From Candidatus Eiseniibacteriota bacterium (lineage in GTDB: Bacteria; Eisenbacteria; RBG-16-71-46; CAIMUX01): a stretch of DNA of 64,000 nt. Location: positions 9,074-73,073 of the forward strand of contig CAIMUX010000086.1 in NCBI GenBank assembly GCA_903844735.1. The letters run 5' to 3'. The notes below the pieces were generated by a model. It saw nothing but the letters and a program-made list of their open reading frames with translations, was not told the DNA's origin and searched no databases. Shown piece after piece: positions 1 through 64,000 of the stretch. The position numbers and the translations under genes were made by a program. How positions within the stretch are numbered: the stretch's first letter is position 1; the number at the start of each line of letters is the position of its first letter.

Positions 1-35
1 GAGGCGGGTGCGCTGCAGGCGGAGCTGGTGGTCCT

Positions 36-1202
36 GTGAGCGGCGAATCGCTGATCGGGCCCTCCGTGAACGGCGTTCGCGCTGCGGCTGCCTCCGGCGC
101 TGCTGCTGCCACCTTTCCCAAAGGGGGGGTGGCGGCCGGTGCGGCCCCACAAGGAGGGACGGCGGGGGGCGCGAGTGAGAGCTCGGCGGCGGCCCGGCGC
201 GCGGCGAAAGCGATGCGTGACTTCCAGGCGGTCTTTCTCATGGAAATGATGAAGCCGCTGACGCAGGAGCTTGCGGGGGCGCCCGCTGAGGACGCGGCGG
301 ACACCGGCTTCGGGCTTTCGAGCGGTGCCGATGTCTACTCCTACTTCTGGGGCGAGGCTCTCGCGCAGCACCTGGCTGGGGCGCTCCCAGGGCTTCCAGG
401 ATTGACCGCCGTCGAGGGAAAGCGGAGTCCTGCGACGAGTGTGGTCCCCAACGGAGGGACGCCAGCGTACAGGGGCACGATCTTTTCCGGGGAAACGCCC
501 CCAGACGGGGGCACGACGGTCCGCGCCGGACTCTCCGCCGTGGTCGGGTCGGCGGGCCGTCTGGCGACTGCCGGGGTCTTGGCGGAGGAACTTCGTTTCG
601 CGGGAATCCCGGTCACCGGGATCGATCCGCTCGCGGCCGGTGTCACCTTGGATGGTGTCTCCGCGCTTGCCGCGGCGGGCGCGGTGCCGGCCGATGCCAC
701 CATGGTGTCGGTTCCCTCCGATGCGGCCCTCGCCGAAGCCACCGTGGCCGCGAGCCTCTCTGTCGCGACGGTAGTACCGTCCCGCGGCGTTTCGGGCCTT
801 TCGAAAGATGTGCACGCCCTCGCGGGGAAGGCAGGCCGGTTGTTCTCGCTGCCGGAGAATCTCGTGCGGGCCATCGTCACGGTAGAGTCCGGCGGCCGGA
901 CGAACGCTGTCTCAGACAAGGGGGCGGTCGGCCTGATGCAACTCATGCCCGGCACGGCCAAGGAGATGGGGGTCAAGGACCCGCTGAACGCGTGGGACAA
1001 TCTGGTCGGCGGGGCGAAGTACCTCGCCCGGCAGCTCGAGCGATTCGGTCGCCTCGACCACGCTCTCGCTGCCTACAATGCGGGTCCCGGCGCGGTGGAG
1101 AAGCATGCCGGCGTGCCTCCGTTCGCGGAAACCCGCGATTACGTTCGCCGCGTCCTTCAGGCCAAGGCCCGGCTCGATCGCGCCAACCCCGCCGGTGCCT
1201 GA
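36..1202 (+). CDS. flgJ: FlgJ-like flagellar rod assembly protein: N-terminal rod-binding domain fused to a C-terminal family-1 lytic transglycosylase (SLT) domain
   Basis: N-terminal 'AARRAAKAMRDFQAVFLMEMMKPL...VYSYFWGEALAQHLA' resembles the FlgJ rod-binding domain. C-terminal 'VESGGRTNAVSDKGAVGLMQLMPGTAKEMGV...AAYNAGPGAV' carries the SLT catalytic signature (ES..GLMQ..AYNAG). Sits immediately upstream of flgK/flgL. The start may be GTG at 36 or lie upstream of the window. Confidence 0.6.
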   Translation: MSGESLIGPSVNGVRAAAASGAAAATFPKGGVAAGAAPQGGTAGGASESSAAARRAAKAMRDFQAVFLMEMMKPLTQELAGAPAEDAADTGFGLSSGADVYSYFWGEALAQHLAGALPGLPGLTAVEGKRSPATSVVPNGGTPAYRGTIFSGETPPDGGTTVRAGLSAVVGSAGRLATAGVLAEELRFAGIPVTGIDPLAAGVTLDGVSALAAAGAVPADATMVSVPSDAALAEATVAASLSVATVVPSRGVSGLSKDVHALAGKAGRLFSLPENLVRAIVTVESGGRTNAVSDKGAVGLMQLMPGTAKEMGVKDPLNAWDNLVGGAKYLARQLERFGRLDHALAAYNAGPGAVEKHAGVPPFAETRDYVRRVLQAKARLDRANPAGA

Positions 1203-1509
1203 GACAGGGCTGTCGCCGCCCAACCCTCAGCCGGCGTCACCGACCGCGGCCCCGCCTCCCCGCACCTGTGATTCGGAGTAGTGCCCATGCCGCCGCAAGC
1301 GTCGGCTCCACGAGCCATGAAGCGGTGCTAGATTGTCTGGGTGAGGTCCGGCGCAGAGGCTCCGCGCCCGACCTGCCCGGCGCTCGCGGTGGCGGGGTTG
1401 CGCGAAGACGAACGTCTCCCCGACGGCCCCGACAGCCTGTCACAACCGAAGTGCGTCTTGCGACCACCCGGAAACCGACGCGCGGTTGCTCTATGAACTC
1501 GTCGGAGAC

Positions 1510-1548
1510 GCCCGAATCCCGAGTCCCGAAGCCCACTCCGAATCTCAG
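1510..1548. repeat. Copy A of a recurring intergenic CCGAA-rich motif ending CTCCGAATCTCAG
   Basis: 'cccgaatcccgagtcccgaagcccactccgaatctcag' lies about 75 nt upstream of the putative flgN start. The identical 13-mer recurs at 10558-10570 and 63308-63320. Confidence 0.5.
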
Positions 1549-1621
1549 CCCAAGACGCTGTCGCTTCCACCTCAAGAAGCGTTTCCATCGGGTCGATATC
1601 ACTCTTGAGGAGAATCCAAGG

Positions 1622-2107
1622 ATGACGAGGCCAGGGAAGGCAGCCGAGGGACCGGCGGAAGCGCTCGCCGCGGAGCTGGAAGCCGCGCGCGGACTCCTTT
1701 CCGTGCAACGAGAGCTGGAAGCGGCCCTGCTTGGCGGTGCTGACGGGGAAGCGGTGCTGGCCTGCGTCCGACGGCAAGAGGCCACGGTGCGAGAGGCTCA
1801 GGTGGCGACCCATGCGCGCCGTCTGTTTTTCGGCGGGCCGGGATCGCTCGAGCCTTTCCTCGCGGGACGGCCGGCGGCTGAGGCGGAGCAACTCCGGCGA
1901 CTGGCCCGTGACGCGGCTGGCTTGCGTGAGGAGATCCGCGACAGCGCCCGGCGCGCCGACTATGTCGCGCGCCGCGCAGTGGAGTGGACGCGGGCCCAGG
2001 TGGAGATCGTGGTGCGCGCGGTCAGCGGGCCGGCGGTGACCTACGACGCGCCCGGCGCGTCGCGTCGGCCGCGGGGAGCGCCGTCGCTGCTCGACCGCTC
2101 GGCCTGA
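1622..2107 (+). CDS. Candidate FlgN-like flagellar export chaperone (helical protein directly upstream of flgK)
   Basis: ATG at 1622 lies in frame within ORF 992..2107. Product 'MTRPGKAAEGPAEALAAELEAARGLLSVQRELEAALL...' is about 161 aa, alanine/arginine-rich and predicted helical. Position matches flgN in flgN-flgK-flgL operons. The upstream 992-1621 part of the ORF is Arg/Pro-rich junk. No strong family signature. Confidence 0.3.
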   Translation: MTRPGKAAEGPAEALAAELEAARGLLSVQRELEAALLGGADGEAVLACVRRQEATVREAQVATHARRLFFGGPGSLEPFLAGRPAAEAEQLRRLARDAAGLREEIRDSARRADYVARRAVEWTRAQVEIVVRAVSGPAVTYDAPGASRRPRGAPSLLDRSA

Positions 2108-2191
2108 CAGAAACGGGAGCCGTCTCCCGACGGAGGCGCACCGGGCGGAGTGCCATGAGGGCGCTCCGGGAACAGAGAGGGAAGGGAGTCC

Positions 2192-3547
2192 ATGCCGGGT
2201 CTCGTGCAGGGATTGGAAATCGCCCGGCGCGCGCTCTTCGCGCACCAAGCCTCGCTTAACGTCACCGGGAACAACATCGCCAACGTGTCTACTCCCGGCT
2301 ATACCAGGCAGGTGGTCGATCTCGTGCCGAGCCCCTCGGAGCGCACGCCCGAAGGGGTGCTCGGCACCGGCGTCGTCATGCAGTCGGTCAAGCGGGCGCG
2401 GGACATCTTCCTCGACATCCAGATCCGCGACGAGATGGGCCTGGCGGGAAAGTGGTCGGCACGGTCTAACATTCTGACCCAGGTGGAAAGCGTCATCAAC
2501 GAACCGTCCGATGATGGCCTCAGCAGCCTTCTGGACGGCTTTTGGGACTCCTGGCTCGATCTCTCCAACAACCCCGAGGATCCGGCCGCTCGCTCCGTGG
2601 TGGTGCAGAGCGGCGTCACCCTTGCCGATGGACTGCGCCAGACGGACTTCCGTCTCCGCCAGATCATGGATGCCGCCGACGCCGACATCGAGCAGCGGGT
2701 GGCCAATCTGAACTCCCTCTTCCAGGAGGCGGCCAACCTGAACGCCCAGATCCGACGCGCGGAGGTGGGCGGCGGCGTCGAATCCAACCTGCGCGATCGG
2801 CGCGACCTGATCCTCGACGAATTGGCGCAGAAGGGCGGCGCGACCAACCTCGTGCGGACCGACGGCACGGTGGTGGTGCGCATGGGAGGTCGTACGGTCG
2901 TCGAGGGAAACAGCTCCGTCCCCCTCGAAGCCCAGCGCTACAACGACGACGGTCGCGTCCGAGTGCGCATCGTCTTCGCGGAGGACAAGACTTCCCCATC
3001 GTTCCTCTCCGGTGAACTGGCGGGCCTGTTGGAGGCGCGGGATCAGGTTCTGCCCGACTTCCTCAGCAAGATGGATCAGATGACGCAGGCGATCACAACG
3101 TCGGTAAACCGCATCCACGAGGCCGGCCCGTCACACCTTCCGTTCTTCCGTGGAGACCGGGCCCAGATCCTCGAGGTGGTTCCGGAGATCGCCGGCGACC
3201 CGAGCCAGGTCAATGCGGGCACCACGGGGGATGCGGGGGACAACGACATCGCGCTCGCGGTGGCGGCCCTGCGCGACGCTCGGGTCATGAGTCGCAGCAC
3301 CGCCTCGATCCCCGACTTCTACCGGAGCGTCGTCGCCGAGATAGGCTCGCTCGGGCAGCAGGCCAAGTTGCTCAGTGACAGCCAGGACAAGGCAGTGCAG
3401 TCCGTCGAAGCGCAGCGGCAATCGGCCATCGGGGTGAACCTCGACGAGGAGCTGACCCGAATGATGACCACCCAAAAGGCGTACGAAGCCGCGGCCCGGC
3501 TCTTCAGCACAGTGAGCACCATGCTCGACACTCTGCTGAAGATGTAG
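2192..3547 (+). CDS. flgK: Flagellar hook-associated protein 1 FlgK
   Basis: N-terminus 'MPGLVQGLEIARRALFAHQASLNVTGNNIANVSTPGYTRQ' and C-terminal 'LTRMMTTQKAYEAAARLFSTVSTMLDTLL' are classic FlgK termini. 451 aa. Confidence 0.9.
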   Translation: MPGLVQGLEIARRALFAHQASLNVTGNNIANVSTPGYTRQVVDLVPSPSERTPEGVLGTGVVMQSVKRARDIFLDIQIRDEMGLAGKWSARSNILTQVESVINEPSDDGLSSLLDGFWDSWLDLSNNPEDPAARSVVVQSGVTLADGLRQTDFRLRQIMDAADADIEQRVANLNSLFQEAANLNAQIRRAEVGGGVESNLRDRRDLILDELAQKGGATNLVRTDGTVVVRMGGRTVVEGNSSVPLEAQRYNDDGRVRVRIVFAEDKTSPSFLSGELAGLLEARDQVLPDFLSKMDQMTQAITTSVNRIHEAGPSHLPFFRGDRAQILEVVPEIAGDPSQVNAGTTGDAGDNDIALAVAALRDARVMSRSTASIPDFYRSVVAEIGSLGQQAKLLSDSQDKAVQSVEAQRQSAIGVNLDEELTRMMTTQKAYEAAARLFSTVSTMLDTLLKM

Positions 3548-3555
3548 GAGAAACG

Positions 3556-4473
3556 ATGCCCACGCAGAGGATTTCCACGAAGACGCTCTATGACGCCATC
3601 GCCTCGTCGATCGGCGCGCGCAGCCAGCGGATCCTCAAACTGCAGTTGTCGGTCGCCGACGGGCGTGCGGTGCGCGCGCCTTCCGACGACCCGGTGCGCG
3701 CCCAGCAGGCGATGTGGTACCGGGAGCAGAAGCGGGAGAGCGAGCAGTACGAGCGGACCCTGCAGTCGGTGACGATTTCGCTGAGCGCCACCGAGAACAC
3801 CCTCAGCAATATTTCCGATGTCATTTCCGAGGCGCGCGATCTGCAGGTGCGCGGGTCCAATGACGCGATGGAAAACGACGCCCGGATCGCCTATGCCGCT
3901 CAGGTCGACCAGGAGCTGGAGCTCTTGCTCAGTCTGGCCAATGACCGCTTCGCCGGGACCTATACTTTCGGCGGGCGCAACAACATGACGGCGCCCTATA
4001 CGGCGGAGCGAGACGCGTCGGGGCGAATCGTGGGGGTGTCGACCAACCCCCGAGGGATCGAGGGGAAGCTCATTCGCCGGGTCGGTCCGGATGTTTTGCT
4101 CACTGTCAACGTCGCCGGGGCCGATCTCTTCGGGAAGGACGGGGCGGCGTTTCAGTCTCTGATCGCCCTGCGCACGGCACTCGAGATGGGCGACGGAGAC
4201 AGGATCCGGGCGATGGCAGCCCCGATGGGAAGCGCGCTCGACCGCGTGGCGAAGGCCAGTTCCGTCCAGGGTGCGTTGTCGGGCCGGGTGGATGCTCTGC
4301 TCGGGAGGGCCGGCCGCGAGCTGATCAGCTATGAGGCCGGCCGGTCGCAGGCGGAGGATCTCGACGTGGCCCAGGCCGTTGTGGACCTCCAACAGGAACA
4401 GGTCGCGCTCCAGGCCGCCTTGAAGTCGGGGGCGCAGATTCTCAATCTGAGCCTGCTGGACTACATCGTGTGA
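3556..4473 (+). CDS. flgL: Flagellar hook-associated protein 3 FlgL
   Basis: Flagellin-like termini ('...[38 protein letters not shown]' and C-terminal '[21 protein letters not shown]'). 305 aa, immediately after flgK. Confidence 0.85.
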
Positions 4474-4963
4474 GGGGGGACAGGATGATCCTGCATTCGA
4501 AGACGCTGGGTAGGCTGGAGGTCGGCGACAGCTCCTTCCTCTACTGTACCGACGGCCTGGTGGGGTTCGAGGAATACAAGAAGTACTACCTCGCCGAAGT
4601 GCCGGAGTACGGCCCCTTCCTCTGGATGATGTCCGTCGAGGAGCCGGACCTCGGGTTCGCCGTGGCCGACCCGCAGCTCTTTTTTCCCGGTCACTACGAG
4701 GTGAGCCTGGGGGAGTGTGATCGCGATGGCCTCGATCTGCAACCGGGGGATACCATCTCGATCTTCGTGATAGTCTCGATCATGGATGGCGGTCGGCGGA
4801 TTACGGCCAACCTCAAAGGCCCGGTGGTTCTCAATCGAGGAACCGGATCTGCCGCCAGATCGTCATTTACAACCCTGCGTACTCGATGCGGCAGCCGTTG
4901 CTGGTGCCGAGCGAAGAACGGATCGCCTTTGCGGAGAACGCCCGCGGACGGGTGGCGGCCTAA
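4470..4963 (+). pseudogene. fliW: Flagellar assembly factor FliW interrupted by an apparent -1 frameshift near 4840-4848 (possible sequencing indel)
   Basis: Frame A gives '[65 protein letters not shown]...[16 protein letters not shown]', then Arg/Ser-rich nonsense. The conserved FliW C-terminus '[38 protein letters not shown]' continues in the -1 frame and ends at TAA 4961-4963. Restoring one G after 'accgg' (4843-4846) gives an intact ~165-aa FliW. Confidence 0.6.
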
Positions 4964-5009
4964 GGGTGATGGAGGGAGCGGCAGGGATCGCCGCTTCGGG
5001 AGGCCCAGC

Positions 5010-5351
5010 ATGCTGATTCTCACAAGGAAGTTCGGGGAGAACATCCGGATTGGGGACAAGATCAAGATCATCATTCTCGATGTGAAGGGCGGCCAAGTGA
5101 AACTGGGGATCGATGCCCCCGCGAACATCACCGTCCACCGCGAGGAGATCTACGAGCGAATCCGTGAGGAAAACCGCCGCGCTTCAGGGATTTCGGCGAA
5201 GGCGCTCCGGGACGTCGCCCACATTTTCAACAAAGGGAAGAGTCAGCGGGCCATCCGCCGGGGCGGGGGCGACGCGCCAACCGTGAGCGAGGTGGACAAC
5301 GGCGGGGACGACGGGGAGGACGACGACGAGGACCAGCAGGACGACCGCTAA
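5010..5351 (+). CDS. csrA: Carbon storage regulator CsrA (flagellin translational repressor, FliW partner) with a long acidic C-terminal extension
   Basis: '[53 protein letters not shown]' is a textbook CsrA core. ATG at 5010 is preceded by GGGAGG. The product is 113 aa, versus 60-75 typical, and ends in '[18 protein letters not shown]'. Confidence 0.85.
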
Positions 5352-5477
5352 GCTTGCTCTCTTTCTCTCCCCTCTCCGTGCGGCCGCCGGGATCCAGCCC
5401 TGGCGGCCGTTTTGCTTCTGCGGTGGGGTCCACCTGTCACGTTGTCTTTCCACTGTCGCTTCGACGGTATCTTTTTC

Positions 5478-5504
5478 TAAAGGTTCCTTCTCGTCACCCG
5501 AAAA
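5478..5504 (+). promoter_or_regulatory. Candidate sigma-28 (FliA) class-III promoter for the flagellin gene
   Basis: 'TAAAG-N15-cCCGAAAA' (ctaaaggttccttctcgtcacccgaaaac) approximates TAAA-N15-GCCGATAA, about 100 nt upstream of the flagellin ATG. Flagellin genes are typically sigma-28 dependent and fliA is present at 56279. Confidence 0.3.
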
Positions 5505-5517
5505 CAAGAGTAAGGCA

Positions 5518-5535
5518 GCCTCCTTTTGAGGAGGC
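5518..5535 (+). promoter_or_regulatory. Stem-loop in the flagellin 5' leader (gcctcc-ttttga-ggaggc) with GGA-containing elements; candidate CsrA binding region
   Basis: Inverted repeat read directly from the sequence. A second A(N)GGA element (acagggag) overlaps the SD at 5586-5593. This parallels the two CsrA sites in Bacillus hag leaders. Confidence 0.25.
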
Positions 5536-5602
5536 ACGCCAAGCCACAGGGTACGGAAACCCGGTCCGCCCACGGGGCGACCAGAACAGGGAGTGATCCG
5601 AG

Positions 5603-6442
5603 ATGGCAACCAGCGACCTGACCAGAATCCGGTCAAACATCCAGGGCATGAACATCCTCTCGACGCTCCGTGACGTGAACAACTCGGTGGCCACCCACCA
5701 GCTGCGTCTCGGCACGGGCCGCCGCATCAACTCGGCCAGCGACGACCCGGCGGGCATGAGCATCGCCACGAAGCTGGACAACCGTAACCGCATCCTATCG
5801 GCGGTCTACGACAACATCGGGCAGGCGAAGAACATGCTGGCGGTCGCGGAGGGCGGCCTGCTCAGCATCAACGACATCCTCGTCCTCTTGAGCGAGAAGA
5901 TCATCAGTTCCGCCAGCGACACTCTGGCCGACGAAGATCGCGGGGCGATCAGCACGCAGTTGGAGTCGATGGTCGCGGAGATCGGCGACATCGCTGAGCA
6001 GACCGCCTTCGGCGGGACAGCCATTCTCAACTCTGAAAAGGTGCTCAATTTCCAGACCGGGGAGACCACGGCGACGACCTACCAGACGCGCAAGTACGAT
6101 GCGGTGTCCCTCGGGCTCTCGAACCTCGTGTCGCTTACTGCTGATACCATCATCAACTCCGAGAACTATCAGGACTTTCTCAGTGAGGTCGGCACTGCTC
6201 TGAGGACGGTGAGCACCGGTCTGACCGGCATCGGGTCGCTGACCAACCGCCTCACGATGAAGGAAGCCTCGATCTCGCTGACGCAGAGCAACACCGAGGC
6301 CGCCTACAGCCGGATCCGCAACGCCGACATGGCCGCGGAGCAGTTGGAGCTGACCAAGATGCAGATCCTGCAGCAGACGGCGACGTCGATGCTGGCGCAA
6401 GCCAACACCAACTCGCAGTCGATCCTGACTCTCTTTAGATAA
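5603..6442 (+). CDS. fliC: Flagellin (short, 279 aa)
   Basis: N-terminus 'MATSDLTRIRSNIQGMNILSTLRDVNNSVATHQLRLGTGRRINSASDDPAGMSIATKL' and C-terminus 'AAEQLELTKMQILQQTATSMLAQANTNSQSILTLFR' are canonical flagellin D0/D1. SD 'cagggag' lies upstream. Confidence 0.9.
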   Translation: MATSDLTRIRSNIQGMNILSTLRDVNNSVATHQLRLGTGRRINSASDDPAGMSIATKLDNRNRILSAVYDNIGQAKNMLAVAEGGLLSINDILVLLSEKIISSASDTLADEDRGAISTQLESMVAEIGDIAEQTAFGGTAILNSEKVLNFQTGETTATTYQTRKYDAVSLGLSNLVSLTADTIINSENYQDFLSEVGTALRTVSTGLTGIGSLTNRLTMKEASISLTQSNTEAAYSRIRNADMAAEQLELTKMQILQQTATSMLAQANTNSQSILTLFR

Positions 6443-6458
6443 CCGGTGAAGTAGCGGG

Positions 6459-6486
6459 CCGCGGCGGAACCTTGGTTCTGCCGCGG
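6459..6486 (+). terminator. GC-rich hairpin directly after the flagellin stop (possible partial terminator or attenuator before fliS)
   Basis: 'ccgcggcgg-aaccttggtt-ctgccgcgg' forms a near-perfect 9-bp stem. No U-tract follows; it is followed by the RBS aaggagga of fliS. Confidence 0.3.
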
Positions 6487-6504
6487 TAAGGAGGAGCCCG
6501 CACG

Positions 6505-6882
6505 GTGACCTGGCAAACAAGCGCTGATCCCCGCCGGATCTATCGGGCTCAGCAAGTGGCAAACGAGAGCCCCGGGCGGCTCGTGCTCTTAGTCTACGAC
6601 ACAGCCCTGCGGGCGTGCCGCCGAGGACAGCGCGGACTGCTCATGCGCGTGCTCCACGAGCTCATCGCGGGCCTCGACCTGGAGCAGGGTGAAGTCGCGG
6701 TGGGCCTGCTTCGGCTCTACGAGTACGCGCTCTGGCAGCTCCGCGAGGGCAACCTCGAGGAGGTTCGTCTGGTTCTCCAGGGTCTGCGTGAGGCCTGGGC
6801 GAAAGGCCTGGATGAGGAAGAGGGACGGGCGGCGGCCCGGCGCGGGAGTTTCCCGGCGTCGACCGGCGTTCCGGGGCGTTGA
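6505..6882 (+). CDS. fliS: Flagellin-specific chaperone FliS
   Basis: '...LVLLVYDTALRACRRGQ...LHELIAGLDLEQGEVAVGLLRLYEYALWQLREGNLEEVRLVLQGLREAW' matches the FliS family pattern. GTG start with RBS AAGGAGGA. Confidence 0.75.
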   Translation: MTWQTSADPRRIYRAQQVANESPGRLVLLVYDTALRACRRGQRGLLMRVLHELIAGLDLEQGEVAVGLLRLYEYALWQLREGNLEEVRLVLQGLREAWAKGLDEEEGRAAARRGSFPASTGVPGR

Positions 6883-6903
6883 TGTAGACGGGCGGATGGG
6901 ACG

Positions 6904-8334
6904 ATGGCTCTGACGAGCACGACGAGCACGGCTTCTACGGCAGTCCAGACAGCGGTCACGCAGTTGATGGTCACGGACCGGATTCCTCTGCAACGACTGC
7001 AGACCCAGAAGTCCGAATTGGCCGCCCGCACCACGGGGTACCAGGGGCTCGGCTCGAAGCTTTCCTCGCTGCTCACGCTCACGCGCTCCTTCGCGGCTAC
7101 CGGCTCACAGAATCCGCTGCGGAGCATCACGGTGACCGGGGGAGACCCCGCGGCTTTCACCGTGACGACGGACGGTACGGCGCAGCGGGGATCGCACACG
7201 GTCGAGGTGCTGCAGATCGCCACACGCCACGCGATCGCCTCGATTCCAGTCGATTCCAGCTCTCCGGCGACGGGGAGCGAGAAGGCGGCCGCGGCCCGCG
7301 AGGCCGGTCAGGCCCGCTTTCGGATCACCGCGGACGGGATCGTGCAGGACTACACTGTCGACCTTCTCGCGGGTGCCACGAGCGGCGAGGCGATGGATGC
7401 GATCGCGGAAGCGGTAAACGTCGCCGGCGGGCCCGTCACGGCCGGGGTGGTCGCGCAGGGGAACGGCCGTTCGTTGCTGGTTCTGCAGGGCGCCACGACC
7501 GGGGAGGCCGCCCGGATCACGGCGGTTGAGGACCTCGAGGGGACCTGGATGACAGACCTCGGACTCGCGGGGCAGGAAGGGCCGGATACCCCGCTTGCTT
7601 CCACGGTGCAGTCGGCGGCCGACGCCCGGCTGCGCATCGATGGTGTCGAGGTCAGCGCGCCCGAAAACAAGATCCGTAATCTGCTTTCGGGGGTGACCCT
7701 GGATCTGCACTCGACCTCGTCTCCGGTGGCCGTGCGCGCGGAACAGGACGCCGATGCCGTGGTCAACCAAATGCAGGCCTTCATCAGCAAGTACAACGCG
7801 GCCGTCGACGAAGTGCGCACCCTGACCCAGGCCGCTGACGAGACCGGGAAGAACCGAGGTCTCTTCGCCGGCGACAGCAGCGTTTCCCGTCTGCGCACGG
7901 CGTTGCGGGATGCGGTGGCGTTACCGGTATCCTCGGGGACAACCTTGCGCAGTCTGGCCGACCTCGGGGTGACGACCGACCGGGCAGGCCATCTTCAGAT
8001 GAGCGATGAGAGCAAGCTCCGCGACGTGCTTGATACCGATCCCCAGGGTGTGGAAACCCTCTGGACCGGGGCCGGCGGTGTGGCGACCCGGCTTGCCGGC
8101 GTACTGGAGGGATACAGCCCCACGGGGTCGACCTACTCGCGGCAAATCGAATCCTGGCGAAGCCAGTCGCGCGTCTTGGACCAACGCATTACCCAGGAGA
8201 ACACCAAATTGTCCCGCCGGGAAAAGGTTCTTACCGCCCAGGTCGCCCAGATGCAGGCCACCGTGGCCTCGCTGAAAGCACAGCAGACGTACATGGGAAG
8301 CATTTTGGCCTCGGGCGACAGTCTCTTTGGCTAG
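6904..8334 (+). CDS. fliD: Flagellar filament cap protein FliD (HAP2)
   Basis: N-terminal 'MVTDRIPLQRLQTQKSELAARTTGYQGLGSKLSSL' and C-terminal 'ENTKLSRREKVLTAQVAQMQATVASLKAQQTYM' are FliD hallmarks. 476 aa. Confidence 0.85.
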   Translation: MALTSTTSTASTAVQTAVTQLMVTDRIPLQRLQTQKSELAARTTGYQGLGSKLSSLLTLTRSFAATGSQNPLRSITVTGGDPAAFTVTTDGTAQRGSHTVEVLQIATRHAIASIPVDSSSPATGSEKAAAAREAGQARFRITADGIVQDYTVDLLAGATSGEAMDAIAEAVNVAGGPVTAGVVAQGNGRSLLVLQGATTGEAARITAVEDLEGTWMTDLGLAGQEGPDTPLASTVQSAADARLRIDGVEVSAPENKIRNLLSGVTLDLHSTSSPVAVRAEQDADAVVNQMQAFISKYNAAVDEVRTLTQAADETGKNRGLFAGDSSVSRLRTALRDAVALPVSSGTTLRSLADLGVTTDRAGHLQMSDESKLRDVLDTDPQGVETLWTGAGGVATRLAGVLEGYSPTGSTYSRQIESWRSQSRVLDQRITQENTKLSRREKVLTAQVAQMQATVASLKAQQTYMGSILASGDSLFG

Positions 8335-8359
8335 GTTCGCCGGTTGAGGGAGAAGGCCG

Positions 8360-8785
8360 ATGAGCGGGACTGATTCGATCCAGGACGTGACCTGCGAACG
8401 CTGCGAGGGGGCCTTCGACCGCGCCGAGTCCCTTCTGGATGAGGGCAGGCTGGAAGAGGCTATGCGCGTGCTTCAGGGGAACGAGGCCGGGCTTCGGCGG
8501 CTGGCTCAGACGGCGATAGTGGCGGCGCAGTCCAGGGAGGAACGCCGCCTTGTATCGCCCGTGGGCCGGTATGCGGCGGTTGCCGTTCCGCAAGGCGCGG
8601 GCTACCCTGGGGTGAGTGTCGGGTCGGCTCGGCTGTCGGTGCTTCTGGGCCGTACAGGCCGTCTGCTCAGCCGCTGCGAGGCGATGCGGGACGAGCACGT
8701 GGAGGAGCTCCGGTTGCTTCAGGTTAGCCGCCGCTTCCAGTCCGGTCCGTCGGTTGCCGGCACCTGGTTCAGCCGGGAGGCCTGA
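8360..8785 (+). CDS. Hypothetical protein at the position normally occupied by fliT (after fliD)
   Basis: 141-aa ORF. N-terminal CxxC ('CERCEG') followed by a helical Ala/Arg-rich region. No recognisable family. Calling it a CDS rests mainly on synteny and the lack of alternatives. Confidence 0.3.
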   Translation: MSGTDSIQDVTCERCEGAFDRAESLLDEGRLEEAMRVLQGNEAGLRRLAQTAIVAAQSREERRLVSPVGRYAAVAVPQGAGYPGVSVGSARLSVLLGRTGRLLSRCEAMRDEHVEELRLLQVSRRFQSGPSVAGTWFSREA

Positions 8786-8838
8786 TGTCTACGTCCCGGC
8801 GCCAGGATGACGCCGGCGGGAAGGAGCAGGAGGATACC

Positions 8839-9318
8839 ATGGCGGTCGAAAACGTGGGACGTGGCAACATCGTCCCGATCGAGACACTCCGGCTCAACCG
8901 CTTGGCGCGGGAACGGGACGAGACGGCGGCTGTGCGCACGAACCGTGCCGAAGCGGTGGACGGGGTGAACCCCGTGAACGGGGACGTGACGGAGGCCCAA
9001 CGCGCGGCTGGGGCCCGACGTGCGGCGGAGGCCCGCCCACGCTCCGCAGAGGACCGGGCGCGGCTCGTCGACCGATTCAAATCGGAGACCGCTGACTTGC
9101 CCGAGGTCCGGCGGGACAAGGTGATCGAGGCCAAAGTTCGGATCTCGACCGGTTACTACAACAACGACGAGGTCCGTCGCCAGGTGCTGCGCTCGGTTCT
9201 GGCGAATCTCCTGCCACCCTCATCGTCGGCCCGCCCTCTGCCTGAGGTGCCACCCGAGGCCCCGGGCGAGGCCGCCGTCAAGGGCGGGTCCGCGCCGGCC
9301 CCGTCGAACGAAACGTAA
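8839..9318 (+). CDS. flgM: Anti-sigma-28 factor FlgM
   Basis: C-terminal 'RRDKVIEAKVRISTGYYNNDEVRRQVLRSVLANL' matches the conserved FlgM C-terminal sigma-28-binding region (VxxxKxxIxxGxYxxDxxKxAxxLL). ATG 8839 is preceded by AAGGAGCAGGAGG. ORF 8785..9318 offers an earlier in-frame start. Confidence 0.6.
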   Translation: MAVENVGRGNIVPIETLRLNRLARERDETAAVRTNRAEAVDGVNPVNGDVTEAQRAAGARRAAEARPRSAEDRARLVDRFKSETADLPEVRRDKVIEAKVRISTGYYNNDEVRRQVLRSVLANLLPPSSSARPLPEVPPEAPGEAAVKGGSAPAPSNET

Positions 9319-9382
9319 CGACGCGCATCCCTGCCGGGCGCTCCGGCGGTACGGGTGGCCGCGAACGGGGATAAAGGCGCGC

Positions 9383-10291
9383 ATGGACCGCGACACGAAG
9401 CACGATCAGCCGGGAGACCCGGGCCAAGCCTCTCTGGTTCGGGCGGGGGGCACCCGCGGAAACCCGCCCTGGGGGGAGGCCACGCCGACCCTGCGGCCGG
9501 AGCCCGGGATGCGTGTGCGGATTCTCATCCCGATCGATGACAGCGATGGCGTTGCCGCCCGCGTCGTCGAGGTCAAGGACGACCGGGTGCTGCTCCGGGT
9601 GTCCCGAGGCACGGATTCCCAAGGGCGGGCCCTTGTCTCCGGCGGCCGGGTGCAACTGCTCCTCGGCGGGCGAGACGCGGCCCATCTCTTCGATGCCACC
9701 GTCCTCTCCCGCCCCGAAGATGGATTCATCGCGATCCTCCTCCGTGGGCACCCTTTGCGGTTGCAACGCCGGGACTACTTCCGGCTGGCGGTGCGCCTCC
9801 CGATCGCGGTCTGCCTTCCGATCCCAGTGCACCAGGACAGGGAGGACGCGATCGGGGAGTCCGGAACAGGGGATCGGGAGTCCGACAAGGATGATGAGGA
9901 CGATGAGCCGATGTTGTCCGGGTCCATGCCCGGCTCGGCCGGCGGGTCGGCGCAGGAGACCGAGATCGCCGAGGCTGTCAGTGTCATGGAACCATCCCCG
10001 ATGGCCCCTGAGATCCGGATTTTCCGCCTCGCCGACCTGAGCGGCGGCGGTTGTCTTTGCCTAGATCCCGAGGATCTGCTGAGGCCCGGCAGCGTCTACG
10101 GGGCCAGTCTGGATCTCCATGATGACGAGCCGGCCCTTCACGTAAGTGTCGAGGTCGTTCGGCGCGGGATTTCCCTCGGGTATCCCTCCGCCGGCCTCCG
10201 CTTCGTTACCCTCGCGGGGAAGCACCGCGAGCGGATTATGCGGACCCTCTTTCGCGAACATCACCGGCGGGTAGCCACCGGCCGGATCTAG
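9383..10291 (+). CDS. YcgR/MotI-like PilZ-domain protein (c-di-GMP flagellar brake candidate) with an acidic insertion
   Basis: PilZ motifs 'QRRDYFRLAV' (RxxxR) and 'DLSGGGCLCL' (DxSxGG) are present. N-terminal 'MRVRILIPIDD...VLLRVS' resembles the PilZN/YcgR N-domain. A roughly 60-aa Asp/Glu-rich insert separates the two motifs. An alternative start at ATG 9509 has a better RBS. Confidence 0.6.
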   Translation: MDRDTKHDQPGDPGQASLVRAGGTRGNPPWGEATPTLRPEPGMRVRILIPIDDSDGVAARVVEVKDDRVLLRVSRGTDSQGRALVSGGRVQLLLGGRDAAHLFDATVLSRPEDGFIAILLRGHPLRLQRRDYFRLAVRLPIAVCLPIPVHQDREDAIGESGTGDRESDKDDEDDEPMLSGSMPGSAGGSAQETEIAEAVSVMEPSPMAPEIRIFRLADLSGGGCLCLDPEDLLRPGSVYGASLDLHDDEPALHVSVEVVRRGISLGYPSAGLRFVTLAGKHRERIMRTLFREHHRRVATGRI

Positions 10292-10540
10292 GCCACGGGT
10301 CGCCAATCCGGACGCCTTCCATCGTCGTCCTCTGGCATGGCCGTGGCGCTATCCGGCCGATCTTTTCCGTGTCATCCTCCGGTATCACTGAGCTTCGGAG
10401 CAGGGAACGAGTACGACCGGCGTCAGGCTTCGGGCCTTAGGCCTCGGGCCGGAGGGCGTCGAACAGTCTCTGGAAGCCGTGAGTCAGCTTGCCGTACCGG
10501 GCCACGAGCGCGGCGTGGTCCTCCGCGCTCACGGTCCGCC

Positions 10541-10570
10541 CTCCCGAAGCCCGAAGCCTCCGAATCTCAG
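10541..10570. repeat. Copy B of the CCGAA-rich / CTCCGAATCTCAG motif
   Basis: 'ctcccgaagcccgaagcctccgaatctcag' lies 45-120 nt upstream of the sensor kinase gene. Confidence 0.5.
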
Positions 10571-10614
10571 AGTGTCATGCCGAGCTTGCGGCTTTCCGCG
10601 GGTTCGGCTAAGAT

Positions 10615-12318
10615 TTGGCCGGCGCCAAGGAAGCGGTGCACCCGGGTGGTCCGGGCTGCGGTCATGGAAGGCCGACCGCTTTGGCGCAGATGGAACCCGC
10701 TATGGATGCCACGGAGCCTCGTCCTCGCCACGGGGAGGACGCCGTCGTATGCCCGGACCCGCTCGCGCGCGAGATCTTTGCGCGGATCCTTGGGACGGTC
10801 GCTGCCTGTCTCTATGCCCGCTTTCCCGACGGCTCCCTGCACCCGGTCCATGCCTCCGGCCTGGAACTCGAACCTCGTGGGGCCTGGACTCACGAACTGA
10901 AATCGGCCGCCCCCTGGGGGGCGGCGCCACCCGGCGCGGTGACGGCGCTGGCCGCGTTGCCGCGCCGCGCCGGCTTGCCTGATCCCGATTCGTCGCTGTG
11001 GCTGCGCCCCCTCCGTTGCGGCCGCGACATCGCCGGCGGATTGCTCCTGCGCGTCGCGGGACGAACCGTTCCCGCGGCCCTCCGCCGACGGCTCGATGAT
11101 CCGGTGCATCTGGGTACCCTGACCGCACTCATCGAGTGGAGTCGTGCCGGGATCGAGCTCGAAGCGCTCCGGGGCTTTCGCGAGGCCGTGTCCTCGGCGC
11201 TTCCGTACGGCGTGCTGGTCGTGGACGGGCTCGGTCGCGTCACATGGACTGGAGGCCGTGCCACCGCGATTCTCGGCGTGAGTGCGGAAGAGGCGGCGGG
11301 CAGCGACTGCGCGCGGATCTTCCGGCCGGTGGGCCTGGAGCTGCACCCGATCCTGGAAGGACTGCGCGGGAGGGTTCACTCCGGCGAGATCGTCCTGGCT
11401 CGTGCCGACGGTGAGGAACTGCCGGTTTCGCTGGAAATGGCGCGGCTGCCCGGGCGAGGCGGGCGTAGTCACGGGTTGGTGGTGCTCTTTGCGGATCTGT
11501 CGGAGGAGCGTGTCTTGGAGGAGACCGCGCGGCAGCGCGACCGCCTGGCCGCGCTCGGCGAATTGTCTGCCGGGGTGGCTCACGAGATCCGCAACCCTCT
11601 GACCGGAATCGCCAACTGCGCGCAAGTCCTGCGGGAAGGGATGGAAGAGGAGGACCCTCGCCATCGCTTTCTTCGCATCATCCTCGACGAGACGGCGCGA
11701 CTGAACCGCATCGTGGAGGGGCTTCTTTGCTACGCCCGGCCGAACCGTCCCGACCTGCGCGACACCGTCATGGAGGAGCTCGTGCGTCACGCCATCGACC
11801 TCGTGCGGTCCGGGCTGGAGGCAAACGGGATTCGCGTCGGCTACAAGCTGGGTGGGCGGATCCCGCGGATCTTCGTGGATCCCGCGCAGGTCGAGCAGGT
11901 GCTGCTCAACCTGCTGCGCAACGCCGAGGAGGCGATGCCCTCCGGAGGCGAAATCGTGGTTGCGATCTCGGTGGTGCGGCGGCGACCCCATCGGCGGCGC
12001 GGCCTGGGGCGGCGGGCCGATGACCGGATGCGGGTGCGACCGCGCGATGACGGCCCGCTGGTGCGATTCGTCTCGGTTCGCGTGGCCGACACCGGACCCG
12101 GCATCCCGCGCGAACTTCTCCCGCGGATCTTCAATCCTTTCTATAGCACGCGGAGCAAGGGAACCGGGCTGGGACTTTCCCTTTCGCAATCGATCGTGCG
12201 AGAGCACGGGGGATTCCTCACGGCCCGCTCGGTGGTAGGCAAAGGAACCGTCTTCCATCTGGATCTACCGGTGGAGAGGAGGCAAGGTGAGCGACGGCAG
12301 GACCAGCGACGCGCTTGA
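10615..12318 (+). CDS. Sensor histidine kinase (PAS/GAF-like N-terminus, HisKA, HATPase), FleS/FlrB/NtrB-type
   Basis: H-box 'LSAGVAHEIRNPLTGI', N-box 'LLNLLRNAEEAM', G-boxes 'VADTGPGIP...GTGLGLSLS'. The start is ambiguous (ATG 10690 is an alternative). Confidence 0.8.
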   Translation: MAGAKEAVHPGGPGCGHGRPTALAQMEPAMDATEPRPRHGEDAVVCPDPLAREIFARILGTVAACLYARFPDGSLHPVHASGLELEPRGAWTHELKSAAPWGAAPPGAVTALAALPRRAGLPDPDSSLWLRPLRCGRDIAGGLLLRVAGRTVPAALRRRLDDPVHLGTLTALIEWSRAGIELEALRGFREAVSSALPYGVLVVDGLGRVTWTGGRATAILGVSAEEAAGSDCARIFRPVGLELHPILEGLRGRVHSGEIVLARADGEELPVSLEMARLPGRGGRSHGLVVLFADLSEERVLEETARQRDRLAALGELSAGVAHEIRNPLTGIANCAQVLREGMEEEDPRHRFLRIILDETARLNRIVEGLLCYARPNRPDLRDTVMEELVRHAIDLVRSGLEANGIRVGYKLGGRIPRIFVDPAQVEQVLLNLLRNAEEAMPSGGEIVVAISVVRRRPHRRRGLGRRADDRMRVRPRDDGPLVRFVSVRVADTGPGIPRELLPRIFNPFYSTRSKGTGLGLSLSQSIVREHGGFLTARSVVGKGTVFHLDLPVERRQGERRQDQRRA

Positions 12319-13711
12319 GTACACGCTCATGGTGGTGGACGACGAAGAGTCGATCCGCATCACCCTGGGCGAGGCGCTGTCCAACGAGCGGACCACCGTG
12401 CATACGGCGGGGACCGGTGGCGGCGCCCTCGAAATTCTGGAGCGCGAGCCGGTCGATCTCGTCCTTCTCGATCAGAACTTGAAAGTGTCGGGGGAGAACG
12501 GCATCGAGGTTCTGCGCGAGATTCGGCGTCGTTTCCCCGACACACTGGTCATCATGATGACGGCGTACGGGCGGATCGAAGCAGCGGTGGAGGCGACCAA
12601 GCTGGGCTGCTTCCAGTACATCACCAAGCCACTGGAGATCCCCCAACTACGGCTGCTCATCAAGAGTGCCCTGGCCACCGTCGAGCTACGCAAGGAGGTC
12701 GAGGTCCTGCGCAGCCAGCAGGAACGTGAGTTTGACGGGGAGCGCATCTTCGGCAGCAGTGAGAAGATGAAGGACCTCCTCGATAACGTGAAGAAGATCG
12801 CCCGCAGCGGCACCTCGACCATTCTGATCCGCGGCGACACCGGCGTAGGAAAGGACCTTATCGCCCGGGTCATTCACCAGACCAGCTCCGCCGGCAAGGG
12901 GCCGTTCGTAGTGCTGAATTGCTCGGCGGTGCCGGATAATCTGCTGGAGAGCGAACTCTTCGGCCACGAGCAGGGGGCTTTCACCGATGCGCGTCGCCAC
13001 AAGCGCGGGCTGCTCGAGATGGCCGACCGCGGCACGCTGTTTCTCGACGAGATCGGGGAGATGCCGGCGGGGCTGCAGTCCAAGCTCCTGCGCGTCCTCG
13101 AAACCAAGACGTTCCGCCGACTGGGCTCCACCACCGACATCCGGGTCAATGTTCGCTTCATCGCCGCCACCAACAAGGATCTCTTCCAGGAGGTGGAGGC
13201 GCGCCGCTTTCGAGAGGATCTCTACTACCGCCTCTCGGTGATTCCGGTCTATGTACCGCCGCTGCGCGAGCGGCGCGAGGATATCGGACTCCTCGTGCGG
13301 TATTTCCTCGATCGCTACAACCTGGAGCTGGGGGGGCGCCTGGCCCGTGTGGCGGATACGGCGATGGAGATGCTGGCCGACTACCGCTGGCCGGGAAATG
13401 TCCGCGAATTGCGCAACGTGGTGGAGCGGCTGGTGCTCATGCACCCGGGGCCGGAGGTGCTGCCGGAGGATCTTCCGGAGCAGGTACGGCTGGGAACCGT
13501 CGCGCTCCGTCCGGATGAGGAGAGCGAGGAGGTCGTCATCCGCAGCGAACGGGTGGTTCCTCTGGCGGAACTGGAAAAGGCCGGTATTCGCGACGCCTTG
13601 GCCAAACTCCAAGGGAACAAGACCCGTGCGGCCGAGCTTCTCGGGATCAGCCGTCAGACGCTCCGCACGAAGGTGCGGGAGTACGGGATCGAGTCCATCG
13701 ATACGGAGTGA
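12287..13711 (+). CDS. Sigma-54-dependent response regulator (REC + AAA+ sigma-54 activator + Fis-type HTH), FleR/FlrC-like
   Basis: 'MVVDDEESIR' receiver, Walker A 'GDTGVGKDLIARVIH', GAFTGA 'GAFTDA', 'ESELFGHEQGAFTDA', C-terminal HTH 'LLGISRQTLRTKVREYGI'. GTG start overlaps the kinase stop. Confidence 0.85.
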   Translation: MSDGRTSDALEYTLMVVDDEESIRITLGEALSNERTTVHTAGTGGGALEILEREPVDLVLLDQNLKVSGENGIEVLREIRRRFPDTLVIMMTAYGRIEAAVEATKLGCFQYITKPLEIPQLRLLIKSALATVELRKEVEVLRSQQEREFDGERIFGSSEKMKDLLDNVKKIARSGTSTILIRGDTGVGKDLIARVIHQTSSAGKGPFVVLNCSAVPDNLLESELFGHEQGAFTDARRHKRGLLEMADRGTLFLDEIGEMPAGLQSKLLRVLETKTFRRLGSTTDIRVNVRFIAATNKDLFQEVEARRFREDLYYRLSVIPVYVPPLRERREDIGLLVRYFLDRYNLELGGRLARVADTAMEMLADYRWPGNVRELRNVVERLVLMHPGPEVLPEDLPEQVRLGTVALRPDEESEEVVIRSERVVPLAELEKAGIRDALAKLQGNKTRAAELLGISRQTLRTKVREYGIESIDTE

Positions 13712-13930
13712 GCGGGGCGCCCTCGGTGGCCAGAGACTGACCAGTCGACCCGGCTAACTGTCCGAGCCGTGACCACCTGCGTGTTCGCGAGAGTACCTTG
13801 CGTCGTCCGCCCCACTGCGGGCCAACATTGCCCGCCAGCGGCAATTCTTTCCCCCTCCGCGAGTTGAGCGGAAGCCCGGATCTGGGATGCCACAACATCT
13901 AAGCCGGCGCAAGAGTTGGCATCGTCCTTG

Positions 13931-14320
13931 ATGCGGAAGCTCGGCGGCCGCGTCGGCCGCTGGAGGTGCCACATGCTCTCGGTAGCCAGCTTTTTCCAGG
14001 GAACCGCTTCGGGTACCGCCCGGCCCGCCCGGCGAAGCCTCGCCGCGCGCGAGGAAGAGCGCCGCCGCCTCAGCGCGGCGATACAAGAGCTCTCCGAAAC
14101 TTCGCGCGTCGCCCTCGCCCTGCGGTACTTCGAGTCGGCCCGGCCCCGGCAGATCGCGATCGTGCTGGGTATTTCGGAGGAGCGGATAGAGGCGATCCTC
14201 GTGGACGCGGTTCGGAACGTGGCGGAGATTCTGCGCCGGCCGGAGGTCGTGACGCCGGCGGCGTCCGGTCCGCGACCGCGCGCGCGCCGGACCTCGGCTC
14301 GGAATGTAGGCCGGTCGTGA
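13931..14320 (+). CDS. Orphan sigma-70 region-4 (HTH) domain mini-protein with no region 2
   Basis: 'LSETSRVALALRYFESARPRQIAIVLGISEERIEAILVDAVRNVAEIL' matches sigma-70 region 4.2. All three upstream frames hit stops within 260 nt, so there is no room for region 2. 129 aa from ATG 13931. Confidence 0.4.
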   Translation: MRKLGGRVGRWRCHMLSVASFFQGTASGTARPARRSLAAREEERRRLSAAIQELSETSRVALALRYFESARPRQIAIVLGISEERIEAILVDAVRNVAEILRRPEVVTPAASGPRPRARRTSARNVGRS

Positions 14321-14334
14321 GGACCATTCCCGGC

Positions 14335-15411
14335 ATGCGGATCCTGGCCGGGTCGACGCTGGCCGCGACCGTTCCCGTCGCCGCTCGAAGGATCGGCATC
14401 CCGTTCCTGGCTGCCGTGGAAAGCGTCCCGCTGGTGGAGGAGATCCGGCGGTTGCTTGCCGCATTGCTCGGCGATGTCGAGGTGGAGGTGGTCCCGCAGG
14501 AAGGGCCCCTAGCGTTGAACCGGCTTCGCGGGGCTCGGTCACGCCTGGTCTTTCTGCCGATGGATCTGCGGCTGATGGAAGGGCTGACGCTCTTGCGGGC
14601 CTTGCCCCCGGCGCGGGCCCGCCAGGTGGTCCTGCTCGTTCCTGACACGGTGGAGGGATATCGGGTGGCGTGGGAGGCGCTGTGCCTGGGCGCACGCGAC
14701 TTCATGGTCACCCGGGGTGCGCCTCCGCAAAGGCTGAAGGGCGGGACCGCTGCGCGGCTGCGCCAGTTGGCCCATCTGATCAGCGCGGATGATGAGTCCC
14801 CGGCAGCGGAGTCTCTCACCTGGCCCAACTCGCCGTCGCGGCCGGCATCGTGTCTCGAGACTGGGGCTGAGGAACCGACCCGCCCCGGCGCGTCGGCCCT
14901 CGACCAGGCCGCGCCCTGGTTGCTGTTGCCGGAATCGCGGCACCTGGCCGGGCTGGCGGCATGGCTGCGGGTGCTGCCGCTAGGCGTTTCCGCGGTGGTG
15001 CGCGTGCCCGAAGGGGTCCGGTTTCTGCGGGTCGTGCGCGAGGGACTGGGACGTCTGGTCCAGCGACCGGTGCGCGAGCTGTCGGACGGGGACCGACTCG
15101 TGCCGGGGCATGTTCACCTATGGACCGACCTGGAGGTGCTCCGGGTCTGCGGCGAGGAATCATTCGTCCGCGCGCGGCTGTCTCCTTTGGCGGAGGCACC
15201 GGGGTCCTGGGGTGCACGGCGCGAGGTTCTCACCGCGCTGCTCACATCGCCGGTGTCGCTGCGACTCGCGCTGCCGGACGCCGATCTCGCGGAAGAAGAG
15301 GATCTCCTTGCCGGAGCCCGGCGGCACTCGGTTTTCCGGCTTGAGCCCGGTCCCGGGCCGGCGGGAGCCGCCCGCGAACCGGTCGAGGTTCTTGGGGGCA
15401 GAGCCCCCTAG
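14335..15411 (+). CDS. Degenerate CheB-like protein (receiver-like N-domain + methylesterase-like C-domain missing catalytic residues)
   Basis: N-terminal 'SRLVFLPMDLRLMEGLTLLRAL...VVLLVPDTVEGYRVAWEALCLGARDFMVTRG' resembles a CheY/CheB receiver. C-terminal 'LLLPESRHLAGLAAWLRVLP...VRELSDGDRLVPGHVHLW' parallels the CheB 'GASTGG...vqHmp...eaxdGexlxpGxvyiAP' layout, but the Ser/His positions are substituted. Weak, by-eye call. Confidence 0.35.
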   Translation: MRILAGSTLAATVPVAARRIGIPFLAAVESVPLVEEIRRLLAALLGDVEVEVVPQEGPLALNRLRGARSRLVFLPMDLRLMEGLTLLRALPPARARQVVLLVPDTVEGYRVAWEALCLGARDFMVTRGAPPQRLKGGTAARLRQLAHLISADDESPAAESLTWPNSPSRPASCLETGAEEPTRPGASALDQAAPWLLLPESRHLAGLAAWLRVLPLGVSAVVRVPEGVRFLRVVREGLGRLVQRPVRELSDGDRLVPGHVHLWTDLEVLRVCGEESFVRARLSPLAEAPGSWGARREVLTALLTSPVSLRLALPDADLAEEEDLLAGARRHSVFRLEPGPGPAGAAREPVEVLGGRAP

Positions 15412-15566
15412 CGGCGCAAAGCGTCCTGCGGGGGAGCGGTCCACCCATCGGAAAGCGCGGCCCTCCGTTCGGAAGGCACAGCCTCCGTTCGGGGGACAAG
15501 CGAGCGGCGGAAAGGAACCGTCGCGGCGTGAGGCGGCCTGAGCACAGAGGAGCGGGGGCGAGGACG

Positions 15567-17636
15567 ATGGTCAGCGAAGGCGGCAAGCATAGTGGGGTCA
15601 GACGGGGCGAGCGTGGTCGACGCATCCTGGAGAGGCCAGCGGGGACTCGCTGCCTGCCGCTTCTCATGGCTTTGCTCCTGGGTCTGGCTCCCGCGGCGGC
15701 GCGCGCCGGGGACATGGAAGGCCCACTCAGCGGGACCCGTCGGCCGGGCGCGCCGTCCGAGGGCGATTACCGGCTGGAACGGATCCGCTTTGAGAACGAC
15801 GGTGAGTGGCTGCGCATGACGATTCCGATCAAGGCGCCGTGGGCGCACTGGACGCTCACCGACCCGCCGCGCATCATCGTCGACCTGGGTCAGACCACGA
15901 GTTTTCTGTCCAAGGCTCCCGGTCTCTACCAGGCCCGACTCGACCGGGGTCCGGTGCGCACCGTGCGGACCAGTCAGTTCCTCTACTCGCCCCTTGACCA
16001 TCGCGTGCGCATTACCCTCGACCTGTCGGAGGTGGTGCCGTACCAAGCACGCCGGGTCGGTGACGAGATCCAGATCCTGATCCCCGACCGCGGCGCGCGC
16101 ACGCCGCGCGCGGTCATGATCGGCCCGGCCGGGATAGCCGGGATCGACGGCGATCCCGCCCTGGCGAACGGGACATCCCCGTCTGCGGCCGGCGGAATCG
16201 CGACCGGCGCGATGATGACGACCCTCGTGCCCCTGTCCCGACTGAGCGCGCCGCGTCCCGATGCTGTGCCGTCCGAGGTCGCCTCAGGGGAGGCTGCGCG
16301 AGCTGACGAAGAGCCGGCGCAGAAGGTCGTGTCCCTCCTGGCGGGGGGCTCGGCCCAGGTGGCCGGGGGTACGGCAGACGGAGCAAACCGTCCGCCGGCG
16401 AGGACGTTGATGGACGCCCTGAGTGAATTCGGCGGGATCGCGGTCGAGCCTGTCGCCGACGACGAGACCGACCCACCCTCTGTGTCCCCATCACTGGGGC
16501 TGGTCTCTCGCGACGGCGACGCGGTGCCCGGCTCGCGTGAGCTCGCACCGTCCCCGACTGACGTCGGGTCGGTCTCCCGCGTCGGTGGAGCCGCGACCGC
16601 GACTTCGCGGTCCACGCGCGCCTTGCCCCCCGCGCGAGCCCGCCTCACCTTCGTGCCTGCCTCCTCTCCGGGCGCCAGCGCCTCGGCGGCTTCCTCTCCC
16701 ACCGCCTCGGTGCGCGAAACGCCGCCCGCGGGGGAGATGGATGGTGAGGGGGCGACCGGTTCCGCTCCGCCGGTGCCCCCCAAAGAACGTAGTGCGGCGC
16801 GTCTGCTGCGCCAGGCCGTGCTCGCCACGCTGCGAGGAGATCTTAAGACGGCCGGGGCGACGGCAGAACGGGCGCACCGTTTCTATGCGGGAACCGCGTC
16901 GGGTGATCAGTGCGGTTTCCTGGCCCGGGAGATCTTCCTCCTCCTGAAGAGACCCGCCGACGCAGGCCGGTCGGCAGCACTGCCCGCGTTGCCCTCGCTT
17001 CCCGACACCACGCGGTTGCCGCGCGCCCTCTATCTGTCCTTTGTCGACCAGTACCGGCGATCAGGTGACCTGGCGGCGGTCGACCGGGTGCTGGGCCAGT
17101 GGGGTCCGGCCTACAGTCCCCTGCCGGGGTTGGGAGCGCTGCAGTATGCGATGGGCGAGGCGTTCCTCCGCGCCGGGGACGCGGCCGCCGCCGAGGAACA
17201 CCTGCGCATGGTGCCTCCGGGCGACTCGCTCCACGTGCCCGCGCTTCTGCTGATCGCCCTGGTGCAGGATCGCCGCGGCGAGCGTGAGTCGGCCCTGGAG
17301 ACCTACCGCCAGGTGACCGCCCTGGGGCCGGGGCCGTACCAGGCGCGAGGACTGGCGCGTACGGCCGATCTGGAGTTCCAGCTCGGACGCGTCCACGAAG
17401 CCCTCGCCTCCTACGAACGCCTCCTGCAATCGAGCCCTCCGCGCGACGAGGAGGTTTGGGCGGTATATCAGGCCGGCAACTGCCACTTGCTGCTCGGCGA
17501 GTCTACGCCGGCCAAGGAGCGCTATGAGACCGTGGCGAAGCTGTGGCCGCAGTCGTTCTGGGCTCCCTTCGCCAAGGAACGGCTGGAGGAAATGACGTGG
17601 CGTGCCCAGTGGGCGGCCGGGAACGGTGTGCGATGA
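15567..17636 (+). CDS. Secreted AMIN-domain protein with Pro/Ala/Ser-rich linker and C-terminal TPR repeats
   Basis: Signal peptide 'LPLLMALLLGLAPAAARA'. AMIN-like 'YRLERIRFENDGEWLRMTIPI...PPRIIVDLGQT...RVRITLDL'. C-terminal TPR-like 'AMGEAFLRAGDAAAAEEHLRMV...ALETYRQVTALGPGPYQARGLARTADLEFQLGRVHEALASYERLL'. Confidence 0.55.
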   Translation: MVSEGGKHSGVRRGERGRRILERPAGTRCLPLLMALLLGLAPAAARAGDMEGPLSGTRRPGAPSEGDYRLERIRFENDGEWLRMTIPIKAPWAHWTLTDPPRIIVDLGQTTSFLSKAPGLYQARLDRGPVRTVRTSQFLYSPLDHRVRITLDLSEVVPYQARRVGDEIQILIPDRGARTPRAVMIGPAGIAGIDGDPALANGTSPSAAGGIATGAMMTTLVPLSRLSAPRPDAVPSEVASGEAARADEEPAQKVVSLLAGGSAQVAGGTADGANRPPARTLMDALSEFGGIAVEPVADDETDPPSVSPSLGLVSRDGDAVPGSRELAPSPTDVGSVSRVGGAATATSRSTRALPPARARLTFVPASSPGASASAASSPTASVRETPPAGEMDGEGATGSAPPVPPKERSAARLLRQAVLATLRGDLKTAGATAERAHRFYAGTASGDQCGFLAREIFLLLKRPADAGRSAALPALPSLPDTTRLPRALYLSFVDQYRRSGDLAAVDRVLGQWGPAYSPLPGLGALQYAMGEAFLRAGDAAAAEEHLRMVPPGDSLHVPALLLIALVQDRRGERESALETYRQVTALGPGPYQARGLARTADLEFQLGRVHEALASYERLLQSSPPRDEEVWAVYQAGNCHLLLGESTPAKERYETVAKLWPQSFWAPFAKERLEEMTWRAQWAAGNGVR

Positions 17637-19101
17637 GCCGTGCGACGAAAGCACCGGCCGACCTATTGGGGGGAACGCCTCTCCATCCGAGACGCACGCC
17701 CCCTTATACGAAGGGCACGGCTCCCGCAAGCGGGGGGGCGCCGGGCGGGAAGGCCGTGGCACACGGATCTGCCTCGCCGGTGAGGCGTCAAACAAACGCC
17801 CGAACGGCGTGCGATTCGGGAGAACTCGACTCGCTGCGGCGCCTTCTCGAAGGGCGCGAGCAGCTTTGTCTCATCCTCGAGGAACTGCTGGAGGCGTCCA
17901 CGGACGGAGTGGTCGCGCTCGATTTCCGTGGGCGCGTGGTCCATGTCTCCGGGGCGCTTTTCGGTTGGGCTGCGGGCCGGGATGGTGCGGCGAATCCGCC
18001 GGGTCCGCGGGGCATAGCAACGGCGTCTCCGGATCAGTGCCTCCCTCGTTCGGTGCGCCAGCGGTTGCGCCGCGAGGCAGCGGGGATCGAGGCGGGCGAG
18101 ACGATTCGCTTCGAGCTCCCCTGGTCGCGCCCTGACCGCGGCACGGAACTCTATCGCGTCGTCGCCACCGCGGGCACCGATCTGGCAGGCAGTCCCGCTC
18201 TCGCGAGGCGCAGCCCCGCCGAGATAGGCCAGGGTCGCGCCGAAACAGGACGCGGTCCCGCCGAGACAGGACACGGCGGACGCCTCCTGACCCTTTTTGC
18301 GTTCTTCGACCGCACGCGCGAAGCGACGGTGGAGCGCGAGCTCGCCGAGGCGAGAAACTTGGCGGCCCTCGGGCAGATGGCGGCCACAGTGGCTCACGAA
18401 CTTCGCAACCCGCTTGGAGCCATTCAGGGATTTGCCGGCCTGTTGAGCCGCGACCTAGTCGGGCAGCCCGCCCTCTTGCGGCAGGCGGAGCGGATCCTTC
18501 GCGGGGTGGAAGGGGCCAACCGCATCGTAAGCGACCTGCTTGAGTATACGCATCCGGTGGCGCCGCGGCGGGAGTCGGTGTCGCTTTCGATTCTGCTGGC
18601 GGAAAGCATCGCAGCGTGGCGTGCTTCGACACCGTCGCCTGGCCGGACGGAGGTTGACCTGTGCGTCGACCCCGATCTTCCCGATTGTTTCTGCGACGCG
18701 CGGCTCGTGCAGCAGGCGCTGCAAAACCTCTACGCCAACGCGGTTCAGGCGATGGGCGAGGAAGGGGGCACGCTCTTCGTGCGGGCGCGGGCCGCGGGAC
18801 CCGCGGGACGGCCCGACCGGTTGCGCGTCGTGGTGCGCGATACCGGATGCGGACTGGGCGCCGACGAAGTAGCGCGGATCTTCCAACCTTTCTACACCAC
18901 GCGCCCCGGCGGAACCGGCCTGGGGTTACCGCTGGTGCGGCGCATCGTGGAAGCGCATGGCGGCCATGTCCACGTGGTGAGTGCGCCGGGTCGCGGGACT
19001 TCCGTGGTCATTGACCTGCCGGCGGCGAGCCTCGAGTTGCCGAGCGGCCGGGACGAACCCGGCGAGGAGGATGTCGCGGGGGTCTGGGAGGAGAGAGCGG
19101 T

Positions 19102-19105
<4 letters not shown>
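17633..19105 (+). CDS. Sensor histidine kinase (second, paralogous), cytoplasmic-type
   Basis: 'LAALGQMAATVAHELRNPLGAIQGFAGLL', 'LQNLYANAVQAM', 'VVRDTGCGLGADEVARIFQPFYTTRPGGTGLGLPLVRRIVEAHGG'. ATG 17633 overlaps the upstream stop (ATGA). Confidence 0.8.
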
Positions 19106-20535
<1,430 letters not shown>

Positions 20536-20677
20536 TTCCGGTGCGGCGCGGCTACTCGGGTAGCAGGAAGTCAGAGTGAAAGTCGGCACCCGGATGCGGT
20601 ATCGCTGATCGGCTACCGGATGACCACCCAGCGTACCGTCTGTCGGACCGCCCCCGCCGTGTCGTGGCCGTCCAGCC

Positions 20678-22468
20678 TCACGAAGTAGATCCCCGTCGGG
20701 AGGGACCGGCTGTCGGTCCCGAAGTTGTCCCACTCAGCGTCCAGCTCCCGGGCCGGTATTCCTGCTCGCCGCCGAACGGGTCTGTCAAGCGCCGCCCGCC
20801 CGCGTCGAACAAGGTCAGGCGCAGCGTCGTGCTGCGTCCCACGGCCATCCCGAGCCGCGCCTTCCCCGTGGACGGATTCGGCATCATCCGGCAGCGAAGA
20901 CGATCGTCCGCGGGCAGGCCGCCTGGGCCGGAAGGATCGGGGTCGTCTTCGCTCGGCGCGTCCACGCGGAGATCGACAACGTGCAGCAAGTGGTCACTGG
21001 CGCCGGAATCGGCTGCCTGCAGCCCGCGAGCGGCGAGACTGTCGGCCGACATACCCGACGGGTCGAGGACGAAATGGTTTGCCGGTGACACGGCGGAGTC
21101 GTTGTACACGAGATAATCGATCCGGCCGGGCCAGAATGTGCTCTCGGCGCTGAGCCACGTATAGCAGAGCCGCCTCTCGGTCTGCCGTGAGATTACGTCG
21201 GTGAGCGATCCGCCATCCCAATCGGGAGCGAAGTCGGGTCCGAAGGTCGCGTTGTCGCTGATGTTTCCCGTCAGCAGCGACGTGCGCGTCCCCGATGCGC
21301 CGACGAAGTTGGTGTCGCCCATGAAGAGGATCGCCGCTCCCGGGGGTAAGTCCGGCGATCCGCCCGGGTTCATGGCATCGCGGATGAAGGACAGGATGCG
21401 GTCGATCTCCTCTTGGCGTCCGGCATCGTTGTCGCAGCAATAGAGATGCACATTGATCACCAGAGTCCGCTTGCCGATCGCCGCCTCGGTGTCGAGGCAG
21501 ACCGCGAGGTTGCCATCCAGCGGCCACGATCCGAGCACGGGGTAGCGGCTGACGGTGATGCAGTCGTGGTTTCCGGCGGCGTACCAGGTGCCGGGCAACC
21601 ATGAGGCGACGAGAGCGCGGGTCACCTCCGGCGTGTGGTCATAGATCTCCTGGAAGCTGAGAATATCGGGAGCCACGGCCTGGATCTGTCGCTCGAACTT
21701 CGGCCGGAGGGCACCGTTCCACGGTCTGTCCGAGAGCACGTTCCAAGTCGCGACGCGCAGGTCGGTGGTGAGCCGCCGGGCCAGAGGCAAGGGTGTTTCC
21801 GTGATCGGCGGACCCTGGTCGAGCTCGTAGGAAAGTGTCCATCCCGTGTTCGGGAGGACGTCGCCGCCGGTGTCGGTGTCGCGGAGCAGCACCCGGATGG
21901 TTCTGCCCGCGTCGCCGAGGAACAGCGGATGGGTCCCGTCGGGCAGCGCATCGCGGCGAAAGGCAACCTCGAATGCCGTGCCGCTGAACGTGGGCAGGCC
22001 GATGAAGCCGCAGTCGTTCCAGTGCACCGTGACCTGCATGGCGCCGGAGTAGAAGGTCCCGGACTTGTGGCCCGGGCGCCAGACGAGGTCGGCGCCGATC
22101 CCGTTCACCGGCTGGCCGGTGGCGGCGTTGTTGTCGGTGTCGAGGGCCAGGTTGATGTTGTTCCCGCCGTTCAAGAGCAGATCCGCGCCGACCTCGAAGC
22201 GGATATAGAGGTGCCGCGGGTCGTCGGCGAGCCAGAGACGGCGGAGGTCGATGCCACTCGCGCCCGCGTCTCCGGACGCGTCGGTCCAGGCTGGTGCGGC
22301 GGCGCCCCAGTCCTCGAAGAAGCCGTCGAGGACGACCGGAAGCCTTTCGGCGCGGGCGGTGGACGCGATTCCGAGGACGGCCATGAGAGCCAGGAAGGTG
22401 GCCGCGGGCCCCCGGCGGGGAACGGGGCGGACGAGTCGGAACGGACATAAATGGGGGGTCGGATGCAT
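20678..22468 (-). CDS. Secreted endonuclease/exonuclease/phosphatase (EEP) family protein with T9SS-type (Por) C-terminal sorting domain; C-terminus frameshifted
   Basis: Signal peptide 'FLALMAVLGIASTARA'. EEP motifs 'ATWNVLSD', 'ILSFQEI', 'FMGDTNF', 'DHLLHVVDL'. C-terminal 'MPNPSTGKARLGMAV...LRLTLFDAGGRRLTDPFGGEQEYRPGS' matches the first half of a T9SS CTD. The second half ('AEWDNFGTDSRSLPTGIYFVRLDGHDTAGAVRQTVRWVVIR*', ending at 20613) continues in another frame. This implies a 1-nt indel in the CCCGGG run at 20747-20752. The only confident reverse-strand gene. Confidence 0.6.
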   Translation of the reverse strand: MHPTPHLCPFRLVRPVPRRGPAATFLALMAVLGIASTARAERLPVVLDGFFEDWGAAAPAWTDASGDAGASGIDLRRLWLADDPRHLYIRFEVGADLLLNGGNNINLALDTDNNAATGQPVNGIGADLVWRPGHKSGTFYSGAMQVTVHWNDCGFIGLPTFSGTAFEVAFRRDALPDGTHPLFLGDAGRTIRVLLRDTDTGGDVLPNTGWTLSYELDQGPPITETPLPLARRLTTDLRVATWNVLSDRPWNGALRPKFERQIQAVAPDILSFQEIYDHTPEVTRALVASWLPGTWYAAGNHDCITVSRYPVLGSWPLDGNLAVCLDTEAAIGKRTLVINVHLYCCDNDAGRQEEIDRILSFIRDAMNPGGSPDLPPGAAILFMGDTNFVGASGTRTSLLTGNISDNATFGPDFAPDWDGGSLTDVISRQTERRLCYTWLSAESTFWPGRIDYLVYNDSAVSPANHFVLDPSGMSADSLAARGLQAADSGASDHLLHVVDLRVDAPSEDDPDPSGPGGLPADDRLRCRMMPNPSTGKARLGMAVGRSTTLRLTLFDAGGRRLTDPFGGEQEYRPGSWTLSGTTSGPTAGPSRRGSTS

Positions 22469-22911
22469 GTGGAGTTCTCTCTTTCCGGGTGTCGAGCCGC
22501 GGCATTCGGCCGCCGGTCAGGTCGCCGGCCTGGATGTCGGCCTCTCGTCATCAAAGAGACTGGAGACTGCAGCGTGCCGGGTCGCCGACCATCTGCCGGC
22601 TCGGAAGAAGGCCGGCGTTCTTTTTTGGGTACGGAAAGAGGATGGCCCGCGAGGCAAACTGCTCTGTGCTTCGGTGGCTCCGTTCGAGGGCACGGCGCTT
22701 TCTCGCTCCGCGCGGCCCAGTGTGTGCAAGCGCATGATCGGGAGGCTCTTGGGCGGTTGCCGACGATGCTTTTCGGGCATGGCCGGCGGTGCGAGTCAAT
22801 CCCCGGACGGCTTCTCAGTCACTTGCGGCGTTTCCGCGCGATAGGTATTCTCCCCGGCGATCCGCAAACCAATCGGACGATCGACAGGAGGAGCCCCTGA
22901 GAACGGTGACC

Positions 22912-23154
22912 ATGACCCATGCTTTCATGTTTCTCGCCTTCCTGGGGGTCGCGACGGCCCGGGCTCAGGAAAACGGGACGATCGTGGCCTGGGGGGCGAA
23001 CTCGTTCGGCCAGTGCAACGTGCCGGGGCCCGACACCGGCTCCGTGGCGATTGCGACGGGTGGTCAGGACGCCCTGGGTCTCAGGATTCCGGCGCATGGG
23101 GCCTGTTGTCACACCGATGGTTCCTGCGCCTACGGGATCCAGGACAGACGATGA
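22912..23154 (+). CDS. Small secreted RCC1-repeat-like protein (possible fragment)
   Basis: '[40 protein letters not shown]' contains a signal peptide plus one RCC1-like 'WGxNxxGQ' motif. Only 80 aa; its stop overlaps the icmF ATG (ATGA). Weak. Confidence 0.2.
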
Positions 23155-26100
23155 CCCAATCCAACGAGCGATATCAGCTTCGTCACCAGGTGCGCGTCGT
23201 CACCGCGACCAGCCTCTTCGACGGTCATGACGCGGCGATCAACATCATGCGGCGCCTGATCCAGCAGGGCGGAGCCGAGGTCATCCACCTGGGCCACAAT
23301 CGCTCGGTGGCCGAGATTGTTGAGGCCGCTATCGAAGAGGACGCCCAGGCTGTGGCTGTTTCTTCGTATCAGGGTGGCCACAACGAGTTTTTCCGCTATA
23401 TGGTCGACATGCTGAGGGAGCGCGGCGCGGGGCACATCCGTGTCTTCGGTGGCGGCGGCGGTGTCATCCGTCCCGACGAGATCCGCGAGCTTGAAGCGTA
23501 TGGCGTCGAGCGCATCTACGATCCCGAGGACGGCCGCAAGCTAGGCCTTTCGGGCATGATCGACGATCTCCTGGAGCGCGCCGACTTCCACACCATCAGC
23601 GTTCCGGGCTCCGACGATCCGAGCACCAAGGGCGCGGCCATGCCCGACCCGAGCCGGCTCACGGTCGACGACCACGCCGCCGTGGCCCGGTTGATCACCC
23701 TGACCGAGATGGGTGCCGGCGCCTACGACTTCGTCTCCGCGGCGGTCCGCGAGCGGGCGGCGAAAAGTCAAGCCCCGGTCGTTGGCATCACCGGCACCGG
23801 CGGCGCGGGCAAGAGCTCGCTCGTCGACGAATTGGTGCGCCGATTACGTCACGACCATCCCGACAAGCGCCTGGCCGTGCTCTCCGCCGATCCTTCCAAG
23901 CGTCGCACCGGCGGGGCCCTGCTCGGCGACCGCATTCGCATGAACGCCATCCACGGCTCGGACGTTTACATGCGCTCTCTGGCCACCCGCGGCTCGCGCA
24001 CCGAATTGCCCGACACTATCCGCGACGCCATCGATGTCGTTAAGGCCGCCGGCTTCGATCTCATCCTCGTCGAGACCTCGGGCATCGGTCAGGGCGATAC
24101 CGCGGTCGTCGACATCTCCGACGTGGCCGTCTACGTCATGACCGCCGAATTCGGCGCCCCGACCCAGCTTGAGAAGATCGATATGATCGACTACGCCGAC
24201 CTCATTTCGATCAACAAATTCGAACGTAAGGGCTCCGACGACGCGCTGCGCGAGGTGCGCCGCCAGTTGCGCCGAGCCAGGAACGCATTCGATGTCGAGC
24301 TCGAAAACCTGCCCGTCTACGGCACCATCGCCTCCAAGTTCAACGACGAGGGTGTCAACGGCCTTTACGCCGGTCTGTGCGAGATCCTCGCCAGGAAAAA
24401 GGACGCGGGCTTTGTCTGCAAGTTGCCGGCCTCGGTCATCTCCCGCACATCCAGCCAGAAGTCGCTCATCCCGGTGGATCGCAACCGCTATCTCGGCGAG
24501 ATCGCGGACGCGGTCCGGGGCTACAAAGCCAGGGCCGCCACCGAGGCCGAGCTCGCCCGTCAACGTCAGCACCTTACCTGCGCCGCCGAGTTGCTCGACG
24601 GTTCGGCTCGCGAGGCCGCGCTGCTGAAGCGCGCTGAGATCGACAAGCGGCTCTCGCCCGCAAGCCTTAGCCTCATCGAAGGCTGGCAGTGCCTGCGCGA
24701 CGCCTACGCCGGCGATACCTTCACCTACAAGGTGCGCGACAAGGAATTCCATTTGAACATCAGCTCCGAGACGCTGGCCGGAACGAGGATCCCACTCGTT
24801 GTCGTACCCGACCTCAAGGACGATGGCGACAAGCTCAGCTACCTGATGCTCGAAAACGTCCCCGGCGCCTTCCCCTTCACCGGCGGCGTCTTCCCCTTCA
24901 AGCGCGATGGCGAGGATCCCAAGCGCCAATTCGCCGGCGAGGGCGGCCCGGTCAAGACCAACCGCCGCTTCCACTACCTGACGCGCAACGACGACGCGAA
25001 GCGCCTCTCCACCGCCTTCGACTCGGTGACACTCTACGGCGAGGATCCGGCACCGCGTCCCGACATCCTAGGCAAGGTCGGCGACTCGGGCGTCTCGATC
25101 TGTTCCCTCGAGGACATAAAGAAACTCTACGCCGGGTTCGATCTGCTCCACCCCGGCACGTCGGTTTCGATGACCATCAACGGGCCGGCGCCGATCATGC
25201 TCGCCTTCTTTTTCAACGCTGCCATCGATCAGCAGGTCGATCTCTTCGTTGCCGATCACGGCCGCGCCCCGAGTCCCGGGGAACACGCCATCATCCGCGC
25301 CAAGACCTTGTCCACGGTGCGCGGCACGGTGCAGGCCGACATCCTCAAGGAAGATCAGGCCCAGAACACTTGCATCTTCTCCACCGAGTTCGCGCTTCGG
25401 ATGATGGGCGATGTCCAGGAGTTCTTCATCGAGAACGACGTGCACAACTACTATTCGGTTTCGATTTCCGGCTACCACATCGCCGAGGCCGGGGCGAACC
25501 CCATCTCCCAGACGGCCTTCACCCTGGCCAACGGCTTCACCTACGTGGAGTACTTCCTCTCGCGCGGCTTTCCCATCGACTCGTTCGCCCCCAACCTCTC
25601 GTTCTTCTTTTCCAACGGCATGGACGCCGAGTACACGGTTATCGGCCGCGTGGCGCGCCGCATCTTCGCCGTGGCGATGCGCGAGAAGTACGGCGCGGCC
25701 GAGCGCAGCCAGAAGCTCAAGTACCACATCCAGACATCGGGCCGCTCGCTGCATGCCCAGGAGATCCAGTTCAACGATATCCGTACCACGTTGCAGGCGT
25801 TGCTCGCGTTCTACGACAACTGCAATTCGCTGCACACCAACAGCTACGACGAGGCGATCACCACTCCCACCGAGGAGTCGGTGCGCCGCGCCATGGCGAT
25901 TCAGCTCATCATCCTGCGCGAGTTCGGTCTCACCAAGAACGAGAACCCGTGGCAGGGCTCGTACGTGGTCGCGGAGCTGACCGAGTTGGTCGAAGAGGCG
26001 ATCCTCTGCGAGTTCGAGCGGCTCTCCGAGCGCGGCGGCGTGCTCGGCGCCATGGAGACCCAGTACCAGCGCGGCAAGATCCAGGACGAATCGATGCTCT

Positions 26101-26423
26101 ACGAGCACCGCAAGCACACCGGTGAGTTGCCGGTGATCGGCGTCAACACCTACCTTGCCGAGAACTCCGAGAACCTCATCCCGAAGAACGTGGAACTGCG
26201 CCGCGCCACCGACGAGGAGAAGCACGAGCAGATCGACAACGTCGCGGGCCTGCAAGAGCGCAACGCCGAGCGGATCGCCGCCTCTCTCGCCGAACTGCAA
26301 CGCGTGGCACTCACCGGCGGCAACACTTTCGCCCAGATGATGGAAACCGCCCGCTACGCATCCCTCGGCCAGATATCGAGCGCCCTGTACAAAGTCGGCG
26401 GCCAGTACCGACGCAGCATGTGA
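23151..26423 (+). CDS. icmF: Fused isobutyryl-CoA mutase IcmF (B12-binding domain + MeaB-like GTPase + acyl-CoA mutase catalytic domain)
   Basis: N-terminal B12-binding '[23 protein letters not shown]...[13 protein letters not shown]', MeaB P-loop '[18 protein letters not shown]', mutase-domain blocks ('...[17 protein letters not shown]', '[15 protein letters not shown]'). 1090 aa, consistent with IcmF. Confidence 0.85.
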
Positions 26424-26956
26424 CGGGTCTTCCGGAGCGAAAGGGGGAAGCCTCTTCCGCGCAGCGGCGTCAAGCGTGCTCGACAACGTGGACCGTCATG
26501 TCTCTCCTGGGTCGCATGATGATCGCGTTGACAACGCCGCACCGGGGGCCGCCCGGCCTTGAGCGGGCAATAGCAGGCGCTTTGGCCGCCCCGGAAGACG
26601 AGGAGTCGCGCGACGCGGTCATCCCGCGGACCCCGAGAGTCCGAAGAACGTTCCCACCTGCGAGCTGTAGGAGGTAACCGAACCACGGGTTGTCCTTTCG
26701 GGCGGTCGCCCAACGGCCCACCGTTCCCCAAGAGGCCCGCGATCTGATCCGGCGAATGTCCACGGGCGATCCGCTTTGGGGACCGCCTCGCCTGGCCGCC
26801 GGCGACAGCTCATGCACAACTTCTTTCCGCCCCCGGGGAAGAACTTTCCCACCCAATCGTCACGACCGGCCGGGCGCGGCTCGATTCTACCTTCAGACTG
26901 TCCGTTATCGGACGGAGTAGCAGTGCGTTGTCGGATCGAATACAGATCGGGATGCC

Positions 26957-26972
26957 GATGGCACGACCGTTG
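26957..26972 (+). promoter_or_regulatory. Sigma-54 (-24/-12) promoter upstream of the flgB-led flagellar operon
   Basis: 'TGGCAC-gaccg-TTGCT' is a perfect match to TGGCAC-N5-TTGCW. It lies about 120 nt upstream of the flgB ATG. Two sigma-54 activators are encoded upstream. Confidence 0.5.
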
Positions 26973-27090
26973 CTCAGATCGACCCGGCCCTAACGGGTCC
27001 GGGTGTCCGGGAGCAGGGAGGCTCCTTCCTTGCTCCCGGGCCCTGTGGCTTGGGAGGCGCCGGATTGGCTCTGAGGTCGCGGAGGCAAAG

Positions 27091-27495
27091 ATGATCGGAA
27101 AGCTGCTGTTCGGAGGACGGGGTTGGAACGATATGAAGGGGGCCCTCGATGCCGGTGCCGTGCGGCAACGCGTCATCGCCTCCAACATCGCCAATGCCGC
27201 GACACCCGGCTATCAGGCCCAGGAGGTCGCCTTCGAGGATGTGCTGAGCGGTGAGAAGGGGAACCTGGCGCTGGCCCAAACGCGCCCGGGACATCTTGGC
27301 GGCAGCGTTGCTCCGTCCCCCTTGCCGGTCGTGCGGCCGCGCGGCGGTGAGGTTCCCCCGGGGAGCATCAACGATGTTGTTATCGAGCAGGAAATGAATG
27401 AGATGGTCCAGAACACCATCCACTTCCAGGCGGTGTCACAGCTTCTGGCCAATCGCTACAAGGGCATTCGCGACGCCATCCGGCCGGGCGCCTGA
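27091..27495 (+). CDS. flgB: Flagellar basal-body rod protein FlgB
   Basis: 'DAGAVRQRVIASNIANAATPGYQAQEVAFEDVL...NDVVIEQEMNEMVQNTIHFQAVSQLL'. ATG 27091 with RBS GGAGGC. Confidence 0.85.
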   Translation: MIGKLLFGGRGWNDMKGALDAGAVRQRVIASNIANAATPGYQAQEVAFEDVLSGEKGNLALAQTRPGHLGGSVAPSPLPVVRPRGGEVPPGSINDVVIEQEMNEMVQNTIHFQAVSQLLANRYKGIRDAIRPGA

Positions 27496-27509
27496 GGAAG
27501 GGCTGAAGG

Positions 27510-28010
27510 ATGCGAATTTCTTACCTCACCGGCATGAACGTCAGCGCCTCGGGCTTGACGGCCCAGCGTGCGGTGATGGATGCGGCGGCCGAGAACCTGG
27601 CCAACGCGCAAACGACTCGGACGCCCGAGGGCGGTCCGTATCGTCGCAAGGTCGTCCCGCTCGCCGCGGAGGTGCAGCCTTTCACTGTGCTCAGTGAGGA
27701 GGCGACATCACCCGCCGATCTCCAGCGGACCGACCCGGACCATCTAGGGTCCGACCGTGCCTCGCGACCGGTGGCCCAGGAGGCGATGGGTGTGGTCGCG
27801 CGGGTCGAGGAAGACTCCTCCGAGGGGTCAACTGTGTACGACCCCGGCCATCCCGATGCCGATGCCAACGGAATGGTGCGGATGCCCAATGTCGATACCG
27901 CCCGCGAGATGGTGACCTTGATGGTCGCCTCGCGGGCCTACGAAGCGAACCTGGCCGCACTGCAGGCCTCTCGACGGTTGGCCGAGGCGTCGCTCAACCT
28001 GGCTCGCTGA
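27510..28010 (+). CDS. flgC: Flagellar basal-body rod protein FlgC
   Basis: 'MRISYLTGMNVSASGLTAQRAVMDAAAENLANAQTTRTPEGGPYRRKVV...VRMPNVDTAREMVTLMVASRAYEANLAALQASRRLAEASLNL'. Confidence 0.85.
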   Translation: MRISYLTGMNVSASGLTAQRAVMDAAAENLANAQTTRTPEGGPYRRKVVPLAAEVQPFTVLSEEATSPADLQRTDPDHLGSDRASRPVAQEAMGVVARVEEDSSEGSTVYDPGHPDADANGMVRMPNVDTAREMVTLMVASRAYEANLAALQASRRLAEASLNLAR

Positions 28011-28047
28011 GTAAGCGGGCGGACACGGAAGGAAAGGAAGCACCGCC

Positions 28048-28386
28048 ATGATCGAGGGAGTCGGGGCCCGGCCGCTGAACCTGCGGATGCCGCAGGAACT
28101 TCCGGGGATGCCGAATGCCGGTGCGGCGGGTGCGGGTGGACTCGGCGCGCCGGCCACCAGCGGCGCGGGGAGCTTCGCCGGGAGCATGGAGAAGTTCCTC
28201 GGCGATGTGAACGATCTGCAGTTGAAGTCGGCCCAGGCGCTCGATGGGTTCGCGCGCGGCGAGACGGCGGACATGCACCGCGTGGTTCTGGCCCAGCAGG
28301 AGGCCTCGATCGCTTTGCGCCTCGTCAGCGAGATGCGAGACAAGCTGCTGCAGTCGTACCAGGAAATCATGCGGATGCCGGTCTAG
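28048..28386 (+). CDS. fliE: Flagellar hook-basal body complex protein FliE
   Basis: 112 aa. C-terminal 'DMHRVVLAQQEASIALRLVSEMRDKLLQSYQEIMRMPV' matches the FliE C-terminal region. Confidence 0.8.
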   Translation: MIEGVGARPLNLRMPQELPGMPNAGAAGAGGLGAPATSGAGSFAGSMEKFLGDVNDLQLKSAQALDGFARGETADMHRVVLAQQEASIALRLVSEMRDKLLQSYQEIMRMPV

Positions 28387-28438
28387 CGAAGGTCGGCAGC
28401 CGCGGTAGGACACCGGGAAAGCGGAGGACGGAAGGACG

Positions 28439-29920
28439 ATGGACTGGATGCAGAGAATGAGCCGGCTCTGGCAGCGGCTGAACCCCAACCAGAGGCTGCT
28501 TTTCGGCACCCTCGGGGCGGCGTTTATCATTCTCGTTGTCTCCCTTGTCGCTTGGTCAGGGCGGCCGCACTTCGCCACGCTCTTCGCCAACTTAGATCCC
28601 GGCGACGGCAGCTCCATCGTGGACCAACTTCGCACGCGCAAGATCCAGTACAAGGTGGAGGACGGCGGCCGAACCATCCTCGTCCCCGAGGCCAAAGTCT
28701 ACGAGACGCGCCTCCTCCTGGCCGGCAATGGGCTGCCCGGGTCGGGCTCCGGCTACGAGATCCTCGACTCGAACAAGCTCGGCTGGACCGACTTCGTACA
28801 GAAACTGCAGTACCGGCGCGCCCTCGAAGGGGAGATCGCGCGGAGCATCCAGACTCTGGAAGAGGTACAGTCGGCCCGCATCCATCTGGTGCAGCCCGAG
28901 CCGTCGCTCTTCGTGGAGAAGGAGAAGGCGGCCACCGCCTCGGTGGTGCTGCGCCTGAAGTCGGGAACGCGGTTGTCGCCGGCCCATGTCCAGGGGATCG
29001 TCCACCTTGTTTCTTCCGCGGTGGAGGGGCTCCAGCCCGAGAACGTCACCCTGATCGACACTCGGGGCAATCTGCTCAGCTCTCCGCAGTCCGACGCAGC
29101 CCTCGGCGGCACCGCCGACCAGATCACCATCCAGCGCGGACTCGAGGAGCAGCTTACCAACAAGGTGCAGAGCTTGCTCGAGGCGGTGCTCGGTCCCGGC
29201 AAGTCGGTAGTGCGGATCTCCGCCGAGATGGACTTCCGTGTGGCCGAGCGCACGGTGGAGAGCTACGACGCCGAGAACCCGGTCATCCGCTCCGAGGAAA
29301 CGCGCAATGAGACCGGCGCCGACGGGGGAAAGAGCGAGTCAGCCACCACCAACTACGAGATCTCCCGCACTCTGGAAACAACGAAGGTCCCCAGCGGAAC
29401 GATCAAACGCCTGACTGCCTCGGTCTTCGTCGACGGGACCTATCGCGCGCTGCCGAAGGGCGAGAGGGAGTACGCCGCTCGCACGCCCGAGGAGATGCAG
29501 AAGTTCGACGGGATCATCAGGAACGCCCTTGGCTTTGACGCTACCCGCGGCGACCTGCTCACCGTGGAAAACGTCGCCTTCGACACCTCGGTCTTGGACC
29601 AGGAAAAGAAGGAAATGGAGAAGTCGGACCGGATGCAGTTGCTCGTTTCAGTCGGGAGTCGCGTCCTGACCGGTGCGGTGGTGCTCTTCCTGTTCTTGGC
29701 GCTGCTGAAGGCGGCGAAACGGATGCGTCCGGCCGACGGTCCCCGCGGAACCGTGGGGCATTCGTTCGACCGCACGGTGGGCGGTGCTCTGCCCGCCCTC
29801 CCGGAGAAATTGGAGGACCCGCGCGCGGTATTGATCCAGCAGCGGATTCAGGAGTTGTCACGGACCAGCCCGGACGGCCTCGGACGCCTTCTCCGCAGTT
29901 GGCTGCACGAAGAGTCCTGA
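28439..29920 (+). CDS. fliF: Flagellar MS-ring protein FliF
   Basis: N-terminal TM 'LLFGTLGAAFIILVVSLVAW', 'SIVDQLRTRKIQYKVEDGGRTILVPEAKVYETRLLLA', second TM near the C-terminus. 493 aa. Confidence 0.9.
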   Translation: MDWMQRMSRLWQRLNPNQRLLFGTLGAAFIILVVSLVAWSGRPHFATLFANLDPGDGSSIVDQLRTRKIQYKVEDGGRTILVPEAKVYETRLLLAGNGLPGSGSGYEILDSNKLGWTDFVQKLQYRRALEGEIARSIQTLEEVQSARIHLVQPEPSLFVEKEKAATASVVLRLKSGTRLSPAHVQGIVHLVSSAVEGLQPENVTLIDTRGNLLSSPQSDAALGGTADQITIQRGLEEQLTNKVQSLLEAVLGPGKSVVRISAEMDFRVAERTVESYDAENPVIRSEETRNETGADGGKSESATTNYEISRTLETTKVPSGTIKRLTASVFVDGTYRALPKGEREYAARTPEEMQKFDGIIRNALGFDATRGDLLTVENVAFDTSVLDQEKKEMEKSDRMQLLVSVGSRVLTGAVVLFLFLALLKAAKRMRPADGPRGTVGHSFDRTVGGALPALPEKLEDPRAVLIQQRIQELSRTSPDGLGRLLRSWLHEES

Positions 29921-30972
29921 GCGGGGAGAATGCCGTGGACAATGCAGCCAAGAAGTTAGCCACCGCCCACAGTCTCTCGGGGCCCCAGAAGGCCGCGCTG
30001 GTCATCGTGACCATGGGCCGTGAGGCCGCGGCCGCGGTCTTCCGCAGCATGCGGCAGGAGGACATGGAGGCCCTCACCGCGCAGGTGGCCCGTTTGGGCG
30101 ACGTCGAACCCGAGACGCGCGACGCCATCCTCGGGGAGTTTGACGAAATGATGATGGCCAACTCGTACCTCACGGAAGGCGGATTGGAGGTGGCCAGGGA
30201 GATCCTCTACCAGGCGCTTGGGCAGGATCGAGCCATGGAGATTCTGGAGAAGATCCAACAGACCGAGGCGAGCGTCGGAGCGTTCCAGAAACTGAAGAAC
30301 GTAGACGAGAAGCAGTTGGTCAACCTCATCCAGGGAGAGCATCCCCAGACCATTTCGCTCATTCTCGGGCACCTCAAGCCGAAGCAAGCGGCGGGCGTGC
30401 TTACCGCGCTGCCTGCCGAGGTGCAGCCCGACGTGATCTCGCGCATGGCCACCATGGGTCAGATCTCGCCCGAGGCTGTGGCGGAGATCGAGGGGGTGCT
30501 GAAGCAGCACATCTCGACCATGACTCGGTCCACGGACAGCCAGTCGGGCGGCGTCAACGTGGTGGCGGAGATCCTGAACCTCGTCGACCGTTCCACCGAG
30601 AAGAACATTCTCGGCGTGATGGAGCGGGAAAACCCCGATCTTGCCATCCAGATCAAGAACCTGATGTTCGTCTTCGAGGACGTTCTGCATCTCGGCGACC
30701 GGGAGATCCAGCGGGTGCTTAAGGACGTTGACTCCCGTGACCTCGCCGTGGCCCTCAAGCTGGCATCCGAGGACGTGAAGACCAAGATCTTCGGCAATCT
30801 TTCGCAGCGTGCCGCCGAGATGCTCAAGGACGAGCTGGACTTCCTCGGACCGGTGCGCTTGAAGAACGTGGAAGACGCCCAGCGCCGCATCGTCGACACC
30901 GTGCGGAAACTGGACGAAGGCGGTGAGATTCACATCAGCCGTGGCGGCGCGGGGGAGGAGCTCATTGTCTAG
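29899..30972 (+). CDS. fliG: Flagellar motor switch protein FliG
   Basis: 'LSGPQKAALVIVTMGREAAAAVFRSMRQEDMEALTAQVARL', '...MFVFEDVLHLGDREIQRVLKDVDSRDLAVALKLASEDVKTKIFGNLSQRAAEMLKDELDFLGPVRLKNVEDAQRRI'. The start is TTG 29899 or GTG 29935. Confidence 0.9.
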   Translation: MAARRVLSGENAVDNAAKKLATAHSLSGPQKAALVIVTMGREAAAAVFRSMRQEDMEALTAQVARLGDVEPETRDAILGEFDEMMMANSYLTEGGLEVAREILYQALGQDRAMEILEKIQQTEASVGAFQKLKNVDEKQLVNLIQGEHPQTISLILGHLKPKQAAGVLTALPAEVQPDVISRMATMGQISPEAVAEIEGVLKQHISTMTRSTDSQSGGVNVVAEILNLVDRSTEKNILGVMERENPDLAIQIKNLMFVFEDVLHLGDREIQRVLKDVDSRDLAVALKLASEDVKTKIFGNLSQRAAEMLKDELDFLGPVRLKNVEDAQRRIVDTVRKLDEGGEIHISRGGAGEELIV

Positions 30973-31585
30973 CGTGCTGTCCCGCCCCGCGCTGGAGCGC
31001 CGGGCTTTCGTTCTCCGCCCGCCGGCCACCGCCGAGGGGAGCGGCGCCTTCCTCACTGATGAGGATCTCCTGCGCGTGCGCGAAGAGGCCGCCAACTGTG
31101 CCGAGCAGCGGGTCCGCAGCGACTTCGAGGCGTGGGGGCGCGGTCTGGAGGAGCGGACCGAGAGTGCCGCGGGTGACCTTCTTCAGGCGGCCCGCGGACT
31201 TCGTGATGCTCGTGCGAAGTTCCTGGAGGATGCGGCCGACGAGGTCGTGCTGCTGGCCTTTGCCGTGGCGCGGCGGGTTCTGCGCCGGGAGGTGGAAGCC
31301 GACCCGGAAGTAGCGTTGCCGTTGGTGCGGGAGCTCCTGCAGCGTGCCGCCGCGGGCACCCATGTGACCGTCCGCCTCTCGCCGCGCGACCACGCGGTGC
31401 TTTCAGCCGCCGATGCCTTGCCCGAGTCGGCCGGCCTCGATGGCGTGCACTTCCGTCTCGATGCCGCCATCACGTCGGGCGGTGTCCTCGTGGAGACGGC
31501 CGCGGGCGGGCTCGACGGTAGAATCGAGACCCAGCTCGAGTTGATCGAGGAGGCGCTGCGGGCGCCCCGTGCGGCGGCGGCATGA
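30923..31585 (+). CDS. fliH: Flagellar assembly protein FliH
   Basis: Position between fliG and fliI. 'EVVLLAFAVARRVLRREVEADPEVALPLVRELLQRAAAGTHVTVRLSPRD...GGVLVETAAGGLDGRIETQLELIEEAL' is FliH-like. The start is uncertain and overlaps the fliG end. Confidence 0.65.
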   Translation: MRFTSAVAARGRSSLSSVLSRPALERRAFVLRPPATAEGSGAFLTDEDLLRVREEAANCAEQRVRSDFEAWGRGLEERTESAAGDLLQAARGLRDARAKFLEDAADEVVLLAFAVARRVLRREVEADPEVALPLVRELLQRAAAGTHVTVRLSPRDHAVLSAADALPESAGLDGVHFRLDAAITSGGVLVETAAGGLDGRIETQLELIEEALRAPRAAAA

Positions 31586-32997
31586 GTTCGTCACTGCTCC
31601 ATTCGGGCATGGCCGATGTCGGCGCAACGCCGGCTGACCCCCGGGAGATCCTCGCCTCTATGATGGAGCGATGCCGGGAGCGGCTCGCCGACTGCGACCC
31701 GGTGCGCGAGACCGGCACCGTGCTGAAGGTGGCAGGCCCCCTGGTGGAGTCGACCGGGCCCAGCGCCGCAGTGGGTGAGATCTGCCCGATCTGGTCGCCC
31801 GGTTCCGATGAGCCGATTGTCGCCGAGGTGGTCGGTTTCCGCGATCACCGGCTTCTCCTCATGGCCTACGGCTCCATGGACGGCCTGCGTTCGGGCGCCG
31901 AAGTGCGATCCACCGGCCGACCGCTGCTGGCCCCGGTGGGCGAGCGGCTCCTTGGTCGCGTCCTTGACGGGCTTGGCCGACCCATCGACAGCAAGGGCCC
32001 GCTGGAAGGCACGGTGCAGGTTCCGGTAGCCGTGCGGCCGCCGCACCCGTTGGAGCGGGAGCTGATCCGCGAGCCTCTGGGTACCGGCATTCGGTCCATC
32101 GACGGGCTCACGACGGTGGGGCGGGGACAACGAATCGGCATCTTCGCCGGCAGCGGTGTGGGGAAGTCGGTGCTTCTGGGAACCATTGCGCGGCGCACCG
32201 ACGCCGAGGTCATCGTGGTCGCCCTGGTCGGTGAGCGCGGTCGCGAAGTCCGGGAGTTTCTCGAGCGCGATCTTACCGCGGAGGGGTTGGCCCGCTCGGT
32301 CGTGGTGGTGGCCACCTCGGATCAACCGCCGCTGGTCCGGGTCAAGGCGGCCCTTCTGGCCACGCGCATTGCCGAGCACTTCCGCGATGGCGGGAAGCAC
32401 GTGCTCTTGATGATGGACTCGCTCACCCGCTTTGCCATGGCCCAGCGCGAGGTCGGCCTCTTAGTCGGCGAGCCTCCGACGACAAAGGGATACACACCCT
32501 CCTGCTTCGCGGCCATGGCGCAGTTGCTCGAGCGCGCCGGCATGAGCGACCGCGGATCGGTGACCGGGCTCTACACCGTTTTGGTGGAAGGCGATGACCT
32601 CAACGACCCGGTGGCGGACGCGGCCCGCTCGGTGCTGGATGGGCACATCGTTCTCTCGCGGCGGCTGGCGGTGATGAATCACTACCCGGCGGTCGACGTG
32701 CTGGAGAGTGTCTCGCGCGTCATGCCCGAGGTAGCGCTGCCGGGGCAGATGGAAGCCGCCGCGCGTTTGCGCGAATGGCTGGCCGCCTGGCGTGAGTCGG
32801 AAGACTTGATCCAGCTCGGTGCCTACGTGGCGGGGACCAACCCGCTTACCGACCGGGCGATCGAGCGTCGGCCCGAAATCGTGCGCTTCCTGCGGCAGGC
32901 CTCCGGCGAGGGAACGCCCCTCGCGCGGACTGTCTCTTGGATGATCGAACTGGCGACGGCGGGGCCCGGCGGGGCGCCCGGGGAGGATGGTCGATGA
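31582..32997 (+). CDS. fliI: Flagellum-specific ATP synthase FliI
   Basis: Walker A 'GSGVGKSVLLG', 'VVALVGERGREVREFLE', 'LLMMDSLTRFAMAQREVGLLVGEPPTTKGYTPS'. 471 aa. Confidence 0.9.
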   Translation: MSSSLLHSGMADVGATPADPREILASMMERCRERLADCDPVRETGTVLKVAGPLVESTGPSAAVGEICPIWSPGSDEPIVAEVVGFRDHRLLLMAYGSMDGLRSGAEVRSTGRPLLAPVGERLLGRVLDGLGRPIDSKGPLEGTVQVPVAVRPPHPLERELIREPLGTGIRSIDGLTTVGRGQRIGIFAGSGVGKSVLLGTIARRTDAEVIVVALVGERGREVREFLERDLTAEGLARSVVVVATSDQPPLVRVKAALLATRIAEHFRDGGKHVLLMMDSLTRFAMAQREVGLLVGEPPTTKGYTPSCFAAMAQLLERAGMSDRGSVTGLYTVLVEGDDLNDPVADAARSVLDGHIVLSRRLAVMNHYPAVDVLESVSRVMPEVALPGQMEAAARLREWLAAWRESEDLIQLGAYVAGTNPLTDRAIERRPEIVRFLRQASGEGTPLARTVSWMIELATAGPGGAPGEDGR

Positions 32998-33437
32998 GGA
33001 AGTTCCGCTTCGCTCTGGAAGGGATCGAGCGGTTGCGCGCGCGCGACGTCCGCACGCACGAGGTGGAGTTGGCGAAGACGCGGGACGCTCTGGCGGAAGC
33101 GGAGAGAGCGCGGGAAGGAGCCGCGACGGCGCTGAGGCGCTCGGTGACGCTGGCTCCGACGGGGACCGTCGTACATGTGCGGCACCTCCTTGAGCTGGAC
33201 GCGGAGCGGCGTCGACTCACCGGCGAACTGCTGCGCGAGGAGACGCGGCTGGAGGGCTCCGGTCAGGCCATGGAGTCGGAGAGGATGAGACTCCTTGAAG
33301 CGCGGCGCGGGGCGCGCGCCGTGGAGATGCTGCGCGGGCGCCGGTATCTGGAGTTCCTTCAGGCTGTGCGGCACGAGGAACAGCAGATGACCGACGAAGT
33401 GGCGGCCCGGATCGTGCGGGAGTCGAGGGCGGCGTGA
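32994..33437 (+). CDS. fliJ: Flagellar export protein FliJ
   Basis: 147-aa coiled-coil protein 'MRKFRFALEGIERLRARDVRTHEVELAKTRDALAEAER...' directly after fliI. ATG overlaps the fliI stop. Confidence 0.65.
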   Translation: MRKFRFALEGIERLRARDVRTHEVELAKTRDALAEAERAREGAATALRRSVTLAPTGTVVHVRHLLELDAERRRLTGELLREETRLEGSGQAMESERMRLLEARRGARAVEMLRGRRYLEFLQAVRHEEQQMTDEVAARIVRESRAA

Positions 33438-34117
33438 CGCGGCGCGGGCAAGCGGGGAAAAGTGCCCTTGGCTCGCTCCTCGGACTTCTCTTCGGGGGAG
33501 GTGCGGTATTGGTCGTGGCCGCGCTCTTCATGACCGGCCTCGCCCAGCGGGAGATCCTGCCGCGAGTGCGGGCGCGGGCCGAGCGGGCGATGGAGCGCGC
33601 GACCTCGGCGGTGAAGCCGGGGAGTAAGGCGCCGGCCGGTGATGCAGCCGGGGCCAAAGGTGGCGCCGTTGGCGCAGGCATGGGCGGTCTCACGGCCGGA
33701 GTGGCCGACTCGGCGGGTGCGGCCGGTGGGTCCCGCGATTCGATTCAGGCTCTGTCCGCTCAGATGGATACACAGAAGTCCTTCTTGGCGCAGCGCGAGG
33801 CGGACCTGAAGCGCATGCGGGCGGGGATCGACAGTCTGCAACGCAAGGCGGATGTCGTCGATGACACCGAGCTGAAGCGTCAGGCCAAGCTCTTCGCCGC
33901 CATGAAAGCCGAAGAGGCGGCGCTCGTGTTAGGGGCGATGGACGACGTCACGCTGGCGTTGCTGCTCGATGCCATGAACGCCAAGGCGGCCGCCAAGGTG
34001 ATGGCCAGGCTGGACGCTGGACGCGTGGCCCGACTGGCAAGTCGAGCGGTGCATAAAGGGGAAATGACCGGCGCGGTCACGCTTGCCGGGCAGGAAGCCG
34101 GGCCCGCCGCGCGCTGA
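33434..34117 (+). CDS. MotE/YlxF-like flagellar protein (MgtE_N-like repeats)
   Basis: N-terminal TM. C-terminal 'AKLFAAMKAEEAALVLGAMDDVTLALLLDAMNAKAAAKVMARLDAGRVARL' shows the paired MgtE_N-like repeats typical of MotE/YlxF. Same position as ylxF in the Bacillus fla/che operon. Confidence 0.5.
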   Translation: MTRRGQAGKSALGSLLGLLFGGGAVLVVAALFMTGLAQREILPRVRARAERAMERATSAVKPGSKAPAGDAAGAKGGAVGAGMGGLTAGVADSAGAAGGSRDSIQALSAQMDTQKSFLAQREADLKRMRAGIDSLQRKADVVDDTELKRQAKLFAAMKAEEAALVLGAMDDVTLALLLDAMNAKAAAKVMARLDAGRVARLASRAVHKGEMTGAVTLAGQEAGPAAR

Positions 34118-34164
34118 GCGGTGGGGAAAGGCGCCGAACGCGGCGCCGAACCAGGAAGGAACGC

Positions 34165-37100
34165 ATGAATCCGCTGCCGTCTACGTTGACGCCGGCCCTG
34201 CCGGGTGCGGCTGCCGATCCGGGACTGCGGGGACGATTCCCCGAGGCTCCCGACGGCGGCGGCGCGCGCGTCCAAGACCGGGACGGGTTCGAGGCTGCAC
34301 TGCAGGCGGCGAGCGTCGCCGGTTCGTTCGTTCTCACTCGCGGGCCCGCGTTGTTTTCGCGGGTGAAGCAAATGGAAGACACGCTGGAGACCGCGGCGCC
34401 GGCGACGGCAAGCAATGTCGAACCGAGGGCGTTTCTAGCGCCGATGGAGCCCCTTTCTTCTTTGGGTGCCCCGAGGACCCTTGGCTCGAGCGGAGCGCCC
34501 GGAGGTCCGGCGACCGGGACCGATGCCGAGGTCGTCGAGGTAGCGGGCGCTGCGACGGTATCTGGAACGGTCTCGGTGCCTCATGGCTCGTCGGGAGTGG
34601 CCGGGTCCTCATCCACTGTCTTGACCTCGCCGGCGGCATTGACCTCGCCCGCGGCATTGACCTCGCCGGCGGCATTGACCTCGCCCGCGGCATTGACCTC
34701 GCCCGCGGCATTGACCTCGCCCGCGGCATTGACCTCGCCGGCCGCCGTGCGCACGCCGCGCATCGCCGCCTCCACGGTCGGTGCGGCGGGTGCGCTCCCG
34801 ACGGCCCGGGGTGCGCGCGCGACCCGGGTCGTGGATGGCTCTCCCTCGGCAGGGAACGTCTCGAACGGCGAGCGGTTGGGCGACGTCGGGGGACGGATCA
34901 TCGAGGCCTCCGGACGTGTTGTCGGCCTCTTTGACCTGGAGGACGGCGGGGCGCTGCCGGCGGCTGGTTCGGTCCCCGCTGGTGTAGGCGCGGGAATCGC
35001 CACGCCGGGGGAGGCGACCTCCGGAGCTGTTCCGCGTGCCGCCGGCGTAGTGGCGGGCGCGAAGAGCGCCCCCGCCGGCGATGCGGTTGTGTCCATGGCT
35101 CCTGGATCCGGGATCGCTTCCAGTCCGTCGTCCGCGAGGGTGTCCGAAACGACGAGGTCCGGCGCGGCGATGACCTCTCTCTCCAGCTCGGCTTCCGGTT
35201 CCGCAGGAAGTCGGGCGATGCCGGTCTCCAACCCGGTCTTGGCTGTCGGCATGGTTGCCGGCCCTTCGGTGGAGGGTGCGCCACCAACCCCGGTGTCGGT
35301 CCCCGCTTCCGGTTCGAATGCGGGTCAGACGAGGGGTGGCGCTGCCAAGGGCGCGGCGCCGGTACCGGTTTCCCCATCGGGCTCGGTTAGTGATCAGACG
35401 ACAATCGGTCCTCTGCCGGTCTCCGCGCGCTCTGCCGCACGGGCTTCCACACTAGGTTCGGCTCTCGGGCAAATGACCAATGCCCCGATGACAGCCTCCG
35501 TGCCAGGACCCGCACCAACACCCCTACCGCCCTCCGCGACAGCCTTCGGACGCGCCGAGGAATCGGGCTCGACTGGCGGAGAGAGAGTGCGGAGTGCGAC
35601 GACAGCCCCGGTAGCGGTTGCGATGCCGGTATCGACCTGCACGTCGACTCCTGAACCGTTGGTGAGTGGCCCGGGGCCGGGCGCCGCGCCGGTTTCCGCG
35701 CCGGGCTCTGCGCCGGGCTCTGCGCCGTGCTCCGCGTCGGTCTCAGCGCCGCTCCCCGCGCCGGTCTCCGTACCGGTTTCCCAGCCGATCTCTGTGCCGG
35801 CCTCCGCGCCGGTTCCCGTATCAGGCTCAACTCCTGATCAGACAGCCCGGAGTGCGGCGCCGGCCTTGGCCTTCGACTCGGCTGCCGGTCAAATGATCAG
35901 CGGCCCGATCCCGGTCTCTGTGCCGGCCTCGGCGCCGATCCGCTCGCCGGTTTCCGCGTCGGTCTCAGCGCCGGTCCCCGCGCCGGCGTCCAGGTCGGTC
36001 TCCGCGCCGATCTCCGTACCGATCTCCGTACCGGTCTCCGTACCGGTTTCCCAGCCGATCTCTGTGCCGGCCTCCGCGCCAGTTTCCGTATCAGGCTCAA
36101 CTCCTGATCAGACAGCCCGGAGTGCGGCGCCGGCCTTGGCGTTCGACTCGGCTGCCGGTCAAATGATCAGCGGCCCGATCCCGGTCTCTGTGCCGGCCTC
36201 GGCGCCGATCCGCTCGCCGGTTTCCGCGTCGGTCTCCGCGCCGGTCCCCGCGCCGGCTTCCAGGTCGGTCTCCGCGCCGGTCTTCGTACCGGTTTCCCAT
36301 CCGATCTCTGTGCCTGCCTCCGCGTCAGTTCCCGTATCAGGCTCAACTCCTGATCAGACAGCCCGGAGTGCGGCGCCGGCCTTGGCGTTCGACTCGGCTG
36401 CCGGTCAACGAATCAGCGGTCCGATGCCGGTCTCTGTGCCATCCTCCGCGCCGATCCCCTCGCCGATCCCCGGGCCGGCTTTCGCTTCGGTCTCAGTGCC
36501 GATCCCTGCGCCGATCCCCGCGCCAGTCTCCCAGCCGATCTCTGTGCCGGCCTCTGCGCCAGTCCCCATATCAGACTCAACTTTTGATCAGACAGTCCGG
36601 AGTGCGGCGCCGGTCTTGGCATTCGAACCTGCTCCCGGTCAGTTGGCCGGCGACCCGATGCCGGTTTCCGTGCCGGCCTCTGCGGCGGTCTCCTTGCCGG
36701 TCTTGGCAGGGATTCCCACGCGAACTTCCGTGCTAGCCTCGGCATCGATCCCCGCGCGGTCTTCCTTGTCAGCCTCGGTGCCGACTTCCTTGCCGGATTC
36801 CACGCCGAGTTCGGTGGCGGCCTCCGCACCGAACTCACGATTGGTTCCCCCATCCGGCTCGGCTCCTGCTCAGACGGTGCAGAGCGTGGCGCCGACTCCG
36901 GTGTCGACTTCGATACCGGCCTCTGCGTCCGATTCGATTTCTGTTCCGATGACGGGCGGCCCGCTGCCGGTGTCCGCGACGGCCTCTCCACCGGCTTCCG
37001 CCTCGGTTTTCGCGCCGGCCTTCGCGTCGTCCGCCGCGCCGACTTCCGTGCCGAACCCGGTGTCGATTTCATCGCGATCTTCGGTGGCGCACTCAACTCC

Positions 37101-38463
37101 TGATCAGACAACGTCGAGTGCGACGATAGCCCCGGCGGCCGTTTCGGTTCCGATTTCGGCGTCAGGCTCGATTCCCGCGCAGATGACGGGCATCGGGACT
37201 CCGGTCTCCGTGCCGGTCTCCGTGCCGATCACAGCGCCAAGTGCGGTTCCCGGTCAGACAGTGGAGAGTTCGGCGAAGGTTCCGGTGGCTGTTTCGATGC
37301 CTGCGTCCAAGGTAACTCGCGGGCACACTGCGCGAAGTGCTGTGACGGCCCCGGCCGTCGGCGCGACGCCGGCCCCCGCGTACGGTTCGGGCCCCGATCT
37401 GTTGACGAGCGGCCCGATGCAGGCAGCTGGACCGGTCTTCGCGCCGTCCGCCGTGCCGGCATCCGTCCGGGCCTCCGTGCCGGCCCCTGAGCCGTTTTCT
37501 GCGCCGGCCGCCGAGGTCAAAGCGGTGTTCGCGCAGGGTGGGTCCGGTACAGGGAGCGCGCCGGCCGAAGCAACAGGCCCAGGCGTGACGCTGAGCCGTG
37601 GCGAACGCCCAGCGAGTCTGCCCACCGCGATTAACGTGGCTCGGACAGTGCGGTCTTCCCAAGCTTCTGTCGGGACCAGCGAGGCGACCCCTGTGTCCGA
37701 GAACCCCCTGTTCCCGAACCCGATGCCTCAGGTCCGTGCCGAAGTCTCCTCGGTGGGGGAACCCAGCGCCGGCGGTGCATCTTTGACCCCGGGCTCTTCG
37801 GCGATAGCCGCGGCAGTGCATCTACCGGCGATTCAGACCTCCACGCCGAGCGCGTCGACGGCTCCTCTGGGGCGAGTGCTCGAGTTGGCCAACCCGGTTG
37901 CGCCCCCGAATCTACCGACGGCTGTGCCCCACGCCATCAAGCTCGCCCTGCGCGAGGGGGTCGGCGAGGTGCGGATCCGCCTCTGGCCACCGGAGCTGGG
38001 TGGCATCCTGGTTCGGCTGCGGGTCAACGGGACCGAGGTCACCGCGCGGATCGAGGCCGAGCGGACGGACGTGCGGGGAATGCTTGAGTCGATGCGATCG
38101 GACCTCGGGCGGGGGATGCAGGAGGCCGGGCTGAAACTGACGCGATTCGAGATCGGTCCGGCACGCCCGAACGAATCATTGCGGGCCTTGGAGACAGTGA
38201 TCCCGGCGAGCGCGGCCTCGCAGGGCGGTGGGGGCGGGACCCCGGATCGCCAGGGTCAAGGCGCCCCGGCGGGAAATCTCGGGACGTCCGGCGGCTTCAA
38301 TCAGGGCGATCCCGGCCCACGCGGCGAGCACGCCGCCGGCGGACGCGCCGGAAGCGGGCGGGAAGGAACGGGCCTAGCGCCCGAGAATCGTAGGGAGAGA
38401 AGCGAGGCGGGCCTTGTGGTTCGCCATGTGCGCGGCGAAGCGGCGATTGACGCCTGGGCCTGA
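34165..38463 (+). CDS. fliK: Giant hook-length control protein FliK (1432 aa) with expanded repetitive Pro/Ala/Ser/Val-rich ruler region
   Basis: C-terminal '[66 protein letters not shown]' is the Flg_hook / FliK C-terminal domain. It lies between ylxF-like and flgD as in Bacillus. The central roughly 1000 aa is low-complexity tandem repeat. Confidence 0.75.
34621..34746 (+). repeat. 18-nt perfect microsatellite x7 inside fliK encoding (ALTSPA)7
   Basis: 'ttgacctcgccggcggca / ttgacctcgcccgcggca' alternate seven times. The encoded peptide is '[18 protein letters not shown]...'. Confidence 0.85.
35771..36700 (+). repeat. Tandem array of ~240-270-nt near-identical repeats (about 3.5 copies) inside fliK; more diverged copies extend from ~35390 to ~37240
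   Basis: Units begin at 35771, 36041, 36287 and ~36527 ('taccggtttcccagccgatctctgtgccggcctccgcgcc...'). Encoded unit is '...[78 protein letters not shown]...'. Confidence 0.8.
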
Positions 38464-38489
38464 GCCCGGGCGGTTCGGAGGGAACGGCG

Positions 38490-39155
38490 ATGAACATTAG
38501 CAGCACGACAGCGGCCACAGCCGCGACCGCCACCACAGGCGTGCAGGGAACGTCGCGCGAGGCGCTGGGAAAGGACGACTTCCTCAAGCTCCTGATCACG
38601 CAATTGCAAAACCAGGACCCGCTGTCACCCATGGACAACAGTCAGTTTCTGGCCCAGATGGCACAGTTCAGCTCGTTGGAGCAGATGCAAAACCTGAACG
38701 CCAGTTTCGACGAGTCGATGCTGATCTCGCAGTCCCTGAGCAATTCGTCCGCCGCGGGTTTCATCGGGCGGCATGTCCGAGCCGCCGGTGATGGCGTGAC
38801 TCTCGGTACCACCGGGTCGGTGGAGCTGGGGTACTTCCTGCCATCGGATGCCGCGACAGTCACCTTGACGGTGCTGGACGAACAGGGTCGCGAGGTGCGC
38901 ACGCTGACAGCCGATGAGACCACCGCGGGCGCGCACAGACTCGAGTGGGACGGGGCCGACCTGGACGGTCGTCGGGTTGCCGCGGGCTCGTACACCTTCG
39001 AGGTCTCAGCCAAGGACGCGGACGGGCTCGACGTCAGCGCGACCTCCGTCGTCACTGGCCTGGTGGACGGGATCACCTTCCAGAACGGCAGTGCCTACCT
39101 GCTGGTGGACGGCCGCGAGGTTCCGCTCTCTGAAGTGCTCGAGGTCTATCAATGA
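38490..39155 (+). CDS. flgD: Flagellar hook capping protein FlgD (with FlgD Ig-like domain)
   Basis: '[44 protein letters not shown]' is the FlgD N-terminal signature. C-terminal '[49 protein letters not shown]' is a FlgD Ig-like domain. Confidence 0.85.
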
Positions 39156-39327
39156 GACACGGCATGACCCGAAGGAACCAGAGGAACAGCGGGCACCGCG
39201 CCCGGTCGCCGTGTGGCCTCCGGGTCGATCTCCGGGAGGCGAATGCCCCCCGGGACGGGCCGGTCCGCTCGGGCTGACCAGACGGCAGGAAGACGGCTAC
39301 CAACACGGCGCAGGAGGAAAAATCGCC

Positions 39328-41028
39328 ATGATGCGTTCACTTTTTTCGGGTGTTTCCGGATTGGCCAACAACATGGTCCGCATGGACGTGATCGGGAACA
39401 ATGTGGCCAACGTCAACACCATCGCGTACAAGGCCTCTCGGGTCACCTTCGAGGAGACGATGACCCAGATGCTCAAGGGATCGACTGCCCCCATGGGAAC
39501 GTTGGGCGGCTCCAACCCCACACAAGTGGGGACGGGTGCTCGACTCGGCACCATCGACAGTATTTTTACCCAGGGAAGTATGGAGGCGACCGGGATCGAC
39601 ACCGACCTCGGTATCCAGGGACGTGCCTTTTTCGTGGTCTCCGATGGGACCAACCAGTTCTATTCCCGGTCCGGCTCGTTCCAGCTCGACGGCCGCGGCA
39701 ACCTCGTCAATCCTGCAAACGGATTCACCCTCCAGGGATTCAGCTACAACCGCGTCACCGACCAATACGACAACCTGCCGGAGGCGATCAAGCTGCCGCT
39801 CGGCGAGGTGGAGCCGGCCAAGGCAACCGGCGTACTCTCGTTCCGCGGCAACTTCGACGCCGACTCGGAACCGCGGGGGACGCGTACGGGCTCGGCCGTC
39901 CTTTGGGGCGGGACCGGCAGCCCGGTCGCCATGGACACGCTGCTGGATGACATGAAGGCCGACCCGGGCGGCGTCCTCGACCTGCTTACGGTGGGTGACA
40001 CCATCGCCTACAGCGCCACCGTCGGTGGCAACCCGATTGGCGGCAACCTGACAGTTGACGCTGTCTCGACGATGGGCGACCTCGTGACTGCGATCCAGAC
40101 CTCTCTCAACTCGGTTTCTGGGGTAGCGGGGATCACTGTGAGCTTGGACAGCAACGGGCGCATCCAGGTTGCCACGCCGGACGGCCTGGGCAAGCGCGCG
40201 GAGGTGACCGGGCTTGTCATTCAGGCGGAGGATCCGACTTTGGTCCCGCGCGATGACTTCAATGGTCTCGTCGCCCTGACGGATACGCAGTCGGCGCGCG
40301 ACGCCAGCGTCTTCATCGATGAAAGCACCGTCTATGACTCCCTCGGCTTCAGTCACGTCATTCGGACCGAGTTCACTCGTCTCCTCGGGGCCAATCAGTT
40401 CACCTGGGCAGCGACGGTTGATGACGGCACGACCCCGATCCTGCAAGGCGGCACGGGCAAAGTGACCTTCAACGGCGACGGCTCCTTCAACGGGCTCTTT
40501 TTCGATGCCGCGGGCGATGTCATCCCGACCAAGCTGTCGATCTCCCCGACCACCGGTGCAAAGACGCCGCTGGAGGTGGAGCTCGACCCCGGAGTTCCCG
40601 GTGGCTTCGCCGGCATGACCCTCGTCCGCGCGCCGGCCACCCTCGCGGCAACCAGTGATGGCTTCAGCAAGGGGACCGCGACCGACTTCCGCATCGATCG
40701 AACCGGCACGGTGATCAGCATCTTCTCGAACGGCGTGACCCGACCCGTGGCGAGGGTCGCTCTTTCCGAGTTCGTCAACCCTTCCGGCCTAGTGCGTTAC
40801 GGGGACAACCTGTTCCAGGCCTCGACCAACTCGGGCAAGGCGCTGGTGGGGCAGGCCGGCGGAGCGGTGGAGGCGACGGTTTTCAGTGGCTCGCTGGAGC
40901 AGTCGAATGTCGATCTCGCACGGGAGTTCACCAACATGATCCTTGCACAGCGGGGATTTCAAGCGAGTGCTCGGGTCATCACCACGAGTGATGAGGTTCT
41001 CACCGAGCTGATCAACCTGAAGCGGTAA
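39328..41028 (+). CDS. flgE: Flagellar hook protein FlgE
   Basis: 'MMRSLFSGVSGLANNMVRMDVIGNNVANVNTIAYKASRVTFEE' and C-terminal 'EQSNVDLAREFTNMILAQRGFQASARVITTSDEVLTELINLKR'. RBS CAGGAGGAAAAA. Confidence 0.9.
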   Translation: MMRSLFSGVSGLANNMVRMDVIGNNVANVNTIAYKASRVTFEETMTQMLKGSTAPMGTLGGSNPTQVGTGARLGTIDSIFTQGSMEATGIDTDLGIQGRAFFVVSDGTNQFYSRSGSFQLDGRGNLVNPANGFTLQGFSYNRVTDQYDNLPEAIKLPLGEVEPAKATGVLSFRGNFDADSEPRGTRTGSAVLWGGTGSPVAMDTLLDDMKADPGGVLDLLTVGDTIAYSATVGGNPIGGNLTVDAVSTMGDLVTAIQTSLNSVSGVAGITVSLDSNGRIQVATPDGLGKRAEVTGLVIQAEDPTLVPRDDFNGLVALTDTQSARDASVFIDESTVYDSLGFSHVIRTEFTRLLGANQFTWAATVDDGTTPILQGGTGKVTFNGDGSFNGLFFDAAGDVIPTKLSISPTTGAKTPLEVELDPGVPGGFAGMTLVRAPATLAATSDGFSKGTATDFRIDRTGTVISIFSNGVTRPVARVALSEFVNPSGLVRYGDNLFQASTNSGKALVGQAGGAVEATVFSGSLEQSNVDLAREFTNMILAQRGFQASARVITTSDEVLTELINLKR

Positions 41029-41043
41029 GAGCGGAGGTTTGAG

Positions 41044-41631
41044 ATGGCGGAAGAGAGTGCGGCCAAGGCGGAGCAAAGACCGGGCGAAGAGGAGGAGGCT
41101 GCTCCCGCGGGGGCGAAAGGACCACTCATTCCTCCGATCCTGATCCGATTCTCCATCGTGGGCGGGATCCTCGCGGTAATGGCCGTGGGGGCGATCTTTC
41201 TCGTCACCGACGTCATCGCGCCGCGCCTGAAGAAGCTCGGCGAGCCGGCTTCGGCAACCGTCGAGGCGACCAAGGCCGAGGCGGTGCACGAACCGGGCGA
41301 AATCATCGAGATCAAGGACCTCATCGTCAACCCCGCCGGCTCGGGCGGGCGGCGCTACCTCAAGGTGGCGGCGGCTGTCGAGCTGGCGGCGGAAAAGGGA
41401 AAGAAGAAAAAGGAGAAGGCGCCGGCCGCCGAGGGTGACGGCGGCGGCGGCCTGCAGGACGCGCAGATCCGCGACCTGCTGATTCGCGAGCTGTCGTCGC
41501 GCACCCTGGACGAGCTGACCGACCCGATAGCGAAGGAAGAGATGCGGCAGGGGATCATCGAGGGTCTCTCGGGGATCCTCGGCGAGGGGCGCGTCACCAA
41601 CGTCTACTTCACCGAGTACGTGGTGCAGTGA
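41044..41631 (+). CDS. fliL: Flagellar basal body-associated protein FliL
   Basis: TM 'ILIRFSIVGGILAVMAVGAIFLV', 'IIEIKDLIVNPAGSGGRRYLKVAAAVEL...', C-terminal 'RVTNVYFTEYVVQ'. Confidence 0.8.
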   Translation: MAEESAAKAEQRPGEEEEAAPAGAKGPLIPPILIRFSIVGGILAVMAVGAIFLVTDVIAPRLKKLGEPASATVEATKAEAVHEPGEIIEIKDLIVNPAGSGGRRYLKVAAAVELAAEKGKKKKEKAPAAEGDGGGGLQDAQIRDLLIRELSSRTLDELTDPIAKEEMRQGIIEGLSGILGEGRVTNVYFTEYVVQ

Positions 41632-41665
41632 GCGGGCGGGACGCCGAGAAACGGGAGTAGCGAGC

Positions 41666-42676
41666 GTGGCAAACATTCTGTCCCAGGAAGAAATCGACGC
41701 CCTGCTGGGGGTGGTCGAGACGGAGGCCCCGGAGGCGGGAGCGGATACGCCCTCGTCGTCGCCGGCCACGGAAGGGCAGAGCTACCTGCCGTACGATTTC
41801 CGGCGGCCGAACCGTGTCTCCAAGGAACAACTGCGTTTCTTCCAGTCGATCCACGAAGTGTTCGGGCGCCAGTTCGGCAATGCCCTGTCTTCCCACATGC
41901 GCACCATCGTCGACATCGAAATCGTCTCGGCGGATCAGCTCACGTACGGGGAGTACATCCTCTCATTGCCGGCCAGTACGGCCCTCTTCCTCTTCGAGAT
42001 GAAACCGCTGGAGGGGAACGGAGTCCTGGAGATGAACCCGTCCCTCGTCCTCATGATGGTGGAACGGCTTTTCGGCGGCTCCGGCGGCGGGGCGGGGATG
42101 AGTCGCGATCTTACTTCTATCGAGACCGCCGTGGTGACCAAGCTGGTGCGCCAAGGGCTGTCGATTCTCGGTGACTCCTGGGAACGGATAGCGCCGATCC
42201 AGCTGGCCTTCAGCGAGCTGATGAAGAACCCACAGATGTTGCAGTTGTTGCCCAACACCGAGACGGTGATTCTGGTCACCTTCGAATTGCGTCTGGGCGA
42301 ACAGAACGGGATTCTCTCGCTCTGCTACCCCTACCTGTCTCTCGAACCGATCTTCCCCAACATGTCGACGCGCGGCGCCCTGTACGGGCAGAAGCTGCGT
42401 CATGTCGAGCACGGGAGCGACTGGATCAAACAACGCCTCGCCGACTCGACCCTGCCCGTTTCCGCCATCTTAGGGCGGACCGACTTGACGGTCGCTGAGT
42501 TCCTCCGCCTGCGGCTGGGCGACGTCATCCGGCTCGATCGCAAGGTGGACGAGGCGATCGAGGTCTTGGTGGGTGGTGAGCGGAAAGGCACGGCGTACCC
42601 CGGTCTGCGGGGACGCAACCGCGCGGTGCGGCTGGATACAGCGCTGCGCAGAGGAGATCTCCCGGATGAGTCCTGA
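41666..42676 (+). CDS. fliM: Flagellar motor switch protein FliM
   Basis: 'MANILSQEEIDALLG' CheY-P-binding N-terminus, 'LPYDFRRPNRVSKEQLRFFQSIHEVFGRQF', C-terminal FliN-like 'TVAEFLRLRLGDVIRLDRKVDEAIEVLVGG'. Confidence 0.9.
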   Translation: MANILSQEEIDALLGVVETEAPEAGADTPSSSPATEGQSYLPYDFRRPNRVSKEQLRFFQSIHEVFGRQFGNALSSHMRTIVDIEIVSADQLTYGEYILSLPASTALFLFEMKPLEGNGVLEMNPSLVLMMVERLFGGSGGGAGMSRDLTSIETAVVTKLVRQGLSILGDSWERIAPIQLAFSELMKNPQMLQLLPNTETVILVTFELRLGEQNGILSLCYPYLSLEPIFPNMSTRGALYGQKLRHVEHGSDWIKQRLADSTLPVSAILGRTDLTVAEFLRLRLGDVIRLDRKVDEAIEVLVGGERKGTAYPGLRGRNRAVRLDTALRRGDLPDES

Positions 42677-43397
42677 AAGCGCGAACCCAGCCGGTGGTGG
42701 AGATATCTCGGAAGACGAACTCCGCAAGATCCTCGGCGATGACTACGACTCGGTCGTGGGCAAGGGAGAGGAGGCCGGTGCCACGGACCAGGCGGCGACG
42801 GATGCTGCGTCGGCGCCGACCTCTGCGCCGGCGCCACCGCCGGCGGCCGGCCCGGCCCCCACGGCCGCGGGTACGCCCGGGGATGGTGTCACCCCCAACA
42901 TGACCGATGCCGAGGCGGAGGCGTGGGCTGCCGAGATGGAGGTGCAGATGGCGCAGGAGGCGGTTGCACCCTCGGCCGCCCCGGCGACCGCTGCGACCCC
43001 GTTCTCGTCGCCGGCGGCCACTGCCACGCTTCCGCGGCCCGCCGCCATGCCGGCGTCGGCACCGACGTCCGCGGTCCCGCCATCGGTGGTGCAGCCGGTG
43101 CAGTTCGCGCAAATCGAGGATAGCGGTGCGCGTACCCACGGCAGCATCGACGTTCTCCTCGACGTCCGTCTTCCCATCTCGGTGGAGCTGGGACGTACGG
43201 AAATGGAAGTGAAGGAGATCTTGGAGTTCGGCCCCGGAACGGTCATCGAGCTCACGAAGCTGGCCGGGGAGCCGGTGGACATCTACATCAACGGGCGGCT
43301 GGTGGCGCAGGGGGAGGTGGTGGTGGTGGATGAGCATTTCGGAGTGCGTGTGACGAGCCTCCTCACGCCGAGTGAGCGAGTGCGGAGTCTCGCGTGA
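42666..43397 (+). CDS. fliN: Flagellar motor switch protein FliN/FliY with long Ala/Pro-rich N-terminal region
   Basis: C-terminal SpoA domain 'IDVLLDVRLPISVELGRTEMEVKEILEFGPGTVIELTKLAGEPVDIYINGRLVAQGEVVVVDEHFGVRVTSLL'. ATG 42666 overlaps the fliM stop. Confidence 0.8.
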   Translation: MSPESANPAGGGDISEDELRKILGDDYDSVVGKGEEAGATDQAATDAASAPTSAPAPPPAAGPAPTAAGTPGDGVTPNMTDAEAEAWAAEMEVQMAQEAVAPSAAPATAATPFSSPAATATLPRPAAMPASAPTSAVPPSVVQPVQFAQIEDSGARTHGSIDVLLDVRLPISVELGRTEMEVKEILEFGPGTVIELTKLAGEPVDIYINGRLVAQGEVVVVDEHFGVRVTSLLTPSERVRSLA

Positions 43398-44083
43398 ACC
43401 CGGTCGTGCCGGGCAGCGCCGTGCTCATCGTGAAGCTGGCCCTTTCCCTTGGCCTTGTGGTGGGACTGATCCTCGTGCTCCAGAAGGCGGCCCGAAAGTG
43501 GGGCCACGCCCTCGGCGCCGGTGGCGGGCCGGAGGCGATTCGGCTGCTCTCCCAGCGTTCGGTCGGGCCGCGTCTTTCTCTCGCGGTGGTCGAGGTGCGG
43601 GGACGGACCTTGCTTGTTGGGATATCGCCGCAGGGGATTCATGCGGTGGCCGACCTCGACGCCTCCTCGCAGCCCGGCATCGTGCCGCGAGCCCAGGAGC
43701 AAGGGCCGCCGAGACCCGCGTCGTCCGCCTCGTTCGGTCCATGCTCTCAACCGATCGGTTACGGTCTTCCATCGGCGGCGCCGGCCGCGGGCGCGCCCGT
43801 GGGTGCGGCAGTTGGCGACCGGCATACGGTGGGGGCAACGCCCGCGCGGGGTTTCCTGGAGCGCTGGGGACTCCGCCCGCGCGGTGCGGCGTCGTTCGCT
43901 CCAACCTCCGGGCGCCCTGCCGGATCCCCGAGAGGGGGCGCGGCGGGCGGATCCGTTCCGCGTCGCGGCAGTGCTCCCCCGGCCGTCTTCGAAGACGAGC
44001 TGCTGGCCCGTCTCGCCTCGCTCCGCGATCGCTACCCCTCGCTGGCCGATCTCGAAGCCGATGCCGCGGAGGCGTGGCGATGA
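43394..44083 (+). CDS. fliO: Flagellar biosynthesis protein FliO (FliZ-like)
   Basis: Single N-terminal TM 'VLIVKLALSLGLVVGLILVLQKAARKW' followed by 'LLSQRSVGPRLSLAVVEVRGRTLLVGISPQGI', which is the FliO pattern. Position between fliN and fliP. Confidence 0.55.
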   Translation: MNPVVPGSAVLIVKLALSLGLVVGLILVLQKAARKWGHALGAGGGPEAIRLLSQRSVGPRLSLAVVEVRGRTLLVGISPQGIHAVADLDASSQPGIVPRAQEQGPPRPASSASFGPCSQPIGYGLPSAAPAAGAPVGAAVGDRHTVGATPARGFLERWGLRPRGAASFAPTSGRPAGSPRGGAAGGSVPRRGSAPPAVFEDELLARLASLRDRYPSLADLEADAAEAWR

Positions 44084-44841
44084 GCCGATCGCAGACCCGA
44101 ATCCTGGCGTCTCTTCTCGGCCTCGGCGTGCTCGTCGCGCTCGCTTTGCTCTACGCCGGGCCCGCTCTGGCCGACCCGTCACTTCGCCTCTCGATGGAGC
44201 AGGGCGGCCGCAAGGAGGTCGCGACGACGCTTCAGATCGTCCTTCTCCTTACCGTCCTTTCGCTCGTGCCCGCGATCCTCCTCATGGCGACCGCCTTCGC
44301 GCGCATCGTGGTGGTCCTGTCGTTCCTGCGTCAGGCGATGAGCACGCCCCAAGTGCCGCCGAACCAGGTGCTGCTCGGCCTGGCCCTCTTCCTCACCGTC
44401 TTCGTGATGAAGCCGACCATCGACCGGGTGCAGGCGGAGGCTGTGAAGCCCTACATGGACGGGCAAGCCACCAGCGTAGAGGCGCTCAAGAAGGGCGTGA
44501 TACCCGTGCGCGAGTTCATGCTCCGACAGACGCGGGAAAAGGATCTGGCGCTCTTTGTGCAGCTTTCCAAGTCCCCGCGGCCGGAGAAGCCGGAGGACCT
44601 GTCCCTGGCTGTGGTGACCCCGGCCTTTATGATCTCGGAGCTGAAGACCGCCTTCGAGATCGGCTTCATGCTCTACCTGCCGTTCATCATCATCGACTTG
44701 GTGGTCGCCTCGATCCTGATGTCCATGGGGATGCTCATGCTGCCGCCGGCCATGATCTCCCTGCCGTTTAAGATCCTCCTCTTCGTCCTCGTGGACGGGT
44801 GGAATCTGGTGATCCGGTCGTTGGTGGCCGGCTTTCATTGA
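44080..44841 (+). CDS. fliP: Flagellar export apparatus protein FliP
   Basis: 'LQIVLLLTVLSLVPAILLMATAFARIVVVLSFLRQAMSTPQVPPNQVLLGLALFLTVFVMKP...' plus C-terminal 'PFKILLFVLVDGWNLVIRSLVAGF'. Confidence 0.9.
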   Translation: MSRSQTRILASLLGLGVLVALALLYAGPALADPSLRLSMEQGGRKEVATTLQIVLLLTVLSLVPAILLMATAFARIVVVLSFLRQAMSTPQVPPNQVLLGLALFLTVFVMKPTIDRVQAEAVKPYMDGQATSVEALKKGVIPVREFMLRQTREKDLALFVQLSKSPRPEKPEDLSLAVVTPAFMISELKTAFEIGFMLYLPFIIIDLVVASILMSMGMLMLPPAMISLPFKILLFVLVDGWNLVIRSLVAGFH

Positions 44842-44848
44842 GGTAACG

Positions 44849-45115
44849 ATGACCCCGAACGAAGCCATTGTTCTCTTCCAACGCGCACTGCTCATGGCAC
44901 TGCTCATGGCCGGTCCCATGCTCATCTTCGGTCTGGTGGCCGGGGTGGCGGTGTCGATCTTTCAGGCGGTGACGCAGATCCAGGAGATGACACTCACGTT
45001 CATCCCGAAGATCCTCGCGGTGGTGGCGGCCCTGTTCCTCTTCATGCCGTGGATGCTCAATCAGATGATCCGCTACACGACCGAGACGTTCGGCCGGATC
45101 TCCTTCCTGCAGTGA
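44849..45115 (+). CDS. fliQ: Flagellar export apparatus protein FliQ
   Basis: 88 aa. 'LLMALLMAGPMLIFGLVAGVAVSIFQAVTQIQEMTLTFIPKILAVVAALFLFMPWMLNQM'. Confidence 0.85.
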   Translation: MTPNEAIVLFQRALLMALLMAGPMLIFGLVAGVAVSIFQAVTQIQEMTLTFIPKILAVVAALFLFMPWMLNQMIRYTTETFGRISFLQ

Positions 45116-45119
45116 CGAG

Positions 45120-45893
45120 ATGATGCCGCTGCCGTCGCCGGACCGGATCGAGACCTTTCTGCTGGTCTTTGTTCGCTGCCTCACCTTCTGGTCGATCGGC
45201 CCCCTGCTGGCCGATCGGAAGGTGCCGGTGCAGGTAAAAGTCCTGGGCGGGCTGGTCACGGCGATTGCGGTCTTCTCCTCGGTCGACACAACGCGCTGGA
45301 TCAAGACCGACTCGCTCCTCGTGCTGGCCTCGCTGGTGGCGCGAGAGGTCCTCATGGGCGCCGCCCTCGGGCTGGTGGCTTCGCTGGTCTTCCTTGCTGT
45401 GCGCATGGCGGGGAGTCTTCTCGGCGTGCAGATGGGCTTCTCCATCGCCAGCGTGATGGACCCGCAGACCCAGACCGAGATGTCGCTCCTGTCGGAGGTC
45501 CAAGAACTGCTGGCGGTGTTCCTCTTCCTCCTGGTGGACGGGCACCACCGGCTCTTTCAGGCCTTGGCGGTTTCTTTAGACCGAGTCCCCCCGGGGGCCA
45601 TCGGCGACCCCGGGATCCTCGTGGGGGCTCTGGTTCCGCTGATCGGGGCGATGTTCGGAATGATCATCCAGGTCGGGGCGCCGATCCTGGGCGCCATGTT
45701 TCTGACCGATGCCGCCTTGGGATTTGTCGCCCGGGCGGTTCCCCAAATGAACGTCTTCATCGTGGGGATCCCGGTCAAGATCGCGGCCGGAATGGCGTTA
45801 CTTGTTGTCACGGCGCCGCTCTTCTCTCGTCTGCTCCTCGTCCAGTTCAGCCGGATGGACCAGCAACTGCTCACTGTCTTGCGTGCCATGTAG
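45120..45893 (+). CDS. fliR: Flagellar export apparatus protein FliR
   Basis: 257-aa polytopic protein 'MMPLPSPDRIETFLLVFVRCLTFWSIGPLL...GAPILGAMFLTDAALGFVARAVPQMNVFIVGIPVKIAAGMALLVVTAP'. Confidence 0.85.
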   Translation: MMPLPSPDRIETFLLVFVRCLTFWSIGPLLADRKVPVQVKVLGGLVTAIAVFSSVDTTRWIKTDSLLVLASLVAREVLMGAALGLVASLVFLAVRMAGSLLGVQMGFSIASVMDPQTQTEMSLLSEVQELLAVFLFLLVDGHHRLFQALAVSLDRVPPGAIGDPGILVGALVPLIGAMFGMIIQVGAPILGAMFLTDAALGFVARAVPQMNVFIVGIPVKIAAGMALLVVTAPLFSRLLLVQFSRMDQQLLTVLRAM

Positions 45894-46180
45894 GTTATGG
45901 ATCGACTTCTGTTGACCGAGACCCACGGGCGGGCCCGACGGCAGCTTCCGGGACCGGTCTCCGTTGCTCATCGACCGGAGTTCGGCGGTCTCGACGCCCG
46001 TGCGGGCGGTGGTGACGTCGGGCGCGACCTACGACCCGTGTTGGCGGGATAGAACGACCAGCGAGAACTGGGTCTTCGTCACGGCGGATCGAATAGGTCG
46101 TCGAAGGTGCCGCGCATTCCCTTGCTGGTCGGCCTGTTGCGGGTAATCGGCCAACAGGAATCGATACATAGCCTGCTTCG

Positions 46181-46209
46181 TTGACGGTCCGCCCGCCCCC
46201 CGCTAGACT
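46181..46209 (+). promoter_or_regulatory. Candidate sigma-70-type promoter for the inserted PqqD-MEMO1 gene
   Basis: TTGACG -17 nt- TAGACT, about 55 nt upstream of ATG 46263 (RBS GAGAGG). Confidence 0.25.
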
Positions 46210-46262
46210 TCTCCGATAGCGCCACCACGCGCGCGTCCCACTCTGAAGCATCGAGAGGTACC

Positions 46263-47717
46263 ATGCCCGACCCTTCCGATCCAAAGCGTCCCCGACTCGT
46301 CTTTCCCGGCTCCGATGCCGATTCCGCCCCCGCCCGCCGCATCGTGTCTCCCGGCGCCGACGCGGCGGCGGCACCCGGACCCGAGGCTCCGGCACCGACG
46401 CGGCGGCCCGGTCTCATCCTCCCGCCCGGCGCGGGACGCGAGGTGCCCGAAGACCTGCCCGAGTACCCGCGCCTGCGACCGCTCGGACTCGCGCGCGTGA
46501 GTGACGGCCGACGTGAAATGCTGCTGGTGAGCGACCCGACGGGTGTGATCCAGGGCCAGCCGGCCCTGTCGATGGAGGCGCTGCCGATGCTGCAGTTGCT
46601 CGATGGCACGACGTCGCTGACCGACATCACGAGCACGCTCATGCGTGGCAGTAAGGATCTGCGCGTCGCGAGTTTGGTGCGCGATTTCGTTGCCCGACTC
46701 GACCAGATGCTGCTCCTCGATTCGCCTCGATTCCACCAGGCGCTGCAGATGCTGCGTGACCGGTACCATCAGCTCGAGATCCGCCCCGCGGCGCTCGAGA
46801 ACCAAGCCTATCCGGGCCAGAGAGCCGAGCTGGAGGCGTTTCTCGACGATCACTTTGCCGAGGCCGCGGCGATGCGCGAGCGCGCCGTACCGCCGGCCGC
46901 CGCCCAGCCGACCGACGCGCGATCGGCTACCGCACCGGCGGCGCCGCCGCGCGCGATCCTGTCGCCGCACCTCGACCCGCGCCGGGCGGGTGCGGTCATC
47001 GCGCGGGCGATGGCGGAGATCGGCCCCCGGCAGGCCCGGCCGCTGCGCGTCGTCATCTTCGGGACCGGCCACTCGTTGCTGGACGACCTGTTCGCTCTCA
47101 CGCGCAAGCACTTCGAGACTCCGCTCGGCAAGGCTCGCTGCGACACCGCGTTCGTCGACCGCGTCGCCTCGCGCCTCGGCGAGTCCGCCTACCGCGGCGA
47201 GTTGGCGCATCGCGACGAGCATTCGATCGAGTTTCAGGTGATCTACCTCCTGCGACTGCTCAAGGAACATCCGTTCACGATCGTGCCGATCCTGTGCGGC
47301 GGCTTCCACTCGCTTCTCGCGGAGGGCCAAACGGCGCGCGAGGCGCCCGAGTTCGAACGACTGATCGAGGCCGTGCGGGAGGCCGAGCGCGAGCTGAGCG
47401 GTCGCACGCTCTACATCGCCGGTGTCGACTTCTCCCACGTCGGACCCCGCTTCGGCCACCCGCCGATCGACGCGCGCGTGAAAGACGAGACCGAAGCGGT
47501 CGATCGCGCGGGTCTCACCGCGGCGCTCGCGGGCGACGCCGAAGGCTGGTTCCGGGCGATCGCCGCGCAGGACGACCGTACGAACATCTGCGGTTTCGCG
47601 CCGACGTACGCTATGCTGCGCTGTGCGGATGTCACCGATGGACGATTGCTCCATTACGAACAGTGCGACGAGCCGGACGGCTCCACGGTTACGGTCGCCG
47701 CCGCGGTCTGGGGGTAG
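46263..47717 (+). CDS. Fusion protein: N-terminal PqqD-like RiPP-recognition-element (RRE) domain + C-terminal MEMO1-family (AmmeMemoRadiSam system protein B-like) domain
   Basis: Residues ~70-160 'LRPLGLARVSDGRREMLLVSDPTGVIQGQPALSMEALPMLQLLDGTTSLTDITSTLMRGSKDLRVASLVRDFVARLDQMLLLD' fit the PqqD pattern (xLNxtaxxIwxlLDGxxtlxeIxxxLxxxyxxdxxxxxxDvxxFlxxLxxxgLL). The C-terminal 300 aa carry MEMO1 blocks 'SPHLDPRRAGAV', 'VIFGTGHS', 'DEHSIEFQVIYL', 'IVPILCGG', 'VDFSHVGPRFG', 'NICGFAPTYAML'. Confidence 0.6.
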   Translation: MPDPSDPKRPRLVFPGSDADSAPARRIVSPGADAAAAPGPEAPAPTRRPGLILPPGAGREVPEDLPEYPRLRPLGLARVSDGRREMLLVSDPTGVIQGQPALSMEALPMLQLLDGTTSLTDITSTLMRGSKDLRVASLVRDFVARLDQMLLLDSPRFHQALQMLRDRYHQLEIRPAALENQAYPGQRAELEAFLDDHFAEAAAMRERAVPPAAAQPTDARSATAPAAPPRAILSPHLDPRRAGAVIARAMAEIGPRQARPLRVVIFGTGHSLLDDLFALTRKHFETPLGKARCDTAFVDRVASRLGESAYRGELAHRDEHSIEFQVIYLLRLLKEHPFTIVPILCGGFHSLLAEGQTAREAPEFERLIEAVREAERELSGRTLYIAGVDFSHVGPRFGHPPIDARVKDETEAVDRAGLTAALAGDAEGWFRAIAAQDDRTNICGFAPTYAMLRCADVTDGRLLHYEQCDEPDGSTVTVAAAVWG

Positions 47718-48205
47718 GCTGCCTCAGCACATTTCCGCTGAGCGGTCCCCAAACCGTCCGTGGGAGAGTGAAGGGGGGTATCCGGGGAAAGTGAGTCTCC
47801 CCGCCCGCGAGGCCGAGCGGCGGGCGCGCACGCGTCACAGGAGGTCAGGAAGCTGCGGATTCTGGACCGGCTTCGGGCTTCCGCGACACCGTTGCTGTTC
47901 ATCATCGCCGCTGTGGGCAGCGTTCTGCCTGGTGCCGGCCGCGAGGAACGGACCGGTTCCCTTCGGGCCTGCCCGTCGCCGCGGCCGGATCGGCGGAGAT
48001 CAAGGTCACAAATCCGTATATTGTTACGGAATTCCACGGCCGATACGGAACCGGTGTGCAATCGAGTGGTTTCCAGGACCGCCCGCCTGTGACTCCGCGA
48101 GGGGTCCACGTGGCGGGAGCGCTGCATCGCTGCGCCCGCGTAGGACGAACTGGCGATCCGGCTGGTGACACCCCCGGTCTAGGTCAAGAGGAGGCAATCC
48201 ACACC

Positions 48206-49381
48206 ATGTCATCCCGGATTCGTTCCCTGATCGCCTTAGCCCTGTCGATGCTTCTCCTGGCCGGAGGCCAGGCTTTGGCTCGCAAACCGAAGGCATCCGC
48301 GTCACCGAATCCGCTCCCGGCCGCGGTCCTGGGGGACGGACGCATCGCAATCCCCGCCTCCATGACCCCGGCTCTCCCGTTCGAGATCAACGCTCCCGGC
48401 AGCTACTGTCTGGTCGGGAACCGCCATTGCGCCGAGGACGGCATCCGTATCAACGCCGACGACGTCACCATCGACCTTTCGGGATTCACGCTCGCCGGGC
48501 CCGACTCCGGCGGTTCCGTCGGAATCCTCATGAAAGGCCGCAAGAATGTGGAGGTCAAGAACGGAACAGTCCGGGACTTCGGCAATCGCGGCATCTTCGA
48601 CAAGAACGAGGGGGGCATGGCGCAAGGCAAACGGATCATCGGCGTGCGTGTCGTCTCGAACGGAGGCTGCGGCATCTGCCTGGGCGGAGACGGCAACCTC
48701 ATCCGTGACTGCTACGTCGCGGACAACAAGGGGACCGGCGCCTGTGTCGAGCGGACGATTGTGGAGAGGAGCGTCTTCGTCAACAACACCACCGGCGGGA
48801 TCGCCTGCGGCAACTACAGCCTCGTCGCTGGAAACCTCGTCACGAAAACCGAAAAGGCCGGGATCTTTGCCCGCAACGGCTGCACCATCAGGGACAACAC
48901 GGTCTGCGAGGCGGGCAACACGGGGATCTACGGCGATTATGGCTGCCTGATCGACGGTAACGTTGCCTGCGAAAACAACCAGGCGAACATGCCCTGGGCC
49001 TATGCCGGCATCAAGACGGTGGGCGACTGCATCCTTCGCAACAATCTCACGCGGGGTAACTTGCAGAACAACATCTGGGTGATCCGCTCGGGGAACGTCG
49101 TCGAGGACAACCTCGCCACCGCCCCGGCCGACACTCTCGGGAACGGCTACGCCTTCGGTAACAAGTCCAACTACTTCGCCAACAACAAGGCTTCGGGCAA
49201 CCAGACCGATTTCGTTGGCGAGCTACCCGAAGGCCCGGGCGACGGTGGTGGAAACCTCGCTTTGGAGCACTACGTGCCGCTTCCTCTGCCTGCTCCTTCC
49301 CCTCCGCCGCCGACTCCTGTTGCCGATACACCCAGCGGCGGCGTGCCCCCCGCCGGCCGAACGAAAGGCCCCGACAAGTAG
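48206..49381 (+). CDS. Secreted right-handed parallel beta-helix repeat protein (Cys-rich, pectin-lyase-fold-like) with Pro-rich C-terminal tail
   Basis: Signal peptide 'MSSRIRSLIALALSMLLLAGGQALA'. Repeated 'GIxxxNxxxVxIxNxTV.., GNLIRDCYVADNKGTGACVE, NNTTGGIACGNYSLVAGNLV, CEAGNTGIYGDYGCLIDGNV, NNLTRGNLQNNIWV' units typical of PbH1 beta-helix coils. Ends 'PLPLPAPSPPPPTPVADTPSGGVPPAGRTKGPDK'. RBS AAGAGGAGG. Confidence 0.6.
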   Translation: MSSRIRSLIALALSMLLLAGGQALARKPKASASPNPLPAAVLGDGRIAIPASMTPALPFEINAPGSYCLVGNRHCAEDGIRINADDVTIDLSGFTLAGPDSGGSVGILMKGRKNVEVKNGTVRDFGNRGIFDKNEGGMAQGKRIIGVRVVSNGGCGICLGGDGNLIRDCYVADNKGTGACVERTIVERSVFVNNTTGGIACGNYSLVAGNLVTKTEKAGIFARNGCTIRDNTVCEAGNTGIYGDYGCLIDGNVACENNQANMPWAYAGIKTVGDCILRNNLTRGNLQNNIWVIRSGNVVEDNLATAPADTLGNGYAFGNKSNYFANNKASGNQTDFVGELPEGPGDGGGNLALEHYVPLPLPAPSPPPPTPVADTPSGGVPPAGRTKGPDK

Positions 49382-50084
49382 CAGGGCCCACAGGTGATGC
49401 CGAGATGCCCTCGGACCTGCTTCAAGGCCCGGCCCTTCATGGATGCGATCACCCGGGATCGCCGCCCCCAGGAGCGTCGTCATGGTCACCGTCAACATCC
49501 ATGAAGCCAGACCCGGTTCTCGTAGCTGGTCGATTCCGCAGTCAAAGGCGAAGCGTATGTGATAACGAAGGCGGGTGGGCCGCTCGTGAAGGTGACGGCG
49601 CTGGACGCCCATGCGGCACCGCGGCGGCTGGACTTCCTCGCCGGCGAGATCGCCATGCCCGACGATGTCGACCGCATGGGCGAAGCAGAAATCGAAGCTC
49701 TGTTCGGGAGCGGTTCGTCAAGTCCGCCGCGTTCGCGTGGAAGTCCGCCATCGGCACATGCTCGATCGAGAGGTCGAGAAGCAGTCGCACCGCTCGGTCG
49801 AACCGTCTGTTCGCCCAGTGGGCCTTCGCCCGTCCGAAGGGGTCCGCGAGTTCCCGGTCCAGACCCTGCTCCAGCAGGAAGCGGTTCGAGTGATCGAGAT
49901 CGCCCAGCGGCGCGACACCATCGAGGCGCAACCTCCGGGGCAGGATCCGGCTTGCACGCCGCGGCACGGAGGGGCAGGTCGTCCTTACGATGGTGGCGAG
50001 ATCGCCGGTAACGACCAGTTCCCTGCGAACGGCGTCTCATTGTGGGGGGCTGGCGCCTTCTGCCGCTTGTCGGGGGCCTCGGTT

Positions 50085-50345
50085 CCTATCGTCGAAGCAA
50101 GGTTCGGGATGATGATCCAGGTCAGACCCCGATCCCGGGCGCCATGTTTCTGACCGATGCCGCCTTGGGATTTGTCGCCCGGGCAATCTCCCAGATGGAC
50201 GTGCTTATCGTGGGGATCCCTGTGCAGACCGCGGCTGGAATGACCTAACTCGTTGTCACGGATCAACGTGCCTCCAGTCTCGTCCCGCTCCGGTTCGGCC
50301 GAATGGCCCAGCAACGGCTTACCGTTTTGCGTGGCATGTAGGTTG
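50085..50345 (+). pseudogene. Diverged duplicate of the fliR 3' end (~260 bp, ~80% identity to 45637-45897) with premature TAA; remnant flanking the insertion
   Basis: Direct alignment: 'gcgccatgtttctgaccgatgccgccttgggatttgtcgcccgggc' is identical in both copies. Both copies end '...ttgcgtg[c/g]catgtaggtt'. Copy 2 reads '...PIPGAMFLTDAALGFVARAISQMDVLIVGIPVQTAAGMT*', in frame with the FliR C-terminus. Confidence 0.6.
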
Positions 50346-50408
50346 CTCCTTCCCCTCTCGCCTCCCCCTTGGGCGGCCTTTGGATAGCGTCATGGGGGGA
50401 TCGCCGAC

Positions 50409-51494
50409 TTGGCCAACGATAACTACGGAGAGCGCACCGAGAGCGCGACACCCAAGCGACGGGAGGAAGCCCGCAATGAAGGTAAAGTCGCGCGGAGTAC
50501 CGAGTTAACCAACGCCCTGGCCCTCCTGGCCGGTGTTGCCGCGTTGTCATTTCTGGGCGGCCGGCTGATGCAGCGCCTCTCCGACCTCTTTCGCTCACTG
50601 CTTGGCACTTCTCCGTCGGGGCTCGCCACCGAGGCCGGCGTCTACTTCGCTTTCCAGCGGCTCTCGCTCCAGATCACCGTGATCTTGGCCCCGCTGCTGA
50701 TCAGCCTGATCGCGGTTGGACTGGCTTCCAACGTCCTGCAAGTCGGCTTCATGCTGACGGGCAAGCCGATCTCGCCGCGCTGGTCCTTGATCGATCCGAT
50801 CGAGGGGTTCAAGAGGATCTTGTCGCTGCGTTCGGTCACCGAACTGCTCAAGTCGATCCTCAAAGTTTCGATCATCGGCCTCATCGCCTGGGTGACGCTG
50901 AAGTCCGACCTCGACCGGCTCGTCCCGCTCACCGGTGCGGACGGACCGACCCTGGTAGGCCAGGTGGGGGCCGCCACCGTCCGCCTCGGCTTGCGCGTCG
51001 GCCTGGCCCTTCTCGTTCTCGGCATCCTCGACTACGGCTACCAGCGCTGGGAGTTCGAGCGCTCCATCCGCATGAGCAGACAGGAACTTGAGGAAGAGCA
51101 GAAACAGACCGAAGGCGATCCGCAGGTGAAGGCGCGGGTGCGCGTGGCGCAAAGGCTTCTGGCGCGGCGCCGGATGATGGTCGACGTGGCGAAGGCTGAC
51201 GTTGTGGTCACCAACCCGACGCACTACGCGGTAGCGCTCAAGTACGACCGGCCGACGATGCCGGCTCCGTTGGTCGTGGCCAAAGGGATGCGCAAGCTGG
51301 CCGAGCGGATCAAAGAGGTGGCGAAGGAGAATCGAGTGCCGGTGGTCGAGGACCCGCCGTTGGCTCGACTTCTCTACAAGGAGTGCGAGGTGGGTTCGGC
51401 GATTCCGGTGTCGGTATACCAGGCGGTGGCGCGGGTGCTCGCGTATGTCTGGAAACTCCGGGGACGGACGCAGGGAGGCCGGGTCGCGGCCTGA
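50409..51494 (+). CDS. flhB: Flagellar export apparatus protein FlhB
   Basis: 'GERTESATPKRREEARNEGKVARSTEL' N-terminus and the 'NPTHYAVAL' autocleavage motif (NPTH). Non-ATG start per ORF track. Confidence 0.9.
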   Translation: MANDNYGERTESATPKRREEARNEGKVARSTELTNALALLAGVAALSFLGGRLMQRLSDLFRSLLGTSPSGLATEAGVYFAFQRLSLQITVILAPLLISLIAVGLASNVLQVGFMLTGKPISPRWSLIDPIEGFKRILSLRSVTELLKSILKVSIIGLIAWVTLKSDLDRLVPLTGADGPTLVGQVGAATVRLGLRVGLALLVLGILDYGYQRWEFERSIRMSRQELEEEQKQTEGDPQVKARVRVAQRLLARRRMMVDVAKADVVVTNPTHYAVALKYDRPTMPAPLVVAKGMRKLAERIKEVAKENRVPVVEDPPLARLLYKECEVGSAIPVSVYQAVARVLAYVWKLRGRTQGGRVAA

Positions 51495-51515
51495 GGCCGT
51501 CCCCGGGAGTAGCGC

Positions 51516-53585
51516 ATGGCGGAGAAGAAGCAGCGCAGCGGAGGCAGCGACCTCGCGGTGGCGGCGACCGTCCTTCTCATCCTCGCCATCATGATCCTAC
51601 CGGTCCAGACCTGGATCTTAGACGGGCTCTTGGTCTTGAACCTGGCGATTGCCCTCGTCGTGCTGTTGGTCACCGTCTACATCCAGCAGCCGCTCCGCTT
51701 CAACGTCTTCCCGAGCTTGCTCCTCCTGGCCACCCTCTTCCGTCTGGCGGTCAACGTCGCCTCCACGCGCACCATTCTGCTGCAGGGGTATGGCGGCCGC
51801 GTCATCGAGGCGTTCGGCAACTTCGTGGTCGGCGGCAACTACGCGGTCGGCATCATCGCCTTCCTGATCCTCACCATCATCCAGTTCGTGGTCATCACCA
51901 AGGGCGCCGGGCGCATCGCCGAGGTGGCGGCCCGCTTCACCCTCGACGCCATGCCGGGTCGCCAGATGGCCATCGACGCCGATCTGAACGCCGGGCTCAT
52001 CGATGAGCACCAGGCCCGCTCCCGCCGCGCCGATATCGAGCGACAGGCCGATTTCTATGGGGCCATGGACGGAGCCTCGAAGTTCGTCCGCGGCGACGCG
52101 GTGGCCGCCCTCATCATCGTCGCCATCAACATCGTGGGCGGCTTTGTGGTTGGGGTCCTGCAGCACGGCATGTCGATGGGCGAGGCTTTGCGCACCTACA
52201 CGCTGCTCACCGTGGGCGACGGGCTGGTGGCGCAGATCCCGGCACTCATCATCTCGACGGCATCGGGCATCCTCATCACCCGCTCCGAAGGGCAGGGCTC
52301 GCTCGGTCTCGCTCTCGGCGGACAGTTGTTCCGGGAGCCGAAGGCCGCCATCGTGGCGGGAGCCATCTTAGCCCTCCTCGGTCTGGCCCCGGGACTGCCG
52401 GCCGTGCCGTTCATTCTCCTCGGAGGCGTCACGTTCGCCGCCGGGATGGCGGCGCGGCGCGGTCACACGCGCGACGACCTAGTCGAAGCGGACGCGGTGA
52501 AGGCGCGCTCAGCCTCCGCCCCGGAAAAGGTGGAGAAGCTCATCGACGTCGACCCGCTGGAGTTGGAGATCGGTTTCGGGCTCATCCCGCTGGTCGATGA
52601 GACGCGCGATGGGGGTGATCTCCTGCGGCGTATCACTCTGGTGCGACGGCAGTGCGCCACGGAACTCGGTCTGGTGGTCCCCGCCGTGCGCGTGCGCGAC
52701 AACATCCGGCTTCCGCAGGATGGCTACGTGATTCTCCTCAAGGGGATCGAGGTGGCGCGCGGCGCGATCATCCTGGGACACGAGCTGGCCATGTCGCCCG
52801 GCGCGGGCGCGATTCCGCTCGAGGGAGTGGAGACCAAAGAGCCGGTCTTCGGGCTGGCGGCCACCTGGATCCGGCCGGAGCAGCACGGCGAGGCCGAGGT
52901 GGCGGGCTACACCGTGGTGGAGCCCTCGGCCGTCATCGCTACCCATCTCGCGGAAACGGTCAAGACCCACGCCGACGAGATCCTGGGACGCCAGGAGGTG
53001 CAATCGCTCCTCGATCAGGTGAAGCAACGCAATCCGGCGGTGGTCGAGGAACTGGTGCCGGGGCAGCTCACGGTGGGCGGTGTGCAGAAAGTGCTGCAGC
53101 GTCTGCTTCGCGAGCGGGTGTCGATCCGCGATATGGTGAGCATCCTCGAGTCGCTGGCCGACCACGCACCGGCGACCAAGGACTTAGATACTCTTGTGGA
53201 GAAGGCGCGGGAGAGTTTGGGCCGCGCCATTACGCAGCAGTATCGGGACGAGCGGGGGAACCTCTCGGTCATCTCCATCGAGCCGGCGCTGGAGCAGGAG
53301 CTGGTGCAGTCGGTAAAGCCGGGCGAGGGAGGCGGGCGACTGGTGCAGCTGCCGGACGCGGCTCGCCGCCTCTTGGAGAGTGTCTCGCAGGCCGTTCACG
53401 CCTCGCTCACACAGACCGCCCAGCCGGTGATCCTTTGTTCCCCCTACCTGCGGCCTTACCTTCGCGCGTTCCTGGAGCGGGCGCTGCCTCATGTGGCGGT
53501 TCTCTCCTACGCCGAGGTGATCGCGGCGGGGACGGTCCGAACCGTCGCTTCCGTCAGGATGGAACATGCACATCAAGAAGTTTGA
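51516..53585 (+). CDS. flhA: Flagellar export apparatus protein FlhA
   Basis: 689 aa. TM region 'LAVAATVLLILAIMILPVQTWILDGLLVLNLAIALVVLLVTVYI', 'FTLDAMPGRQMAIDADLNAGLIDE', large cytoplasmic C-domain. Confidence 0.9.
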   Translation: MAEKKQRSGGSDLAVAATVLLILAIMILPVQTWILDGLLVLNLAIALVVLLVTVYIQQPLRFNVFPSLLLLATLFRLAVNVASTRTILLQGYGGRVIEAFGNFVVGGNYAVGIIAFLILTIIQFVVITKGAGRIAEVAARFTLDAMPGRQMAIDADLNAGLIDEHQARSRRADIERQADFYGAMDGASKFVRGDAVAALIIVAINIVGGFVVGVLQHGMSMGEALRTYTLLTVGDGLVAQIPALIISTASGILITRSEGQGSLGLALGGQLFREPKAAIVAGAILALLGLAPGLPAVPFILLGGVTFAAGMAARRGHTRDDLVEADAVKARSASAPEKVEKLIDVDPLELEIGFGLIPLVDETRDGGDLLRRITLVRRQCATELGLVVPAVRVRDNIRLPQDGYVILLKGIEVARGAIILGHELAMSPGAGAIPLEGVETKEPVFGLAATWIRPEQHGEAEVAGYTVVEPSAVIATHLAETVKTHADEILGRQEVQSLLDQVKQRNPAVVEELVPGQLTVGGVQKVLQRLLRERVSIRDMVSILESLADHAPATKDLDTLVEKARESLGRAITQQYRDERGNLSVISIEPALEQELVQSVKPGEGGGRLVQLPDAARRLLESVSQAVHASLTQTAQPVILCSPYLRPYLRAFLERALPHVAVLSYAEVIAAGTVRTVASVRMEHAHQEV

Positions 53586-54990
53586 GGGAAAGGACCTCAA
53601 GGAGGCCTTGGCAAGGATCCGCGAGGAGCTGGGTCCCGAGGCCGTGATTCTCGAGACGGCGCCGCATCCGCGTCCTCGTCGCGGGGTCACCGTGCTTGCG
53701 GCGCTCCCGCGCGAGGCGGGGGACGTGCGGGCTGCCGAGCCGGCGTTCGCCGCCGCGGCCTCGCCCGTCGACGGGCCCGCAGGACGCGGCGCTTTTCGCC
53801 GCCCGCTGCCGTCCCGCCTCGAGACGGCCGACACCGGCGGGCCGATCTTCGGCAGCACCAACCTCGGTGGCGTGCCTCTTCGTCCGCTGATTCCGTCCGC
53901 GCGGGACGGCGTGGAACCGGCCCTTTCACCGGCGTCCTGGCGGTCGGAGTCGGCCCCGGCATTTCCGTCCGCGCCTTTGCGGTCCGTGACAGTGCCCGCG
54001 TTCCCGTTGGCGCCCCGGCGATCCGCGACAGCGCCCGCGTTCCTGCCGACGCTGCCTCCCTCCGAGGCGACCGTTCCGTTCCCGCGGGTTGCCACCTCCC
54101 GCGCGGCCGAGGTCGAGGAGGAGACGCGGGTTCTGCGGGCACGGGTGGAGCATCTGAACCGACTCGTCCGCTCCGACCATTTCTCGGCGGTGCCGCTGCC
54201 GCTGCGCCAGCTCTACTTCGACCTCACCGACGCGGAGGTCGATGCCGACTTGGTCTTCCGCATCCTGGAGAAAATGGGGAGCGCTCCGATTCCGGGGCAG
54301 TTCACCTCCTCGCCTCCGGGCGATCTGCTGGCCTACCTAGGCTCGCTGGTGCGGACCGGTGGCGCGCTGCAGCCGGGCGAGCGGCGCGTGCTCGCCCTGG
54401 TCGGCCCGACCGGGGTCGGGAAGACGACCACACTGGCTAAGATCGCCGGTCAGGCGTGCTTCCACCGCGGCCTTTCGGTGGCGCTGGTTTCGAGCGATTC
54501 CTACCGCGTTTTCGGAGCTCAGCACCTTGCGGCGTACGCCGCGCTGATGGGGCTCCCGTTCTTCGCCGTCGCCTCGGTTGCCGCGATGCGGACGCTCCTA
54601 TCGAAACGACTGGCGGACGTTGATCTTGTTCTCATCGACACCTCGGGCCGCTCGCCCAACGATCCCGGCGGCATCACTGAAATCCGGCAACTGCTGGCCG
54701 CCTGCCCGACGCTGGATGTCCACCTGGCCCTTTCGGCCAACACGCGAGCGCGGGACCTAGCGCACGCTCTCGATGCCTTCTCGGTGCTCCCGGTTCGCCA
54801 CCTCGTCTTCACCAAACTGGACGAGGCGACCTCGCGCGGCGGGATGTACACCACCGCCCTCAAGGCGCGCTGTCCGGTCTCTTGGCTGGGGACGGGGCAG
54901 GAGGTGCCGGACGACCTCGAGGCGGCCACCGCCGAAGCGCTCACGCACGGCTTGCTTGAGGAGGCGTCCCATGGCGGATCAGGCCGATAA
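53566..54990 (+). CDS. flhF: Flagellar biosynthesis SRP-type GTPase FlhF
   Basis: 'MHIKKFEGKDLKEALARIREELGPEAVIL' B-domain, G-domain 'LALVGPTGVGKTTTLAKIA', 'VDLVLIDTSGRSPND', 'LVFTKLDEA'. Confidence 0.85.
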   Translation: MHIKKFEGKDLKEALARIREELGPEAVILETAPHPRPRRGVTVLAALPREAGDVRAAEPAFAAAASPVDGPAGRGAFRRPLPSRLETADTGGPIFGSTNLGGVPLRPLIPSARDGVEPALSPASWRSESAPAFPSAPLRSVTVPAFPLAPRRSATAPAFLPTLPPSEATVPFPRVATSRAAEVEEETRVLRARVEHLNRLVRSDHFSAVPLPLRQLYFDLTDAEVDADLVFRILEKMGSAPIPGQFTSSPPGDLLAYLGSLVRTGGALQPGERRVLALVGPTGVGKTTTLAKIAGQACFHRGLSVALVSSDSYRVFGAQHLAAYAALMGLPFFAVASVAAMRTLLSKRLADVDLVLIDTSGRSPNDPGGITEIRQLLAACPTLDVHLALSANTRARDLAHALDAFSVLPVRHLVFTKLDEATSRGGMYTTALKARCPVSWLGTGQEVPDDLEAATAEALTHGLLEEASHGGSGR

Positions 54991-55918
54991 GCTGCGCAGC
55001 CTGCGCCTCGTGACGGGCGGCGTGTCCGCTGACGGGAAGACCCCGCCCTCCCATCGCGGCCGCCGGGCGGGTCCTGCTTTCGACGCTCGTGGGCCGATCC
55101 CGGACCGCCCGCGGGTCCGCTCCATCGCGTTGACCAGCGGCAAGGGCGGCGTCGGGAAGACCTCCATCGCCACCAACCTCGCCATCGCCTTTGCGCGGGA
55201 GGGGCGCCGGGTTCTCCTGGTCGACGGCGATCTGTCGCTGGCCAATGTCGACCTGCTTCTCGGGGTGGTGCCGCAGAAGAATCTCGGCGATGTCATCTTT
55301 GGCCGCGCCTCGATCGAACAAGTGGTGCTGAAGACGGTCGATGGCGTGCTTCTGCTCCCTTCCGCCTCGGGTGTGGAGGAACTGGCTGACCTCGACGACT
55401 TCCGCCGAGAACGGCTGCTGCGCGAGCTGGCCCGACTGGAGGATTCGGTCGAGCTGATCCTGCTGGACACCGGCTCGGGGATCGGACGCCAGACCATCCA
55501 TTTCGCGCGCGCAGCCGACGATGTGGTGGTGGTGACCACGCCGGAGCCGACGGCGTTCAGCGACGCATATGCCACCTTGAAGGTCTTGAGCCAGGGGCGC
55601 CTTCGCGGCCGACCCGGCATCGTGGTGAACATGGCGGCCACGCCCGAGGAGGGGCGCGAGACGGAGCGCCGGATCCGTCTGGTGGCGGAGCGCTTCCTTC
55701 AGCTCAAGCCGGAATACTTAGGCCACATCGCCCTCGACCCGTCGGTAGGGCGTGCGGTGCGTCAGCAGCAACCGCTGCTGAAGGCTTTCCCGCGCAGTCC
55801 GGCCGCGGCCGGCATCGAGGCTCTGGCCGCGCGGCTGCTTGTCGATCCGCCATGGCCGGAGCCCGGAGAGGTCGACCCGGAGGGGTTCTTTCTGAAGGTG
55901 GCGAACTTCGATGGTTGA
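54971..55918 (+). CDS. flhG: MinD-type ATPase FlhG/FleN (flagellar number regulator)
   Basis: Deviant Walker A 'SGKGGVGKTSIATNLAIAFAREGRRVLLVDGD', 'LILLDTGSGIG'. Follows flhF. Confidence 0.85.
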   Translation: MADQADKLRSLRLVTGGVSADGKTPPSHRGRRAGPAFDARGPIPDRPRVRSIALTSGKGGVGKTSIATNLAIAFAREGRRVLLVDGDLSLANVDLLLGVVPQKNLGDVIFGRASIEQVVLKTVDGVLLLPSASGVEELADLDDFRRERLLRELARLEDSVELILLDTGSGIGRQTIHFARAADDVVVVTTPEPTAFSDAYATLKVLSQGRLRGRPGIVVNMAATPEEGRETERRIRLVAERFLQLKPEYLGHIALDPSVGRAVRQQQPLLKAFPRSPAAAGIEALAARLLVDPPWPEPGEVDPEGFFLKVANFDG

Positions 55919-55975
55919 GCGGGGAGAGGATCTGCGCGGAACGAAGTCCGGGGCGGGAGCGTCCCGGGGAAAGGT

Positions 55976-56257
55976 GTGGCGATGAACCGGATCGTGGAGA
56001 GCCTGTCGCTCTTGCTCGCCAGCGGTGGGGCGCTCTTAGTCGCGGTCGTCGGTGCCTCGCGGGATCTCCCGCCGCTCACGCTCCTCGTGCGGGCAGCCCT
56101 CGCGGGCGGCGTCGTCTACGTCTTCGTGCGCGTGGCGGGGGATCTGGGGGGGCGCGCCGTCTTACGGCAGGTGGCCGAGCGCGAGCTGGCTCGCGAGGCG
56201 AGCAAGACACAGGGTGGCGCGGCGGGGGAAGGCCCCGACGCGCGTAAAGCAGCGTAG
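55976..56257 (+). CDS. Small hypothetical membrane protein between flhG and fliA
   Basis: 93 aa, two hydrophobic segments 'SLSLLLASGGALLVAVVGA' and 'LLVRAALAGGVVYVFVRVAG'. No family recognised. Confidence 0.3.
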   Translation: MAMNRIVESLSLLLASGGALLVAVVGASRDLPPLTLLVRAALAGGVVYVFVRVAGDLGGRAVLRQVAERELAREASKTQGGAAGEGPDARKAA

Positions 56258-56278
56258 TCCGAGAGCACGGAGGGAACG

Positions 56279-57049
56279 ATGCCCATCAGTCAGGCGGTGC
56301 GCAAAGCGGCGCCGGCACCTTGTCCGCAGCAGGCCCAGGTGGTTGAGAGCCGGGATACGGCGCTGCGCCGGTACTTCCCTTTGGTCAAGTATGTGGTCGA
56401 TAAGATCGCCGCCGGACTGCCGAAGTCGATCGATCGGGACGACCTGATCAACACGGCGCTCATCGGCCTTTTCGACGCCCTCGAAAAGTACGATGCCGAC
56501 CGCGGGACCAAGTTCGAAACCTATGCCATCTGGCGGATCAAGGGGGCAGTCCTCGACGAACTGCGCACCATGGACTGGGCCTCTCGCACCACCCGCCGCA
56601 AGGCGCGCGAAATCGAGAAGGTCTCGCAGCGCCTCGATCAGAAGATGGGGCGCGGGGCGACCGAGCAGGAGATGGCTGATGCTCTGGGCATCTCGCAGCA
56701 TGAGTTCATGCGCCAGTTAGAGGAGGTGCGCGGCACCGTGCTCCTCTCCCTAGACCAGTCACTGCAGGTGGATGACGAGCACGACATCGCCGGTCTCGCC
56801 GACATGATCGAGGACAGCACCGTCGAGAACACCCTGGTGACCATCGAGCGGGAAGAGTCCCGCTACTTCCTTCTCGACTTAGTCAATGGGCTGACGGAGC
56901 AGGAACGCCTCGTGGTCGCTCTCTACTACTACGAGGAGATGACCCTGAAGGAGATCGGCGAGACGCTGAACATCTCCGAATCGAGGGTCTCCCAGATCCA
57001 CACCAAGGCGATCCTGCGCCTCAAGGGAAGGCTGGGCCGGCCCCGCTGA
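56279..57049 (+). CDS. fliA: Flagellar sigma factor FliA (sigma-28 / SigD)
   Basis: Region 2 'YFPLVKYVVDKIAAGLPKSIDRDDLINTALIGLFDALEKYDADRGTKFETYAIWRIKGAVLDELR', region 4 'LTEQERLVVALYYYEEMTLKEIGETLNISESRVSQIHTKAILRLK'. Confidence 0.9.
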   Translation: MPISQAVRKAAPAPCPQQAQVVESRDTALRRYFPLVKYVVDKIAAGLPKSIDRDDLINTALIGLFDALEKYDADRGTKFETYAIWRIKGAVLDELRTMDWASRTTRRKAREIEKVSQRLDQKMGRGATEQEMADALGISQHEFMRQLEEVRGTVLLSLDQSLQVDDEHDIAGLADMIEDSTVENTLVTIEREESRYFLLDLVNGLTEQERLVVALYYYEEMTLKEIGETLNISESRVSQIHTKAILRLKGRLGRPR

Positions 57050-57080
57050 GGGTGCCGTCGGGGGCAGAACGGAGGCGGCC

Positions 57081-57398
57081 GTGGGCGAGATCGGGGGAGT
57101 CAAGCAGGCCCTTATCCAGGCCCAGGCGGCAGAGCGCCTGCAGGAAGCGGCGAGGCGGATCGGGGACCATCAGCAACAAGGCTTTGCCGTAACCCTGGAC
57201 CGCCAGGTCGACCACCGCGAGCACACGGTCACCGAAAAAGAGAAGGTGGCTTCCGAGGAACTTGATCCGAACGCGAAGCGGAAAAAGGAAGAAGCGCCGC
57301 GGCCGGCGAACGAGGGCACGGACGCAGACGAGAGCCCGGCGGAGCCCGGGTGGGACGAGGAGGAGGACCGGGGACGCCACGTCGACGCGCGGGCGTGA
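57081..57398 (+). CDS. Hypothetical charged protein downstream of fliA
   Basis: 105-aa ORF with GTG start, highly charged ('...EKEKVASEELDPNAKRKKEEAPRPANEGTDADE...'). No family. Could be noncoding. Confidence 0.2.
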   Translation: MGEIGGVKQALIQAQAAERLQEAARRIGDHQQQGFAVTLDRQVDHREHTVTEKEKVASEELDPNAKRKKEEAPRPANEGTDADESPAEPGWDEEEDRGRHVDARA

Positions 57399-57423
57399 AC
57401 CGGTTCGGGAAGGAATCCCGGTC

Positions 57424-59172
57424 ATGAAGGCCAAGAAACTGATGCGGTGGACACTGGCCCTGGCTCTAACGGGCGTCTGTGCTGCTCTGGCGGTGGTCAC
57501 GCTCGACGCGTGGACGGGCACGGGCGCCACGGCTCACCTGTCGGCGCCGCCGCCGGTGGTAACCTCCGCGGTGCCGATCGTCCCCCCGGCGACCGATTCT
57601 TCGTTGGCGGATTCGCCGGTGGTCGGGGCGATCACGGAGACCGCGTTGACCGTGGTCGGGCTCCCGCCTGAAGGTCCCCAAGCGGTTCCGGCCGGGTCGC
57701 CCGGCGCCGCGCGGCCGACCGGGGACGATGGGGTGATGCTGGCCGCCGCACCGCCCGTTCCGGCCGGCGAGGGGCGCCTCTTGGAGCAAATCGAAACCGC
57801 GAGGGTCGGTTTGTTCGCAGCGCAGGTGACGGTGCCGGCGCGCCCGGCCGCTCGATCGGCCTGGCTGCCGGTGATCTTTCTTGCCGGGGGGGGCGGCCTC
57901 ATTGGCTGCGCTCTCGGTCTAGGTTTGGGCTCGCTGATCCTGCGCCGGCGCGCCGTCCGGCGCACGGTGGGCACGACCGCGACCGCCGCGGCCCCTTCCC
58001 GGGAGTCGCGCACGAAGGAGGTCGCGCCGGATGACTCCGCCGCAGCGGTGCTCCAAGCCGCGCGCGCCGAACTGGCCGCGCGCGCGGCTTGGGATCGCGG
58101 GTCGCCGGCCGTGAGCGCCGGCCCGGGGGCCGAGGCTCGAATACAGGCCCTTTCCCGTCTTGCCGCGGCTGGCGAGTTCGCCGCAACCGGCGAGTTCGCA
58201 ACCGCGCCGTCGATCGTCTCGTCGCCGGTTCCCGCGTTGCCGGCAACCACATCGTCGACCGGCCACGAAACTGTCCCCATCCGCCCGCATCGCACCTCGT
58301 TCTTCGGGATCGCTCCGCGCCGACGCAGCACGGTGGATTATGCCCATGCCGCGAGCTTGCATGCCGCCGGTCCCCCTCCGGGTGCTTCCACGGCCGCGAG
58401 AGCGCGGGCTATCGATGCAACCGATGACTTTCCGATGCGTCGACAGGAGGCCGACCCGGTTGATCGGCGGATCGCCGCCATCGAGCGGTCACTGCTCCAA
58501 GTGGTTCGCGCCATGGAAGAGGTCGCCGAGCGGGTGGCGGATCGAGAGACGTCATCGGTACGTCTGCGCGCCGGCACCCGTGCGTCCGGGCAGGGTGCCG
58601 GGCAAGACGGCGGGCAGGACAGCTCGGGCCTCGAGCAGACTGACCCCGTCGCCCCCCGCCTTCCCAGCGAAGACGATGAGGATTCAAAACACGACGCCTT
58701 TGCTCCGCCGATGCGCGCCCCCCGCCGCCACGAGCGGGAGGCCCGGCCGCGGGTGGCTGCGTCGTCGTCGCCGATTGCGGCTTTGCGTTCGGTAGCCCCT
58801 GTGGCCTCCGGGCCCGTCGCGGCCCCGGCGCGCCCGGCCGCGAGCGTAGTCCGCGCTGTGCGTGCCTTGCGCGCCGCGCGTGATCAGACGCCCGCGGCAC
58901 CCGAGCCATGGGATCTTTCTCCTGCCGCCCCGCCGCCCCGGGATCCGGCAGTCACGGTGCGACAGGAACCTGCTCCGTCGATCCCGTCAGCGTCCACGGC
59001 GGATGGTCGCGATTTGGTGCGGATCCGCCGCGCAGTGCTGCGCCTCGCCGCCGAGGGCTGGGACGGGGGGCGCATCGCCGAACAGCTCCGCCTGGGCGAG
59101 GGCGACGTCGCACTCATCGTGAAGACGGCGGGTGTCGAGCGGCGGCTCCAGCCGACCGGGCGCGGACGGTGA
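57424..59172 (+). CDS. Pro/Ala-rich membrane-anchored protein with C-terminal HTH-like segment
   Basis: RBS GGAAGGA, N-terminal TM 'LMRWTLALALTGVCAALAVVTL', long Ala/Pro/Ser-rich body. C-terminal 'LVRIRRAVLRLAAEGWDGGRIAEQLRLGEGDVALIVKTA' resembles a LuxR/GerE-type HTH. Weak. Confidence 0.45.
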   Translation: MKAKKLMRWTLALALTGVCAALAVVTLDAWTGTGATAHLSAPPPVVTSAVPIVPPATDSSLADSPVVGAITETALTVVGLPPEGPQAVPAGSPGAARPTGDDGVMLAAAPPVPAGEGRLLEQIETARVGLFAAQVTVPARPAARSAWLPVIFLAGGGGLIGCALGLGLGSLILRRRAVRRTVGTTATAAAPSRESRTKEVAPDDSAAAVLQAARAELAARAAWDRGSPAVSAGPGAEARIQALSRLAAAGEFAATGEFATAPSIVSSPVPALPATTSSTGHETVPIRPHRTSFFGIAPRRRSTVDYAHAASLHAAGPPPGASTAARARAIDATDDFPMRRQEADPVDRRIAAIERSLLQVVRAMEEVAERVADRETSSVRLRAGTRASGQGAGQDGGQDSSGLEQTDPVAPRLPSEDDEDSKHDAFAPPMRAPRRHEREARPRVAASSSPIAALRSVAPVASGPVAAPARPAASVVRAVRALRAARDQTPAAPEPWDLSPAAPPPRDPAVTVRQEPAPSIPSASTADGRDLVRIRRAVLRLAAEGWDGGRIAEQLRLGEGDVALIVKTAGVERRLQPTGRGR

Positions 59173-60056
59173 ACGGGCCATCCGGCATCGGCCGTCCGCG
59201 CGCGACGTCGGCGGCGCCGACGGCCGCCGCGCCACCGCGGGACCGCCGCGAGGAATTGCTCGCAGCTCTCGATGAGGTGCCCCCGCTGGGTCCGGTGGCG
59301 CTGCGCGTACTTGAGCTTCTGAACGACCCGAATGCGAGCGCGGCCGATCTCGCCCGCGTGGTCTCTCGCGACCAGGGCCTGAGCGCGAAACTCCTGCGCA
59401 CCTGCAACTCGTCGTTCGTGTCGCCGATCGAGCCCGTTACCAGCCTCCCGCAAGCGGTGGTCACCCTCGGCCTGCGTGCGGTTCGTAATCTGGTGCTTTT
59501 CGATGCGATGCCGGTGGGAAAGGCCGGCGGCGCCTGGACTGAGGCGGAGCAGCGGATCTGGACGCACGCGATCGGCTCGGCGCTTGGGAGCCGTCTCCTC
59601 GCGATGGAGAAGGGTGGGGTTGACCCGGAGCTGGCGTTCCTCGGCGGGCTGTTTCATGACCTGGGCCGAATTCTCCTCTTGCAGGTGCGGCCGATGACCT
59701 ACAACGCACTCTGCGGCGCAGCAGCTCCCGGGCTGCCCGAGCGCTTGGTGGAGCACGAGTGCCTGGGCGCGGACCATACGGAGATCGGCGGTGCGGTTCT
59801 GCGCCGGTGGGGAATGGGCGACGAATTGGCGGCCGTCGCCGAACGCCATCACAACGATCCGGCGTCGCTCGATCCGCTGACCCTCCTCGTGGTGGCGGCC
59901 GAGTGCCTGCTCGAGACGGGGGCCGAGGAACCGCCCCCTTTGCACGTAGCGGCGGCCGCTCGGATCGGGTTGGTCCCGGCCCGCCAGGAGAATCTGCGCG
60001 AGCGCCTGCACGGGGCGCTCCAAAAGGAACAGGAATTCTTTCACTTGTCGGCGTGA
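59169..60056 (+). CDS. HDOD-domain signalling protein
   Basis: 'LRVLELLNDPNASAADLARVVSRDQGLSAKLLRTCNSSFV...SLPQAVVTLGLRAVRNLVL...HAIGSALGSRLLA...LGGLFHDLGRILL...HTEIGGAVLRRWGMGDELAAVAERHH'. Typical HDOD layout. Confidence 0.7.
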   Translation: MNGPSGIGRPRATSAAPTAAAPPRDRREELLAALDEVPPLGPVALRVLELLNDPNASAADLARVVSRDQGLSAKLLRTCNSSFVSPIEPVTSLPQAVVTLGLRAVRNLVLFDAMPVGKAGGAWTEAEQRIWTHAIGSALGSRLLAMEKGGVDPELAFLGGLFHDLGRILLLQVRPMTYNALCGAAAPGLPERLVEHECLGADHTEIGGAVLRRWGMGDELAAVAERHHNDPASLDPLTLLVVAAECLLETGAEEPPPLHVAAAARIGLVPARQENLRERLHGALQKEQEFFHLSA

Positions 60057-60159
60057 GCTCGGTCGAAACGAGCGCCGCATCGGCGGGTGATTTGGAATGG
60101 CCCCGGGGAAGGGATCCGTGGGGTCTTGGGCCGGGATCGAGGAAGGGGAGTCTAGGATC

Positions 60160-61398
60160 ATGCGCCGGAGAAACGGGAACGGTACCCAGCAGCTCCAGGA
60201 TGTCACCGAGAAGTTCCGCCGCGGTGAAATCAAGCTCATCCGGATCATGGAGGAGGAAGGACTGATCACGGAGCGGGAACGCACCGGCCTGGCCGAGCGT
60301 GTCGATCGCGCGGTCACCCAGAAGCGATCCTCCGAGGTCCTTGCCACCGCGCACACCATTCATAACCGGTTGATCCGCACCCTCCAGACTGCCAAGACGG
60401 TTGGGCAGAAGACCGGTCCCCCCACAGAGCTGGATGTCTTGAGTGAGATGAGTCGCCTGATCCAGGCCGACATCGGCCGGGACCGGCTCTTCGAACAGAT
60501 CCTCGACCTCATAGCCAGCGGAATCCCTTTCGAGAACGGCACCATCTTCACTCTCAATCGCACGACCGGGCAACTCGCTCCCGCGGGCGTGCGCGGGGCC
60601 CAGGTCGACCTCATCGGCGGCGTTCACTTCGACATGGGCTTTGGCTTCTCTTCATGGGTGGCCAAGCAGAAGAAGCCGATCCTCCTGAACGACCTTCACT
60701 CGTCGCAACGGGATGGCCGACCCGACATCGGCTCATTTCTCTCGGTACCGATGGTGGTGCAGGGAGAACTCATCGGCGTGCTCAATCTCTCTCACCCGGC
60801 CAACGCCGCCTTCAACGAGGATCACCTGCGACTGCTCACCCTTGTCGCCTCCCAGGCCGCGGCGATTCTCCAGCGCGTCCTCATGTACGAGGAGGTGGCC
60901 AGGCTCGCCGTCACCGACGATCTGACCGGCCTGCACAACCGGCGTCACTTCCATGATCGCCTCGCCGACGAAATCCGCCGCTGCCAGCGGTATGGCTGCT
61001 GCTTCTCGGTTCTCTACCTCGACATCGACAACTTCAAGGTCATCAACGACACGTGGGGACACGCCCTGGGCGACCGTATCCTCGCCGACCTCGGCAAAGT
61101 GATGGTTCGCTGGGGCCGCTCTTCCGACTTGGTGGCGCGCATCGGCGGTGAGGAGTTCGCGGCACTGCTGCCGATGACCGACGCAGCCCAGGCGATCCGG
61201 GCGGCCGATCGGTTGCGGGCCATGGTGGCCGATCACTCCTTCCCCCGCCGCAAACGACTCACCGTCTCTCTCGGCATCGCGTCTTTCCCCGGAGACGGGC
61301 AAACTGCCGAGGATCTGCTCAAGAAGGCGGATGCCGCCCTGTACGTGGCCAAGAAACTGGGACGGAACCGCACCGTGGCGAGCGGCGTGGCCGCGTGA
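60160..61398 (+). CDS. GAF-GGDEF diguanylate cyclase (active-site GGEEF)
   Basis: GAF-like N-terminus. GGDEF domain 'DDLTGLHNRRHFHDRLADEIRRCQRYGCCFSVLYLDIDNFKVINDTWGHALGDRILADLG...RIGGEEFAALLP'. Confidence 0.8.
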   Translation: MRRRNGNGTQQLQDVTEKFRRGEIKLIRIMEEEGLITERERTGLAERVDRAVTQKRSSEVLATAHTIHNRLIRTLQTAKTVGQKTGPPTELDVLSEMSRLIQADIGRDRLFEQILDLIASGIPFENGTIFTLNRTTGQLAPAGVRGAQVDLIGGVHFDMGFGFSSWVAKQKKPILLNDLHSSQRDGRPDIGSFLSVPMVVQGELIGVLNLSHPANAAFNEDHLRLLTLVASQAAAILQRVLMYEEVARLAVTDDLTGLHNRRHFHDRLADEIRRCQRYGCCFSVLYLDIDNFKVINDTWGHALGDRILADLGKVMVRWGRSSDLVARIGGEEFAALLPMTDAAQAIRAADRLRAMVADHSFPRRKRLTVSLGIASFPGDGQTAEDLLKKADAALYVAKKLGRNRTVASGVAA

Positions 61399-61438
61399 GG
61401 CCGCCTCCCGGCAGAAGCCGGGAACGAAAGGGGGAGGC

Positions 61439-61894
61439 ATGGACGCGCCTGACAACGAGGCCCGAAGACCCCGCATCCTCATCGTCGACGATGAGCCTGA
61501 ACTCCTGGTCATCCTCCGGGAGTTCCTAGGGGGGGAGTTCGAGCTGGAGGAAGCCGCCACCGGGTCCGAGGCGTTGGAGATGCTGGCGCGAGGCGCCTTC
61601 GCCCTGGTGCTGACCGACATCAACCTGCCGGGAGCCGACGGGATCGCCGTGCTGCGGGCCGCAAAGGCGGCCGATCCCGAGACCGAAGTCATCATGCTGA
61701 CCGGAAACGCCTCGACGATGACCGCCATCGAGGCACTCCGCGACGGCGCCTACGACTATCTGGCGAAGCCGTTCGATCTGCTCGAACTGGATCAGTCTCT
61801 GCGCCGCGCGCTGGAGGGGGCGGCGCCTGCGGGGCGAGAACCGACGGTTCGTGCAGCAGTTGCAGGTGGCCAACCTGGAACTGCAAACCAGTGA
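61439..61894 (+). CDS. Receiver (REC) domain, apparently the frameshifted N-terminal part of a REC-GAF-histidine kinase hybrid
   Basis: 'RILIVDDEPELLVILREFL...ALVLTDINLPGADGIAVLRAAK...VIMLTGNASTMTAIEALRDGAYDYLAKPFDLLELDQSLRRALEG'. The typical post-receiver linker 'LRGENRRFVQQLQVANLELQTSEEALRR' continues in the +1 frame, which is the kinase ORF. Confidence 0.6.
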   Translation: MDAPDNEARRPRILIVDDEPELLVILREFLGGEFELEEAATGSEALEMLARGAFALVLTDINLPGADGIAVLRAAKAADPETEVIMLTGNASTMTAIEALRDGAYDYLAKPFDLLELDQSLRRALEGAAPAGREPTVRAAVAGGQPGTANQ

Positions 61895-63200
61895 GGAGGC
61901 GTTGCGGCGCCACCGCGACGCGTTGAAGGGGATCGTGGAAGAGGCGACGCGTCGTGTGCGCACGCTGCACGAGTTGGGACGCCAGATCACCTCCTCGCTG
62001 AACCTCGAGCAGACCCTCGGTCTAGTGCTCGATAAGAGCCTGGAGCTGACCGGGACCGCGGAGGGGCTCCTCTTCCTGGCCGACGAACCGGGTGGGCCGC
62101 TCGTCTGCCGCGAGGGACGCGGGCTGATTCCGGATCCGGTCGGCGATGGGGCACTCGTCGCCGCCTTCGATTCGGTGACCGCTCGCCTGCGCGAGGGGCG
62201 CCGGCCGGCTGAGGGGACGGTCATCCTGGAGGGCGGGGCGACCCGCGAGGCGTACGCCGTTCCCCTGCTGCAGGAGGGGGAGGTGCGGGGCAGCGTCGTT
62301 ATTCTCACGCCCGGGGGCGGGCTCCTTTCCGACGACGACCGTGATCTCCTCGCCGGCCTCGCGGCCCAGGCCGCCATTGCGGTGCACAACGCCACCCTCT
62401 TCACGCGCATGCGCGACATCGAGCGGATGAAGTCCGAATTCGTGGCCGTGGTCTCGCATGAGCTGCGCACCCCGCTCACAGCCATCAAAGGGACGCTCGA
62501 ACTGCTCGCCGATCCGCGCTACTTCCCGGTGGAATCGAGACAAGGAGAGCTGTTCGCCATCTGCGAGGCCAACACCGAGCGGCTCGAGGCGCTCGTCAAT
62601 GACATCCTCGACCTGTCCAAGCTCGAGTCGTCGCGCCTGTCCAGCCACCCCGTGGAAACGTCGCTCGCCACCTTGGTGCGCGGGGCGGTGTTGAACCTCG
62701 GCAACCTGGCGGGGCGGAAGGAACTCCGCATCGTGACCGAAGTGACGGACGACTTGCCACTGGTGCGAGCTGACGAGCGGCGGATCGTGCAGGTGCTCTT
62801 GAATCTTCTGTCCAATGCCGTGAAGTTCTCGCCGGCGGGGGCGGAGATCACCGTGGCACTGCGATCCGTTTCCGGCGGAGTCTGCGTCGAGATTCGTGAC
62901 TCGGGCATCGGCATCGCGGCCGAGGATCTTCCGAAACTCTTCAGCCGGTTCCGCCAACTCGACGCGTCCAACACCAGGGCAGCGGGAGGGACCGGTCTCG
63001 GCCTCGTCATCTCGCGAGGGATCGTGGAGGAGCATGGCGGCAGGATCCACGCCGTGTCGACGCCGGGTGCGGGAAGCGTGTTCTCGTTCTGGCTGCCGGG
63101 AATCACCGCTCCCGAAGACGCCGACGAAACGGGGAGCGCTCCGGCGCCCTCTCCGGCCTTCCCGGAGCCGGAATCGCAGTGTAGCGTTGCGCGAGACTGA
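61851..63200 (+). CDS. GAF-histidine kinase (HisKA + HATPase); the real reading frame continues from ~61826 and joins the upstream REC domain after correction of a 1-nt indel
   Basis: GAF 'LEQTLGLVLDKSLELTGTAEGLLFL', H-box 'EFVAVVSHELRTPLTAIKG', 'VLLNLLSNAVKFSP', 'IRDSGIGIAAEDLPKLFSRFRQLD...GTGLGLVISRGIVEEHGG'. Confidence 0.75.
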   Translation: MQQLQVANLELQTSEEALRRHRDALKGIVEEATRRVRTLHELGRQITSSLNLEQTLGLVLDKSLELTGTAEGLLFLADEPGGPLVCREGRGLIPDPVGDGALVAAFDSVTARLREGRRPAEGTVILEGGATREAYAVPLLQEGEVRGSVVILTPGGGLLSDDDRDLLAGLAAQAAIAVHNATLFTRMRDIERMKSEFVAVVSHELRTPLTAIKGTLELLADPRYFPVESRQGELFAICEANTERLEALVNDILDLSKLESSRLSSHPVETSLATLVRGAVLNLGNLAGRKELRIVTEVTDDLPLVRADERRIVQVLLNLLSNAVKFSPAGAEITVALRSVSGGVCVEIRDSGIGIAAEDLPKLFSRFRQLDASNTRAAGGTGLGLVISRGIVEEHGGRIHAVSTPGAGSVFSFWLPGITAPEDADETGSAPAPSPAFPEPESQCSVARD

Positions 63201-63243
63201 CGGGGCCGAGTCTGGAGACAGCAGACAGTAGACAAAAGTCAGG

Positions 63244-63320
63244 ATTCGGAAGCCCTTTGTCCGAAGCCTCAAGCCCGAAACCTGAAGCCAGTCGTATTCG
63301 CTCCCTGCTCCGAATCTCAG
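63244..63320. repeat. Copy C of the CCGAA-rich / CTCCGAATCTCAG motif
   Basis: 'ggattcggaagccctttgtccgaagcctcaagcccgaaacctgaagcc...gctccgaatctcag' lies about 145 nt upstream of ATG 63465. Confidence 0.5.
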
Positions 63321-63464
63321 GACAGGAGAATCCGGTTGCAATTCCCGGGCCGCCTTCCTACCTTCGCGCACAGGCGACCGGTCTTCGGCCGCCGGCCGGG
63401 ATGCGGGATGCGTCCCGGCCCCGGTCATGGGGCCGGAGGGCGGAAGGACAGGAGGCCTGAGGGA

Positions 63465-64000
63465 ATGTCCCTGACGCAGACCGCGCGGGAGCGCCGAGAT
63501 CGGCTTGTGTCGACGTCGCCCTTGACCCCCGCGTCTGTCAGCTCCCGGAGGCGCTTTCCCCGCCGGCAACAGGCGCTTCTGGCCCTGGCGGATGCCGGTC
63601 TGGCGGAGGCGTTCTTCCTCGTGGCATGGCAGCTTGCCGGCAGTGTCGGGGTACGCGTCGGGGTACAGGTCGGGGTCAATCCCATCGGAGGCCCAGTCCC
63701 CTGGCTCCTGGCGGTGTTGTTCCCCCTGATCGTAGCCAGCCGAGGACTCTACCGTCTGGGCCGCTTTCCCTCCTGGCGGGGGCAGGCGAAGGCCGGTTTG
63801 CGAGCCGTCGCCTGGTCGGCGGGTCTCAGCGTTGCGGCGCTCTTTCTCTTTGCCCGCGAGATCCCCTTCGCGCTGCGCCTCGTGCTCGTCTCCTACCACG
63901 CCATGCTGGCGGTTTGGATGGTGGTGTTGCGGCCGCTGCTCGCGGTGCTGTTGCGGCGACGGTACGTCTCGCGCGACGGCGGGCGGGAGCGGGTTCTCAT
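63465..64000 (+). CDS. 5'-partial gene: polyprenyl-phosphate sugar transferase-like (WbaP/EPS glycosylphosphotransferase) N-terminal membrane region; runs off the window
   Basis: Open frame from ATG 63465 to the window end, with no stop. Several hydrophobic segments 'LALADAGLAEAFFLVAWQLA', 'PWLLAVLFPLIVA', 'VAWSAGLSVAALFLFA', 'LVLVSYHAMLAVWMVVL' followed by 'RRYVSRDGGRERVL', like the N-terminus of bacterial sugar transferases before the 'RVLIVG' motif. Confidence 0.4.
   Translation, partial: MSLTQTARERRDRLVSTSPLTPASVSSRRRFPRRQQALLALADAGLAEAFFLVAWQLAGSVGVRVGVQVGVNPIGGPVPWLLAVLFPLIVASRGLYRLGRFPSWRGQAKAGLRAVAWSAGLSVAALFLFAREIPFALRLVLVSYHAMLAVWMVVLRPLLAVLLRRRYVSRDGGRERVL

Follow-up and report, generated by a model that had tools for sequence, protein, structure and literature searches.

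A long tandem-repeat spacer in the flagellar protein FliK of a Candidatus Eiseniibacteriota bacterium, a candidate modular and length-variable molecular ruler

[quoted passage not shown] The FliK of Salmonella enterica (405 aa) is sequentially composed of an N-terminal ruler (FliKN), a Pro-rich flexible segment (FliKL), a T3S4 switch domain (FliKC), and a disordered tail, and the roles of these domains are set out in PMC6972891. The ruler is ~200 aa long, partly helical, and non-repetitive. The export channel is only 13 Å wide, so that the chain must pass unfolded (PMC5288503). In engineered Salmonella variants of 310–785 aa, the hook grows by 0.2 nm for every residue added to the spacer; control is tight from 363 to 785 aa, where hooks measure 42–135 nm (PMC6126814). 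These variants are artificial, carry helical YscP inserts, and reach 785 aa at most. A preprint proposes instead that FliK limits maximal hook length and is not a strict ruler (10.1101/2020.03.25.007062). The ruler for needle length in Yersinia injectisomes, YscP, is the repetitive counterpart. According to PMC3469391, it contains repeats of 14, 25, and 46 aa, whose number varies between Y. enterocolitica strains. The same paper, citing Wagner et al. 2009, states that repeat number sets protein length (452, 515, and 538 aa) and that needle length is linear with it.

The locus described here lies in a 64-kb window, the whole stretch of DNA that was analyzed. The gene order is fliF-fliG-fliH-fliI-fliJ-(MgtE_N-like)-fliK-flgD-flgE-fliL-fliM-fliN-fliO-fliP, with fliL, fliM, fliN, fliO, and fliP read downstream on an identical contig. 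The repeat-bearing gene is fliK because it is located between fliJ and flgD-flgE and encodes a C-terminal FliK/T3S4 domain (Flg_hook). The repeats occupy the middle of its 1432-codon frame; a sequence-only reading of the window had placed them in the core of fliK. The coordinates of all features are given in Table 1. Rfam and tRNA scans of the 64-kb window found nothing, so that no RNA element is indicated as underlying the repeats.

Table 1. Positions of the fliK features in the window
Feature	Coordinates	Strand	Evidence
Shine-Dalgarno-like AGGAAGGA, 4 nt before ATG 34165	34153–34160	+	Read from sequence
Full-length fliK CDS, 1432 aa plus stop	34165–38463	+	Open frame, Pfam Flg_hook, relatives
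Conserved N-terminal region, aa 1–57	34165–34335	+	Aligns with L046, L001, and L049
Further tandem array in frame, 6.6 copies of 18 nt, encoding (LTSPAA)n	34621–34739	+	TRF 97% matches, score 224
Diverged upstream unit copy, aa 398–458	35356–35538	+	Unit HMM, independent E 6.7e-6; alignment
U1, 90 aa, 270 nt	35761–36030	+	TRF, alignment, unit HMM
U2, 82 aa, 246 nt; ~98% identical to U1, without 24 nt of linker	36031–36276	+	
U3, 78 aa, 234 nt; diverged linker, core 92–93% identical to U1/U2	36277–36510	+	
U4, 94 aa, 282 nt; ~78% DNA identity to U1–U3	36511–36792	+	
Two diverged downstream units, aa 873–950 and 958–1025	36793–37239	+	Unit HMM
Internal GTG, start of the 256-aa P0001 in public gene calls; probably not the true start	37693–37695	+	
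C-terminal FliK switch domain (T3S4, Flg_hook), aa 1258–1335	37936–38169	+	PF02120 E 7.4e-15, 55 bits, cut-off 29.8
Gly/Ala/Arg-rich C-terminal tail, aa 1341–1432, predicted disordered	38185–38460	+	Composition, pLDDT <50

The overall architecture resembles that of Salmonella FliK. The three-part layout and the operon position beside flgD/flgE are shared, and the C-terminal domain corresponds in both sequence and predicted fold. Its profile matches the FliK C-terminal domain structure 2RRL in the PDB (E 2.1e-5). An AF2 model of the switch domain, built from five sequences, contains a core of residues 1238–1332 with pLDDT values of 74–89, and this core is predicted to adopt the compact α/β T3S4 fold. 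The disordered flanks bring the confidence of the whole model down to a moderate level (mean pLDDT 59.5). Only two PDB entries were matched by Foldseek at E <1e-3, namely 2RRL (FliK-C) and 5CUK, the PscP switch domain (target TM-score 0.63). No match for FliK was found in NCBIfam, and a phmmer search of the PDB with the whole protein likewise gave none. As in Salmonella FliK, a Pro-rich unstructured segment precedes the switch domain and a disordered Gly-rich tail follows it (PMC6972891). The tail, analogous to FliKCT of Salmonella (PMC6972891), ends in a conserved AIDAWA.

The two proteins also display marked differences. First, the FliK described here is 3.5 times longer, and its ruler is a Pro/Ala/Ser/Val-rich region of ~1100 aa with tandem modules of 73–94 aa and nested 4-aa sub-repeats. 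Second, sequence similarity to Salmonella FliK is absent outside the C-terminal domain, and none is detectable between FliKN and the N-terminal region. The latter contains the motifs LPG..AD.G..GR.P and GFEAAL.AAS.AG, which are common to the relatives L046, L001, and L049; the likeness ends past residue ~57. The first 57 residues are retained by four relatives, with no similarity beyond them, a pattern that fits a functional N-terminus. By analogy with Salmonella FliKN (PMC6972891), these residues may hold the export signal and a contact to the hook and hook cap.

The periodicity of ~240–270 nt noted earlier for 35771–36700 is recovered by TRF, which reports a period of 270 nt across 35761–36291 (score 1013; 97% matches in 2.0 copies). 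It also reports periods of 234 nt across 36236–36757 (74–75% matches). A repeat search of the array finds four 300-nt copies spaced by 270, 246, and 234 nt. A 56-nt core occurs seven times, at positions 35826, 36096, 36342, 36576, 36858, 37092, and 37311. The longest exact repeat is 95 nt (35872 and 36142) and the next 77 nt (36086 and 36332), lengths that exclude a chance origin. In the 64-kb window, the only tandem repeats with a TRF score of at least 150 are this unit array and the 18-nt array upstream, both within fliK.

The same reading had placed the four central units above 90% identity at the DNA level. This holds for the whole of U1 and U2 and for the core of U3, and not for the whole of U3 or for U4. 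U1 and U2 are 97.6–98% identical and differ by 5–6 substitutions and one 24-nt indel. U3 is 88% identical to U1 and 86% to U2 over the whole unit, rising to 92–93% across the first 180 nt. The identity of U4 to U1–U3 reaches 82% in the core. The estimate of about seven copies of an ~85-aa motif across 35390–37240 is borne out by a unit HMM, and the motif quoted with it was found. The HMM detects four strong copies at residues 533–849 (E 1e-36 to 1e-38) and three weaker ones, the two downstream units of Table 1 and a copy at residues 1038–1099. Upstream of the array lie one significant copy (residues 398–458, Table 1) and one or two weak ones, and downstream two or three diverged copies. Each module is composed of a conserved core of ~45 aa and a linker, and ~8 copies of 73–94 aa make up the spacer. 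The linker is built from 4-aa (12-nt) P-x-S-x sub-repeats that are variable in number. The unit lengths of 270, 246, 234, 282, 234, and 219 nt are each a multiple of 3.

Public annotation presents a different gene. NCBI/ENA, JGI/IMG, and Logan hold only C-terminal fragments of 179–261 aa, both here and in relatives, and antisense ORFs of 54–253 aa are called across the repeat zone. The product called here, P0001 (256 aa), is 100% identical to the C-terminal part of FliK, and a GAGG lies 8 nt ahead of its GTG. An exact look-up of the 1432-aa product gave no record in the protein collection. Were this annotation correct, the 3.5 kb of repeats would be non-coding or would belong to other genes, such as the antisense ORFs. 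The reading frame makes this highly improbable. The fliK frame contains no stop in 1432 codons at 68% GC, which is far beyond chance, whereas each of the other five frames contains 14–37. The frame also stays open in relatives that have diverged past DNA alignability (at least 1350 codons in L046 and at least 1219 in L043). Differences between units favor codon position 3, and indels are all multiples of 3; between U1 and U2, four codon differences are synonymous and one is non-synonymous. The N-terminus is conserved, and a Shine-Dalgarno site precedes ATG 34165. A 256-aa product would lack the N-terminal part for export and measurement, which Salmonella FliK requires (PMC6972891). The FliKs of 39 other genomes, all matching PF02120, span 247–788 aa and are typically ~460 aa long. 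The antisense ORFs have no family matches and none exceeds 280 codons, and they were rejected as genes.

Codon-position GC was also applied as a coding test. GC3 is lowered to 0.62–0.78 in the repeat zone, compared with 0.79–0.86 in neighboring genes, and GC2 is high, so that composition alone cannot single out the frame. Pro, Ala, and Ser codons lift GC2 to about GC3, making the measure ambiguous in this zone. The frame was judged instead by stop counts, by its staying open in relatives, by the phase of the indels, and by the pattern of substitutions. A full-length FliK query against a collection of 5.8 billion proteins gave no match, its 8000 word-sharing candidates being swamped by low-complexity words; queries restricted to the C-terminal or the N-terminal part obtained matches. 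Gene calls in these genomes consist of fragments and spurious antisense ORFs, and short-read contigs break within the gene. FliK length and the continuity of the flagellar operon are therefore mis-recorded systematically in such high-GC lineages.

Giant FliKs are also encoded by the relatives L043, L046, L049, and L001, which are uncultured and have a GC content of ~67%. They share the operon as well as the conserved N- and C-termini, with 66–81% identity in the C-terminal part, and in each the middle is a very long Pro/Ala/Ser-rich stretch. Across the clade, FliK measures 879 (L001), ~1210, ~1340, at least 1219 (L043), and 1432 aa, two to three times the usual size. The middles themselves differ. 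In L043, the closest relative, at least eight modules are homologous to those here and likewise contain the nested 12-nt sub-repeat, in up to 60 copies. The middles of L046 and L049 are degenerate and lack long near-identical repeats, and L001 contains a different repeat of 24 aa. The flanks of L049 are 86% identical to those here, yet its 2.86-kb middle cannot be aligned with the 3.53 kb of this gene. Scans of metagenome contigs with single-protein and alignment queries found no further relatives. Among genome records, the nearest match is a MAG whose FlgD is 74% identical.

Module sequences have been homogenized separately in each genome, and the modular spacers evolve in concert. The core units U1–U4 share a mean protein identity of 77% with each other, compared with 50% (maximum 58%) with the homologous units of L043, which in turn are 72% identical among themselves. 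A derived 8-residue deletion is common to U1–U4 and is present neither in the flanking units of the window nor in any L043 unit. The ~2% of bases that separate U1 from U2 contrast with a difference of 20–23% between this organism and L043 in the unique 3′ portion of fliK. The sequence comparison indicates that the array was recently amplified or homogenized in the lineage, and agrees with the recent expansion or homogenization suggested earlier from DNA identity.

The concern that such a region is prone to misassembly proved well founded, and the given copy number is still not shown to be wrong. Contigs of the same organism from three other assemblies, at least 99.9% identical, all break at fliK. 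They end at ~34561–34565 (~34561 in L048), start at ~36189 within the 95-nt exact repeat (a 10.5-kb contig), and start at 36379 within the 77-nt exact repeat (L050). Contigs of 99.9% identity come from ERZ1426741, ERZ27313514, and ERR12084952. Contigs of the relatives L043, L044, L045, and L051 begin inside their repeats, that of L043 exactly at a 127-nt exact repeat. Five other assemblies, from the organism itself or its nearest relatives, break within the fliK repeats or immediately ahead of them, so that the copy number rests on one short-read contig. An array that is collapsed, expanded, or chimeric, with neither the 4 + 4 copies nor the 1432 aa being real, is nevertheless unlikely. The longest exact repeat is shorter than 150-nt reads and than k-mers of 127 or 141, common read lengths and maximum k-mer sizes, so that the copy number is resolvable in principle. 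Substitutions set the units apart, as do indels of 24, 12, and 36 nt, and the frame is open across every junction. Independently assembled relatives also show arrays and FliKs of 1200–1350 aa. The naming and the frameshift-fragmented genes of one such contig point to a possible long-read assembly.

Ser makes up 19% of the spacer, Ala and Pro 18% each, and Val 12%; aromatic residues account for 1.6% and charged residues for 6%, and the prolines are mostly spaced by 2 or 4 residues. An AF2 model across four units has a mean pLDDT of 37 and is essentially free of secondary structure: neither helices nor strands are formed, and strand is assigned only to a few scattered single residues. Because the model was run on a single sequence, its low confidence argues weakly for disorder. 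With a repeat-unit profile, no match was obtained among 1.84 billion representative proteins, and by this search the module is neither a known domain nor a widespread one. The module is invisible in databases because the repeat region is not called as protein.

The cores could instead be short motifs that bind, for example, FlgD, FlgE, or a chaperone, or small domains that fold on such binding, in which case the array would be selected for the number of sites and not for length. The ~45-aa cores are ~50% identical between species while the linkers are free to vary, and the positions in common are SG, T.RSA, GQ, GP, and VS.P.S. Small pLDDT bumps (~52) recur in the core of successive units, and Salmonella FliKN binds FlgD and FlgE (PMC6972891). 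Against this stand the lack of a predicted fold and the empty profile search. The middles of L046, L049, and L001 are largely or wholly different and presumably functional, and conservation of the cores is explicable by recent common descent and homogenization. Selection for site number thus appears a slim prospect.

The preferred interpretation, to which we assign a probability of about 0.7, is that the repeat array encodes the central part, the ruler, of a giant FliK that would act as a modular, length-variable molecular ruler similar to YscP. The short N-terminus would provide the export signal and the contact with hook cap and hook. The protein would be secreted and its very long spacer, in which no structure is predicted, would be extended; the T3S4 domain would convert FlhB from export of the hook type to that of the filament type. 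Between modules, and between 12-nt sub-repeats, unequal recombination or slippage would add or remove whole codon blocks and leave the frame intact. Because the repeats are located in the FliK spacer, gain or loss of copies probably alters hook length. The engineered Salmonella variants are the experimental basis of this mechanism; the longest of them is little more than half as long as the natural FliK described here. At 0.2 nm per residue, each module would shift the measured rod-plus-hook distance by ~16–19 nm, and a Pro-rich extended chain would give a larger shift.

A phase-variable contingency locus, with on/off switching by frameshift, was considered and rejected. The periods of 12, 18, 234, 246, 270, and 282 nt are all multiples of 3, so that slippage would change length and not frame. 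The locus would be an element for tuning hook length and not an on/off switch.

The linear relation, measured only to 785 aa and with helical YscP inserts, would by extrapolation to 1432 aa predict ~260-nm hooks, against 55 nm in Salmonella. In peritrichous Salmonella, swimming suffered when hooks were long (PMC6126814), and a hook of ~260 nm would therefore need a different lifestyle or flagellar arrangement. Two outcomes are conceivable, both as yet speculative. Hooks in the clade may be ~250–400 nm long and tuned by modules, in steps of ~16–30 nm per module and ~1 nm per 4-aa sub-repeat. Such length-controlled hooks would be several times longer than any characterized. Alternatively, hooks may be of normal length and break the linear relation. 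Normal hooks despite a 1432-aa FliK would suggest that a Pro/Ala/Ser-rich spacer favors "terminator" or entropic models. Exceptionally long hooks are thus expected if the linear relation is true, and a natural counter-example if it is false; with either outcome, the question of ruler versus terminator becomes testable with natural alleles. In addition, the conserved module cores could act as repeated points of contact with the hook or its cap.

The fliK arrays would be the flagellar counterpart of YscP repeat variation in Yersinia. Both proteins combine a T3S4 domain with tandem repeats in the spacer, and the homologous PscP switch domain was recovered in the fold search. Unlike YscP, the protein described here is encoded in a flagellar and not an injectisome locus, and it is not a YscP orthologue. 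Its modules are longer, more numerous, Pro-rich instead of helical, and unrelated in sequence. YscP varies in length between strains, whereas the variation observed here is between related species (879–1432 aa, with one complete allele of this species).

The repeats lie in one open frame that encodes a FliK-family protein of unusual build: it is giant, and its modular repeats, the probable ruler, evolve in concert. The Pfam Flg_hook match to the C-terminal switch domain (T3S4) exceeds the curated cut-off, and a profile of the C-terminal region matches the solved FliK C-terminal domain (2RRL). The AlphaFold model of the last 232 residues displays a confident α/β core, and in the PDB only 2RRL and 5CUK (the switch domain of PscP) match its fold significantly. 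The surrounding genes encode, in order, FliF, FliG, FliH, FliI, FliJ and an MgtE_N-like protein, then FlgD, FlgE, FliL, FliM, FliN, FliO and FliP. The domain and profile matches, the fold and the flagellar neighbors establish that the sequence-only reading assigned the repeat region correctly to fliK.

Features of the repeat-containing FliK (aa, residue numbers; otherwise window positions)
Feature	Position	Remarks
fliK frame	34165–38463	1432 aa
Conserved N-terminus	aa 1–57	conserved in three relatives
(LTSPAA)x6.6 array	34621–34739	18-nt repeat, in frame, 97% identity
Ala/Ser/Gly/Val-rich stretch	aa ~193–380	precedes module array
Module array	about aa 380–1100	
Upstream module	aa 398–458	one significant HMM copy
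Core modules	aa 533–849	four strong HMM copies
Downstream modules	aa 873–950, 958–1025, 1038–1099	weaker HMM copies
T3S4 domain (Flg_hook, PF02120)	aa 1258–1335	C-terminal of module array; E 7.4e-15
Gly/Ala/Arg-rich tail		follows T3S4 domain

Tandem Repeats Finder detects a 270-nt period at 35761–36291 (2.0 copies, 97% matches, score 1013), overlapping 234-nt periods that reach 36757 with 74–75% matches, and numerous 12-nt sub-periods. A repeat search returns four 300-nt copies spaced by 270, 246 and 234 nt, and a 56-nt core that occurs seven times, first at 35826 and last at 37311. The longest exact repeats measure 95 nt (35872/36142) and 77 nt (36086/36332). The periodicity is real and far above chance level, and both searches confirm the tandem arrangement first noticed in the sequence. 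Across the whole 64-kb window, tandem repeats scoring at least 150 are confined to the module repeats and the 18-nt array, all in this one gene.

The units are 270, 246, 234, 282, 234 and 219 nt long, every one a multiple of 3. The four core units (U1–U4) had been described as more than 90% identical. This holds for U1 and U2 (97.6–98% identity; 5–6 substitutions and a 24-nt indel) and for the first 180 nt of U3 (92–93%), but not for U3 overall (88% to U1, 86% to U2) or for U4, which is ~78% identical to the other units and 82% in the core. The count of about seven copies, with diverged ones on either side, is fair judging by matches to an HMM built from the units. The original observation is essentially right, with the identity figure overstated.

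Each module is composed of a core and a linker in which 12-nt sub-repeats encode P-x-S-x tetrapeptides. Variation in the number of these linker copies makes modules 12, 24 or 36 nt longer or shorter than one another. In the array, Ser accounts for 19% of residues, Ala and Pro for 18% each and Val for 12%; aromatic residues make up 1.6% and charged ones 6%. Its prolines are mostly two or four residues apart. An AlphaFold model of four modules has a mean pLDDT of 37 and is essentially without secondary structure: it forms neither helices nor strands, apart from a few single residues marked as strand. This prediction, a single-sequence run and as such weak evidence, would fit an unstructured chain. 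The module profile has no match among 1.84 billion representative proteins. The (LTSPAA)n array, a second tandem array in frame, sits in the N-terminal third of the protein; the relatives L046, L001 and L049 lack it. The contig of L048, another assembly of the same organism, ends ~56 nt upstream of it.

Whether the 1432-codon frame is the gene in full had to be tested, since public sources uniformly call nothing beyond a C-terminal fragment. The public call P0001 (256 aa, 100% identical) takes an internal GTG (37693) as its start, the JGI/IMG call is 179 aa, and relatives are called at 231–261 aa. For 37693–38463 and for L043, L045, L046, L050 and L051, the public calls (NCBI/ENA, JGI/IMG, Logan) are C-terminal FliK fragments only, of 179–261 aa (442 aa where a contig ends), and antisense ORFs of 54–253 aa are annotated across the repeat zone. 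The full-length product is absent from every protein collection searched. A FliK as short as annotated is nevertheless very improbable. The frame has no stop in 1432 codons, against 14–37 stops in each of the other five frames, and a Shine-Dalgarno-like AGGAAGGA lies 4 nt upstream of the ATG at 34165. The N-terminus is conserved, with similarity gone beyond residue 57. The same frame is open in L046 (1350 codons) and in L043 (at least 1219 codons, to the contig edge). Codon differences between U1 and U2 are four synonymous and one non-synonymous, substitutions favor third positions, and units differ in length only by multiples of 3. The antisense ORFs over the repeats match no family. Codon-position GC is uninformative in the repeat zone, where GC2 is driven up to 0.68–0.75 by Pro, Ala and Ser codons. 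The antisense ORFs are spurious, the real fliK ORFs span 1200–1432 aa, and automatic annotation misses a giant modular FliK; the gene finders probably fail owing to atypical composition.

The nearest genome record is L001, an uncultured MAG with a 74% identical FlgD. Its FliK has 879 aa and a different repeat, a 72-nt (24-aa) family at 8354–8961 (DATPKLL..AARE.AP...) unrelated to the window modules. Thus, branches of the clade have rebuilt the ruler region, each from repeats of another kind. In the L001 fliK, the antisense frame is also fully open, as a 1007-aa ORF. Closer relatives were reached by protein searches with the C-terminal domain. L043 is 81% identical and possesses at least eight homologous modules and 282-nt repeats of 90% identity. 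At 186–932 of L043, within its fliK, a 12-nt sub-repeat for P-T/A-S-V tetrapeptides is present in about 28–60 tandem copies, far above the window; relatives thus differ widely in linker length. L046 is 66% identical, with a complete ORF of ~1340 aa and degenerate modules. The L049 contig spans fliK and yields no reliable protein sequence; its flanks are 86% identical to the window, and its 2.86-kb middle is unalignable to the window's 3.53 kb. Many flagellar genes at this locus are split by frameshifts, fliF into three pieces and fliI into two. The contig naming and the fragmented genes suggest a long-read assembly, such splits being typical of an unpolished one. A search with FlgD recovered 39 other genomes, whose FliK, encoded upstream of flgD, measures 247–788 aa, typically ~460 aa; all match PF02120. 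A giant FliK therefore characterizes this clade.

Within a genome, module cores resemble each other more closely than they do those of another genome. Mean identity is 77% among the core four of the window and 72% among L043 units, and 50% (maximum 58%) between the two sets. In addition, the four core modules share an 8-residue deletion that is found neither in the flanking window modules nor in any L043 module. Both features mark recent amplification or homogenization after the lineages split, in support of the recent expansion or homogenization proposed earlier. Identity forms a mosaic in which cores are nearly the same and linkers have diverged. This fits slippage within the linkers combined with gene conversion or unequal crossing-over in the cores.

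Three other assemblies of the same organism fail to cross fliK. L048 (99.98% identical) stops at ~34561, a 10.5-kb contig with an identical C-terminal fragment begins at ~36189 within the 95-nt exact repeat, and L050 (99.94% identical) begins at 36379 within the 77-nt exact repeat. Contigs of four relatives (L043, L044, L045 and L051) begin inside the array, L043 at a 127-nt exact repeat. Given these breaks, the region is truly fragile in assembly, as had been suspected, and the copy number rests on one contig. The same breaks might indicate that the array is itself an assembly artefact, but this is unlikely: no exact repeat in the window exceeds 95 nt, and the units are told apart by their own substitutions and indels. 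The array structure is thus resolvable with ordinary reads, and the breaks do not prove it wrong.

While the hook grows, Salmonella secretes FliK at intervals; the N-terminal part of the protein serves as ruler and bears the export signal, the Pro-rich linker lacks order, and FlhB is switched by FliKC (PMC6972891). With an export channel of ~13 Å, the chain passes unfolded (PMC5288503). Engineered FliK of 363–785 aa produces hooks of 42–135 nm, or 0.2 nm per residue, and in Salmonella long hooks make bundles less stable (PMC6126814). A preprint holds that FliK merely caps maximal hook length (10.1101/2020.03.25.007062). The closest precedent is YscP, in which repeats of 14, 25 and 46 aa differ in number among Yersinia enterocolitica strains and alter needle length (PMC3469391).

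By analogy with Salmonella FliK, the module array would constitute the ruler. Each module would account for ~16–19 nm of hook, or more if the Pro-rich chain is extended, and 1432 aa would give ~260 nm by linear extrapolation of a relation measured only up to 785 aa. Modules or 4-aa sub-repeats gained or lost in frame could tune hook length. A frameshift-type phase switch is excluded, as all periods are multiples of 3. The cores are conserved between species and display small recurrent pLDDT bumps, as iterated binding motifs might; such a role in place of a spacer is quite improbable. The main value of the giant modular FliK lies in a natural test of the ruler model and in a warning on annotation and assembly.

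The 227-aa gene between fliJ and fliK (33434–34117) matches MgtE_N at the borderline (25.8 bits; cut-off 25.9) and the spirochaete collar protein FlbB very weakly (18 bits; cut-off 110); FlbB identity is not confirmed. Its position is that of ylxF in Bacillus-type fla operons. The flgE frame at 38914–41028 has 704 aa in a mechanical ORF list and 566 aa in gene calls of identical contigs, which start ~170 nt past flgD; the 5′ part of the longer frame is therefore an over-extension overlapping flgD. Just upstream of the flagellar cluster, 23013–26423 encodes a 1136-aa fusion of a B12-binding domain, a MeaB GTPase and a methylmalonyl-CoA-mutase domain, an IcmF-like architecture. Two sigma-54-dependent response regulators and a histidine kinase (12287–13711, 17543–19105 and 19102–20535), which also precede the flagellar operon, are candidate flagellar regulators of the FlrBC/FleSR kind.
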